Shown: positions 1-38,395 of the stretch, in pieces
Layout of the letters: each line of letters opens with the position of its first letter
How positions within the stretch are numbered: the first letter of the stretch is position 1
Assembly: GCA_016744615.1 (NCBI GenBank)
Contig: JADGEA010000012.1
Coordinates: 1 to 38,395 of the forward strand
Direction of reading: 5' to 3'
Source: Flavobacteriaceae bacterium
Lineage (GTDB): Bacteria > Bacteroidota > Bacteroidia > Flavobacteriales > Flavobacteriaceae
Length of the DNA stretch: 38,395 bases
Program-made: the position numbers and the translations under genes
The notes under the pieces: generated by a model
Databases searched by the model: none
The model's input: only the letters and a program-made list of their open reading frames with translations
Told to the model about the DNA's origin: nothing

Positions 1-644
1 TACTGATTGTCAAGGTTTTACCCTAATTAAATTGTGATTATTTTTAATTTATTTTGTTCATTATCAATTGTTTAGATGAGTTTGTAACGGAGTGTTGTAT
101 CTATACACTAACTTTAAAAAATATTGGAAGCTGCCGAGGTGAATGAAAATCCTGCGTCTTTTACAAATGTGCAAACAGCATTAATTCAGGAGTAAGCAGA
201 ATATCTTGAAAAAGAATATCAGGTAAAAAAAACTCCTAAAGAATATTAAAGGGGTTTGTGGTAAAAATGATAAAAAAAAGTCGTTTTACATTCTTTTGCT
301 TATTTATCCAAAAGTAAGGCAGATTCCGAATTTTTAAAGAAGGTCTTTGATAATGTTTATAAAAGATTAGAGAATGTTGGATGCGAAGTATTCCAGATTT
401 CTTTTGGATATTTTTTAGATTTGCATGTAGCTGCTCCTGGTTTCTCTCTAGCCAGAGTTTTTAAATCTTTTTAAGATAGTAGAGGTTATCACTTCATTAA
501 TTTATCACTTATTAATAATTATCCGGTCTAGCGCAGTCGAGACCTCTTTTAGAAAATATTGTTTTTGATTCCCTTCAATTTTTTATTTTAAGATACCAAA
601 ACAATAGATGAATTTTCTCTAACTTTGGTGAAAATTATACACTA

Positions 645-2528
645 ATGAGAAAACTATACCTATTTATTGTTTTACTTGGATTGAGTTCCATTTTATATGC
701 TCAAAAAGTAATGACTCCTGAGCAATTGATTACACTTAACAGGATTTCTGCTATTGGTTTGACCAATGATAAGCAAAATGTAATCTATAATGTTTCAAAA
801 GTTAATATCAAAGAAAACAATCGAAGTAAAAAAACTTATTTGTTGCCATTGAATGGTGGAGAATCCAAATTGATAAAAGAGTATAAAAATTTAACAAGCA
901 ATAGGTTAGTTTCTCCTGATGGGAAATATGAATTATTTGATAAAGAAGTAAAGATCAATCCGGTTACCGGGCAGGATCATTATAAAGATGTTCCGCAATC
1001 CAATGTAAAAATATACAATAGTTTAAATTATAGGCATTGGGATACTTGGGAAGATGGTAAATTTAGCCATGTTTTTATCAAATCTAAAGAAGGTGAAGTT
1101 GATTTGATGAAGGGAGAACCTTATGATTGTCCGCAAAAACCCTTTGGAGGTGCTGAAGATTATATGTGGAGCTCTGATAGTAAAAAAGTTTTATATGTAG
1201 CTAAAAAATATGAGGGTGCCGAATATGCTAAAACAACCAATAGTGATATTTATGAGTATGATTTGGTAACCAAAAAGACCAAAAACCTTACAGAATATAA
1301 CAAAGGTTATGATGTCTCACCGTCTTTTTCATCCAAAGGAGAACTAGCATGGTTACAAATGAAAAGAGATGGTTATGAAGCAGATAAGAATGATATTATT
1401 GTTCGAAGAAATGGAAAGGATATCAATCTTACAAAAAATTGGGATGGCACGGTAAATAGTTTTATGTGGAGTAATAAAGGAGATAAGATCTATTTTAACG
1501 CTCCTGTTTTTGGTACAGTTCATTTATTTGAAATAGAGATATCTTCATCGGCAAAACCTAATCAAATTACCAAAGGGCAATTTGATGTTAATAGAATCGT
1601 TGGGCAATCTAAAAATAAGATGGTTGTTTCCAGAAGAGATATGAACCATGCTCCGGAGTTATATATTGTTGATCTCAAAAATGGTAAAATGGATCAATTG
1701 ACTCATGCGAATGATGCAATTTATAATGCTTTAAGTCTAGGTGAAATTGAAAAAAGAATTACAAAAGCAACTGATGGTAAAGATCTTCTTTCCTGGGTAA
1801 TCTATCCTCCAAATTTCGATCCAAATAAAAAGTATCCGACAATATTGTATTGTCAGGGAGGTCCTCAAGGTGCTTTAAGCCAGTTTTATTCTTATCGTTG
1901 GAATTTCCAATTAATGGCAGCTCATGGTTATATTATTATTGCTCCAAATCGGAGAGGAATGCCGGGCTATGGAGTAGAATGGAATGAACAAATAAGTAAA
2001 GATTATGGCGGACAAAACATGCAGGATTATCTGTCTGCAATTGATGATATAGCAAAAGAACCTTATGTTGATAAGGATAAATTGGGTTGTATTGGAGCAA
2101 GTTATGGTGGTTATTCAGTGTTTTATTTGGCTGCTTTTCATGAAAAGAGATTCAAAACATTTATTTCGCATGACGGAATTTTTAATGAAAAAAGCATGTA
2201 TGGAACTACCGAAGAATTGTTTTTTGTGAATTGGGATCTTGGCGGGCCATATTGGGAAAAAGACAATAAAGCAGCACAAAAGAGCTATACACTTTTCAAC
2301 CCAGTTGAGCATGTTGAAAAATGGAATACTCCAATCATGATCATACAAGGAGGAAAAGATTACAGAGTTCCTATCGGACAAGGGCTAGAAGCATTTCAGG
2401 CTGCACAATTACAAGGTATCAAAAGTAGATTGTTATATTTTCCAGAGGAAAACCATTGGGTGTTAGATTATCAAAATTCACTAATTTGGCATAGAGAATT
2501 CTACAGATGGCTAAAAGAAACACTATAA
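645..2528 (+). CDS. S9 family serine peptidase (prolyl oligopeptidase/dipeptidyl peptidase-like), secreted
   Basis: 627 aa with an N-terminal signal peptide (LYAQ). An N-terminal beta-propeller-like region is followed by a C-terminal alpha/beta-hydrolase domain with the nucleophile motif GASYGG and distal Asp/His (..ENHW..). The architecture is typical of S9 peptidases. Confidence 0.85.
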   Translation: MRKLYLFIVLLGLSSILYAQKVMTPEQLITLNRISAIGLTNDKQNVIYNVSKVNIKENNRSKKTYLLPLNGGESKLIKEYKNLTSNRLVSPDGKYELFDKEVKINPVTGQDHYKDVPQSNVKIYNSLNYRHWDTWEDGKFSHVFIKSKEGEVDLMKGEPYDCPQKPFGGAEDYMWSSDSKKVLYVAKKYEGAEYAKTTNSDIYEYDLVTKKTKNLTEYNKGYDVSPSFSSKGELAWLQMKRDGYEADKNDIIVRRNGKDINLTKNWDGTVNSFMWSNKGDKIYFNAPVFGTVHLFEIEISSSAKPNQITKGQFDVNRIVGQSKNKMVVSRRDMNHAPELYIVDLKNGKMDQLTHANDAIYNALSLGEIEKRITKATDGKDLLSWVIYPPNFDPNKKYPTILYCQGGPQGALSQFYSYRWNFQLMAAHGYIIIAPNRRGMPGYGVEWNEQISKDYGGQNMQDYLSAIDDIAKEPYVDKDKLGCIGASYGGYSVFYLAAFHEKRFKTFISHDGIFNEKSMYGTTEELFFVNWDLGGPYWEKDNKAAQKSYTLFNPVEHVEKWNTPIMIIQGGKDYRVPIGQGLEAFQAAQLQGIKSRLLYFPEENHWVLDYQNSLIWHREFYRWLKETL

Positions 2529-2560
2529 AATTATTATAAAAACCATTTCAACTTATTATT

Positions 2561-4435
2561 ATGAATTTAAAATATAGATTATTAGTTTTTTTATTGATTC
2601 TGGGATTTCAATTTTCAATTGCCCAGCACAATATTATACCCGTTCCGGTGAATTATGAAAAGTCAAACGGTTCATTTGTATTTCAGGATGAAATTAAATT
2701 TAAAACAGGAAACAAAGAGATAAAGAGTTTAAAAAGCACTCAATTATTTCAAAATTATTTAACAAATTTAGGAATCTCATCAAGTTTTGATAAAAAGGCA
2801 AAGGGAAATTTCATTTCTATTGATTTGAATAAAAAAAAGAATTCTGCCATAGGAAAAGAAGGTTATATCTTAGAAGTAAATGATAAAAGTATTGCTTTAA
2901 AAGCAAATGATCCTGCTGGGATATTTAATGGTTTGCAAACTTTAAAGCAATTAATTCCAATAGTAAATAGTAGAACTATTGAAATTCAATCATGTAAAAT
3001 AGTTGATTATCCACGTTTTGCCTGGAGAGGCTTAATGTTAGATGTGAGTCGTCATTTTTTTACTGTAGATGAAATTAAATCATATTTGGATAAAATGTCA
3101 GCATATAAATTCAATGTATTTCACTGGCATTTAACAGATGATCAGGGTTGGAGAATTGAAATAAAATCTTATCCTAAATTAACAGAAGTTGGAGCATGGA
3201 GAGTAGAGAGGAACGGAACCTTTGGAGAAGGAAGAGCAGCTCCCAAAGAGGGTGAAAAAGCAACTTATGGTGGTTTTTATTCTCAGGAACAAATTAAAGA
3301 TATTGTACGATACGCAGCAGATAGAAATATTACTATTGTACCCGAGATTGATGTACCAGGTCACAGTATGGCCGTACTGGCAGCTTACCCTGAACTTTCT
3401 GTACAAAAAGAATCTAAATATGTTAGTCCGGGAAATAAATTTTCAGAATGGTATGGAGATGGTACATTTAAAATGCTTATTGAAAACACTTTGAATCCAA
3501 TTGATGAAAACGTTTATGATTTTATAGATAAAGTTTTTACAGAAGTTGCTCAACTATTTCCGGGTGATTATATCCATATGGGAGGAGATGAGGCCTATCA
3601 TGGTTATTGGGATGAAAACCCTGAAGTACAGAAATTCATGAAGAAACATAAAATAAAAAATAGTCATGAGTTGCAGAGTTACTTTGTAAAAAGAGTTGAA
3701 AAGATTATTAGTAGTAAGGGGAAAAAAATGATTGGATGGGATGAGATACTTGAAGGTGGTTTGGCAGATGGTGCTGCAGTGATGAGTTGGAGAGGAATGA
3801 AAGGTGGAATTGAAGCAGCTAAAATGGGACATGAAGTAGTTATGACACCAACAACTTATGCTTATTTAGATTATATGCAGGGAGATGTAACCGTTGAGAA
3901 TAAGATATATGCAAGTCTTAGTTTGGAAAAGACCTATAAATTTGAACCTGTTCCTGATGAAATTGAAGCAAAATACGTTTTAGGAGGGCAAGGTAATTTA
4001 TGGACGGAAGCAGTTCCTACTTTACAATTTGCTTATTATATGACTTATCCAAGGGCTTTCGCTATTGCGGAGACTTTATGGAGTCAAAAAAAAGATAAGA
4101 ACTGGGATGACTTTGTGAGAAGAACAGAAGAGAATATGATTCGCTTTGACAGAGAAGGAGATAATATTGCAAAAGCTGTTTTTGATCCAATTGTGACAGT
4201 ATATAAAAATGACGATGTTGTGATGTGTAAGTTAGAGAATAATATCCCTGGTACAGAAATATATTATTCCATTGATAATACTTATCCGGTTAAATTTGCT
4301 AAAAAGTATACAGATCCTTTTATGATTCCAGCCGGTAATTTAAAATTACATACACAAACTTTTAGAGAAGGAAAACCGATTGGGCATGAATTGATCATTA
4401 ACAGAGAAGACCTTGTTAAAAGAATTAAAAAATAA
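2561..4435 (+). CDS. GH20 beta-N-acetylhexosaminidase, secreted
   Basis: 624 aa with a signal peptide. GH20 signatures are RFAWRGLMLDVSRHF, HWHLTDDQGWR and the catalytic IHMGGDE (Asp-Glu pair). An N-terminal GH20b-like domain and a C-terminal beta-sandwich are also present. Confidence 0.9.
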   Translation: MNLKYRLLVFLLILGFQFSIAQHNIIPVPVNYEKSNGSFVFQDEIKFKTGNKEIKSLKSTQLFQNYLTNLGISSSFDKKAKGNFISIDLNKKKNSAIGKEGYILEVNDKSIALKANDPAGIFNGLQTLKQLIPIVNSRTIEIQSCKIVDYPRFAWRGLMLDVSRHFFTVDEIKSYLDKMSAYKFNVFHWHLTDDQGWRIEIKSYPKLTEVGAWRVERNGTFGEGRAAPKEGEKATYGGFYSQEQIKDIVRYAADRNITIVPEIDVPGHSMAVLAAYPELSVQKESKYVSPGNKFSEWYGDGTFKMLIENTLNPIDENVYDFIDKVFTEVAQLFPGDYIHMGGDEAYHGYWDENPEVQKFMKKHKIKNSHELQSYFVKRVEKIISSKGKKMIGWDEILEGGLADGAAVMSWRGMKGGIEAAKMGHEVVMTPTTYAYLDYMQGDVTVENKIYASLSLEKTYKFEPVPDEIEAKYVLGGQGNLWTEAVPTLQFAYYMTYPRAFAIAETLWSQKKDKNWDDFVRRTEENMIRFDREGDNIAKAVFDPIVTVYKNDDVVMCKLENNIPGTEIYYSIDNTYPVKFAKKYTDPFMIPAGNLKLHTQTFREGKPIGHELIINREDLVKRIKK

Positions 4436-4464
4436 TTTTAAGGTAGTTTTTAACAATCAGCTAA

Positions 4465-5031
4465 ATGACGGAAAAAGAAAAAATGTTATCCGGACAATTG
4501 TATAACCCAATGGATACAATTCTATCAAAGGAAAGATATGCAGCTCGATTAAAATTTCAGAAAATAAATAATCTGGGTGATAATCAAGTAAAAGAACGCA
4601 ATAAGTTGTTTAAGGAGCTAGTTGGTGCATATGATAAAATATTTTGGATAGAACCTCCATTTTTTTGTGACTATGGATCTAATATCAAACTAGGTAAAAA
4701 AGTCTTTATAAATTTTAACTGCTGCATTTTAGATACTGCAGAAGTCAGCATAGGAGACAATGTTTTAATTGGTCCAAATGTTCAAATTTATGCCGCAACC
4801 CATCCTTTAGATATAAAAACCAGAAATTCATTGCTTGAATATGCAAAACCTATAACTATTGGTAATGATGTTTGGATTGGTGGAGGAGCAATTATTTGTC
4901 CGGGAGTTCGTGTTGGAAATGGCGTTGTAATTGCAGCAGGTTCAGTTGTTATTAATGATGTTCCGGATAATGTGATGGTTGCTGGTAATCCGGCAATAAT
5001 CAAAAAAGAAATTGATAATTCAGAAAAGTAA
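4465..5031 (+). CDS. sugar O-acetyltransferase (maltose/galactoside O-acetyltransferase family, hexapeptide-repeat LbH)
   Basis: 188 aa. N-terminal Mac-like region (LSGQLYNPMD..) followed by left-handed beta-helix hexapeptide repeats (IGDNVLIGPNVQIY.. VWIGGGAIICPGVRVGNGVVIAAGSVV). Confidence 0.8.
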   Translation: MTEKEKMLSGQLYNPMDTILSKERYAARLKFQKINNLGDNQVKERNKLFKELVGAYDKIFWIEPPFFCDYGSNIKLGKKVFINFNCCILDTAEVSIGDNVLIGPNVQIYAATHPLDIKTRNSLLEYAKPITIGNDVWIGGGAIICPGVRVGNGVVIAAGSVVINDVPDNVMVAGNPAIIKKEIDNSEK

Positions 5032-5074
5032 TTTGGAGTGTATTCATTGTTTATAATTATTTGATATCATTAAA

Positions 5075-5680
5075 ATGAAAATTATTAAGCAGCTAATCTT
5101 TATTGCTCTCTTCCTTCCTTTATTTGTAATAGCTCAAAAGGATTATAAACCTGGATATATCATTACAAATAATAATGATACCATTTCTGGATTTGTGAAA
5201 GATAGAAAATCACCTCCTTTTGGAAAATTGTATGATAAAATACGTTTTAAAAACAGTTCTGAAAAAAGGAAATATAGTCCCAAACAGATTTTGGGTTACA
5301 AACAGGGTAACAGGGTGTTTGAAAGTTTATGGTTGCAAACAGATGGATATTTGATTGATGAAAAATATACGATCAATCCAAATATTAATAAAAAACAATT
5401 TTTAAAAGTAGTTCTGAAGGGAGATCTTACCTTATATCAATTGGAAATTACAGATCCGGATTCCGATTATATCGATCAAATACCGCTTTTAAAAAGGGAA
5501 GGAGAAAATTATTTGCAAAGAGTTACGCAAGGAATTTTTGGTTTAAAGAAAAAGAAGTTGGAAATATACTTTAAGGATTGCCCAGAAATTATTTCTAAAA
5601 TTAAAAAAAATGAATTGAAAACACCAGTTGAAATTGCTGTGTTTTATAATTCATGGAAAGTCATTAATGTTCAGTTATAG
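5075..5680 (+). CDS. hypothetical secreted protein
   Basis: 201 aa ORF with a clear signal peptide (FVIAQ). No recognizable catalytic motif. The start codon of the next gene follows its stop codon after 6 nt. Confidence 0.5.
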   Translation: MKIIKQLIFIALFLPLFVIAQKDYKPGYIITNNNDTISGFVKDRKSPPFGKLYDKIRFKNSSEKRKYSPKQILGYKQGNRVFESLWLQTDGYLIDEKYTINPNINKKQFLKVVLKGDLTLYQLEITDPDSDYIDQIPLLKREGENYLQRVTQGIFGLKKKKLEIYFKDCPEIISKIKKNELKTPVEIAVFYNSWKVINVQL

Positions 5681-5686
5681 CAAAAA

Positions 5687-6322
5687 ATGAAGATTATTTT
5701 AATATTATTGGCTTTTACATTATTATTTTTCGAAGCGAAAGCCCAAGATGCTCCTCAGAAAACCAATAGGATTAAATTAGGATTTAATTCCGGATTTGGT
5801 ACGCAGGAGAGTTTTCCTTTTGGTTCAAAGGATTACTCCTATGATGTGCAGTTTTATAAATTACAATTTAATCATCTTATGATTGAGAGAATAAAGTGGA
5901 ATTTTGAACTGAATATAGAACCAAGTTATTATCTGGCTGAGCATCAATTATTAAATAAGTATTATGTAAGGCCAGATCAAGGTGATGACTATTTAGAGAA
6001 AAGGGACAAATTTACCGCAAAAAAGTATATCAATGAATATGTTTTAAATATTGGTTTAATTGCTAGATATAAGATCGATACTAATATTAGTGCTTGTGTT
6101 ATAGGTAGTGTTGGACCAATGTATTCTGACTCTGATACTGAAAGAATGAATGCAGGTTTTGCATTTTCTGATATATTTGGATTGGGAATGTCTTATCAAA
6201 TCCATAGATTCTTTTTAGATTTCAGATATAGTATTAGGCATGTATCCAACCTAAATATTACTTTACCAAATAATGGCTATAATAGTAGTAATTTAGAAAT
6301 TGGTTGTACTTATCAGCTCTAA
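5687..6322 (+). CDS. hypothetical outer-membrane beta-barrel protein, possibly a PagL-like lipid A deacylase/acyloxyacyl hydrolase
   Basis: 211 aa with a signal peptide (FEAKAQ). Alternating hydrophobic beta-strand pattern with aromatic girdle residues. A C-terminal H-x-S-N motif (IRHVSNL) resembles the PagL catalytic His/Ser. Ends in an aromatic-rich terminal strand (CTYQL). Confidence 0.4.
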   Translation: MKIILILLAFTLLFFEAKAQDAPQKTNRIKLGFNSGFGTQESFPFGSKDYSYDVQFYKLQFNHLMIERIKWNFELNIEPSYYLAEHQLLNKYYVRPDQGDDYLEKRDKFTAKKYINEYVLNIGLIARYKIDTNISACVIGSVGPMYSDSDTERMNAGFAFSDIFGLGMSYQIHRFFLDFRYSIRHVSNLNITLPNNGYNSSNLEIGCTYQL

Positions 6323-6406
6323 TTATAAATTTATTTCTTAAATTTAATGCATTAATAGCCAACATTGTTGTTGGTATATTTGTTGTTTAACTAAACTTAT
6401 TTTAAA

Positions 6407-7093
6407 ATGAAAAAATTAGTAGCAGAATTTATTGGCACCTTTTGGTTGGTACTTGGTGGTTGTGGAAGTGCCGTTTTAGCAGCAGGATTTCCTGAATTAG
6501 GAATTGGCTTTGCAGGAGTTTCTTTAGCATTTGGTTTAACCGTTTTGACCATGGTATTTGCCGTAGGTCATATTTCTGGAGCCCATTTTAATCCCGCTGT
6601 TTCCATTGGTCTTTGGGCTGGAGGTCGCTTTGATAAAAAAGATTTATTACCATATATTGGTGCTCAGGTTTTAGGTGGAATAGCAGGTGCAACAGTTTTA
6701 TATTTTATAGCAACTGGGCAAGAAGGCTTTGAAATAGGAGGCTTTGCAGCCAATGGTTTTGGTGAGCATTCTCCAGGAGGTTATAGTATGTATGCAGCTT
6801 TGCTTACCGAGGTTGTTATGACTTTTATGTTTTTGATCGTTATTCTAGGTGCTACACATTCAAAAGCACCAAAAGGATTTGCTGGATTAGCAATAGGTTT
6901 AGCACTTACTCTTATTCATTTAATTAGTATTCCGGTAACTAATACTTCGGTTAACCCAGCGAGAAGTACTAGTCAGGCAATTTTTGCAGGAGGTTGGGCA
7001 ATGGATCAATTGTGGTTGTTTTGGGTTGCTCCGATTATTGGTGCAATTTTAGCTGGTGTTGTTTATAAATTTATGTTACCAGAAACAGAATAG
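6407..7093 (+). CDS. aqpZ: aquaporin Z (MIP family water channel)
   Basis: 228 aa with six TM segments. Both NPA boxes are present (HFNPAVS and VNPARS). The ar/R region is typical of AqpZ. Confidence 0.9.
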
Positions 7094-7119
7094 TTAAACG
7101 ACTAATGAAATATAATAAG

Positions 7120-7153
7120 CCCATCTAAACTAAATTTTTTAGATGGGTTTTTC
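7120..7153 (+). terminator. intrinsic terminator after aqpZ
   Basis: 10-bp stem cccatctaaa/tttagatggg followed by tttttc. Confidence 0.6.
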
Positions 7154-7265
7154 ATTGTATTTGATAAGAATATTGTTTTAAAATGAATCTGTTTTATATT
7201 ACTTAAAATAGCAAAAAAAATAATGTTGTTTTAATGAAAAATTATTACATTAGACATCTACTAAA

Positions 7266-7856
7266 TTGATATGTATGAAGGAATTTTTTGAAAGTATGTC
7301 ATCTCTAGAATTTACTTATTGGATGATAGCATTGATTGGTTCTGCAATCTTTTCTATTATTTTTATTTTAACCTTTATTGGCGGTAGTGCAGATGTCGAT
7401 ATGGAAGCAGATGGGGCTGATTTTGAGGCAGATGATGGAGGTGTAGGGTTTCAATTTTTTACATTTAAAAATGTAATAGCTTTTTTTACAATTTTTGGAT
7501 GGAGTGGGATTATTTGTATTGATAATAAATATTCAACTTCTATTACAATTATTGTGTCAACAATAGCAGGTTTAATCATGATGTTTTTAACCTCTTTGTT
7601 GTTTTTTTGGATGCATAAACTAACCGAGTCAGGTACTTTAAAAATAAAGAATGCAATTGGTAATATGGGTGAGGTTTATTTACCTATTGGAGCTAATAGG
7701 TCTAACATTGGTAAAGTTCAAATTAAAGTGCAAGGAAGTTTGAGAGAGTTAGAAGCTCTTTCTGATTCTGATGAAGAGTTAAAAACAGGAACTTTAGTTA
7801 AAGTTGTTGAAATAGTTAGTGCTGAAATATTGCTTGTTGAAAAATTATCTAAATAA
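7266..7856 (+). CDS. NfeD-like membrane protein (partner of SPFH/flotillin)
   Basis: 196 aa with multiple TM helices and an acidic linker. The C-terminal beta-rich OB-fold-like segment (GTLVKVVEIVSAEILLVEKL) is typical of NfeD short forms. The start codon of the flotillin gene follows its stop codon after 9 nt. Confidence 0.6.
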   Translation: MICMKEFFESMSSLEFTYWMIALIGSAIFSIIFILTFIGGSADVDMEADGADFEADDGGVGFQFFTFKNVIAFFTIFGWSGIICIDNKYSTSITIIVSTIAGLIMMFLTSLLFFWMHKLTESGTLKIKNAIGNMGEVYLPIGANRSNIGKVQIKVQGSLRELEALSDSDEELKTGTLVKVVEIVSAEILLVEKLSK

Positions 7857-7865
7857 AAATTACAT

Positions 7866-9506
7866 ATGAATTTATTACTACCCTTACAAACAGGTGTTTA
7901 CGGAGTTTACTTAATAGGCGCCGTTTTCTTAATATTTATTGTTTTTATCTTCTCGATGTTTAGAAGATATAAGCGTTGTCCATCAGATCAAATTTTAGTT
8001 GTTTACGGTAAAACAGGAGGAGGGCAATCAGCAAAGTGTATTCATGGTGGAGCTGCTTTTATTTGGCCAATAATTCAAGATTATGAGTTTTTAGACTTAA
8101 CTCCAATGTCAATTGAAGTTAATCTAACAAATGCTCTAAGTAAGCAAAACATACGTGTAAATGTTCCTTCACGATTTACCATAGGAATATCTACAGACCC
8201 CAGTGTTATGCAAAATGCAGCTGAGAGGTTATTAGGGTTAAGTCTTGATTCTGTTCAAAGTTTGGCACAAGAAATTATTTTTGGGCAGTTACGTTTGGTG
8301 GTTGCTTCAATGGATATTGAAGAAATAAATTCAGATAGAGATAAGTTTTTATCACATATAACGCATAGTGTTGAAGCCGAGTTAAAAAAAGTAGGATTAA
8401 AACTTATCAATGTAAATATTACAGATATTCATGATGAATCAGGATATATTGAAGCTTTAGGTAAAGAAGCAGCAGCAAAAGCAATTAATGATGCAAAAAT
8501 TTCTGTAGCTCAAAAAGTTCGAGATGGCTCAATTGGTGAAGCTCAGGCTGTACAAGATCAAAGAGTTCAGGTAGCAGATGCATTGGCAAAAGCTAAAATT
8601 GGTGAGGCTGATGCGAATCAAAATGAAAGAGTTCAGGTGGCTGATATGATTGCTACGGCTATGATTGGAGAAGCTAATGCAAATCAAAAAGAAAGAATTC
8701 AAACTGCGGATGCAGTTGCAAAAGCTAAAATTGGTGAGGCCGAAGCAAATAAAGAGGAAAGAGTAAAAATGGCTGTTGCAAATGCTAAAGCAATTGAAGG
8801 TGAGAATATTTCAAAAATTGATATTGCAGAATCTGATGCTTTGAGAAGAGAAAGAGAAGCTGAAGCTGAAAAAAGAGCAATATCAGCAGAAAAAGTACAA
8901 GTTGCAAAAGCATTAGAAGAAGCATATGCTGCTGAAAAATTAGCAGAAGATGCAAGAGCCAAAAGAAAAGAAGCAGAACAAAATGCGGATATTGTTGTAC
9001 CTGCAAGAATTGATAAACAAAAGATTGAAATTGATGCAGAGGCTGAAGCCGAACAAATTAGAAGAATTGCAAAAGGTGAAGCTGATGCAATTTTTATGAA
9101 GAAAGAAGCAGAAGCAAAAGGTTTATATGAAATTTTAACGAAACAAGCAGAAGGTTTAGATCGAATTGTAAAAGCAGCAGGTAATAATCCTAAGGATGCT
9201 GTATTATTATTGGTTGCTGATAAATTACCAGAATTGGTTAAAACTCAGGCAGAAGCCATTAAAAATATTAAAATTGACAAGATTACCGTTTGGGAAGGTG
9301 GTAATTCTAAAGATGGTAAAACATCTACCTCAAATTTTATTTCAGGAATGTATAAATCTGTTCCACCTTTACAGGAAATGTTTAATATGGCAGGTATGCA
9401 ATTACCAAATTATTTAAAAGGAGAAGAGGTAATTGATGTAGATGACGTGATAGAAGAAAAAAGCAGTAAATCAGAAATTGATAAACCAGAAAGTAAGAAA
9501 AAATAA
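7866..9506 (+). CDS. flotillin-like protein (SPFH/band-7 domain, YqiK/FloA family)
   Basis: 546 aa. N-terminal TM anchor and SPFH domain. The central region is a long coiled-coil of Ala/Glu-rich repeats (ERVQVAD..AKAKIGEA.ANQ.) characteristic of the flotillin domain. Confidence 0.85.
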   Translation: MNLLLPLQTGVYGVYLIGAVFLIFIVFIFSMFRRYKRCPSDQILVVYGKTGGGQSAKCIHGGAAFIWPIIQDYEFLDLTPMSIEVNLTNALSKQNIRVNVPSRFTIGISTDPSVMQNAAERLLGLSLDSVQSLAQEIIFGQLRLVVASMDIEEINSDRDKFLSHITHSVEAELKKVGLKLINVNITDIHDESGYIEALGKEAAAKAINDAKISVAQKVRDGSIGEAQAVQDQRVQVADALAKAKIGEADANQNERVQVADMIATAMIGEANANQKERIQTADAVAKAKIGEAEANKEERVKMAVANAKAIEGENISKIDIAESDALRREREAEAEKRAISAEKVQVAKALEEAYAAEKLAEDARAKRKEAEQNADIVVPARIDKQKIEIDAEAEAEQIRRIAKGEADAIFMKKEAEAKGLYEILTKQAEGLDRIVKAAGNNPKDAVLLLVADKLPELVKTQAEAIKNIKIDKITVWEGGNSKDGKTSTSNFISGMYKSVPPLQEMFNMAGMQLPNYLKGEEVIDVDDVIEEKSSKSEIDKPESKKK

Positions 9507-9520
9507 ATTACTTAATAATG

Positions 9521-9566
9521 AATAAAAATCCATTTTATTTTTTAAAATAAAATGGATTTTTTTATT
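9521..9566. terminator. bidirectional AT-rich palindromic terminator between convergent flotillin and GH92 genes
   Basis: aaaaatccattttatttt and its exact reverse complement aaaataaaatggattttt form a perfect ~18-bp inverted repeat with T-runs on both strands. Confidence 0.5.
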
Positions 9567-9650
9567 AAAAAATGTGGCGTAATGGACAAAAAGGAGACTA
9601 AAAACTTCTGTAATCATTGTATTTATTAGCTTTGAGGCAAATCAAAGGTT

Positions 9651-9799
9651 ATGAATAAAAAAAGTGTATAAATTGTAACAGTTCAATTCTTAAAAAGAAT
9701 GGTATTGGTAATGGCAAGCAAAAGTATAAATGTTATGCATGTGGCAAGCAATTTGTTAATGGAACTAGACTTGATTCTGGGATAATATGGAAGGTATAG
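9651..9799 (+). pseudogene. relic of IS1/IS1595-type transposase N-terminal zinc-ribbon (InsA-like), frameshifted and truncated
   Basis: Reads MNKK..CINCNSSILKKNGIGNGKQKYKCYACGKQFVNG.. if the A7 tract at 9657-9663 is read as A8. This gives the C-x2-C ... NG ... GKQ+YKC-x2-CGK-F zinc-ribbon pattern of IS1-family InsA-like N-termini. It stops after ~48 codons, right at the 3' end of the GH92 gene. Confidence 0.4.
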
Positions 9800-12025
9800 T
9801 TATTTTTTATTTTGACTATCACTTATAGATGGTGGTGGGTTTTTAATTCCCCACTCATTAGGAATGTTATTCATGTAAAGTTCTAAGATTCCCCCTTCAC
9901 TAATATCTGTATGTCTGAACCAAGACTGCAATAAAGACTTTCCATTTAAGATAGCTTTGGTAACATAGATGTTGTCTCCAGATAAGTTATGTACTCTAAT
10001 CTCAAATGTTTTACCATTATCCATCTTTATTTTGGTATTTCCAATAATAGGACTACCTATTAAATATACATCTTGACCGGCATTAGGAAAAATACCCATG
10101 GCTTGAAAAGCAAACCAGGAAGACATTGACCCTGAATCATCATTACCGGGTAAGCCACCTCTACCACCATGATAATATTCAGTAATTATTCTATGAATAA
10201 TCTTTGCTGACTTATCGTATCTTCCAGCCCATACATATAAATTAGGAGTTAAAAAACCAGGTTCATTTTCTATGATATAATATTTTCTTTTAAAAAACGT
10301 ATCTAATCTGTTTACAAAGGCTTTATTCCCTCCTGATAATTTTATTAACTCTTTTACATCTTGAGGGACATACAAAGAATATTCCCATGAAATACTTTCA
10401 TAGAAGAAATTATGCCAAGTTCCTCTTTTAAAAAGCGAAAAGTCATCGATCCATTCTCCTTGTTTATTTTTTGGACTAATAAATCCAGTTACACCATGAC
10501 TTTCTATAGGCTTCCATAAATTTCTCCAATTTGAAGCTCTACTTTTATATTTTTGATAATCATCTTCTTTTCCAAGTCCTTTTGCTACTTGGGCAATTCC
10601 CCAATCACAATTTGCATATTCTACAGTTCGTGTTCCTGCACGCTCATAAGAAGTTGATACATAACCTAACGTATTATAATCACTAAGTCCACCCCGACCT
10701 TCTTTTCGTTCATTGTTAGGAGCTATTTCTGCATTTTTTATCATCGCTTGATAAGCTATTTCATAATTAATACCTTTAATTCCTTTTACATAAGCATCTG
10801 CAATTACCAAATCACAATTGCTTCCTCCTTGTGTAAGACCATTATCATTTCCACTTCTTCCATCAGGCATATAACCTTCTTTTTCATAAATATTTAATAA
10901 TGAATTAATAATGTCTACCTGTGTTTTTGTATCAACTAATGTCAGCAAAGGATGTAATGTTCTAAAGGTGTCCCATATAGCGTAATAATCGTCATAATAT
11001 ACATCATCGGGATTCCAATTTTTAATTTCACCTGTTTTTTTAACGGGTTGCAAAAAAGAATGATATAAAGCTGTATAAAATATTTTTTTTATATCTTCTG
11101 ATGTTCCTGAAATTTCAATTTTACTTAGTTTTTTATTCCATTGAGTTTCAGCATTACTTTTTATTTTTTCAAAGTCCCAATACGGATTTTCCATTTCAAG
11201 ATTCATTTTTGCTTTTTTGATACTTAAAAATGATATCCCAACTTTTACTTTAATTACCTGATTCTTTTTTACATTGTAAGTAAAATAAGCTCCAGTTTTT
11301 TCACCGGTATCATGCTGTTTTTTTTGAAGTTCCTGTTTTTTACCAGACTTCCATGTTCCATAAGTATCTGAGGGTGTATCAAGTATCGCATAAAAATATA
11401 CAGTATAAGGTTTTCCTTTGTTCCATCCTCCTTTAATAGTTGTAGTACCTTGTACTTCGCTAGCGTTTAAAATATTTACAGAAGAACCTACTAATTGTTG
11501 ATCTTCTCCATACGCCCAACTTCGTGTTAAAAAACTTCCCAAATCAAGTAGCACGTGTGCATCACCTTCTTTTTGAAAAATATATTTATGAAAACCTGAA
11601 CTATGAGTTGTTGTTAATTCGACATTAATATTATAATCTTCTAAATCAACACTATAATACCCAGGAGATGCTTTCTCATTTTTTCTGGGAGAAGAATAAT
11701 CAATAATATTCAAATCTCCCATTGTCGTAGTTAATAGCACATTCCCATATTTTGGACCACCACCTGTTCCGCTAACATGGGTATGGCTAAAGCCCAAAAT
11801 ATCTCCTGTAGGATGATATCCTGAATTTGTATCTCTACGAAAACAATCTGGACCTAATTTCACCATTCCATAAGGTAAACTAACCCCGGGGAAAGTATTC
11901 CCTTTATTTTCTACCCCAATAAATGGATCAACATATTTTGTGTAATTTAAAATAACACCCTGTGAGTAAACATTGATGTTTATTAGACTTACTAAAGCTC
12001 CAATTAAGAAATATTTATATTTCAT
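9800..12025 (-). CDS. GH92 family alpha-mannosidase (alpha-1,2-mannosidase-like), secreted
   Basis: 741 aa with a signal peptide. GH92 N-terminal signature YVDPFIGV..GNTFPGVSLPYGMVKLGPD. C-terminal catalytic signature GGLPGNDDSGSMSSWFAFQAMGIFP (the GNDD.G.MS.W motif). Confidence 0.85.
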   Translation of the reverse strand: MKYKYFLIGALVSLININVYSQGVILNYTKYVDPFIGVENKGNTFPGVSLPYGMVKLGPDCFRRDTNSGYHPTGDILGFSHTHVSGTGGGPKYGNVLLTTTMGDLNIIDYSSPRKNEKASPGYYSVDLEDYNINVELTTTHSSGFHKYIFQKEGDAHVLLDLGSFLTRSWAYGEDQQLVGSSVNILNASEVQGTTTIKGGWNKGKPYTVYFYAILDTPSDTYGTWKSGKKQELQKKQHDTGEKTGAYFTYNVKKNQVIKVKVGISFLSIKKAKMNLEMENPYWDFEKIKSNAETQWNKKLSKIEISGTSEDIKKIFYTALYHSFLQPVKKTGEIKNWNPDDVYYDDYYAIWDTFRTLHPLLTLVDTKTQVDIINSLLNIYEKEGYMPDGRSGNDNGLTQGGSNCDLVIADAYVKGIKGINYEIAYQAMIKNAEIAPNNERKEGRGGLSDYNTLGYVSTSYERAGTRTVEYANCDWGIAQVAKGLGKEDDYQKYKSRASNWRNLWKPIESHGVTGFISPKNKQGEWIDDFSLFKRGTWHNFFYESISWEYSLYVPQDVKELIKLSGGNKAFVNRLDTFFKRKYYIIENEPGFLTPNLYVWAGRYDKSAKIIHRIITEYYHGGRGGLPGNDDSGSMSSWFAFQAMGIFPNAGQDVYLIGSPIIGNTKIKMDNGKTFEIRVHNLSGDNIYVTKAILNGKSLLQSWFRHTDISEGGILELYMNNIPNEWGIKNPPPSISDSQNKK

Positions 12026-12176
12026 TTATTATAATTTTTAATTTATTTATTACTATTCTTTCTAGTTTTCTGACAAAAGTAGAATTACTTCTTTTTACAA
12101 ATATGATTCACTTAAATCATTGAAACTAATAACCTAGCCTTTTAAACCTTATTTCGTTAAAAGTTAAATAACTAAT

Positions 12177-14291
12177 TCATAACGGATCTTTTAGCCCCCA
12201 TTTTTTATTTGGAATAGCCCCCATTTTAAAAATTAATTTTCCTCCCGATAAGATTTCATTATGCCTTATCCATGCTCTATTCAAAGGTTTACCATTTAGC
12301 ATTGCGGACTGAATATATATATTTATATCACTCACATCATCTGCTTGAATAACAAATGTGTTTTTTGTGTCAATATGTATCGTTACCTTTTTAAATAAAG
12401 GAGAACAAATTGCATAAAAAGGCTCGCCAGGACATACTGGATATATTCCCATAGAAGCAAAAATATACCATCCTGACATTGTTCCCGCATCATCGTCCAT
12501 ATCTGTAATATACCCTTCTGGTGTATCCAAAAACACCTCACGTATTATGGGTTCTTTAAATATTTTACTACCATATCGATTTATTGTTGGTTCTGTGAGA
12601 ATTTGATGAACTAGTTTTTGAGTTTTCCATGGAGAATCAGTATAAAGATAAAGAAAGGGAACTTGAATATCTGGTTGATTTCCAACATTAAAAAGATTGT
12701 TAGCAAAAAAATAATCCAATTGCTTTTCAAAAATATGTTTGCCTCCTAACTTTTCTTGTATTCCTCTTATATCAAAAGGAACAAACCAACGGTATTGCCA
12801 TAATGTGCCTTGATAAAGGCCAGCACCCTCCATAAGATCTGCATCTTTACCCATAATTTTAAATTTTTCGTCCCACACTTTTTCATATTCATATGCTTTG
12901 TCAATGTATGTTTTTGAATCTTCAACATAACCTAATTTTTCGGCTATTTTAGACATAGCCCATAAATCATAACTCGATTCCAAAATTTTATCAGGTGTTT
13001 CAAAAGAGAGGTTTTTAATTTCCTCTTGTAATTTTGGGTAAATATTTTCCAAAGAATAATTCAATAAATTTTTTTCTAAAGCATCTAATAAAACAGTTAT
13101 AGAATGTTCTGTTCGTACTGTTAAAAAAGGTTCTGTAGGTGTTGACCAATCTACTTTCCCTTGCTTATATAGCTCACCTAATGAAGTCATCATATCAATA
13201 TAATGTTCACGATATAATAAAGAGAAGAGCGGCAGCTTAGTTCTAAATGTATCCCAAATAGACCATCCATAAAAATGGTTTTTTTGTTTTGTTTTATAGA
13301 GTTCTCCATCACTTCCTCGATATTCTCCTCCCTGATCCTGAATGATGAATGGGGTTTGAACTACATGGTATAAATGTGTGTAAAATTTTCGCTTTAATAT
13401 ACTATCCGAGGTTTCTATATCTACTGTTTGTAATATTTTCTCCCAATCATTAACTGCATTTTTCCGTACAGACGTGAAAGACACACTTGATTGTACATTA
13501 AGATTATTTTTTGCATTTTCTACACTCACAACCGAAAGCGCACAACGAACTAGTACTTCCTGATTCTTTAGTGATGAAAATTTTATTTCAATTTTTGATT
13601 CATTACTTGTAATTTTCACCTCTTCTTTATCAATAGATAATGCAAAATAGATTGTATAATCTCCCTTGTTACAAATATTACGAGATGATATTTTTCCAAA
13701 AATGACACCTGACGTATCTATTTGATGTTCTTCATAATTATTCCCTACAAAACTAGATGCTAAATCAATAACTAAACCTACATGTTCTGATTTAGGAAAT
13801 GTATATCTGTGAAAAGCTACTTGTCGAGTAGCAGTTAATTCTGCTTGTACTTTGTTTTCCAACACTACCGAATAGTATCCAACCGAAGCAATTTCTGTTT
13901 TTTTATCTAATTTTAGTGATTTTGAAATCTTTTGATTGCCATCAGTTAATACAAAGGGTAATATTCGAATATTACCTCCTACGCCCTGACATCCAACACC
14001 TGAAAAACGAGTATTAGAGAATCCTAATATTGTTTGAGCAGAAAAATCATATCCAGAATAGCCCAAAGGATCTGAATCTGGTGCTGGTTTTACCATCCCA
14101 AAAGGGACAGCAGCAGCAGGATCTGTGTGTCCATGCTCACCTGATGTACACATAAATGGATCGATAAAATTATTTTTTCTATTGCTTTTCTGTAGGTTAA
14201 TTTGTGGACTACATGCCATAAATAATAACAAAATCACAGGTGAAATTAATTTCATTGTGGCACTTTTTTCATAATTAATTCCATGTATCAT
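12177..14291 (-). CDS. GH92 family alpha-mannosidase, lipoprotein
   Basis: 704 aa. IDPFMCTSGEHGHTDPAAAVPFGMVKPAPDS near the N-terminus and DMDDDAGTMSGWYIFASMGIYPVCPG near the C-terminus match GH92 signatures. The start is probably the internal Met at 14255 (MKLISPVILLLFMAC lipobox). Confidence 0.85.
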   Translation of the reverse strand: MIHGINYEKSATMKLISPVILLLFMACSPQINLQKSNRKNNFIDPFMCTSGEHGHTDPAAAVPFGMVKPAPDSDPLGYSGYDFSAQTILGFSNTRFSGVGCQGVGGNIRILPFVLTDGNQKISKSLKLDKKTEIASVGYYSVVLENKVQAELTATRQVAFHRYTFPKSEHVGLVIDLASSFVGNNYEEHQIDTSGVIFGKISSRNICNKGDYTIYFALSIDKEEVKITSNESKIEIKFSSLKNQEVLVRCALSVVSVENAKNNLNVQSSVSFTSVRKNAVNDWEKILQTVDIETSDSILKRKFYTHLYHVVQTPFIIQDQGGEYRGSDGELYKTKQKNHFYGWSIWDTFRTKLPLFSLLYREHYIDMMTSLGELYKQGKVDWSTPTEPFLTVRTEHSITVLLDALEKNLLNYSLENIYPKLQEEIKNLSFETPDKILESSYDLWAMSKIAEKLGYVEDSKTYIDKAYEYEKVWDEKFKIMGKDADLMEGAGLYQGTLWQYRWFVPFDIRGIQEKLGGKHIFEKQLDYFFANNLFNVGNQPDIQVPFLYLYTDSPWKTQKLVHQILTEPTINRYGSKIFKEPIIREVFLDTPEGYITDMDDDAGTMSGWYIFASMGIYPVCPGEPFYAICSPLFKKVTIHIDTKNTFVIQADDVSDINIYIQSAMLNGKPLNRAWIRHNEILSGGKLIFKMGAIPNKKWGLKDPL

Positions 14292-14306
14292 ATTTATAGA
14301 TATGGG

Positions 14307-15554
14307 CTATTTTTCACCGGGAGAATAATCATTTGAATTCACCGGATTAATCCGGACGGGATTATTTCCTGGCAGAGTAATATAATAATCAGTCCCGTAA
14401 GCATTTCCTGGCTTAAAATAATCAGTAGAAAGTACTTGGGCACCACTTTCGAAAGCAGCTACAGACCTTGTTCTGTCATTTACTTTCGCTTCATAAGTGT
14501 CAATGTCTGTTCTTGATCTTACTAAGTATCCATTTTTGACATGCTCCATTATCTCATTTTTTCTAATGATAGCATTGTCCAATAGAAGAAATGCAGAATA
14601 TGGCCTTCCAGGTTGTGATTGTAAGAACATTGCCCTTCCCTCTAAGGATGGTCTATCTTTTAAGTAAGGAGTTGGGTTTTCAATATTAGCACCAGCAGTT
14701 GAAGGTAGTAGCATAAAGAGGAACTTTCCTCTAGAATTTGTTAATAATGGCCAGTTTTGTGCTTTTACTGCTTCTTCCAATGTAGAATATTTACCTCGTA
14801 CTTGGTCAGGAGTGATGACCTTATCCTTTCCAAGTATTGAAAAAATTTTTTCGTCCAATGCATCAAATGCTTCCTCATCAAACGGTAAAACTTTTGTGGA
14901 GTTTGGGAATATTGGCATACCGCTATCTTTCGCTTCAATAATAATGAAGATAGGAATATGTTTAGAATTCTTATCTGACCAACTCTTTAAAGCTTTTAGA
15001 GCTAGTGAGAAAGTAGGGTAATGTGATCTAAAATCGATATCAGCGATGTGCATTACCTTAAATCCAGGTTCAGACAAATCAGTCGTGTCAAATGGTAATA
15101 AGTCTTTCTTACCTTGTTTTTTAAGAAATTCGTAAGCAGCAGGTTTTGTAAATCTCCCCCCTTTTGGATCATAGTACACATCGATTTCAAAAGAGCGTAA
15201 TCCTGCATTCAACTGCTCATTAAAATTTGGATGGTTATAAGACAGACTTTCCCTGAATTTTATTTTATTAGGGTGGTATTCATTAAAAAAAACTTTTTGT
15301 TCATCTGTCATCTGAGTAAAATATTTATCTATCATTCCTTCTAATACAGGGTCTAAATAATTCAGTACTGCTGTGTCGATGGGTTTTGAATAACTATTAT
15401 GCGTTCCTAAAACCTGAATTTGATTAATTTTGAGGTTAGATGGTAGGGTTAGGTCTGATGTTTTGATATCAATATCATTTTTTTTTAATTCAATATTGCA
15501 AGAAATGGTTAGTAAGTAAATCGTAATTAATGTAAAAGAAGTGAAGATTTTCAT
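14307..15554 (-). CDS. PI-PLC X-domain (Ca2+-dependent phosphoinositide phospholipase C-like) phosphodiesterase, lipoprotein
   Basis: 415 aa with a lipoprotein signal (LLTISC). The QVLGTHNSY motif matches the catalytic His box of the PLC X-domain TIM barrel. The size and the motif order fit the PLC-like phosphodiesterase superfamily. Confidence 0.55.
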   Translation of the reverse strand: MKIFTSFTLITIYLLTISCNIELKKNDIDIKTSDLTLPSNLKINQIQVLGTHNSYSKPIDTAVLNYLDPVLEGMIDKYFTQMTDEQKVFFNEYHPNKIKFRESLSYNHPNFNEQLNAGLRSFEIDVYYDPKGGRFTKPAAYEFLKKQGKKDLLPFDTTDLSEPGFKVMHIADIDFRSHYPTFSLALKALKSWSDKNSKHIPIFIIIEAKDSGMPIFPNSTKVLPFDEEAFDALDEKIFSILGKDKVITPDQVRGKYSTLEEAVKAQNWPLLTNSRGKFLFMLLPSTAGANIENPTPYLKDRPSLEGRAMFLQSQPGRPYSAFLLLDNAIIRKNEIMEHVKNGYLVRSRTDIDTYEAKVNDRTRSVAAFESGAQVLSTDYFKPGNAYGTDYYITLPGNNPVRINPVNSNDYSPGEK

Positions 15555-15795
15555 TGGGTTTGCCTATTTATTAAGTTATTTAAGAGTTTCTTTTAAATTG
15601 TAGATATATTTTCTATAGCATACAACTCCTTATACGCTCAAGTTAACATGATTAAATTCTGTCTCTAAAATCTGTGTTTTGTTTAGAAAGTTGAATATCA
15701 AGAATTGTACAGTCCTAAAAATATGAGTTTACTATCGTAAACGACTATTTTGAGTACAAACATAACGAAGATAGCAGAATTTCTAAACCAAATAT

Positions 15796-15840
15796 TAACT
15801 CAATACATCGAAGAATTTATTTCTTCGATGTATTGAGTTA
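15796..15840 (-). terminator. 20-bp perfect hairpin downstream of susD (attenuator or terminator within the PUL operon)
   Basis: taactcaatacatcgaagaa - tttat - ttcttcgatgtattgagtta is a perfect 20-bp inverted repeat with a 5-nt loop. It sits in the 340-bp susD-to-PLC intergenic region. No clean U-tract follows it. Confidence 0.4.
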
Positions 15841-15894
15841 ATTAGCTGTCAAAAGGTTTTATTAATAGCTAGTTATAACTATTATCTATAAATA

Positions 15895-17547
15895 TTAATA
15901 TCCTGGGTTTTGTGTGCTTAGTGAGTTCCCTCCTTCGTCAGTTCCTCCTCCGTCAATTTGACTTTGAGGAATCGGCATATATTCGTTTTTACCTGACACA
16001 AATGTTGCGCCACCTAAATAACCTCTTTCAATTTGTTCCTTTATGAGATATGTATTTATCACTTCAGCTGCAATACCCCATCGAACTAAATCGAAGAATC
16101 GTTGTCCTTCGTGCGCCATTTCTAAACGTCTTTCTGCACGTAAAGCTGTAACAGCTTCATCTTTTGAAGCAAAAGTATTATAAGTCTCTATCAGATAGTT
16201 TGCTGCATCAGCAGTGTTATCTAAATTTTGAATATAGTTTCCTGTTTTAGCTCTATCTCGTACCATATTGATATACACTCTACCACCCGGTAAATCACCA
16301 AGTTCAATTAAAGCTTCTGCTTTCCAAAGTAATACATCGGCATAACGGATAATTAGATAATTTGAAGATGTAACATAAGGCCATGATGCTAAATAATGAG
16401 GATCATTTGCTGACATTACCCTTTTTTTAGGTCCATAAGGTCCATAAGTTTCTAAATCTCTAGCCCAACTATCGCTATATTCAATTTCTAAATCCTTGTA
16501 TGGAATTCCTGGTCTTCCAACAGTTACATCCAATCTTGGATCTACAGTATTTGTATCTGTAATATCTACATTATCCAATAATGGCAATCCATTAACATCT
16601 GTTTTGAAAGAATTGACTAAATTTTGTGAAGCTCTTAAAAAACCATAACCTGGGTATCTTGGACCACCTGGAGGCATTAAACGATCACCTATAGAACCGT
16701 TATAATTTCTTGGAGAACCATCATTAATAGAATATTGAATAGAAAAAACAACTTCAGAACCATTATCATTATCAGGTAAAAATACTTCATTGAAATTTGT
16801 TTCTAAAACATATCCACCTTCATCAATAACAGCAGAAGCTGCAAGACTAGCTTCAGTCCATTTTTTTTGGTATAAATATGTTTTACTCAAATATGCTTTG
16901 GCAGCCCATTTTGTTGGGCGTCCAAAATCTGCTTGCGTACCAGGTAAAACATCAAAGGCTGCATTAAAATCATCTTCTATTTTAATCCATACTTGTTCAG
17001 GTGTTATTAATGTATTAGGCAAATAATTTCCATTTTCATCTATGTATGAAATTCGATTATACAATTTTTTTAATTCAAAATAAAAATGACCTCTTAAAAA
17101 ACGCATTTCTGCAATACGTTGTGTCTTTAAGGTTTCACTAATTTCGGTTGAATTATTTAAAACATTAAGAACTGTATTACTTCGTTTTACTCCTTCATAA
17201 AGTACTGCCCATTTTTGTTCAACGTCTCTTATTTGAGGGTCGGTTGCATAAATTTCCATTCGATGAATTTGATTTTGATCACCAGTTCCTCCACCGCCTT
17301 TATATGCGTCATCAGAAAGAACATCGCCAAAACTCCAATTAGATGCTGGTGAATTAAAGGCATTACTTGCTTCGTTTCCCTGACCATTTAAAATACTATA
17401 TGCAGAAATCACTAAAGATTCAATATTCTCTGGCGCACCAACCTGTTCTTCAGTAAGTTCTCCATAGGGTTCATTTTCTAAGAATTCATCACTACAAGAA
17501 GTAAAAAAAATTCCTATAATAAATACTATATATATTATATTTTTCAT
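15895..17547 (-). CDS. susD: SusD/RagB family nutrient-binding outer membrane lipoprotein
   Basis: 550 aa with a lipoprotein signal (FFTSCSDEF). TPR-like helical SusD architecture. Lies immediately downstream of susC with a 12-nt gap. Confidence 0.9.
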   Translation of the reverse strand: MKNIIYIVFIIGIFFTSCSDEFLENEPYGELTEEQVGAPENIESLVISAYSILNGQGNEASNAFNSPASNWSFGDVLSDDAYKGGGGTGDQNQIHRMEIYATDPQIRDVEQKWAVLYEGVKRSNTVLNVLNNSTEISETLKTQRIAEMRFLRGHFYFELKKLYNRISYIDENGNYLPNTLITPEQVWIKIEDDFNAAFDVLPGTQADFGRPTKWAAKAYLSKTYLYQKKWTEASLAASAVIDEGGYVLETNFNEVFLPDNDNGSEVVFSIQYSINDGSPRNYNGSIGDRLMPPGGPRYPGYGFLRASQNLVNSFKTDVNGLPLLDNVDITDTNTVDPRLDVTVGRPGIPYKDLEIEYSDSWARDLETYGPYGPKKRVMSANDPHYLASWPYVTSSNYLIIRYADVLLWKAEALIELGDLPGGRVYINMVRDRAKTGNYIQNLDNTADAANYLIETYNTFASKDEAVTALRAERRLEMAHEGQRFFDLVRWGIAAEVINTYLIKEQIERGYLGGATFVSGKNEYMPIPQSQIDGGGTDEGGNSLSTQNPGY

Positions 17548-17559
17548 AATTGATTTTTG

Positions 17560-20500
17560 TTAAAAATTAATATTAATCCCAAAGGTAAATGTCTTTGAAC
17601 TAGGGTATATGCCTCTATCTACACCTATATCTAAATTTCGATCATCAGAGGTGTAACTCTGTAAACCGATTTCAGGATCTAAACCATCATAATTAGTAAT
17701 AGTAAACAAATTATAAGCTTCAAAATACACTCTAAATCGAGATGCTTTTATTTTTTGGGCTATACTTTCAGGAAATGAATATCCTACTTGAAATGTTTTT
17801 AATCGAAAATAAGAACCGTCTTGAACATAATAAGATGAAGGACGAATATTATTATTTAAATCATTTAATGAAACTCTTGCTAAATCAGTATTTGTATCTT
17901 GAGGTGTCCATGCATTTAAAATTCGTCCATGTTTATTATAATTTGCTAAATTGAAAAAATCGTTATAATAACGAGATAAATCATAGATGTCATTACCTTG
18001 TGAACCTTGAAAAAATAATGTAAAGTCAAAAGCTTTATAAACTGCTGACAAATTGATTCCATAGGTAATATCAGCATGTGGTGATCCTATAAAGGTTCTA
18101 TCTTCAGCATCAATTACACCATCTCCGTTTAAATCTTTAAAAATAAAATCTCCTGCTTGTGCATTGGGTTGAATACTGGATGTTGCATCTGCATCAGTTT
18201 GAAATATTCCATCAACTACATGACCATAAAAGGAAGCTATCGGCTGTCCTACTGCTGTTCTAGAAGTTGATTGATCAAAATTAATACTATGCAAAACTGC
18301 GGGGTCTGTTTCAATAAAATTAATTCCTTCACCTAAAGAAAGTAATTTATTATCGATTATCGCAAAGTTTAAACCTACGTTAAAGTTGAAATCTTTAGTA
18401 CGATTGCTTTGATAATTTATATCAAACTCAAATCCTTTATTTTCCATTTCACCTACATTATTCCATTGCCCTCTATTGGTAATACCCACATCTGGCGGAA
18501 GTGTTTGAAATAATAATAAATCTTCTGTATTTTTAATAAAATAATCTGCTGTAATATTTAATGAATTATTCAAAAATCCAAATTCTAATCCTATATTTGA
18601 TTGTGTTGTAGTTTCCCATTTCAAATCTGGATTTGCAATTCTTGATAAAGTATATCCTGTTTGTGTACTTGTTTGGGATCCGTTAATTGCATAATTGGAA
18701 TAATAAGGGTTACTACTAAATCCTGAAGCAGTTTGATAAGCAGGGATATCTTGATTTCCTGTTTTTCCCCAACCTATCCTTAATTTTAAATTAGATAATG
18801 TACCTTCTTTGTTAAAGAAATCTTCTTCTGAAATTCTCCACCCTGCAGATAGTGCAGGAAAAGTACCCCAACGATTGTCTAACAATTTAGAAGTTCCATC
18901 TCTTCTTAAAGTAGCTGAAAATAAATATTTATTGTCATAATTATAATTTATTTTCCCAAAATAAGAAAACAAGGTAAATTCTATTTTATCACCTGTGTTG
19001 GTTTGTGTACCTTGATCTCCTGCATTTAACACTCTAATATTAAGTTCATTTGTCGGTAAATCTTGTATTGAAGCAGTTGTATATTCAAATACATTCGAAA
19101 TGCTTTCTAAACCTACTAATACATTCAAATTGTGTTTATCATTGAATGTTTTTGTATAGTTTAATGTATTAGACCAAACCCAATCAAATTTTATCTCATT
19201 TACAATAGATAAATCATTTATTGCTCTATGAGCATTAGGTTCTACATAAGTAGGGTTAAAATTTTCACTTTTAAAAGTAGTGTAATTAACACCAAAATTT
19301 GTTTTGAATTTTAAGTCTTCAATTAATTGAATTTCAGCAAATAAGTTACCAAAAATCTTTACATTATTTCTCTCATTATCTTTGTTGCGGTATAAGTTTC
19401 CTAAAGGGTTTTGCACATCAGATGGTGGATACCCTGAAAACTCTCCATTTATATCATATACTGGTGCGATACTTGGCATTCTGAATGCATCGTAAACAAC
19501 ATTTCCTAACAAAGAATTTGTACTTGTGCCCACAGAATTCGAAAAGGCTACAGTTAAATTTTCTCCAACAGTAACTTTACCATCAAATAATTTGTAGTCT
19601 GAATTGAGGCGAGCTGTAATTCGATTAAAATTTGTATATTTTAATATACCTTCCTGATCAAAATAATTTAAAGAGAATAAAGAATGTGATTTCTCATTTC
19701 CTTGAGAGAAATTTAAATTATAAGATTGAATAAGTGCAGGGTTAAAAATTTCTTCAACCCATTTGGTATTAGCTGAAGGAATGGTGTTTTCTGCATCTAA
19801 AAAAGCAGGTATTACGGGAGAAGCTCCATTTCCATAAATAGCATGTGATGGAGTAATACCATCATTGTCATATGCTTGCCAATATACATCACCATATTCT
19901 TGAGCATCTAGCATGCTTGGTAAATTGGAAACGTTTTGACTACCTAAATACATATCAAAAGAAAGTTTAGGTTCACCTGCTTTACCTTTTTTAGTTGTAA
20001 TAATAACAACACCATTTGCTGCTCTTGAACCATAAATACTTGAGGATGATGCATCTTTTAATACTTGTAATGATTCAATATCATTTGGGTTAATCAAACT
20101 TAACCCGGTAGTTGTAGGAACACCATCAATCACATACAGAGGATCATTATTTCTAATCGTACTAAAACCTCTAATTCTAAGAGTAGTTACATCTCCAGGT
20201 GAACCTGAACTCATAACATTAACACCAGCAACTCTTCCTTGTAACATACTATTTACATCGGCTACTGGCTGGGTTACAACTTCATCAAGATTAACAATAG
20301 CAACAGCTCCTGTAAGGTCACTCTTTCGCTCTGAAGTATATCCAGTAACAATTACTTCATCTAAAGAAGATGTCTCTGATAGTAATTTAATGTTAATCAC
20401 ACTTTGATCATTAATCTCAATTTCTTGAGTTTCAAAACCCATATACGATACCATTAGTATTGTAGCATTCTCTGAAACAGTTATGCTATATTTTCCATCA

Positions 20501-21006
20501 AAATTTGTGGTTGTACCATTATCAGTTCCCTTTACAAGGATAGCAGCACCAGGTAAAGGAAACCCATCATTATCAGTAACTGTTCCTGTAATTTCTTTTT
20601 GTTGTTGCTTCTCTTTTATGATAAGTAATGGAATTATTTTTTTACTATTATCTGATTTTAAAATGATTTGTTTATCTAGTACTTCATAAGATACAGGCAT
20701 AGTTAAGAACAAATTATCTAAAATATTTTTAACTTTTTCTTTTTTTACCTTAACTGAAATAATTTTATTAACATCAATATCTTTTCTATTAAAAAGAAAT
20801 TTGAATTCTGTTAAAAATTCTATTTCATTTAATACGGTTTCTAAAGTAACATTCTCAAAATCTAAAGTAATCTTTGTCTTTTGAGCATAGTTATTAGCTT
20901 GAACATTAAATAGTGCAATGAACAGTAAAAATGTTGTTATTTTCATTTTTAAGTCAAATTTTAGAGTGAATAGAAGTATACTCCTACTCTTAGTAAGTTT
21001 TTTCAT
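17560..21006 (-). CDS. susC: SusC/RagA family TonB-dependent outer membrane transporter with N-terminal STN (anti-sigma-coupled) extension
   Basis: 1148 aa. After the signal peptide comes an STN-type extension domain, then a carboxypeptidase-regulatory-like domain (TGTVTDNDGFPLPGAAILVKG), then the TonB-box/plug region (LDEVIVTGY), then the barrel, with a C-terminal Phe. The true start may be the internal Met at 20946 (MKITTFLLFIALFNVQA signal). Confidence 0.9.
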   Translation of the reverse strand: MKKLTKSRSILLFTLKFDLKMKITTFLLFIALFNVQANNYAQKTKITLDFENVTLETVLNEIEFLTEFKFLFNRKDIDVNKIISVKVKKEKVKNILDNLFLTMPVSYEVLDKQIILKSDNSKKIIPLLIIKEKQQQKEITGTVTDNDGFPLPGAAILVKGTDNGTTTNFDGKYSITVSENATILMVSYMGFETQEIEINDQSVINIKLLSETSSLDEVIVTGYTSERKSDLTGAVAIVNLDEVVTQPVADVNSMLQGRVAGVNVMSSGSPGDVTTLRIRGFSTIRNNDPLYVIDGVPTTTGLSLINPNDIESLQVLKDASSSSIYGSRAANGVVIITTKKGKAGEPKLSFDMYLGSQNVSNLPSMLDAQEYGDVYWQAYDNDGITPSHAIYGNGASPVIPAFLDAENTIPSANTKWVEEIFNPALIQSYNLNFSQGNEKSHSLFSLNYFDQEGILKYTNFNRITARLNSDYKLFDGKVTVGENLTVAFSNSVGTSTNSLLGNVVYDAFRMPSIAPVYDINGEFSGYPPSDVQNPLGNLYRNKDNERNNVKIFGNLFAEIQLIEDLKFKTNFGVNYTTFKSENFNPTYVEPNAHRAINDLSIVNEIKFDWVWSNTLNYTKTFNDKHNLNVLVGLESISNVFEYTTASIQDLPTNELNIRVLNAGDQGTQTNTGDKIEFTLFSYFGKINYNYDNKYLFSATLRRDGTSKLLDNRWGTFPALSAGWRISEEDFFNKEGTLSNLKLRIGWGKTGNQDIPAYQTASGFSSNPYYSNYAINGSQTSTQTGYTLSRIANPDLKWETTTQSNIGLEFGFLNNSLNITADYFIKNTEDLLLFQTLPPDVGITNRGQWNNVGEMENKGFEFDINYQSNRTKDFNFNVGLNFAIIDNKLLSLGEGINFIETDPAVLHSINFDQSTSRTAVGQPIASFYGHVVDGIFQTDADATSSIQPNAQAGDFIFKDLNGDGVIDAEDRTFIGSPHADITYGINLSAVYKAFDFTLFFQGSQGNDIYDLSRYYNDFFNLANYNKHGRILNAWTPQDTNTDLARVSLNDLNNNIRPSSYYVQDGSYFRLKTFQVGYSFPESIAQKIKASRFRVYFEAYNLFTITNYDGLDPEIGLQSYTSDDRNLDIGVDRGIYPSSKTFTFGININF

Positions 21007-21143
21007 ACTTTTGCGATTATTTTAAGTGATTAATAAATTTACTCACTCTATTATTATTGGAAGGTGTTGAGCCATCTTCCAATTTTTTTTATAGAGGGTA
21101 GTTCGTTTTCTTTTAGGATTTTATGTCATAGTTTAAATTGGTT

Positions 21144-22331
21144 TTAGTTAATAATTATTTTATTATTCTCAATAGTATACATAATTTCAAAACTTTTATT
21201 AAAAGATTTCAAAACTTGTTCAATGGTCTCTATATTAAAAGTAGCATTGTAATATTGTTCACCAAGTTTCTTGTTATTATTTATGATGGATACATTATAA
21301 TGCCTTTCTAATTTTTTAACAATATTTTTGAATTGTAAATTTTTAAAAATAAGTTTACCATTTTTCCAGCTTGTGTATAAGCTAGTATCTACTAAGTTAA
21401 TTGAAATTTCTTTATTTGACTTATTCCAATTAGCCATATGACCAGATTCTAAAAGAGAAGTTTCATCATCATTATAGACTTCATTCTTGCCAAACAAACT
21501 TACAGATCCTTCAACTAACACTGTACTAATGGTGGGATCTTCTGGATAAGAAGAAACATTAAATTCTGTTCCAAGAACTCTAATACACATTTCATTCGTA
21601 TTTACAATGAATGGATGATTTGTGTCTTTGGTTACATCAAAATAAGCTTCTCCACTTAATAAATATACTTGTCTTTTTTTACCGTTGATAAATTTCACAG
21701 GGTACTTGAATGATGTGCCTGCATTCAAAAAAACTTCAGTACCATCTGAAAGAACGATTTGAAACTTCTTCCCATAAGGAACAGTTAATTCATTGTAAGC
21801 TAACTTTCCCTTTTTATTATTAAACAAAGAAGGTGAAGGTGTTTGTGAATTATTTTTATAATTTAATTCGCTTCCACTTTGAACTCCAACAATTCTTCCT
21901 TTTTTATCAAGAATTCTTTTTTCTCCAGTAGTTTTTATTACTTCAATATTGCCATTATCTAATTTAATTGTAATAGCTTCATCGCTTATTTTTAATTTTT
22001 GAATTGTATCATCTCCATTTTGAAAGAAAAATGTGATTCCAATAATACCTATGAATATTGCTGCATATTTAAATACAGATTGAATACGTATTCTATAAAG
22101 TACATTGCTGTCTTCTTTAATTTTTTTAAGAAGTAACTTTTTTGTTTTATTTGTATCGAATTGACTCATATGATAGTCAATCGCATAATTTACTTTTACA
22201 TATTTACAAAATACTTGTTCATTCTCAGGTTCTTTTATCCAAATAGATAATTCATCTAATTCAGCAGCAGTTATTGAATTAGTAACGTATTTTATAATTA
22301 ATTTTTCTATTTCTGGTAATTTCATCAACAT
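21144..22331 (-). CDS. FecR family anti-sigma factor / transmembrane sensor
   Basis: 395 aa. N-terminal cytoplasmic sigma-binding region, a single TM segment (AAIFIGIIGITFFF), and a periplasmic FecR domain plus C-terminal domain. Lies upstream of the STN-bearing susC. Confidence 0.85.
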   Translation of the reverse strand: MLMKLPEIEKLIIKYVTNSITAAELDELSIWIKEPENEQVFCKYVKVNYAIDYHMSQFDTNKTKKLLLKKIKEDSNVLYRIRIQSVFKYAAIFIGIIGITFFFQNGDDTIQKLKISDEAITIKLDNGNIEVIKTTGEKRILDKKGRIVGVQSGSELNYKNNSQTPSPSLFNNKKGKLAYNELTVPYGKKFQIVLSDGTEVFLNAGTSFKYPVKFINGKKRQVYLLSGEAYFDVTKDTNHPFIVNTNEMCIRVLGTEFNVSSYPEDPTISTVLVEGSVSLFGKNEVYNDDETSLLESGHMANWNKSNKEISINLVDTSLYTSWKNGKLIFKNLQFKNIVKKLERHYNVSIINNNKKLGEQYYNATFNIETIEQVLKSFNKSFEIMYTIENNKIIIN

Positions 22332-22437
22332 ATACTTTTATTTATTACGAAACTATTTTAACTAACCCTTAACTTTTTTAACTTTTTTTTTGATATTTAC
22401 ATAATAATTTTGATTTTTTTACTAACAACTTCAATTT

Positions 22438-23013
22438 ATGAAGAAAAATTTTAATAATAATAAGCTAATTAGTCATTTAAAAAATGGTGATAAAAAGGCT
22501 TATTCATTTTTGGTAAATTATTTCAATCATAAATTATGCATTTATGCCAATAGCTTAGTGAACGATCATGCTATGGCTGAAGATATTGTTCAAAATGTTT
22601 TTATTAAAGTTTGGGAAAGGCGAAAGAGGTTAAATGAAAAGTATTCTTTAAATAGCTTTTTGTATAAACTGGTTTACAATGAGTTTATTGACCAATATCG
22701 AAAGAAACAATCAGTTATGTTATTAGAGAAAAAATATATTCAAACCTTGAATAAAATAACGAATGATAAAAATGAAGAGGATACTCAAAAGATGATTAAG
22801 CTGGTTATGAAATTAATTGAAAATTTACCCCCAAAATGCAAAAAAATATTTTTATTGAGTAAAAAAGAAGGATTGACAAATATTGAAATTGCTGAATATT
22901 TAAACACTTCTGTTAAATCTGTAGAAGGGCATATTACTAGAGCATATATCATAATTAGAAAATCTGTTGATGGAAGATTTAAGGAGATACTTTTTTTAAT
23001 TTTCAATCATTAA
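22438..23013 (+). CDS. ECF (sigma-70 family, group 4) RNA polymerase sigma factor
   Basis: 191 aa. Region 2 (DIVQNVFIKVWERRKRL..YNEFIDQYRK) and a region 4 HTH (GLTNIEIAEYLNTSVKSVEGHITRA). It is divergent from fecR. Confidence 0.85.
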   Translation: MKKNFNNNKLISHLKNGDKKAYSFLVNYFNHKLCIYANSLVNDHAMAEDIVQNVFIKVWERRKRLNEKYSLNSFLYKLVYNEFIDQYRKKQSVMLLEKKYIQTLNKITNDKNEEDTQKMIKLVMKLIENLPPKCKKIFLLSKKEGLTNIEIAEYLNTSVKSVEGHITRAYIIIRKSVDGRFKEILFLIFNH

Positions 23014-23094
23014 GTACATCAAAATTATTTAGTAGAGCCACATTGAGTAGCTGTTTCTTTGTTTATCTTTGCCAAATAATTAACTAAATTAATA

Positions 23095-23847
23095 ATGAAA
23101 TTCCATCTTTTGTTTGTTGTTTTTATATTGTTTTTTTCCTGCAATCAGGAAGATAAAAGTAAACTAACTGTTGCAACTGCTGCAAATATGAAGTTTGCCA
23201 TGCATGAGTTGGTAAAGGAATTCCAGGAAGATACTGGGATAGAAAGTGAAATAATTGTAGGCTCATCTGGTAAGTTAACGGCTCAGATCAAAGAGGGTGC
23301 TCCTTATGATCTGTTTGTGTCTGCTGATATGAAATTTCCAAATACATTATTTGAGAATGATTTAACTATTGATAAACCTCAAATATATGCTTATGGATCT
23401 TTAGTTATCTGGACTTTGAATACACAGCTTAAGGCTGATTTTGAATCTTTTTTAAAAAAGCAGGTCAATCATATTGCATTGGCAAATTCTAAAACGGCTC
23501 CCTATGGAAGAGCTGCTATTGAAGTTTTAAAAAATAAGAATTTATTGGAACCTTTGAAATCAAAGTTTGTTTATGGTGAAAGTGTAGCCCAAACCAATCA
23601 GTTTATAATTTCCTATGCAGCTGAAATTGGTTTTACAGCAAAATCTATTGTTTTATCACCAAATATGAAAGGTAAAGGCAACTGGAAAGATGTAGATCCG
23701 AATTTGTATTCACCCATAAAACAAGGAGTGGTAATCTTAAAGAATAGAGATGTCCATTTAGAAGAAGCAGAAAAATTTCAGCAATTTCTGTTTTCCGATA
23801 AGGGTAAAGAAATTTTGAATAAATTTGGATACTTGACAGAAAAATAA
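23095..23847 (+). CDS. modA: molybdate ABC transporter substrate-binding lipoprotein
   Basis: 250 aa with a lipoprotein signal (FFSCNQ). Periplasmic binding fold and length match ModA. First gene of the mod operon. Confidence 0.8.
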   Translation: MKFHLLFVVFILFFSCNQEDKSKLTVATAANMKFAMHELVKEFQEDTGIESEIIVGSSGKLTAQIKEGAPYDLFVSADMKFPNTLFENDLTIDKPQIYAYGSLVIWTLNTQLKADFESFLKKQVNHIALANSKTAPYGRAAIEVLKNKNLLEPLKSKFVYGESVAQTNQFIISYAAEIGFTAKSIVLSPNMKGKGNWKDVDPNLYSPIKQGVVILKNRDVHLEEAEKFQQFLFSDKGKEILNKFGYLTEK

Positions 23848-24246
23848 ATGAATATTTTTAAAGGAAATATTGAAGCAGTAAATGTAAATGGAGAATTATC
23901 TATTATTACCATCAGGGTGAATTCTATCAGTTTTACAGCTATTGTTATTGATACACCTGTAACTGCTCCTTATCTAAAACAAGGAAACCCAATCAAGGTT
24001 ATTTTTAAAGAAACGGAAGTTATTATCGGAATAGGTTCTGTGGAAGGGATTAGTTTAAGGAATAAATTGTTTGGGAAAGTATTGTCAATTGAATCTGATA
24101 ATTTACTTAGCAAATTAATAATTCAAACAGAAATAGGAGAAATTACTTCTATCATTACATCAAACTCAGTAAAACGATTAAAAATTGAAATTGGTACAGA
24201 AGTTTGTGCGATGGTAAAAACCAATGAATTATTGTTATCTGTATGA
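23848..24246 (+). CDS. tandem TOBE/Mop-domain molybdate-binding protein (molbindin, ModG-like)
   Basis: 132 aa, equal to two ~65-aa OB-fold repeats, each starting N.F/L.G.V (MNIFKGNIEAV.. and RNKLFGKVLSI..), as in Mop/TOBE domains. Its ATG directly abuts the modA stop and its stop overlaps the modB ATG (ATGA). Confidence 0.55.
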   Translation: MNIFKGNIEAVNVNGELSIITIRVNSISFTAIVIDTPVTAPYLKQGNPIKVIFKETEVIIGIGSVEGISLRNKLFGKVLSIESDNLLSKLIIQTEIGEITSIITSNSVKRLKIEIGTEVCAMVKTNELLLSV

Positions 24247-24917
24247 TCGATTGGACACCACTCATATTAACCTTTAAACTGGCATTTATTACCACTGTTT
24301 TATTACTGTTTATTGCCATTCCAATTTCATATTGGCTGGCATACACTAAATCAAAAGCAAAGCCCATTGTTGAAACCCTGGTGAGCATGCCTTTGGTGCT
24401 TCCACCAACAGTTTTGGGATTCTATATGCTATTGGCTTTCAGTCCGTCAAATTCGTTTGGGAACTGGCTGGATGACTGGTTTGGATTGCGATTGGTCTTT
24501 TCTTTTGAGGGATTAGTATTAGCTTCTATTATTTACAGTTTGCCCTTTATGGTGCATCCAATTCAGTCTGGTCTTTCCAATTTATCACCTTCGTTAAAAG
24601 ATGCATCCTACGTTTTAGGAAAGTCTAAAATGGTTACCTTATTTAAAGTTTTGATTCCTAATATCAAAGCTTCTTTACTTACCGGAATTGTTCTTGCTTT
24701 TGCACATACGATTGGTGAGTTTGGAGTGGTTTTGATGATTGGTGGAAATATTTCCGGAAAGACAAAAGTTGCATCTATAGCAATTTATGATGAGGTAGAA
24801 TCTTTAAATTATGATGTGGCAAATACCTATTCTTTGATCTTATTTACCTTGACTTTTGTGATCTTATTATTTGTTTATTTGATCAATGGTGGTTACTTAA
24901 AAAGATTTGTAAAATGA
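24243..24917 (+). CDS. modB: molybdate ABC transporter permease
   Basis: 224 aa with five or six TM segments. The ABC permease EAA-like loop is present. Sits between mop and modC with overlapping start and stop codons. Confidence 0.85.
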   Translation: MIDWTPLILTFKLAFITTVLLLFIAIPISYWLAYTKSKAKPIVETLVSMPLVLPPTVLGFYMLLAFSPSNSFGNWLDDWFGLRLVFSFEGLVLASIIYSLPFMVHPIQSGLSNLSPSLKDASYVLGKSKMVTLFKVLIPNIKASLLTGIVLAFAHTIGEFGVVLMIGGNISGKTKVASIAIYDEVESLNYDVANTYSLILFTLTFVILLFVYLINGGYLKRFVK

Positions 24918-25789
24918 TAAATATTTCTTTATTTAAAAAATTGCAATCTGTATCGGGTGAAATGCTTCTAGATGTAAATTTTACTATTGAGAAACAGAAA
25001 CTTGTAACCCTTTACGGGAAATCAGGTGCAGGAAAAACCAGTATTTTAAAAATGATTGCCGGAATTTTTTTGCCAGATGATGGATTTATAAAAGTGGGTA
25101 ACGAAGAATGGTTTAATCAGCAAAAAGGAGTTAATCTAAAACCTCAAAAAAGAAATCTAGGTTTTCTTTTTCAGGAGTATTCTTTGTTCCCAAATATGAC
25201 AGTAGGTGAAAATTTGAAATTTGCTTTAAAAAAAGGTCAGGACAAGGATATTGTAAAAGATCTTATTGAGATTGTAGATCTTGGAGATTTACAATTCCGT
25301 AAGCCGGATACACTTTCAGGAGGGCAAAAACAGCGAGTTGCTTTGGCAAGAGCCTTGGTACAAAAGCCAAAGATTTTATTACTGGATGAACCTCTTTCTG
25401 CTTTGGATCAGGAAATGCGAGTCAAACTACAACAATATATCCTACAGGTTCATCAGGAGTATAAACTAACTACTATTTTAATTAGTCATGATGTTTCAGA
25501 AATCATTAAAATGTCTGATTATTTGATTGAAATTGAAGAGGGAAAACTAATAAGTGAGGAACAACCAACCGATTTTTTTACCAAAAATAATATCAATGCA
25601 AAATTTCAGTTTACAGGTGAGGTAATTCATATGATCAAACAGGATTTTATATTTATTATTACCGTATTGATTGGTAAAGAACTAGTAAAAGTAATTGCCG
25701 ATGACGATGAAGCTAAAAGTATAAAAATTGGCGACAAGGTACTAATTGCTTCTAAAGCTTTTAACCCAGTGATCCAAAAAATAGGTTGA
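24914..25789 (+). CDS. modC: molybdate ABC transporter ATP-binding protein with C-terminal TOBE domain
   Basis: 291 aa. Walker A GKSGAGKTS, signature LSGGQKQRVALARAL, Walker B ILLLDEPLSALD, H-loop ISHD, and a C-terminal Mop-like beta domain. Confidence 0.85.
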   Translation: MINISLFKKLQSVSGEMLLDVNFTIEKQKLVTLYGKSGAGKTSILKMIAGIFLPDDGFIKVGNEEWFNQQKGVNLKPQKRNLGFLFQEYSLFPNMTVGENLKFALKKGQDKDIVKDLIEIVDLGDLQFRKPDTLSGGQKQRVALARALVQKPKILLLDEPLSALDQEMRVKLQQYILQVHQEYKLTTILISHDVSEIIKMSDYLIEIEEGKLISEEQPTDFFTKNNINAKFQFTGEVIHMIKQDFIFIITVLIGKELVKVIADDDEAKSIKIGDKVLIASKAFNPVIQKIG

Positions 25790-25942
25790 TTCTCAGCTAA
25801 ATACTATTTGGTGTGATTTTTTGTTTGAATTTTTATTTCTTTTTTGATGTGCTTTTTTCATCTTATAATAAAGTTAAAAGTGTTTTTTATATCTGCAAAA
25901 ATCACTAACTTGTGATATACTTACAACTTAAGGGAAATTATT

Positions 25943-27232
25943 ATGCAAATTCATTCAGATTTAAAAAGCAAACAAGGCCTTCATTTAGTATTGTTTTTTG
26001 TAATTATTTTCGGGTATTTACAAACAATAAATATTTCGGTTGCGCAACAAATGGATCAGGACTATTCTGAATTTATAGGATTGGTAATTGATAGCAAAAC
26101 TAAAAAACCACTAGAATTTGCAAGTGTTATTGTGAACAGTTCAAATATTTCAACTATTTCTAATTTGGATGGTGTATTTTTATTAAAAGTACCTGCATTT
26201 GATCTAGATAAAAGTGTAACGATTTCATATCTAGGATATGACAATCACACTATTAAGTTAAAGAATTTTTCTTCAGGGAAAATGGAAATTAAAATGGTAG
26301 AATCGTTTGTGAGTCTTCCAAATGTTAGTTTGGTTTCTGGAGACCCAAAGGAAATTTTAAAAAAGGTATTGAAAAACCGTGATTTAAATTATCCAAGTAA
26401 ACCTTTGATCATGAACGGATTTTATAGAGAATCCATTAAAAAAAGGCGAAAATATGCATCTTTATCTGAGGCGGTAATTGAAATTTACAAACAGCCACAT
26501 CATACGGCATCAAAAGATCAGGTAAAATTATTTAAATCAAGAAAAAGTACAGATTACCGGAAGATAGATACATTAGTGATTAAACTACAGGGAGGGCCTT
26601 ATAATAATATCAATATGGATATGGTCAAGAATAAGGATCTGTTCTTTAGTGAAGATTTGTTTGATCTCTATGATTTTGCTTTTGATAAAACAATAAGTAT
26701 CAATAATAGACCTGTTTATGTTATTAGTTTTATCCAAAAAAGTAGCATCGTTGAGCCACTTTTTAAAGGTAAATTATATATTGATGTAAATTCATATGCA
26801 TTAACTAAAGCTATTTTTAGTCTTAATCTTGAAAATCTGAAAAAAGCCAGTAAGTATTTTGTGAAAAAGAAACCTGCAAAAGCAGAAGTGATTCCAATAC
26901 ATACAAAGTATATTGTTGATTATAGAAATAATAAAGGCAAGTGGTATTATAATTATGGCAGGATAGAACTCAGTTTTAAGATCAAGTGGGATAAAAAAGT
27001 ATTCAATTCTATTTATCATTTAACCATTGAAATGGCTATTACAGATTGGAAAATAAATACGGATCGTAAATCCTTAAAAAACAAAGAAAGACTAAGACAT
27101 AACGTAATCATTAATGACAGTGCTTCTGGTTTTTCAGATTCGGAATTTTGGGGAGATTATAATGTAATTGAACCAGATAAAAGTATTGAGAATGCCATCC
27201 GAAAAATAAAAAAACAGTTAGATAAAAATTAA
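25943..27232 (+). CDS. hypothetical secreted protein with N-terminal carboxypeptidase-regulatory-like (CarbopepD_reg) domain
   Basis: 429 aa with a signal peptide or TM segment. FIGLVIDSKTKKPLEFASVIVNSSNISTISNLDGVFLLKV matches a CarbopepD_reg-type beta-sandwich. The remaining ~330 aa are unrecognized. Confidence 0.5.
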   Translation: MQIHSDLKSKQGLHLVLFFVIIFGYLQTINISVAQQMDQDYSEFIGLVIDSKTKKPLEFASVIVNSSNISTISNLDGVFLLKVPAFDLDKSVTISYLGYDNHTIKLKNFSSGKMEIKMVESFVSLPNVSLVSGDPKEILKKVLKNRDLNYPSKPLIMNGFYRESIKKRRKYASLSEAVIEIYKQPHHTASKDQVKLFKSRKSTDYRKIDTLVIKLQGGPYNNINMDMVKNKDLFFSEDLFDLYDFAFDKTISINNRPVYVISFIQKSSIVEPLFKGKLYIDVNSYALTKAIFSLNLENLKKASKYFVKKKPAKAEVIPIHTKYIVDYRNNKGKWYYNYGRIELSFKIKWDKKVFNSIYHLTIEMAITDWKINTDRKSLKNKERLRHNVIINDSASGFSDSEFWGDYNVIEPDKSIENAIRKIKKQLDKN

Positions 27233-27341
27233 TAAAATTTTATCGTATTTGAGATATTTAAAGTTTTAATAAAGTTTTAATAAAATTAAAGGGTATAATT
27301 TGTAATTTGCCGCACTTTAATGATCATTTTATTGAAATTTA

Positions 27342-28043
27342 ATGTTGTCAAAAAATTGTTATACTTCACTATTTAAAAAGTTTATATTTTTTATATTCTT
27401 TGTTATTTCCAATCATTTGTTTGCACAAATAGATAATAATAAGGCAATTGAAACAGATGCCTTTTCTTATCAACCTGAAGAAAAAAGTAATAATAAACAG
27501 CTTACATTTTCTGAATTGAATTCTGTTAAAAATAAAGGAGAGACAATAACTTTGTTTGGGACTTTTAAGGATATTTCTGAGAACTTTCCAAAATATGGTG
27601 TTGTTCCTAAGAAATTGCAACGCAGAATGAATGACAATTCTACCCACGACAAAGATGTAATGGTTAAAAAATTCTGGAACGGAAAAGATGTGAGTAATGT
27701 AAAGATACAGACAAAGCTTGAACTTGGTAGGTTAGAAACCTCAACAAGCAGAATAAGAATTGAGTGCAGGGATCATAGCTATGTTGATGGTGATAGGGTG
27801 AGGTTATCAGTTAATGAAACGGTAGTTAGGTCTAATATTATATTGCAGGCAGGTTTTTATATGGTTGATATTGATTTAAAAGAAGGTTTTAACAGAATTG
27901 ATATTGAAGCACTAAATCAGGGGACTTCTGGGCCTAATACAGCTGAGTTTAGGGTTTTTGACGGAAATGGCAATTTGCTTACTTCAAATGAATGGAATAT
28001 TTTAACCGGTTATGTAGCGACACTTATCGTTACTAAAATTTAA
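27342..28043 (+). CDS. hypothetical secreted protein
   Basis: 233 aa with a hydrophobic N-terminal signal (FIFFIFFVISNHLFAQ). Predicted beta-rich with no recognizable motif. Confidence 0.45.
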   Translation: MLSKNCYTSLFKKFIFFIFFVISNHLFAQIDNNKAIETDAFSYQPEEKSNNKQLTFSELNSVKNKGETITLFGTFKDISENFPKYGVVPKKLQRRMNDNSTHDKDVMVKKFWNGKDVSNVKIQTKLELGRLETSTSRIRIECRDHSYVDGDRVRLSVNETVVRSNIILQAGFYMVDIDLKEGFNRIDIEALNQGTSGPNTAEFRVFDGNGNLLTSNEWNILTGYVATLIVTKI

Positions 28044-28084
28044 ACTACCTTTAGTAGAATTTATCATATAAATAAATTATTATA

Positions 28085-30340
28085 GTGAAGAAAATCATTC
28101 TTTTTCTGGTTAAACTTGTGGCGTTAGCCATTTTAATATTAGGGCTTTTTTTTACAGCAGTTTATTATAATATTTTTGGGCACCTTTATACAAAATTAGA
28201 ACTAAAAGATTTTAGAAATGAAACGGCATCTATCGTGATTTCAGATGACGGTACATTAATTGGAAAGTTTTTTGATGAGAACAGAACAAATGTTGAATTT
28301 AAAGATCTACCTAAATACCTAGTAGATGCTTTAATAGCAACGGAAGATGTTCGTTATTATGAGCATGGAGGTGTTGATTCTCGTAGTATGTTTCGTGTTT
28401 TAATTAAATCCATTTTATTGGGGCAAAAAAAATCAGGTGGTGGAAGTACTTTAACCCAGCAACTGGCTAAGAATATGTATGGACGCAAGAGTTATGGACC
28501 TTTGACCATGCCAATCAACAAAATGAAAGAAGTGATCCTTGCCAGCCGTTTAGAAGAGATCTATTCTAAAGATGAAATTCTTACCCTTTATTTAAATACA
28601 GTTCCTTTTGGAGAAAATGTTTTAGGAATCCAGTCAGCTTCAAGGAGATTTTTCAATAAAGATGTGAGAAATTTAAAAGTAGAAGAGGCAGCAGTTTTAA
28701 TCGGACTGTTAAAAGCTAATACTTATTATAATCCAAGGTTATACCCTGAACATGCCTTGTCAAGACGAAACGTAGTGATCGAGCAAATGGAAAAGTATGA
28801 GTACTTGGCCAAACGAACAGCAGATTCTCTTCAATCTCTTACATTAAACCTGGATTATGCTAATTTAGAATCAGAAGGGCCTGCCAATTATTTTTTAGTG
28901 CAGGTAAAGAAAGAAGTTAAAGAATTATTAAAAAGTATAAATAGAGAATTGGATACGGTTTATGATATTCGGAAAAGTGGATTGATCATTGAAACAACAT
29001 TAAATATTGATTTGCAAAATTATGCATTGATGGCATTTCAATCCCACTTGGGAAAAATGCAATTAAGAATGGACCAACAATACAAAAGGGGAGCAAGTAA
29101 ATTAGAACTGGATAAAATAGCAAATGCACAATTAAAAAAGTTAAAAATAAAAAAAGATACAGATATAAGAGAGAAAAGAGAAATGTTCTCTTGGAAAGGG
29201 TTTTATACGGATTCAATTACTTACAGAGATAGCATAAAGAAAGACCTTATTTTGTTACATGCTGGATTGATAGCTGCTGACCCCAATACGGGGGCAATAA
29301 AGACTTGGGTAGGTGGAATTGATCATCGAAAATATCCGTATGATCAAATCTTTGCGCAAAGGCAAACTGCTTCAGCTTTCAAGCCAATATTATATGCCAC
29401 AGCATTTGAAGGAGGAGCAATGCCATGTCAGTATTTAGATAATGATGAGTTAGTTTTAACAGACTATGATAATTGGAATCCTCAAAACTACAATCATTCT
29501 GTAGGCGGTAAATATTCCATTGCTGGAGCTTTAGCAAAATCGATGAATATTCCAACGGTAAATTTATTTTTACAATTGCCTTTCAAAAGTGTGCAAACAA
29601 TGTGGAGCAATTTAGGCTTTTCGCAAACTTTGGAGTATAATCCTTCAACCGCATTAGGAGCAGCAACAGCAAGTTTATACGAAATGGCTTTTGCTTATGC
29701 AAGTTTTGCTAATGGAGGAACTAAGGTGGAAGCACAAATTATATCATCAATTAAAAATTCAAAAGGAGAAGTACTTTACCAAAATGAGTTTCTACATAAA
29801 AAAGAGCAGTTATTGAGTGAGAATAGTGCCATACTTTTAAATGCTATTTTGCAAAAAGCAATTAATGAGGGTACCGGAAGATCCATGAAAAATGTTTATG
29901 GAGTTCAATTACCATTAGCTGGAAAAACAGGAACTTCACAAAATTATGCCGACGCCTGGTTTTTAGCTTACAATCCAAATTTGGTTATGGCTACCAGAGT
30001 TGGGGCATCCATGCCAAGTATTCACTTTAACAATGGAGCAAATGGATCAGGTAGTACTTTAGCCTTACCTTTGATTGCTAAAACACTTCAGAAAGCGCAA
30101 AAGAATAGGAAAATTAAAAATAAATACTTTACAGCTTTCGCTGAATTGCCTGTGGTATATGAACATATACTTGATTGTGATGATTTTATAGAGACAACAG
30201 ATATTGAGAATTTCTTTGGAGAAATTTTCAAAAATAAAAACACTACCTTTGATAAAGCTTCCAAAAAAGCAGCCAGAAAGGCAAAAAGAAAGAATAAGAA
30301 GTCCTTCTTTAAAAGGATTTTTGGTAAGAAAGAGGATTAA
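28085..30340 (+). CDS. mrcA: class A penicillin-binding protein (bifunctional glycosyltransferase GT51 / transpeptidase, PBP1A-like)
   Basis: 751 aa with an N-terminal TM anchor. GT51 motif EDVRYYEHGGVD. Transpeptidase motifs SxxK (ASAFKP), SxN (SMN) and KTG (KTGTS). Very basic Lys/Arg-rich C-terminal tail. Confidence 0.85.
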   Translation: MKKIILFLVKLVALAILILGLFFTAVYYNIFGHLYTKLELKDFRNETASIVISDDGTLIGKFFDENRTNVEFKDLPKYLVDALIATEDVRYYEHGGVDSRSMFRVLIKSILLGQKKSGGGSTLTQQLAKNMYGRKSYGPLTMPINKMKEVILASRLEEIYSKDEILTLYLNTVPFGENVLGIQSASRRFFNKDVRNLKVEEAAVLIGLLKANTYYNPRLYPEHALSRRNVVIEQMEKYEYLAKRTADSLQSLTLNLDYANLESEGPANYFLVQVKKEVKELLKSINRELDTVYDIRKSGLIIETTLNIDLQNYALMAFQSHLGKMQLRMDQQYKRGASKLELDKIANAQLKKLKIKKDTDIREKREMFSWKGFYTDSITYRDSIKKDLILLHAGLIAADPNTGAIKTWVGGIDHRKYPYDQIFAQRQTASAFKPILYATAFEGGAMPCQYLDNDELVLTDYDNWNPQNYNHSVGGKYSIAGALAKSMNIPTVNLFLQLPFKSVQTMWSNLGFSQTLEYNPSTALGAATASLYEMAFAYASFANGGTKVEAQIISSIKNSKGEVLYQNEFLHKKEQLLSENSAILLNAILQKAINEGTGRSMKNVYGVQLPLAGKTGTSQNYADAWFLAYNPNLVMATRVGASMPSIHFNNGANGSGSTLALPLIAKTLQKAQKNRKIKNKYFTAFAELPVVYEHILDCDDFIETTDIENFFGEIFKNKNTTFDKASKKAARKAKRKNKKSFFKRIFGKKED

Positions 30341-30353
30341 GTGTTTGTGAATT

Positions 30354-31229
30354 ATGTTTCGTATTTTATTTTTAAGTGTACTGATTTCCATCTTTTCAAA
30401 TTGTCAGTCTGATGATTTGGATACAAGTTCCTCTGTAACAAAATCCATCAAAACAATAAATATTACTTCACTTGATAATGCTGTTAGTGAAACTTCAGGA
30501 ATAATAAATTTTGATGGTAGAATCATTACTCATAATGACAGTGGGGGAGAGCATGCCTTATATGAAATTGATATTTCAAATGGAAGTATTAAAAGAACTG
30601 TTATTATAAAAAATGCCCAAAATAAGGATTGGGAAGATATTTGTCAGGATGATAATTTCATCTATATATGCGATATTGGCAATAATTCTAATAACCGAAA
30701 AGATCAAACTATATATAAAATTAGTAAAACTGATTATTTGAAGAACAAAGAAGTAATTGCTGAAAAAATTAAGATTAGTTATTTAGAGCAAACCAAGTTC
30801 ACGAAATCAAATAAAGAAACAAATTTTGATGCGGAAGCTGTTGTTAGTGTAGGAAATAATTTGTTTTTGTTTACTAAAAATTGGGGAGATCTTAAAACTT
30901 CTGTATATAAAATTCCGAAAGAAAAAGGAGTTTATAAACTCAAAACAATTGAATCATATGATATAAATGGTTTAGTAACAGGAGCAGCTTATAACAAAAG
31001 TAAAAAAACTATAATGTTAACAGGTTATAGTAGTTTTATTCCATTTGTAGTGAAAATAACCAATTTTTATGAAGAAAATCCATTGAGTGGTAAAATAGAA
31101 AAAAACAGAATAAATGTCAATGGTTCTGTCCAAATTGAAGGTATTGCTGCAAATCCCGACGGATCTTTCTACTTGAGTGCAGAAGAAATGACCGGATTCA
31201 CAGCAATGTTATATAAATTGTCTTATTGA
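30354..31229 (+). CDS. hypothetical lipoprotein (possible SdiA-regulated/phytase-like beta-propeller fold)
   Basis: 291 aa with a lipoprotein signal (IFSNCQSDD). Repeated beta-strand-rich blocks (ETSGII.., DWEDICQDDNFIYICDIGNN, GIAANPDGSFYLSAEE) suggest a propeller. The family assignment is weak. Confidence 0.45.
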   Translation: MFRILFLSVLISIFSNCQSDDLDTSSSVTKSIKTINITSLDNAVSETSGIINFDGRIITHNDSGGEHALYEIDISNGSIKRTVIIKNAQNKDWEDICQDDNFIYICDIGNNSNNRKDQTIYKISKTDYLKNKEVIAEKIKISYLEQTKFTKSNKETNFDAEAVVSVGNNLFLFTKNWGDLKTSVYKIPKEKGVYKLKTIESYDINGLVTGAAYNKSKKTIMLTGYSSFIPFVVKITNFYEENPLSGKIEKNRINVNGSVQIEGIAANPDGSFYLSAEEMTGFTAMLYKLSY

Positions 31230-31487
31230 TCAAGCTTCATTTGACATGTTTGCAAAAACAGCCAGACCTCCAAAGAAGAAAATAAAAATTACAAAAATTA
31301 TCAAGACGATCAACATGAGTAGCAAGTTACCCTTAGCCCAATTTTTTTTATGAATATTGGTTTCCTCACTAAATGCCCAAACCAGTAACATAATAATTCC
31401 TACAACCGGTATACCTGTAATAAAAATAGTTAGAGCCCATTCTTTATAATTCAATATCCGAGAGTTTTGTGTTAAAAGATTTTCCAT
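31230..31487 (-). CDS. small membrane protein (2 TM), hypothetical
   Basis: 85 aa with two strongly hydrophobic helices. Its 5' end overlaps the 3' end of the upstream EEP gene by 44 nt on the same strand. Short ORFs in AT-rich DNA are uncertain. Confidence 0.3.
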   Translation of the reverse strand: MENLLTQNSRILNYKEWALTIFITGIPVVGIIMLLVWAFSEETNIHKKNWAKGNLLLMLIVLIIFVIFIFFFGGLAVFANMSNEA

Positions 31488-32493
31488 TTTTTTGTTTAAA
31501 TTTAAATTTCATTAATAAAGGTAAATGGTCAGATGCCTGTTTAAAATCATTGAGCACTCCGCCATCTATGAAAGCAATATATTTTTTGTTATAAAAGATA
31601 TAGTCTAGTCTTTCGGTAGGATTTCCTGAAATAAAAGTTTTCGGATAATTGTTTTTATCAAATACTGCATTTCCAATTTCAGGCACATTTAGCAAGAGGT
31701 TTATAGTTGCATTTTCAAATTTAATATCACTATTAAAATCTCCTAATAAAATTGTGGGATACATATTTTTATACCTATTGTAGATTTTAATTACTTTTTT
31801 TGTTTGTTTTAATCTTGTGTTCTGATTATATGCTTCTAAGTGCACATTGATCAATACTAAGACTTTATCCTTGACATTGATTTTTACTACTTGTGCTAAT
31901 CTGTCAATATAAAATGCATCATAATAAAAAGGATTTGATTTGTCACGTTCCAGTTCAAATCTATCTTGATTTGTGATCTTATATTTACTTAGAATAGATT
32001 GACCGGAAAGAATTCTTCCAAAATGAGAAGAGATTGGGAATTCAGGATAGGGTATGTGTTTTTTATCCCAGTTGATCGCCTGCCCTATATGATTATACCC
32101 TAGTTTTGCAATCTCATTTTGCTGATTGACATAGAAAGATCTTTTAGAAGCATAATCAATTTCCTGAAAGGCCAAAATATCAGCATCAATTATTTTGAAT
32201 TGATTTAAAACCAGTTGTAAATTTTCATCAAAAAATGATTTTTGATTTTTAGTGGAAGTATTATTTGTAAGTCCACTTAAATAACCGATATTATAGGTAA
32301 CAATACTAAATACAGAATCGTTTTTAGTTTTTTTTGAATTATTATTGTGGTAAATCTTGGAGTATTCTTTAATATTATAATTTGGTGAAGAGGCCCATAA
32401 ATAGAATCCAAAAGTGACAAATATAAAAAACAGAATGACCATAGATAGCCATCTAAATAAATTATTCATTATTGAGGGGATTAACGAAAACAC
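31444..32493 (-). CDS. endonuclease/exonuclease/phosphatase (EEP) family membrane-anchored phosphoesterase
   Basis: 349 aa with an N-terminal TM segment. EEP motifs ILAFQEIDY (Mg-binding Glu), LLGDFNS and C-terminal SDHLPL (catalytic His). Confidence 0.8.
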   Translation of the reverse strand: MFSLIPSIMNNLFRWLSMVILFFIFVTFGFYLWASSPNYNIKEYSKIYHNNNSKKTKNDSVFSIVTYNIGYLSGLTNNTSTKNQKSFFDENLQLVLNQFKIIDADILAFQEIDYASKRSFYVNQQNEIAKLGYNHIGQAINWDKKHIPYPEFPISSHFGRILSGQSILSKYKITNQDRFELERDKSNPFYYDAFYIDRLAQVVKINVKDKVLVLINVHLEAYNQNTRLKQTKKVIKIYNRYKNMYPTILLGDFNSDIKFENATINLLLNVPEIGNAVFDKNNYPKTFISGNPTERLDYIFYNKKYIAFIDGGVLNDFKQASDHLPLLMKFKFKQKNGKSFNTKLSDIEL

Positions 32494-32565
32494 AAAAGTA
32501 TTAAAAAAGAAGCAATGGTCAAATATATATATAGAAATAAATTTTTTTTAAGGTTATTTAATATA

Positions 32566-32573
32566 TATATTTG
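32566..32573 (+). promoter_or_regulatory. putative Bacteroidetes -7 promoter element (TAnnTTTG) for rpsU
   Basis: tatatttg matches the Bacteroidetes sigma-A -7 consensus TAnnTTTG. It lies ~60 nt upstream of the rpsU ATG. No exact -33 TTTG is present. Confidence 0.3.
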
Positions 32574-32616
32574 CAGCCCAAAAAAACAGAATTTAAACTT
32601 TAAAAATAGATTTGTG

Positions 32617-32626
32617 AAAGGAGGTG
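32617..32626 (+). promoter_or_regulatory. strong Shine-Dalgarno (AAAGGAGGTG) upstream of rpsU
   Basis: aaaggaggtg lies 8-9 nt upstream of the rpsU ATG. The other genes in this window essentially lack SD sequences. Confidence 0.6.
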
Positions 32627-32633
32627 CCAAACT

Positions 32634-32831
32634 ATGTTGATAATCCCAGTTAAAGATGGTGAGAATATAGATAGAGCGTTAAAACGTTTTAAAAGAAAAT
32701 TTGATCGAACTAAAACAATGAGAACTTTGCGTGAACGTAAACAGTTTACTAAACCTTCAGTTGTGAAAAGAAAGCAAATACAAAAAGCGCAATATGTGCA
32801 AGCAATGAGAACGGCTGAAGAAAAAGGTTAG
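32634..32831 (+). CDS. rpsU: 30S ribosomal protein bS21
   Basis: 65 aa. MLIIPVKDGENIDRALKRFKRKFDRTKTMRTLRERKQFTKPS.. is a typical bS21 sequence. Confidence 0.9.
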   Translation: MLIIPVKDGENIDRALKRFKRKFDRTKTMRTLRERKQFTKPSVVKRKQIQKAQYVQAMRTAEEKG

Positions 32832-32860
32832 TCTTAGTAAAAGATAAAATTATTTCATTA

Positions 32861-32890
32861 AAAATTCCTGCATTTGCAGGAATTTTTTTT
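32861..32890 (+). terminator. intrinsic terminator after rpsU
   Basis: Stem aaaattcctgc / gcaggaatttt with loop attt, followed by a T8 run. Confidence 0.65.
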
Positions 32891-32997
32891 GTTAAAATTC
32901 GTTATGGTTTTATTAAATTTTGTAACTTTGAGTGTAGTAGGAAAAGATAAATAGACTTAGCAAAAGTATTTATTAATTTGAAAATTGAAGAAAAATT

Positions 32998-33888
32998 TTG
33001 AGTATACCTCATTTTATAGAATATTTAAATTACGAAAAAAATTATTCACCATATACAATAACAGCTTACAAAAATGATTTAGAATCCTTTCAGGTTTTTT
33101 GTAAAAATGAATTTGATGAGGGAGATATTTCTAAGTTACCTTATACCATAATAAGAAGTTGGATTGTTAATTTGGTAGATGATGGAATTGCTAATCGATC
33201 CATCAACAGAAAGGTGAGTTCCTTAAAATCATACTTCAAATATTTAGTAAAGACCAAACAGATCTCACAAAATCCTTTACTTAAACATAGATCTTTAAAG
33301 ATATCCAAAAAAGTAAATATTCCATTTTCACAAGCTGAGGTTGCAGATGTTCTTGAGTTGTTTGAAGATGCTGATAAATTTGAAGCAGTTAGAGATAAAT
33401 TGATCATTGAATTGATGTATACTACCGGCATGCGAAGATCAGAATTGATAGGTGTAAAGATAGGAGATATTGATCTGTCACAAAATACTGTTAAAGTAAT
33501 TGGAAAAAGAAATAAAGAAAGGCAAATTCCGTTATTGAATTCTGTAGTCACTACGATTAAAAATTACCTAATATTAAGGAATGAAATTAAAACAAGCGTT
33601 GATTATTTTTTAATTACCAAAAAAGGTAAGAAAATGTATCCAACACTTGTATATAGATTAATAAATGAGTATTTTAGTAAAGTATCTCTGAAAATCAAAA
33701 AAAGTCCACATGTAATAAGACATTCATTTGCAACACACTTGTTAAATGAAGGAGCTGACCTCAATTCGGTAAAAGAATTACTTGGTCATGCAAGTTTAGC
33801 ATCCACACAAGTGTACACGCATAACAATTTAAAAGGATTAAAAAAGATGTATAACCATGCTCATCCTAGGGGCAATAAAAATTATTAA
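32998..33888 (+). CDS. xerC: tyrosine site-specific recombinase XerC/XerD family
   Basis: 296 aa. Core-binding N-terminal domain (FIEYLNYEKNYSPYTITAYKNDL). The catalytic domain carries R..HxxR (VIRHSFATHLL) and GHASLASTQVYTH, with the Tyr nucleophile. The first in-frame start after the upstream stop is TTG at 32998. Confidence 0.85.
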   Translation: MSIPHFIEYLNYEKNYSPYTITAYKNDLESFQVFCKNEFDEGDISKLPYTIIRSWIVNLVDDGIANRSINRKVSSLKSYFKYLVKTKQISQNPLLKHRSLKISKKVNIPFSQAEVADVLELFEDADKFEAVRDKLIIELMYTTGMRRSELIGVKIGDIDLSQNTVKVIGKRNKERQIPLLNSVVTTIKNYLILRNEIKTSVDYFLITKKGKKMYPTLVYRLINEYFSKVSLKIKKSPHVIRHSFATHLLNEGADLNSVKELLGHASLASTQVYTHNNLKGLKKMYNHAHPRGNKNY

Positions 33889-33891
33889 CAT

Positions 33892-34188
33892 ATGAAAGTA
33901 TCTGTGCAATCTGTAAATTTTAATATTGATAATGATTTAATGAAATTCATTGAAAGGAAAGTTAATACGCTTGAAAAATTTCATGATCACTTATTGGGAG
34001 CTGAAGTATTTCTTAAAGTTCAAAAATCTAGTGAAAAAGAGAATAAAGTTACTGAAATAAGAATCAATGTGCCAGGTAATGATATTGTCGTAAAAAAACA
34101 GAGTAAAAAGTTTGAAGAAGGAGTTAGTATGTCAGTTGATTCGGTAAAACGACAATTGGTAAAACGAAAGGAAAAGTTAAGGGCATAA
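33892..34188 (+). CDS. hpf: ribosome hibernation promoting factor (HPF/RaiA, short form)
   Basis: 98 aa. MKVSVQSVNFNIDNDLMKFIERKVNTLEKFHD.. is typical HPF/YfiA. Sits in the conserved rpsU-xerC-hpf context. Confidence 0.85.
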   Translation: MKVSVQSVNFNIDNDLMKFIERKVNTLEKFHDHLLGAEVFLKVQKSSEKENKVTEIRINVPGNDIVVKKQSKKFEEGVSMSVDSVKRQLVKRKEKLRA

Positions 34189-34246
34189 AAACAAGAAAAA
34201 ATATTTAAAAAAAGTTTTGTATAACAAATAAAACTTTATACATTTG

Positions 34247-34277
34247 CAAACCGTTAGAAATAGCGGTTTGTTTTTTT
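34247..34277 (+). terminator. intrinsic terminator after hpf (GNRA-loop hairpin plus T7)
   Basis: caaaccgtta-gaaa-tagcggtttg followed by ttttttt. Confidence 0.65.
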
Positions 34278-34331
34278 ATGTAAATGTCCAAACAAAATTA
34301 TAATTTTAATTGGATGTTTTTTAGTAAAAAA

Positions 34332-34405
34332 GCCGATGTAGCTCAGCTGGCTAGAGCAGCTGATTTGTAATCAGCAGGTCGTGGGTTCGAGTCCCTCCAT
34401 CGGCT
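34332..34405 (+). tRNA. tRNA-Thr (anticodon UGU)
   Basis: Cloverleaf with acceptor GCCGATG/CATCGGC and anticodon loop TTTGTAA. CCA is not encoded. One T·T mismatch in the T-stem (GTGGG/CCCTC). Confidence 0.85.
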
Positions 34406-34437
34406 CAGTTCTTTGAAACAATTTTATAAATATTGAC

Positions 34438-34518
34438 GGGGAGATACTCAAGCGGCCAACGAGGACAGACTGTAACTCTGTTGGGAAACCTTCGCAGGTT
34501 CGAATCCTGCTCTCCCCA
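34438..34518 (+). tRNA. tRNA-Tyr (anticodon GUA)
   Basis: Acceptor GGGGAGA/TCTCCCC, anticodon loop CTGTAAC, and a long variable arm typical of tRNA-Tyr. Confidence 0.85.
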
Positions 34519-34552
34519 CAAAATATTTAGAAAAATGAACAAATAATTAAAA

Positions 34553-34625
34553 GCGGGAGTAGCTCAGTTGGTAGAGCTTCAGCCTTCCAAGCTGATTGTC
34601 GCCGGTTCGAGCCCGGTCTCCCGCT
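34553..34625 (+). tRNA. tRNA-Gly (anticodon UCC)
   Basis: Acceptor GCGGGAG/CTCCCGC and anticodon loop CTTCCAA. Confidence 0.85.
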
Positions 34626-34760
34626 CATTTTTTGCAACATAATATAAGACGTAACATGATAGAAAGATGAAGTTGTAAAAGTAAAACCTATCTCAGGTGA
34701 TTTTGTACATGCGTACAAAAATAATAGATGAGGAGTCCGGTTTGATCCAATAAAACAAAA

Positions 34761-34832
34761 GCCGGTGTAGCTCAGGGGTAGAGCGTTTCCTTGGTAAGGA
34801 AGAGGTCACGGGTTCAAATCCCGTCATTGGCT
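34761..34832 (+). tRNA. tRNA-Thr (anticodon GGU)
   Basis: Acceptor GCCGGTG/CATTGGC (two G·U pairs) and anticodon loop TTGGTAA. Confidence 0.85.
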
Positions 34833-34903
34833 CATTAAACTAGCTTCAAATAAAAACGAATTTAAACACAAATATATATAACTAAGATTAAAATTTAACA
34901 ATC

Positions 34904-36091
34904 ATGGCAAAAGAACATTTTGACCGATCCAAACCACACTTAAACATTGGTACAATTGGTCACGTAGATCACGGTAAAACAACTTTAACTGCTGCCATTA
35001 CAAAAGTGTTAGCAGAAAAAGGTCTTTCTGAAGTAGTTAATTTCGATCAAATCGATAATGCTCCAGAAGAAAAAGAAAGAGGTATAACAATTAATACTGC
35101 GCATGTTGAATATTCAACAGCAAATCGTCATTACGCTCACGTTGACTGTCCAGGTCACGCGGATTACGTAAAGAACATGGTAACTGGTGCTGCTCAAATG
35201 GACGGTGCTATTTTAGTTGTTGCTGCAACTGATGGACCAATGCCACAAACTCGTGAACATATCTTATTAGGTCGCCAGGTAGGTATTCCTAGAATGGTTG
35301 TTTACATGAATAAAGTTGACTTGGTTGATGATGAGGAATTGTTAGAATTGGTTGATATGGAAATTAGAGAATTATTATCATTTTATGAATATGATGGTGA
35401 TAATGGACCTGTAGTTCAAGGTTCTGCATTAGCAGCTTTAAACGGTGAAGAAAGTGGTGTAAATTCAATTATGGAATTGATGGAGGCTGTTGATACATGG
35501 ATTGAATTGCCAAAGAGAGATATTGATAAAGATTTCTTAATGCCTGTTGAAGATGTATTCTCCATTACAGGTCGTGGTACTGTTGCTACTGGTCGTATTG
35601 AAATGGGTGTTGCAAATACAGGAGATTCTGTTGATATTATCGGTATGGGAGCTGAAAAATTAACTTCTACAATAACAGGAGTTGAGATGTTTCGTAAAAT
35701 ATTAGATAGAGGTGAAGCTGGTGATAATGTAGGTATTTTATTAAGAGGTATTGATAAAAATGAAATCAGTAGAGGTATGGTAATCTGTAAGCCAGGTTCA
35801 ATTAAACCACATGCTAAATTCAAAGCTGAAGTTTATATCTTGAAAAAAGAAGAAGGGGGTCGTCATACTCCATTCCATAAAAATTACCGTCCACAGTTCT
35901 ATGTAAGAACAACCGACGTAACAGGTACAATTAACTTACCTGATGGAGTAGAAATGGTAATGCCAGGTGATAACTTAACAATTACTGTTGATTTATTACA
36001 ACCAATTGCATTAAACTTAGGTTTGCGTTTTGCAATCCGTGAAGGAGGGAGAACAGTAGGTGCAGGTCAGGTAACTGAAATTCTTGACTAA
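34904..36091 (+). CDS. tuf: translation elongation factor Tu
   Basis: 395 aa. GHVDHGKTT (G1), DCPGHADY (G3), NKVD (G4) and a canonical EF-Tu C-terminus. Confidence 0.97.
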
Positions 36092-36125
36092 ATTAGTTTA
36101 GTTGATTAAAATAATTTGAATAGCG

Positions 36126-36160
36126 GGTGCCTCTTATAAAAGAGGCACCTTATATTCGTT
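36126..36160 (+). terminator. intrinsic terminator after tuf
   Basis: GC-rich 10-bp stem ggtgcctctt/aagaggcacc with loop ataa, followed by a T-rich tract. Confidence 0.6.
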
Positions 36161-36243
36161 TAAGTGGAACGTTTTTTAAAACAAAACCAAACTTAAAATT
36201 TAGCAGTAAAATTCTACTATTAAAAGTAGATAGACTGTTTAAT

Positions 36244-36316
36244 ACGGGTGTAGCTCAGTTGGTAGAGCACTGGTCTCCAAAACCAGGTGTCGGGAGTTCG
36301 AGCCTCTCCACCCGTG
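36244..36316 (+). tRNA. tRNA-Trp (anticodon CCA)
   Basis: Acceptor ACGGGTG/CACCCGT and anticodon loop CTCCAAA. Conserved position between tuf and secE. Confidence 0.85.
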
Positions 36317-36333
36317 CGTAAAAATAGATTGAA

Positions 36334-36525
36334 ATGGGTTTAGTAAATTATATCAAAGAGTCTTTTGACGAATTAAAAAATAACGTGACCTGGGAGAATA
36401 GAGAACAAGCACAAAAAGATACGGTGCTTGTTGCTGTCTTTACTATAATTTTTGCTTTGGCAGTATTTGTAGTAGATAAATTTTTCCAATCAGGATTAGA
36501 GCAATTTTTTAACATTTTTAATTAA
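36334..36525 (+). CDS. secE: preprotein translocase subunit SecE
   Basis: 63 aa with a single C-terminal TM segment. Conserved position upstream of nusG. Confidence 0.85.
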   Translation: MGLVNYIKESFDELKNNVTWENREQAQKDTVLVAVFTIIFALAVFVVDKFFQSGLEQFFNIFN

Positions 36526-36534
36526 TATATAATT

Positions 36535-37089
36535 ATGTCTGATTCTTCTGTAATGAAATGGTATGCTGTTAGAGCTATCGGTGGTCAAGAAAATAAGGTG
36601 AAGACCTATATTGAAAATGAAATTGCAAGATTAGGATTATCAGATTTTGTAAATCAAGTCCTAGTTCCTACCGAAAAAGTTATTCAAATTCGCAAAGGGA
36701 AAAAGTATCACAAGGAAAAAGTATATTTTCCTGGGTATATTATGGTAGAAGCAAATTTGAGTGGTGAGGTACCGCACGTTATTAAATCTGTAACGGGTGT
36801 TATTGGTTTTTTAGGTGAGACCAAAGGTGGTGATCCTGTGCCATTAAGGAAAGCAGAAGTGAACAGAATGTTAGGTACAGTAGATGAATTGGCCTTACAA
36901 AATGAAAATGTTGCTATACCTTTTATCAAAGGAGAAACAGTGAAAGTTATCGATGGTCCGTTTAATGGATTTGATGGTACAATTGAAAAAATAAATGAAG
37001 AAAAACGTAAACTTGAAGTTATGGTGAAGATCTTTGGACGTAAAACTCCATTAGAATTAAACTATATGCAAGTAGAGAAAATCTCATAA
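36535..37089 (+). CDS. nusG: transcription termination/antitermination factor NusG
   Basis: 184 aa. NGN domain (WYAVRAIGGQENKV) and a C-terminal KOW domain (GETVKVIDGPFNGFDGTIEKI). Confidence 0.9.
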   Translation: MSDSSVMKWYAVRAIGGQENKVKTYIENEIARLGLSDFVNQVLVPTEKVIQIRKGKKYHKEKVYFPGYIMVEANLSGEVPHVIKSVTGVIGFLGETKGGDPVPLRKAEVNRMLGTVDELALQNENVAIPFIKGETVKVIDGPFNGFDGTIEKINEEKRKLEVMVKIFGRKTPLELNYMQVEKIS

Positions 37090-37156
37090 ATGTTACGAGA
37101 ATTTGGTTAATACATTAGCTTCCAATTAATGTGTTTTCTTAATTAAAGATTTAAAA

Positions 37157-37603
37157 ATGGCAAAAGAAATTAGTAAGGTAGTAAAATTACAAGTTCGTGG
37201 AGGGGCAGCAAATCCTTCACCACCTGTAGGACCAGCATTAGGTGCTGCCGGAGTTAATATCATGGAGTTCTGTAAGCAATTCAACGCTAGAACTCAAGAT
37301 AAAGCAGGGAAGATTTTACCCGTTGTAATTAATGTTTACAAGGATAAATCATTTGACTTTGTTGTAAAAACTCCACCAGCAGCTGTGCAATTGTTAGAAG
37401 CAGCTAAATTGAAAAAAGGTTCAGGAGAGCCTAATAGAAAGAAAGTAGCTACAGTAACCTGGGATCAGATCAGAAAAATTGCTGAAGATAAAATGGTTGA
37501 CTTAAATGCTTTTCAAGTAGAGTCAGCTATGATTATGATAGCAGGAACTGCTAGATCTATGGGAATTCGTGTAAAAGGAGAAGCTCCAGTAAAAACAGCA
37601 TAA
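37157..37603 (+). CDS. rplK: 50S ribosomal protein uL11
   Basis: 148 aa. [20 protein letters not shown] is the canonical L11 N-terminus. Confidence 0.95.
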
Positions 37604-37607
37604 GAAG

Positions 37608-38300
37608 ATGGCAAAACTAACAAAAAAACAGAAAGAAGCAGTTTCTAAATTTGATGCTAATAAAGCATATGATTTAAAGGAAGCATCTTCTGTAATTAAA
37701 GATATCACCAGCGTAAAATTTGATGCAAGTATTGATCTTGCTATACGTTTAGGTGTTGATCCGCGTAAAGCAAATCAAATGGTAAGAGGCGTAGTAACCT
37801 TACCTCATGGAACCGGTAAAGATGTGAAAGTATTGGCATTGGTTACACCAGATAAAGAAGCAGATGCAAAAGAATCTGGAGCTGATTACGTAGGATTGGA
37901 TGAGTACCTTCAAAAAATTAAAGGAGGATGGACAGATGTTGACGTTATTGTTACCATGCCAAGTGTAATGGGTAAATTAGGACCTTTAGGTAGAATATTA
38001 GGGCCAAGAGGATTGATGCCTAATCCAAAAACAGGTACTGTAACAATGGACGTTGCTAAAGCGGTTAAAGATGTAAAAGGTGGTAAGATTGATTTCAAAG
38101 TTGATAAAACTGGAATTATTCATGCTGCAATTGGAAAAGCATCTTTTGATGCTGACAAAATTGCTGACAATGCAAATGAAGTAATTCAAACCTTGCTCAA
38201 ATTAAAACCATCAACTGTAAAAGGAACTTATGTAAAAAGTATTTATATATCAAGTACGATGAGTCCTGGAGTTGAAATAGATATAAAATCAGTTAGTTAA
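37608..38300 (+). CDS. rplA: 50S ribosomal protein uL1
   Basis: 230 aa with a typical L1 sequence ([23 protein letters not shown]..). Confidence 0.95.
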
Positions 38301-38321
38301 GCGAGTTAAAATATTTGAATT

Positions 38322-38395
38322 ATGACTAGAGAAGAAAAATCACAAGTGATTAAGGATTTAACTGGCAAATTAGCAGATAACAATATTATCTATTT
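38322..38395 (+). CDS. rplJ: 50S ribosomal protein uL10 (5' partial, runs off window)
   Basis: MTREEKSQVIKDLTGKLADNNIIY matches the L10 N-terminus. Conserved position after rplA. Confidence 0.6.
   Translation, partial: MTREEKSQVIKDLTGKLADNNIIY

What the first reader, a model, noticed from the sequence alone, without database searches (positions are those of the whole stretch)
9800..23013. Sigma/anti-sigma-controlled SusC/SusD PUL pairing two GH92 alpha-mannosidases with a phospholipase-C-like phosphodiesterase
The minus-strand block fecR - susC(STN) - susD - PI-PLC-like lipoprotein - GH92 - GH92 has a divergent ECF sigma. It is a compact trans-envelope-signalling PUL. Its only degradative enzymes are alpha-mannosidases and a PLC-type phosphodiesterase. 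High-mannose N-glycan and yeast-mannan PULs usually carry GH18, GH76, GH125, GH38 or GH99 partners instead. This combination suggests a substrate in which mannose is joined through a phosphodiester. Candidates are mannosyl-phosphate side chains of fungal phosphomannan, GPI-anchor glycans, or fungal or plant (mannosyl)inositol-phosphoceramides (MIPC/GIPC). I am not aware of a characterized PUL for these last substrates. The GH20 hexosaminidase, S9 peptidase and O-acetyltransferase 6-10 kb upstream could supply complementary activities for glycopeptide or GlcN-containing cores. Whether that is so cannot be decided from sequence.
Basis: partly seen in the sequence, partly recalled or inferred. 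Interest (0 to 1): 0.7.

Follow-up and report, generated by a model that had tools for sequence, protein, structure and literature searches.

The report
Phosphodiester-mannoside uptake locus, Pus-like
A marine Bacteroidota gene cluster joins a sigma/anti-sigma-controlled outer-membrane importer to a phospholipase-C-like enzyme, an ordinary mannosidase and an unusual mannosidase of the type that cuts mannose off a phosphate, so it probably harvests mannose-phosphate-linked glycans or lipid head groups rather than ordinary mannan.

Summary
HMM searches confirm, at the stated coordinates, ECF sigma, FecR, SusC with an STN domain, SusD, a PF16670 PI-PLC-like lipoprotein and two GH92 proteins. The flanking genes are unrelated.

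1. GH92b (12177-14291) has Gln494 where GH92 enzymes carry the general-acid Glu. CcMan5 has the same change, and it is the only GH92 known to hydrolyse Man-α1-phosphate-6-Man. GH92a keeps the Glu.
2. The SusC/SusD pair belongs to a very conserved family (SusD at least 59% identical across four orders). In other genomes the pair is followed, in varying combinations, by the same PLC, the same GH92 pair, an unknown 420-aa DUF218 protein, a PF04185 phosphoesterase, or NAGPA (a phosphodiester glycosidase) plus GDPD. In some genomes nothing follows it.
3. A September 2026 preprint shows that F. johnsoniae uses ECF/anti-sigma + PusCD + PF16670 PI-PLC to grow on phosphatidylinositol.

The locus is therefore best read as a Pus-like phosphoglycan utilisation locus specialised for α-mannosyl-phosphodiester substrates. 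Candidates are phosphomannan and mannosylated inositol-phospholipid head groups. The exact substrate remains inferred. The upstream GH20, S9 peptidase and acetyltransferase show no conserved link. I rate it a new variant of a known kind, of moderate to high interest.

The parts
22438..23013 (+). ECF-type sigma factor, divergent from the anti-sigma gene
   Evidence: TIGR02985 E 7.9e-39; PF04542 and PF08281.
21144..22331 (-). FecR-type anti-sigma factor with a single membrane-spanning segment
   Evidence: PF04773 E 6e-20 and PF16344 E 3e-16. The hydrophobic segment FKYAAIFIGIIGITFFF is visible in the translation.
17560..21006 (-). SusC-type TonB-dependent transporter with an N-terminal STN signalling domain
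   Evidence: TIGR04056 E 1.3e-276; STN at residues 69-117 (34.6 bits); Plug and barrel domains. Best solved relative is BT1763, E 1e-193. It is 50-77% identical to the SusC of loci L008, L019, L081 and L086-L095.
15895..17547 (-). SusD-type surface lipoprotein of a very conserved family
   Evidence: PF07980 and PF14322. Lipobox FFTSC followed by SDEF. The 120 nearest clusters are 59-100% identical. It is 46% identical to BT1762, but the levan-stacking W85 and the C298-C299 pair are replaced. R289 and R305 are the majority residue in at least 95% of 119 family members.
15795..15841 (-). 20-bp perfect hairpin with a T-rich tail just after the susD stop; probably a transcription attenuator
   Evidence: Terminator-like scan. 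The sequence was read directly. The hairpin is retained in L081.
15555..15794 (-). Conserved leader upstream of the PLC gene, containing TAtgTTTG, a Bacteroidetes-type -7 promoter motif
   Evidence: The spacer is 84% identical to the equivalent spacer of L081, with long invariant runs. No Rfam match. Folding z-score is -1.0.
14307..15554 (-). PI-PLC-like (PF16670) Ca2+-type phosphodiesterase, a lipoprotein
   Evidence: PF16670 E 1.5e-105 over the full length. The AlphaFold2 model (pLDDT 78.5) is closest to the Ca2+-dependent PI-PLCs 3H4W and 5FYO/P/R (Foldseek E 2e-12, TM 0.61-0.68 normalised to the target). The motifs GTHNSY, EIDVYYD and IEAKD are conserved in 17 homologues (H52, N53, D125, E207, K209 and D210 invariant; E123 in at least 90%) and align with the corresponding motifs of 3H4W and 5FYO. 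Lipobox LTISC.
12177..14291 (-). GH92b: a CcMan5-like GH92 lacking the general-acid Glu (Gln494); predicted α-mannosyl-phosphate 'uncapping' glycosidase; lipoprotein if translation starts at Met13
   Evidence: PF07971 and PF17678. Best solved relative is CcMan5 (2XSG), E 1.3e-73. The motif LYQGTLWQY is identical to that of CcMan5, where BT3130 has FTEGNAWQY with Glu535. The Asp pair MDDDAGTMS is kept. Gln is present in the orthologues of L081, L090 and L091 and in the GH92 of L019.
9800..12025 (-). GH92a: canonical exo-α-mannosidase with a type I signal peptide
   Evidence: PF07971 E 3e-149. Best solved relative is BT3130 (6F8Z), E 3e-115. It keeps Glu543 and the GNDDSGSMS base motif. N-terminus is ...NVYSQ.

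Best explanation
This is a Pus-like 'phosphoglycan' utilisation locus. It couples a TonB-dependent SusC/SusD importer under trans-envelope ECF sigma/anti-sigma control to three exported enzymes that together dismantle a glycoconjugate in which α-mannose is attached through, or next to, a phosphodiester.

Proposed order of events:
1. The PF16670 lipoprotein cleaves the phosphodiester that holds the polar head group or oligomer to its lipid or polymer.
2. SusD/SusC bind and import the phosphorylated fragment. Occupancy is signalled through the STN domain to FecR, which releases the sigma factor.
3. In the periplasm GH92a removes ordinary α-linked mannose.
4. GH92b has no general acid and so is suited to a phosphate leaving group. 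It removes α-mannose from mannose-1-phosphate diesters and exposes a phosphomonoester.
5. Housekeeping periplasmic phosphatases encoded elsewhere release phosphate, and the mannose is catabolised.

The likely pay-off is phosphorus as well as carbon. Candidate substrates are mannosyl-phosphorylated fungal mannan or phosphomannan, and mannosylated inositol-phospholipid head groups (the MIPC/phospholipomannan/GIPC type).

Shown: the domain identities, the catalytic-motif states, and gene-neighbourhood conservation. Inferred: the enzyme specificities, the order of steps, the localisation of the PLC, and the substrate.
For: - GH92b has Gln494 at the position of the GH92 general acid. This position is BT3130 Glu535, which is chain residue E519. 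CcMan5 has the identical motif, and PMC5930347 describes CcMan5 as targeting Man-α-1,6-PO4-Man.
- All five GH92b-type genes linked to this SusCD family have Gln. GH92a keeps the Glu.
- Gln or Ala variants at this position cripple BT3990 on mannobiose (PMC10167667).
- The PLC-like protein has an intact motif set and a Ca2+-type PI-PLC fold.
- Loci with SusD 57-85% identical to the window's carry varied partners. L081 has PLC + GH92b + GH92a. L090 and L091 have GH92b + GH92a + DUF218, and L091 also has a PF04185 phosphoesterase. L019 has DUF218 + GH92(Gln) + PLC. L008 and L095 have PLC + DUF218. L093 has NAGPA phosphodiester glycosidase + GDPD.
- L020 also has PLC + DUF218, but behind a more distant SusCD: only a 31%-identical fragment of its SusD aligns.
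- L015 has DUF218-PLC-NAGPA.
- The SusD has lost the levan-specific W85 and Cys-Cys of BT1762. Two Arg residues in the corresponding loop are conserved across the family.
- Experimental precedent: in F. johnsoniae Pus1, an ECF/anti-sigma pair, PusCD1 and a PF16670 PI-PLC support growth on phosphatidylinositol and GroPI. PusCD1 binds inositol-1-phosphate.
- None of the classical mannan or N-glycan enzymes is present among the 29 window ORFs scanned.
Against: - No enzyme activity has been measured for any protein of this family clade.
- The PLC is only 14-18% identical to solved PI-PLCs and carries about 100 extra residues.
- Most PF16670 homologues, for example in Chryseobacterium, have no SusCD or GH92 nearby.
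- Several close SusCD relatives stand alone with no enzymes: L086, L087, L088 and L092.
- Glu and Gln both occur at the acid position among the nearest GH92b relatives. Of the representatives with a recognisable motif, 60 have Glu and 27 have Gln, and the closest representative (56% identical) has Glu. The meaning of Gln rests on one characterised enzyme.
- A hairpin and a probable internal promoter lie between susD and the PLC gene, so co-regulation is not proven.
- No phosphatase is encoded in the locus.
- Orthology to PusCD1 could not be tested. The tryptophan position that matches BT1762 W85 is a proline here.
Confidence: 0.55

Rival explanations
1. This is an ordinary α-mannan or high-mannose N-glycan PUL. 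Both GH92s are plain exo-mannosidases, and the PLC-like gene is a passenger or serves an unrelated membrane function.
For: - Both proteins are full-length GH92s.
- GH92a's nearest solved relative, BT3130, is active on yeast mannan.
- Acid-position variants of BT3990 keep residual activity.
- Glu and Gln interchange within the clade.
- L090 and L091 have the GH92 pair without PF16670.
Against: - There are no endo-acting or complementary enzymes (GH18, GH76, GH99, GH125, GH38, GH130) among the 29 of 32 window ORFs of at least 100 aa that were scanned.
- The Gln at the acid position is shared with the one phosphodiester-specific GH92.
- The PLC lies directly downstream of a SusCD gene pair in at least six loci from different families: the window, L081, L008, L019, L095 and, with a more distant SusCD, L020.
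- Orthologous SusCDs sit next to NAGPA, GDPD and PF04185 rather than CAZymes.
Confidence: 0.15
2. This is a Pus1-type phosphorus-scavenging system for plain phosphatidylinositol or glycerophosphoinositol. SusCD imports GroPI or inositol phosphate and the PLC acts in the periplasm. The two GH92 genes are a separately transcribed neighbouring unit with another role.
For: - The architecture matches F. johnsoniae Pus1: ECF/anti-sigma + SusCD-like + PF16670.
- L008, L095 and L020 have SusCD + PLC without any GH92.
- There is a hairpin and a -7 promoter motif after susD.
Against: - The GH92 genes follow the PLC with short gaps: 15 nt before GH92b (51 nt if GH92b starts at Met13) and 151 nt before GH92a, all on the same strand.
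- The GH92b + GH92a pair sits directly after the orthologous SusD in L090 and L091 with no PLC. The pair is therefore tied to the transporter itself.
- No calcineurin-like Fjoh_4173 counterpart is present in the window.
- The SusD lacks a Trp at the BT1762 W85 position.
Confidence: 0.15
3. The locus targets a bacterial envelope polymer rather than a eukaryotic one. Examples are actinobacterial phosphatidylinositol mannosides or lipomannan, or poly(glycosyl-1-phosphate) teichoic-type polymers containing mannose-1-phosphate. This is a sub-case of the best explanation with a different source organism.
For: - The sister locus L093 carries NAGPA + GDPD. This combination would suit GlcNAc-1-phosphate- and glycerol-phosphate-containing wall polymers.
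- L015 joins the PLC with NAGPA.
- CcMan5 itself comes from an actinobacterium.
Against: There is no direct evidence. No peptidoglycan- or arabinan-active enzymes are present in the locus.
Confidence: 0.1

Closest known systems
F. johnsoniae Pus1 locus (ECF sigma/anti-sigma, PusC1/PusD1, PI-PLC1 Fjoh_4172, calcineurin-like Fjoh_4173); bioRxiv 10.64898/2026.09.03.749221 and PMC8115612
   Same: Both have an ECF sigma and anti-sigma, a SusC/SusD-like pair and a PF16670 PI-PLC-family enzyme in one cluster. Both appear to import an organophosphate rather than a neutral glycan. The authors themselves raise the idea of importing an inositol phosphoglycan.
   Different: The window adds two GH92 genes, one without the general acid, and lacks the calcineurin-like putative GIPC-PLC. 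Its PLC is a lipoprotein, whereas Fjoh_4172 is predicted to be a Sec/SPI periplasmic protein. Its SusD has Pro where the BT1762-type stacking Trp lies. The lineage is marine. Orthology of the SusCD pair to PusCD1 could not be tested.
CcMan5 / CcGH92_5 of Cellulosimicrobium cellulans (PDB 2XSG, 4AQ0)
   Same: It is the best solved match of GH92b (E 1.3e-73). Both share the LYQGTLWQY motif with Gln at the general-acid position, a DAGTMS-type base motif, and a segment absent from BT3130.
   Different: CcMan5 is one domain of a large secreted actinobacterial protein. GH92b is a 704-aa lipoprotein inside a SusCD locus. The activity of GH92b is untested.
B. thetaiotaomicron yeast-mannan PULs and high-mannose N-glycan PUL
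   Same: They have GH92 exo-mannosidases with SusCD. The N-glycan PUL also uses ECF/anti-sigma control. Yeast mannan carries mannose-1-phosphate side chains.
   Different: Those loci contain GH76, GH125, GH99, GH38, GH130 or GH18 and an EEP-family phosphatase. The window locus has none of these.
BT1762/BT1763 levan SusCD (PDB 5T3R, 6Z8I, 6ZAZ)
   Same: These are the closest solved transporter structures. SusD is 46% identical and SusC matches at E 1e-193. Five of the eight levan-contacting SusD residues are conserved or conservatively replaced (four identical, D41 to Glu).
   Different: W85 and the vicinal C298-C299, which are essential for levan binding in vitro, are replaced. There is no GH32 in the window. 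Regulation is by ECF/anti-sigma rather than a hybrid two-component system.
Ca2+-dependent PI-PLCs SaPLC1 (3H4W/3H4X) and Pseudomonas sp. 62186 PI-PLC (5FYO/P/R)
   Same: Same Pfam family and TIM-barrel fold. The His-Asn, Glu-x-Asp and Glu-x-Lys motifs are conserved.
   Different: Identity is only 14-18%. The window protein is about 100 residues longer and lipid-anchored. Its substrate is unknown.

Membership tests
SusC/SusD locus with trans-envelope ECF sigma/anti-sigma signalling | Adjacent SusC (TIGR04056) and SusD (PF07980/PF14322) genes on one strand | tested here: met
SusC/SusD locus with trans-envelope ECF sigma/anti-sigma signalling | N-terminal STN domain on SusC, a FecR anti-sigma with a membrane segment, and an ECF sigma next to it | tested here: met
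   STN scores 34.6 bits against a cut-off of 28.4. FecR and FecR_C are present. TIGR02985 E 8e-39. The membrane segment is seen.
GH92 α-mannosidase | GH92 N-terminal and catalytic domains over the full length | tested here: met
   Met for both proteins.
GH92 α-mannosidase | General-acid Glu (BT3990 Glu533 / BT3130 Glu535) | tested here: not met
   GH92a meets it with Glu543. GH92b does not: it has Gln494, as does CcMan5. GH92b is therefore filed as a CcMan5-like GH92, not as a standard mannosidase.
GH92 α-mannosidase | Catalytic base Asp pair (the DD of the NDDxGxMS motif) | tested here: met
   GNDDSGSMS in GH92a and MDDDAGTMS in GH92b.
CcMan5-type mannose-1-phosphate 'uncapping' GH92 | Hydrolysis of Man-α1-PO4-6-Man | not testable with these tools
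   Only the sequence signature is shown: best PDB hit, Gln at the acid position, and a shared insertion.
PF16670 Ca2+-dependent PI-PLC | Family HMM match and PLC-like TIM-barrel fold | tested here: met
   E 1.5e-105. Foldseek top hits are 3H4W and 5FYO/P/R with probability 1.0.
PF16670 Ca2+-dependent PI-PLC | Catalytic His and Ca2+-ligand motifs (H-N, E-x-D, E-x-K) | tested here: met
   H52, N53, D125, E207 and K209 are invariant and E123 is present in at least 90% of 17 homologues. They align with HNCY of 5FYO and with LELD and IEMKD of 3H4W. The assignment of roles rests on general knowledge of PI-PLCs.
PF16670 Ca2+-dependent PI-PLC | Cleavage of phosphatidylinositol | not testable with these tools
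Identity to characterised enzymes is 14-18%.
Pus1 (PusCD1) phospho-inositol-lipid utilisation locus | ECF/anti-sigma + SusCD-like pair + PF16670 enzyme in one cluster | tested here: met
   compared.
Pus1 (PusCD1) phospho-inositol-lipid utilisation locus | PusD1 ligand residues (D84, W85, D87, Y307, R312, R321, T323), and orthology to Fjoh_4168/4169 | tested here: inconclusive
   The PusD1 sequence was not obtainable. A motif search of all fetched loci and the window found nothing. The window SusD has Pro104 at the BT1762 W85 position, but has the family-conserved R289 and R305.
Pus1 (PusCD1) phospho-inositol-lipid utilisation locus | Calcineurin-like phosphoesterase partner (Fjoh_4173 type) | tested here: not met
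   No Metallophos-type domain was found in any of the 29 window ORFs scanned.
Pus1 (PusCD1) phospho-inositol-lipid utilisation locus | Induction by phosphate limitation, and growth on PtdIns or GroPI | not testable with these tools
   This requires culture or transcriptomics.
Yeast-mannan / high-mannose N-glycan PUL | Endo-acting or complementary enzymes (GH76, GH99, GH125, GH38, GH130, GH18) | tested here: not met
   None was found among the 29 of 32 window ORFs of at least 100 aa that were scanned.
Levan-type SusCD (BT1762/63) | W85 stacking platform and the C298-C299 disulfide of SusD; a GH32 in the locus | tested here: not met
   W85 is replaced by Pro104, and C298/C299 by a gap and Tyr301. 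No GH32 is present.

The most novel reading that the evidence does not exclude
The window's SusCD lineage marks a widespread, so far undescribed class of 'phosphoglycan utilisation loci' in marine and sediment Bacteroidota. In these loci one conserved importer is combined with interchangeable enzymes for glycosyl-phosphodiesters. The enzymes are acid-less GH92 (removing mannose-1-phosphate caps), NAGPA-type phosphodiester glycosidases (removing GlcNAc-1-phosphate caps), PLC-type, GDPD-type and PF04185-type phosphodiesterases, and an unknown exported 420-aa DUF218 enzyme. Together they would mine phosphorus from sugar-phosphate polymers and glyco-inositol-phospholipids of fungi, protists or bacteria. 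The window would be the mannosyl-phosphate version.
Probability: 0.35. Interest if true: 0.8.

Novelty: new variant of a known kind. Interest (0 to 1): 0.62.

Why it matters
SusCD loci have been read almost entirely as carbohydrate (carbon) systems. The first organophosphorus SusCD (PusCD) was reported only in a September 2026 preprint, and only for plain phosphatidylinositol in a soil bacterium.

This locus and its relatives suggest the principle extends to glycosylated phosphodiesters and to marine Bacteroidota. They point to a natural role for the rare CcMan5-type GH92. That enzyme has so far been known only as a biotechnological tool for exposing mannose-6-phosphate.

The locus gives concrete, cheap tests with three recombinant proteins and one SusD. 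It also nominates an unknown DUF218 protein as a missing enzyme of the pathway. If confirmed, it would identify a route by which phosphomannans or glyco-inositol-phospholipids are recycled. These are large but poorly tracked organic phosphorus pools.

Tried and rejected
- Orthology to PusCD1. The Fjoh_4168/4169 sequences could not be retrieved. PusCD1 is not in the PDB copy. A regular-expression search for the published PusD1 residue pattern in all loci and the window found nothing.
- Literature on the SaPLC1 and Pseudomonas PI-PLC mechanism. The papers are not held. The 1,6-cyclic-phosphate argument, which would make 2-O-glycosylated inositol acceptable, is therefore left as unverified memory and is not used as evidence.
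- A riboswitch or sRNA in the conserved susD-PLC spacer. There was no Rfam hit and no significant fold.
- Metagenome scan with GH92b. It returned only two loci, which were informative but too few for statistics. The last contig look-up (P0328) failed.
- GH20, S9 peptidase and acetyltransferase as part of the system. Rejected because they are on the other strand with five unrelated genes between, and no homologue was detected next to related loci.
- The EEP-family gene at 31444-32493 as the missing phosphatase. It lies 8 kb away beyond modABC and a PBP1 gene and is not conserved near relatives.
- A fructan reading, prompted by the BT1762/63 similarity and a GH32 gene 6 kb from L087. Rejected because the levan-specific residues are lost and GH32 is absent elsewhere.

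Full report
**1. Observation.**
- On the minus strand: GH92a (9800-12025), GH92b (12177-14291), a PF16670 'PI-PLC-C1' protein (14307-15554; E 1.5e-105, full-length), SusD (15895-17547), SusC (17560-21006; TIGR04056 E 1e-276, with an STN domain at residues 69-117) and FecR (21144-22331).
- On the plus strand, divergent from these: an ECF sigma factor (22438-23013).
- The flanks are an SPFH/flotillin gene and modABC, so the cluster is compact.
- The window is a whole 38.4-kb contig of an uncultured, low-GC (about 31%) Bacteroidota. Its closest named relatives are marine (Arenibacter, Maribacter, Cellulophaga).
- No GH18, GH38, GH76, GH99, GH125 or GH130 was found in the 29 of the window's 32 ORFs of at least 100 aa that were scanned; the other three lie inside longer genes on the opposite strand.
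- An independent contig, L081, has the same order with SusD 85%, SusC 77%, PLC 78%, GH92b 82% and GH92a 86% identical. It also has an inserted cytoplasmic CN-hydrolase gene.

**2. The PLC-like protein.**
- It is a lipoprotein with lipobox LTISC.
- By sequence it matches the Ca2+-dependent PI-PLCs SaPLC1 (3H4W) and the Pseudomonas enzyme (5FYO) only weakly.
- An AlphaFold2 model (pLDDT 78.5) finds exactly these structures first (Foldseek E about 1e-12, TM 0.61-0.68 relative to the target). Listeria PI-PLC comes next.
- The motifs GTHNSY, EIDVYYD and IEAKD are conserved in 17 diverse homologues (H52, N53, D125, E207 and K209 invariant; E123 in at least 90%). They align with HNCY of 5FYO and with LELD and IEMKD of 3H4W.
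- The protein is therefore not catalytically dead by sequence criteria.
- It is about 100 residues longer than the solved enzymes and only 14-18% identical to them. Its substrate is not established.
- The family is widespread in Bacteroidota and also in Proteobacteria. Most copies, for example in Chryseobacterium, have no SusCD or GH92 nearby.

**3. The two GH92s differ.**
- GH92a is closest to BT3130 (6F8Z, E 3e-115). That enzyme is strongly active on yeast mannan, with an uncertain linkage preference (PMC5930347). GH92a keeps the general acid (Glu543) and the base motif GNDDSGSMS.
- GH92b is closest to CcMan5 (2XSG, E 1.3e-73). PMC5930347 describes CcMan5 as the GH92 that targets Man-α-1,6-PO4-Man phosphodiester linkages.
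- In the residue-level alignments, BT3130 reads FTEGNAWQY. Its Glu is chain residue 519. This equals Glu535, the assigned general acid, given the 16-residue offset that also places Asp637 correctly. Both CcMan5 and GH92b read LYQGTLWQY at this site.
- GH92b thus has Gln494 at the acid position. It also shares with CcMan5 the DAGTMS base motif (MDDDAGTMS in GH92b, MDNDAGTMS in CcMan5) and a segment that BT3130 lacks.
- The GH92b orthologues of L081, L090 and L091 and the single GH92 of L019 all have Gln.
- Gln and Ala variants of the equivalent Glu533 of BT3990 are severely impaired on mannobiose (PMC10167667).
- A phosphate leaving group needs no protonation. This point is chemical reasoning plus my unverified recollection of the CcMan5 paper.
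- Caveat: among the 150 nearest 50%-identity cluster representatives, 60 have Glu, 27 have Gln and 63 do not match the motif pattern. The closest representative (56% identical) has Glu. The position is evolutionarily labile, and the inference rests on one characterised enzyme.

**4. The transporter family and its neighbourhoods.**
- The SusD has an unusually conserved family. The 120 nearest clusters are 59-100% identical and come from Flavobacteriia, Cytophagia, Bacteroidia (Prolixibacteraceae) and Saprospiria-like MAGs.
- The closest solved structures are the levan importer BT1762/BT1763 (SusD E 1e-101 and 46% identity; SusC E 1e-193).
- I mapped the published levan contacts (PMC7782687). 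D41, N43, D67, R368 and Y395 are kept or conservatively replaced. The stacking W85 becomes Pro104, and the vicinal C298-C299 becomes a gap and Tyr301.
- The loop around that position carries two Arg residues, R289 and R305, that are the majority residue in at least 95% of 119 family members.
- Gene neighbourhoods show the cassette ECF-FecR-SusC-SusD followed by one of:
  - PLC + GH92b + GH92a (window, L081)
  - GH92b + GH92a + a 420-aa exported DUF218 protein (L090, L091). L091 also has a PF04185 PLC/acid-phosphatase-family lipoprotein just upstream, and downstream MFS transporters and a NagB/PIG-L fusion.
  - DUF218 + GH92(Gln) + PLC (L019)
  - PLC + DUF218 (L008, L095). L020 has the same pair, but a LysR-type regulator gene sits upstream in place of the ECF/FecR pair and only a 31%-identical fragment of its SusD aligns.
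  - NAGPA phosphodiester glycosidase (PF09992, E 1e-34) + GDPD (L093)
  - a DUF1080-type protein (L094)
  - nothing (L086, L087, L088, L092)
- In L015 the order is DUF218-PLC-NAGPA, beside a divergent SusC.
- The recurring partners are therefore phosphodiester-cleaving enzymes and two different 'uncapping' glycosidases for sugar-1-phosphate diesters. They are not the usual CAZyme sets.

**5. Literature.**
- A preprint dated September 2026 (bioRxiv 10.64898/2026.09.03.749221) shows that F. johnsoniae needs Pus1 and Pus2 to grow on phosphatidylinositol or GroPI as its phosphorus source.
- Pus1 consists of an ECF/anti-sigma pair, PusC1D1, the PF16670 PI-PLC1 (Fjoh_4172) and a calcineurin-like putative GIPC-PLC.
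- PusCD1 was imaged with inositol-1-phosphate bound to W85, D84, D87, Y307, R312, R321 and T323 of PusD1.
- The authors speculate that inositol phosphoglycans from GIPC could also be imported. They note phylogenetically distinct PusCD-like pairs next to other phosphatases, including glpQ-like genes.
- They do not mention mannosidases. The 2020 paper (PMC8115612) showed that the same cluster is induced by phosphate depletion.
- I could not obtain the PusC1/D1 sequences. Whether the window's pair belongs to the PusCD1 clade or is one of the 'distinct' lineages is unresolved. The missing Trp argues for a distinct lineage.

**6. Regulation and topology.**
- The STN domain, FecR and ECF sigma give the standard trans-envelope signalling circuit.
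- Directly after the susD stop there is a 20-bp perfect hairpin with a T-rich tail (15841-15795). Downstream lies a Bacteroidetes-type -7 motif (TAtgTTTG) in a 340-bp spacer that is 84% identical to that of L081.
- The enzyme genes are therefore probably expressed by attenuated read-through, by an internal promoter, or by both. 'Sigma/anti-sigma-controlled' is shown only for susC/susD by architecture and is inferred for the enzymes. In L008 and L019 the equivalent genes are tightly packed.
- SusD has an acidic post-Cys segment (CSDEF) typical of surface export. The PLC (CNIELKKND) is ambiguous. GH92b is a lipoprotein without acidic residues after the Cys if translation starts at Met13. GH92a has a type I signal peptide.
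- I therefore place the GH92s in the periplasm. The PLC could be on either face of the outer membrane.

**7. Best explanation and rivals.**
- The most coherent reading (confidence about 0.55) is a Pus-like phosphoglycan locus for α-mannosyl-phosphodiester-containing substrates. The PLC detaches the head group or oligomer, and SusCD imports the phosphorylated fragment. GH92a trims ordinary α-mannose, and GH92b removes mannose from phosphate. Phosphatases encoded elsewhere finish the job.
- Candidate substrates are mannosyl-phosphorylated fungal mannan or phosphomannan, and mannosylated inositol-phosphoceramides or phospholipomannan-type lipids. Sequence cannot choose between them.
- Three rivals remain:
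  - a plain mannan or N-glycan PUL with a passenger PLC (0.15);
  - a plain PtdIns/GroPI Pus1-type system with unrelated GH92 neighbours (0.15);
  - a bacterial-polymer target, which is a sub-case of the main model (0.1).
- The main weaknesses are the complete lack of biochemistry for this clade, the stand-alone SusCD cassettes, the Glu/Gln lability, and the absence of a dedicated phosphatase.

**8. Verdict.**
Its core idea, mannose plus a phosphodiester, is strengthened by the acid-less GH92b, by the phosphodiesterase-rich neighbourhoods of the SusCD family, and by the Pus1 precedent.
- The proposed role of the upstream GH20, S9 peptidase and acetyltransferase is not supported. The claim that no related system is characterised is now out of date for inositol lipids.
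- I rate it a new variant of a known kind: a Pus-type SusCD locus extended by a CcMan5-type GH92. Interest is about 0.6. It yields direct, inexpensive tests and hints at a broader class of phosphoglycan utilisation loci.

Noticed in passing
[not shown]
   Followed up: partly
L093 11718-14381; L015 5409-6422: NAGPA-family 'phosphodiester glycosidase' genes (PF09992) occur in two related contexts. One follows a SusD 77% identical to the window's, together with a GDPD/DUF4996 protein. The other follows a PF16670 PLC. This suggests sister loci for GlcNAc-1-phosphate- or glycerol-phosphate-linked polymers.
   Followed up: partly
L091 1341-2441 and 15821-21375: The locus with the GH92b/GH92a/DUF218 set has a PF04185 (PLC/acid phosphatase family) lipoprotein just upstream of the sigma gene. 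Downstream it has a 249-aa lipoprotein of unknown family, two MFS transporters and a NagB/PIG-L fusion. A CN-hydrolase fragment at L091 1-219 is 88% identical to the CN-hydrolase inserted in L081.
   Followed up: partly
window 15555-15894 (minus strand): The susD-PLC spacer contains a 20-bp perfect hairpin and a TAnnTTTG motif. It is 84% identical to the spacer of L081, about as conserved as the flanking proteins, and includes long invariant runs in the 190 nt before the PLC start. There is no Rfam match and no significant fold.
   Followed up: partly
L086, L087, L088, L092: Close relatives of the window's ECF-FecR-SusC-SusD cassette (SusD 61-81% identical) stand alone with no adjacent enzyme genes. 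What they import is unknown. L089 has a TonB-dependent receptor plus a β-propeller phytase 4 kb away, and L087 has a GH32 6 kb away.
   Followed up: no
window 31444-32493 (-): An endonuclease/exonuclease/phosphatase-family protein (PF03372) lies 8 kb from the locus. This family supplies the mannose-6-phosphatases of B. thetaiotaomicron mannan PULs (recalled from memory). No conserved linkage was seen here.
   Followed up: partly
window 645-7093: This stretch holds an S9 peptidase, a GH20 hexosaminidase, a maltose-acetyltransferase-like hexapeptide protein, a PagL-like outer-membrane protein and an aquaporin, all on the plus strand. No link to the locus was found.
   Followed up: yes
window 32998-38300: This stretch holds a XerC/D-type tyrosine recombinase, then the core cluster tRNA-Thr/Tyr/Gly/Thr, tuf, tRNA-Trp, nusG, rplK and rplA. 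The contig is therefore chromosomal and not a mobile element.
   Followed up: yes
L006 10001-12426; L054 and L060 10001-12326: Tandem duplicated PF16670 PLC genes occur in Polaribacter sargassicola and in Pseudoalteromonas species.
   Followed up: no

Follow-up and report, generated by a model that had tools for sequence, protein, structure and literature searches.

A predicted Ca2+-dependent PI-PLC-type lipoprotein encoded between susCD and GH92 genes suggests Pus-like uptake of mannosylated phosphoinositol head groups in a Flavobacteriaceae genome

The window, here the whole stretch of 38,395 nucleotides that was analysed, contains a gene on the minus strand (14307–15554) that encodes a lipoprotein of the PF16670 family and lies between a susC/susD pair and two genes for GH92 alpha-mannosidases. 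The reading favored here, at a probability of roughly 55%, is that the locus imports mannosylated phosphoinositol head groups through a system resembling Pus1 of Flavobacterium johnsoniae, in which the focal protein, based on its family and its intact active site, is predicted to be an active Ca2+-dependent PI-PLC-type phosphodiesterase that would act after import. The system as a whole is proposed by analogy with Pus1, and we infer the mannosylated substrate, the periplasmic site and the order of the steps. The original prediction, made from the DNA letters and their open reading frames, had presented the gene as a candidate new accessory activity in CAZyme loci, but the module of sigma factor, anti-sigma factor, SusCD and PI-PLC is already described as Pus1 and the new part is the linkage to GH92; a literature search for a PUL combining a PI-PLC with GH92 found no description of one.

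The focal ORF runs from an ATG start to a TAG stop and encodes 415 aa. The N-terminus of the protein, MKIFTSFTLITIYLLTIS-C19 (Cys19 codon at 15498–15500), is a signal peptide ending at a lipobox cysteine, as in bacterial lipoproteins, and bears out the lipobox that had been read earlier. The sole Pfam match is PF16670 (PI-PLC-C1), an already known and widespread family, which covers residues 41–404 and positions 1–329 of the 329 in the profile with a score far above chance (E = 1.5e-105; 353.3 bits against a gathering cut-off of 29.9) and which was found in 120 of the 120 homologs listed for the protein, while no NCBIfam model matched. PF00388, PF00387 and C2 are absent from the protein (Pfam, E ≤ 0.01), and assignment as a eukaryotic X/Y-type PI-PLC was rejected, the protein having one contiguous barrel with no separate X/Y boxes or accessory domains. 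The earlier description of a protein with neither a Y domain nor a C2 domain stands as far as the Pfam labels go, but PF16670 spans the entire barrel, so that a Y-box-equivalent C-terminal half is present, and it carries the invariant residues R346, R348, D350, S376, T377 and D378.

The GTHNSY catalytic His box that had been read earlier is present as G50-T-H52-N53-S-Y55 (His52 codon at 15399–15401) and is invariant across 203 relatives. Amongst the same 203 relatives H52, N53, D125, H169, E207 and K209 are invariant and E123 occurs in 200; the full catalytic and Ca2+-ligand set, including H169, is thus found in the alignment, and the objection that a second catalytic His or the Ca2+-ligand set might be missing does not refute the original prediction. 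The only PDB sequence matches are two Ca2+-dependent bacterial enzymes, SaPLC1 of Streptomyces antibioticus (3h4w/3h4x) and the PI-PLC of Pseudomonas sp. 62186 (5fyo/5fyp/5fyr), which share with the focal protein the HN box and the E-x-D and (I/L)-E/D-x-K motifs, the focal motifs aligning with VHNAY, ELDLW and KIEMKD of SaPLC1, as well as a conserved His-x-Pro motif (H199 in the focal protein, GHRPI in SaPLC1). Identity to these two enzymes is 15–18%, and the focal protein is about 80–115 residues longer because of insertions. The PDB sequence search aligned the central third of the protein only, so the N-terminal and C-terminal motifs are assigned from weak alignments below the threshold together with the fold search; the roles of the individual residues are presumed from motif correspondence with PLC-delta1 and SaPLC1. 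An AF2 model of moderate quality (pLDDT 76, pTM 0.79; C-terminal 65 residues poor) has a PLC-like TIM-barrel fold, as the original prediction expected, and is nearest to the solved Ca2+-dependent PI-PLCs, with 3h4w and 5fyo/p/r making up the top 11 Foldseek matches in the PDB (best E-values 2.8e-12 for SaPLC1 and 1.2e-11 for the Pseudomonas enzyme). Eukaryotic PLC delta, beta, epsilon and zeta come next as remote fold matches (E about 4e-6, 10–13% identity), ahead of the Listeria and Bacillus PI-PLCs. SaPLC1 and the Pseudomonas PI-PLC differ from the focal protein in being secreted, soluble and unlinked to transporters or glycosidases.

All genes of the locus are on the minus strand, except for the divergently transcribed ECF sigma factor of the Bacteroidota type (22438–23013, plus strand; TIGR02985, E = 7.9e-39). 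Next to it are a FecR-type anti-sigma factor (21144–22331; PF04773 and PF16344), a TonB-dependent transporter of the SusC type, which has an STN signalling domain at its N-terminus (17560–21006; TIGR04056, E = 1.3e-276; PF07660 STN, Plug and barrel) and a SusD-like lipoprotein (15895–17547; PF07980 and PF14322) with the acidic export motif CSDEF. The focal gene lies 340 bp downstream of susD and is separated by a gap of 16 bp from the first alpha-mannosidase gene, GH92b (12177–14291; PF07971 and PF17678; TIGR01180), whose lipobox LFMAC comes after an internal Met13, so that the true start is probably near 14255, and whose best solved relatives are CcMan5 (2xsg, 1.3e-73) and 6f8z (1.3e-70). The final gene, GH92a (9800–12025; PF07971 and PF17678, E = 3e-149; best solved relative 6f8z, 3.3e-115), starts with a signal peptide of the SPI type (…NINVYSQ/GV), which points to a soluble periplasmic enzyme. 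The PUL context that had been proposed is therefore sound, with adjacent susC and susD genes (TIGR04056 and PF07980/PF14322) and two GH92 genes on the same strand. The SusC/SusD genes and the TIGR02985 sigma factor point to Bacteroidota, and GC content is 31%. The window has no DUF218 gene, no phosphatase and no endo-glycanase, and no PF00149 calcineurin-like phosphoesterase occurs in the locus or elsewhere in the window.

Directly after susD is a perfect 20-bp hairpin with a T-rich tail (15795–15841, minus strand; terminator scan and RNA fold), which folds with −39.1 kcal/mol (z = −9.3). The hairpin is terminator- or attenuator-like, lies between susCD and the enzyme genes, and could uncouple the expression of the two. 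In the related locus L081, pairwise alignment indicates that the stem is partly retained, though imperfect and with changes on both arms, and a repeat search detected no hairpin in the intergenic regions of L081 and L083. The susD-PLC spacer is 79% conserved, as against 80–86% for the flanking coding DNA, and matched no Rfam family; since it is no better conserved than its coding flanks, no regulatory RNA is claimed. A sigma-70 promoter scan was at background (80 found, 81 expected).

Using 80 species-level loci in which the PF16670 gene was placed by tblastn and flanks of ±10 kb were surveyed, it was possible to determine which genes accompany the PLC. A TonB-dependent transporter is directly upstream in 75 of the 80, while GH92 (4/80) and DUF218 (7/80) are infrequent and the loci of most relatives consist of transporter and regulator only; partners across the PF16670 family include TonB transporters, phosphoesterases, PAP2 and an esterase. 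Within the window's clade, four of the seven sampled close relatives have the GH92 linkage, as does one further Bacteroidota locus, and the remaining three (L086, L090 and L092) have no transporter or GH92 nearby. The order sigma, FecR, SusC, SusD, PLC, with DUF218 and/or GH92 coming after the PLC, recurs in L081 (78% identity), L083 (67%), L084 from Flexithrix (62%), L085 from Flammeovirgaceae (65%), L016 and L008. Three sphingomonad loci (L072, L075 and L078), whose PLCs branch far from the focal one, combine a plain TonB transporter with PLC, DUF218 and GH92. Altogether, GH92 is adjacent and on the same strand in nine loci from two phyla, at no fewer than three separate positions in the PLC tree (a simple neighbour-joining tree without support values); no further GH92 occurs in the ±10 kb surveyed around the other loci (about 1.6 Mb of flanks). 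The GH92 genes beside the PLC elsewhere resemble GH92b more than GH92a, with the exception of the second GH92 of L081; L091 has a GH3 variant of the PLC locus, and no PDB relative sheds light on the DUF218 partner protein. Co-occurrence with SusC/SusD/GH92 is therefore conserved in the window's clade and recurs outside of it, and the objection that such co-occurrence might be absent fails to refute the original prediction.

The characterised homologous locus, Pus1, consists of PusC1/PusD1, the PI-PLC1 Fjoh_4172, the calcineurin-like Fjoh_4173 and an ECF sigma/anti-sigma pair, is induced by phosphate starvation, and is needed for growth on phosphatidylinositol (PtdIns) and glycerophosphoinositol (GroPI) as phosphorus source (Lidbury et al. 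ISME J 2020, PMC8115612; Connolly et al. bioRxiv 10.64898/2026.09.03.749221), with pf16670 among its two tabulated phosphodiesterases (PMC8115612). PI-PLC1 is predicted to be periplasmic and a transporter mutant phenocopies the locus deletion; PusCD1 binds inositol-1-phosphate, SusCD-type transporters were shown to be able to import inositol phosphate compounds, and the authors speculate on the import of inositol phosphoglycans too, the work on glycosylated compounds being only speculative because GIPCs are not commercially available (bioRxiv 10.64898/2026.09.03.749221). As matched by locus description, the window and Pus1 have in common an ECF sigma factor, an anti-sigma factor, SusC-like and SusD-like proteins and a PI-PLC in one cluster, and both couple a phosphodiesterase that probably acts in the periplasm to TonB-dependent import. 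The window differs in having two GH92 genes in place of the calcineurin-like (PF00149) putative GIPC-PLC of Pus1. Its PLC is a lipoprotein of a 415-aa subtype with a helical insertion of ~30 residues (aligned 66–100) that is absent from the 337-aa paralog beside a PusD1-like gene in Formosa.

By sequence identity, the window SusD belongs to an ortholog group of its own that accompanies the PI-PLC gene from locus to locus. It is 55–85% identical to the SusD of L008, L016, L081, L083, L084 and L085, as against 21–27% to the PusD1-like proteins of L087 and L091 that served as proxies, and is of another lineage than PusD1. The ligand pocket of PusD1 is formed by D84-W85-x-D87, Y307, R312, R321 and T323 (bioRxiv 10.64898/2026.09.03.749221); the N-terminal proxy in Formosa (L087) has S-D-W-G-D at 82–86, where the window SusD, 21% identical to it, has N-W-S-F-G-D and no D-W-x-D motif. 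The PusD lineages are polyphyletic (bioRxiv 10.64898/2026.09.03.749221), making it possible that the window SusD is a third one. The original prediction favored a glycan phosphodiesterase over a lipid phospholipase; the partners across the family and the use of PtdIns and GroPI by Pus1 point to inositol-phosphate head groups instead of a generic glycan phosphodiester.

Under the Pus-like reading, the sigma/anti-sigma pair would make the locus substrate-inducible, as in Pus1. The SusD would bind a mannosylated phosphoinositol head group that is soluble or amphiphilic, and SusC would import it. The candidates are glycerophosphoinositol-mannosides derived from the PIMs of actinobacteria, the head groups of MIPC from fungi or of GIPC from plants, and GPI-type fragments. 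In the periplasm, the GH92 enzymes would strip alpha-mannose and the lipid-anchored phosphodiesterase would cut inositol phosphate from glycerol, lipid or another aglycone, with His52 and His169 in acid-base catalysis and Ca2+ held by Asn53, Glu123, Asp125 and Glu207, and the products, inositol phosphate and mannose, may serve as phosphorus and carbon sources. The natural occurrence of mannose-capped inositol phosphate glycans (PMC11496612) speaks for this reading. Counting against it are the rarity of GH92 and DUF218 among the 80 loci, the three close relatives that have neither transporter nor GH92 nearby, the lack of a DUF218 gene and a phosphatase in the window, a SusD of another lineage than PusD1, and the strong hairpin ahead of the enzyme genes.

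The site of action separates the Pus-like reading from one in which a surface lipoprotein cleaves intact GIPC, MIPC, GPI or PIM in foreign membranes or debris, SusCD imports the released mannosylated glycan and the GH92 enzymes trim it. Acidic residues right after the lipid-modified cysteine are the export signal of surface-exposed Bacteroidota lipoproteins, reportedly described by Lauber et al. in 2016 and by Valguarnera et al. in 2018, though the rule is not absolute. The window SusD (CSDEF) carries this motif, whereas the focal protein (CNIELKK, one acidic residue) does not, nor do its orthologs (CNNNSK, CEAPQY, CNQTAF), and amongst 51 relatives the positions +2 to +5 after the cysteine hold no acidic residue in 33 and one in 17. 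About half of the relatives of the focal protein have no lipobox and a plain SPI signal only, including L016, L017, Chryseobacterium and most of the proteobacterial relatives. The missing motif and the SPI-only relatives suggest periplasmic action, as do the genetics and localisation predictions in F. johnsoniae, and the surface location named in the original prediction is not upheld. Still, a lipobox is found in the window's clade (also in the orthologs L081, L083 and L084), the first, depolymerising enzyme of classical PULs is at the surface, and intact lipids are, to our knowledge, not known as SusC cargo. Further, the cryo-EM ligand in F. johnsoniae is inositol-1-phosphate and not GroPI, with extracellular PLC action considered possible by the authors (bioRxiv 10.64898/2026.09.03.749221), and if an imported inositol phosphoglycan has already lost its phosphodiester, a cut outside the cell is logical. 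On balance, cleavage at the surface appears unlikely, though it deserves consideration.

Three other readings concern the substrate. Plain phosphate scavenging, with PLC and SusCD acting as Pus1 does on unglycosylated PtdIns or GroPI and GH92 as an unrelated neighbouring or fused mannan or N-glycan module, would make the focal gene just another representative of a phosphorus-scavenging family that is already known. It draws on Pus1 being the sole experimentally studied system, on the lack of glycosidases near most family members, on the PLC paralogs of L087 and L091, which are linked with metallophosphoesterase and GDPD genes, and on the hairpin after susD, which could be an operon boundary. 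However, GH92 accompanies the PLC in nine loci of two phyla and is otherwise absent from the flanks, the gap between PLC and GH92b is as short as noted above, and the window has no second SusCD pair and no CAZyme beyond the two GH92 from which an independent mannan PUL could be built, making an incidental linkage quite unlikely. A phosphodiesterase for sugar-phosphate-sugar bonds, such as Man-1-P-6-Man of yeast-type phosphomannan, is improbable; CcMan5 (2xsg/4aq0), the best solved relative of GH92b, uncaps this structure, and the PLC-like TIM-barrel superfamily includes diesterases for other head groups (GDPD, Foldseek ranks 41–44), but CcMan5 leads the GH92 structure ranked after it by a negligible margin (1.3e-73 vs 1.3e-70), every one of the closest matches to the focal protein, in fold or in sequence, is an inositol-specific PLC, Pus1 is inositol specific, and the mannan enzymes GH76, GH125, GH38 and GH99 are absent from the window (Pfam). 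Close to negligible is a secreted, membrane-damaging PI-PLC or virulence factor that came to be in a PUL by chance. Although the Listeria and Bacillus PI-PLCs belong to the same superfamily (Foldseek ranks 29, 39 and 40), the transporter synteny in 75 of 80 loci is from free-living soil and marine bacteria, the Ca2+-dependent PF16670 family is distinct from the Ca2+-independent toxin-type enzymes, and there is no secretion-system signal, so that the original judgement against virulence is well supported.

Glycosyl-inositol phospholipids (plant GIPC, fungal MIPC, actinobacterial PIMs and GPI anchors), in which the inositol 2-OH is glycosylated, are among the most abundant membrane glycolipids, and we know of no bacterial pathway for the uptake or degradation of their head groups. 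Tentatively, and with less confidence than the function proposed for the locus, the PF16670 clusters linked to GH92 or DUF218 may be bacterial systems dedicated to feeding on the mannosylated head groups of inositol phospholipids, the first of their kind (for actinobacterial PIM/lipomannan anchors, MIPC/M(IP)2C of fungi, plant/algal GIPC and GPI anchors). They would have arisen repeatedly, built around SusCD in Bacteroidota and around a plain TonB transporter in the sphingomonads, with PF16670 chemistry perhaps chosen as independent of the inositol 2-OH. SaPLC1 reportedly proceeds via a 1,6-cyclic inositol phosphate and has no need of the 2-OH; if this mechanism holds for the PF16670 family, 2-O-glycosylated inositol would be cleavable. 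If the proposal is true, the natural 'endo' enzyme for glycosyl-inositol phospholipids would be the PF16670 family, not the Bacillus-type PI-PLC, and phosphorus scavenging and glycan foraging would be joined in one locus. The locus type offers concrete candidates (PLC, GH92b, the DUF218 protein and a distinct SusD lineage) along with the prediction of a mannosyl-inositol-phosphate substrate, and would widen Pus-like systems from plant-associated to marine Bacteroidota and Alphaproteobacteria.

GH92-containing PULs in Bacteroides are said to target yeast alpha-mannan and high-mannose N-glycan (by Cuskin et al. in 2015 and Zhu et al. in 2010). They share with the window SusC/SusD, GH92 exo-alpha-mannosidases and sometimes ECF-sigma/anti-sigma control, but have endo-acting GH76, GH99 or GH18 plus GH125 or GH38 and no PI-PLC, whereas the window locus has a phosphodiesterase in place of the 'first-cut' endo-glycanase. 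The GIPC-PLC of Botrytis cinerea (BCIN07g04350) cuts a glycosyl-inositol phospholipid between lipid and phosphate, which sets free mannose-capped inositol phosphate glycans (PMC11496612), the kind of product or substrate proposed for the window locus. This enzyme is secreted and eukaryotic and appears to be of another protein family than the focal PLC, as its structural homology to Fjoh_4173 (bioRxiv 10.64898/2026.09.03.749221) suggests a calcineurin-like metallophosphoesterase and not a PLC-like TIM barrel.

The 415-aa open reading frame at 14307-15554 (minus strand) was confirmed and encodes an ordinary member of a known, widespread family. A signal peptide ending in a lipobox (LTIS-C19) and a GTHNSY box (residues 50-55) are both found in the translation, as the original prediction had them. 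The sole Pfam match, PF16670 (Phosphoinositide phospholipase C, Ca2+-dependent), is full-length (profile positions 1-329 of 329; E = 1.5e-105), the same search returned no match to PF00388, PF00387, or a C2 domain, and a search of NCBIfam returned no model. The described absence of a C2 domain thus holds. In terms of annotation there is no Y domain (PF00387) either, although PF16670 covers the whole TIM barrel and with it the half equivalent to the Y box. Across an alignment of 203 relatives, no substitution occurs at H52, N53, D125, H169, E207, or K209, and 200 sequences retain E123; the motifs holding these residues align to VHNAY, ELDLW, and KIEMKD of the Streptomyces antibioticus enzyme SaPLC1. 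Based on PLC-delta1 and SaPLC1, H52/N53/E123/D125/H169/E207 presumably supply both catalytic histidines and the calcium-binding set Asn/Glu/Asp/Glu, and because the conserved residues match these roles, the second histidine included, the enzyme is very probably active and Ca2+ dependent. An AlphaFold2 model built on a 15-sequence alignment (pLDDT 76, pTM 0.79; final ~65 residues poorly predicted) bears out the anticipated TIM barrel, with the best Foldseek matches in the PDB being the two solved Ca2+-dependent bacterial PI-PLCs, from S. antibioticus (3h4w; E = 2.8e-12) and Pseudomonas (5fyp; 1.2e-11), followed by eukaryotic PLC delta, beta, epsilon, and zeta and then by the Ca2+-independent Listeria and Bacillus enzymes. 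By sequence, the match to 3h4w is weak and limited to the central third (E = 7e-8; 1.4e-9 with a profile).

The minus-strand neighbours of the PLC gene form a textbook PUL, consisting of a FecR anti-sigma factor (21144-22331), SusC with an STN domain (17560-21006), SusD (15895-17547), the PLC, GH92b (12177-14291), 16 bp from the PLC gene, and GH92a (9800-12025), with a divergent ECF sigma factor on the plus strand (22438-23013). The annotated GH92b reading frame probably starts 12 codons too early, with a signal peptide from Met13. The PUL is bordered by unrelated genes, with a Band7 gene at one end and modABC at the opposite end.

Closest relatives, found through exact-protein look-ups, repeat this architecture. 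The nearest (L081; 78% identity) encodes sigma, FecR, SusC, SusD, PLC, a CN-hydrolase of the amidase superfamily (10858-11796), and two GH92, and a TARA Oceans scaffold (L083; 67%) shares this order as far as a GH92 gene truncated at the contig end, apart from what lies beyond it. In Flexithrix dorotheae (L084) and a Flammeovirgaceae genome (L085) the order is sigma, FecR, SusC, SusD, PLC, DUF218, and GH92, and in three further close relatives (L086, L090, and L092) the PLC genes are orphans. In a neighbour-joining tree without support values, the window groups with L081, L083, L084, and two of the surveyed loci, L008 and L041, while L016 (SusCD, DUF218, and GH92) falls elsewhere within the Bacteroidota and the sphingomonad loci L072, L075, and L078 (TonB transporter, PLC, DUF218, and GH92) occupy a deep proteobacterial branch. 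SusD travels with the PLC, being 55-85% identical across L008, L016, L081, L083, L084, and L085. The co-occurrence with PUL genes that had been proposed is therefore present in the window's clade and beyond it; with the architecture repeated on distant branches and SusD co-conserved, the PLC-GH92 link is recurrent and not accidental, yet a trait of a minority of the family.

This large family is annotated by name in NCBI records, where a word-indexed search gave 1755 matches (Chryseobacterium, Chitinophaga, Formosa, Polaribacter, Sphingobacterium, and other genera). Neighbourhoods were surveyed in 80 loci (L001-L080; one genome per species, 10-kb flanks), with neighbours mapped through clustering, Pfam, and tblastn. 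In 75 of these the PLC gene immediately follows a co-oriented gene for a TonB-dependent transporter of the outer membrane: 38 Bacteroidota loci with a membrane-bound, multi-pass AraC-type regulator and a 950-aa transporter, 29 Proteobacteria loci with a TetR-like regulator of ~400 aa (and in many an MFS_2 permease), three loci with SusC/SusD, and five sphingomonad loci with a different TonB transporter. No transporter was found in the flanks of the remaining five, two of which are cut by a contig end. The near-constant transporter and lineage-specific regulators suggest a general import-and-cleave module reaching well beyond the Bacteroidota.

Wherever GH92 (4/80 loci) or a 420-450-aa DUF218 protein (7/80) is encoded in the surveyed flanks, its gene directly adjoins that of the PLC. 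The DUF218 protein, the commonest PLC partner in GH92-type loci of Bacteroidota and sphingomonads alike, has a C-terminal DUF218 domain, an N-terminal half without annotation, and no informative relative in a PDB search; it is encoded in L008 (11230-12504), L084 (11208-12524), and L085 (11254-12519), as well as L016, L017, L072, L075, L078, and L079, and is absent from the window. Other partners include a GH3 glycosidase in Limibacter armeniacum (L091, 4912-13254, with sigma, FecR, and TonB transporter), a PAP2 phosphatase (L041, 9971-12983), and an alpha/beta-hydrolase esterase (L069, 542-2769). Formosa agariphila (L087, HG315671.1, 5863-21224) encodes three PF16670 paralogs, of which two are arranged in tandem behind an AraC and TonB transporter pair and a shorter one of 337 aa is on the opposite strand. 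Also encoded there are a GDPD_2/metallophosphoesterase of 860 aa and a SusC/SusD pair in which SusD residues 82-86 (SDWGD) resemble the PusD1 ligand motif.

A homologous locus, alike in its sigma/anti-sigma, SusCD, and PI-PLC layout, has been described in Flavobacterium johnsoniae, originally as PUSI, where SusCD-like genes induced by phosphate starvation are accompanied by an ECF sigma factor and a pair of phosphodiesterases, one of them tabulated as pf16670 (Lidbury et al., ISME J 2020, PMC8115612). [quoted passage not shown] The authors speculate that GIPC-derived inositol phosphoglycans might also be imported and find PusD genes less often flanked by CAZymes, and the preprint makes no mention of GH92 or mannosidases (10.64898/2026.09.03.749221). 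Unlike Pus1, the window has two GH92 genes instead of a calcineurin-like enzyme, and its SusD belongs to another lineage, 21-27% identical to PusD1-like proxies (Formosa, Limibacter) and without the D-W-x-D motif that one proxy has at that position. Its PLC, 415 aa long, represents a subtype in which a helical insertion of ~30 residues follows the His box, and it shares 40% identity with the Formosa paralog of 337 aa encoded beside the PusD1-like gene. Pus1 was studied in bacteria associated with plants, whereas at least one close relative (L083, the TARA scaffold) was recovered from a marine metagenome. The original interpretation is partly supported, but not its idea of a new activity in CAZyme loci as such: the sigma/SusCD/PI-PLC module is published. 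Literature searches for a PUL with PI-PLC and GH92 found no description, and the recurrence of GH92 (and DUF218) beside the PLC, both in Bacteroidota and in sphingomonads, seems to be undescribed.

Of the top 120 relatives, roughly half lack the lipobox, with plain signal peptides in L016, L017, Chryseobacterium, and most Proteobacteria. Surface lipoproteins of Bacteroidota reportedly carry an acidic export motif after the cysteine; the focal protein reads CNIELKK, compared to CSDEF in the window's SusD, and among 51 relatives with a lipobox the number of acidic residues at +2 to +5 is zero in 33, one in 17, and two in one. GH92b has a lipobox without the export motif and GH92a an SPI signal. 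These localisation signals and the F. johnsoniae data favour a PLC that would act in the periplasm, after import, and speak against the surface location first proposed.

With a probability of roughly 0.55, the window encodes a Pus1-like system in which SusCD would take up a mannosylated phosphoinositol head group with the phosphodiester still attached, the GH92 enzymes would strip the mannose, and the PLC would then cut the inositol-phosphate diester, yielding inositol phosphate as a source of phosphorus and mannose as a source of carbon. Candidate cargo would be glycerophosphoinositol-mannosides of deacylated actinobacterial PIMs or fragments derived from MIPC, GIPC, or GPI, and induction by the substrate would be expected from the SusC STN domain and the sigma and anti-sigma factors. 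Family membership, the intact active site, and the recurring locus layout are results of the present analysis, whereas substrate, compartment, and step order are inferred. Use of inositol phospholipids through SusCD has been demonstrated for the homologous, probably non-orthologous F. johnsoniae locus (10.64898/2026.09.03.749221), and a fungal GIPC-PLC liberates mannose-capped inositol phosphate glycans (PMC11496612).

Extracellular cleavage of intact glycolipids, as in the original prediction, would suit the lipobox of the focal protein and is unlikely in view of the localisation signals. Scavenging of phosphorus from plain PtdIns/GroPI, with the GH92 genes unrelated, would mirror the growth phenotypes of Pus1 and sits poorly with the recurrent PLC-GH92 link, making it a rather improbable explanation. 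A phosphodiesterase for non-inositol phosphomannan, paired with a CcMan5-like GH92, draws on CcMan5 (2xsg/4aq0; 1.3e-73), the best solved relative of GH92b and a GH92 that cuts the mannose-phosphate linkage of Man-1-P-6-Man; the lead over the next GH92 structure (6f8z; 1.3e-70) is negligible, and this substrate is very improbable. A toxin-type PLC is barely credible. Under the preferred import of mannosylated head groups, the coupling of PLC and GH92 leads to a specific, testable prediction, namely that inositol-phosphate head groups bearing mannose are used.

The susD-PLC spacer (15555-15894, minus strand) is unusually long at 340 bp, with 385 bp in L081 compared to 50-130 bp in other loci of the same type; the window and L081 spacers are 79% identical, about equal to coding DNA, and an Rfam search of the spacer gave no family match. 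About 55 nt past the susD stop is a hairpin with a perfect stem of 20 bp and a T-rich tail (15795-15841, minus strand), in a 116-nt segment with a predicted fold of -39.1 kcal/mol (z = -9.3); in L081 the counterpart is imperfect, with both arms changed. The hairpin resembles a terminator or attenuator and could separate expression of susCD from that of the enzyme genes. Within the spacer, TATGTTTG at 15757-15764 matches the Bacteroidota -7 promoter consensus (TAnnTTTG).

Elsewhere in the window, genes for an S9 peptidase and for a GH20 beta-hexosaminidase (645-4435, plus strand) are ~5 kb past one end of the PUL; 8 kb past the other, ~16 kb from the PLC gene, is one for an endonuclease/exonuclease/phosphatase-family protein (31444-32493, minus strand). 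These are enzyme types met in glycoprotein and phosphoglycan breakdown, and they may be unrelated to the PUL. A tyrosine recombinase (XerC/D-like; 32998-33888, plus strand) is located just upstream of the conserved tuf-nusG-rplA region (plus-strand reading frames at 34904-36091, 36535-37089, and 37608-38300).
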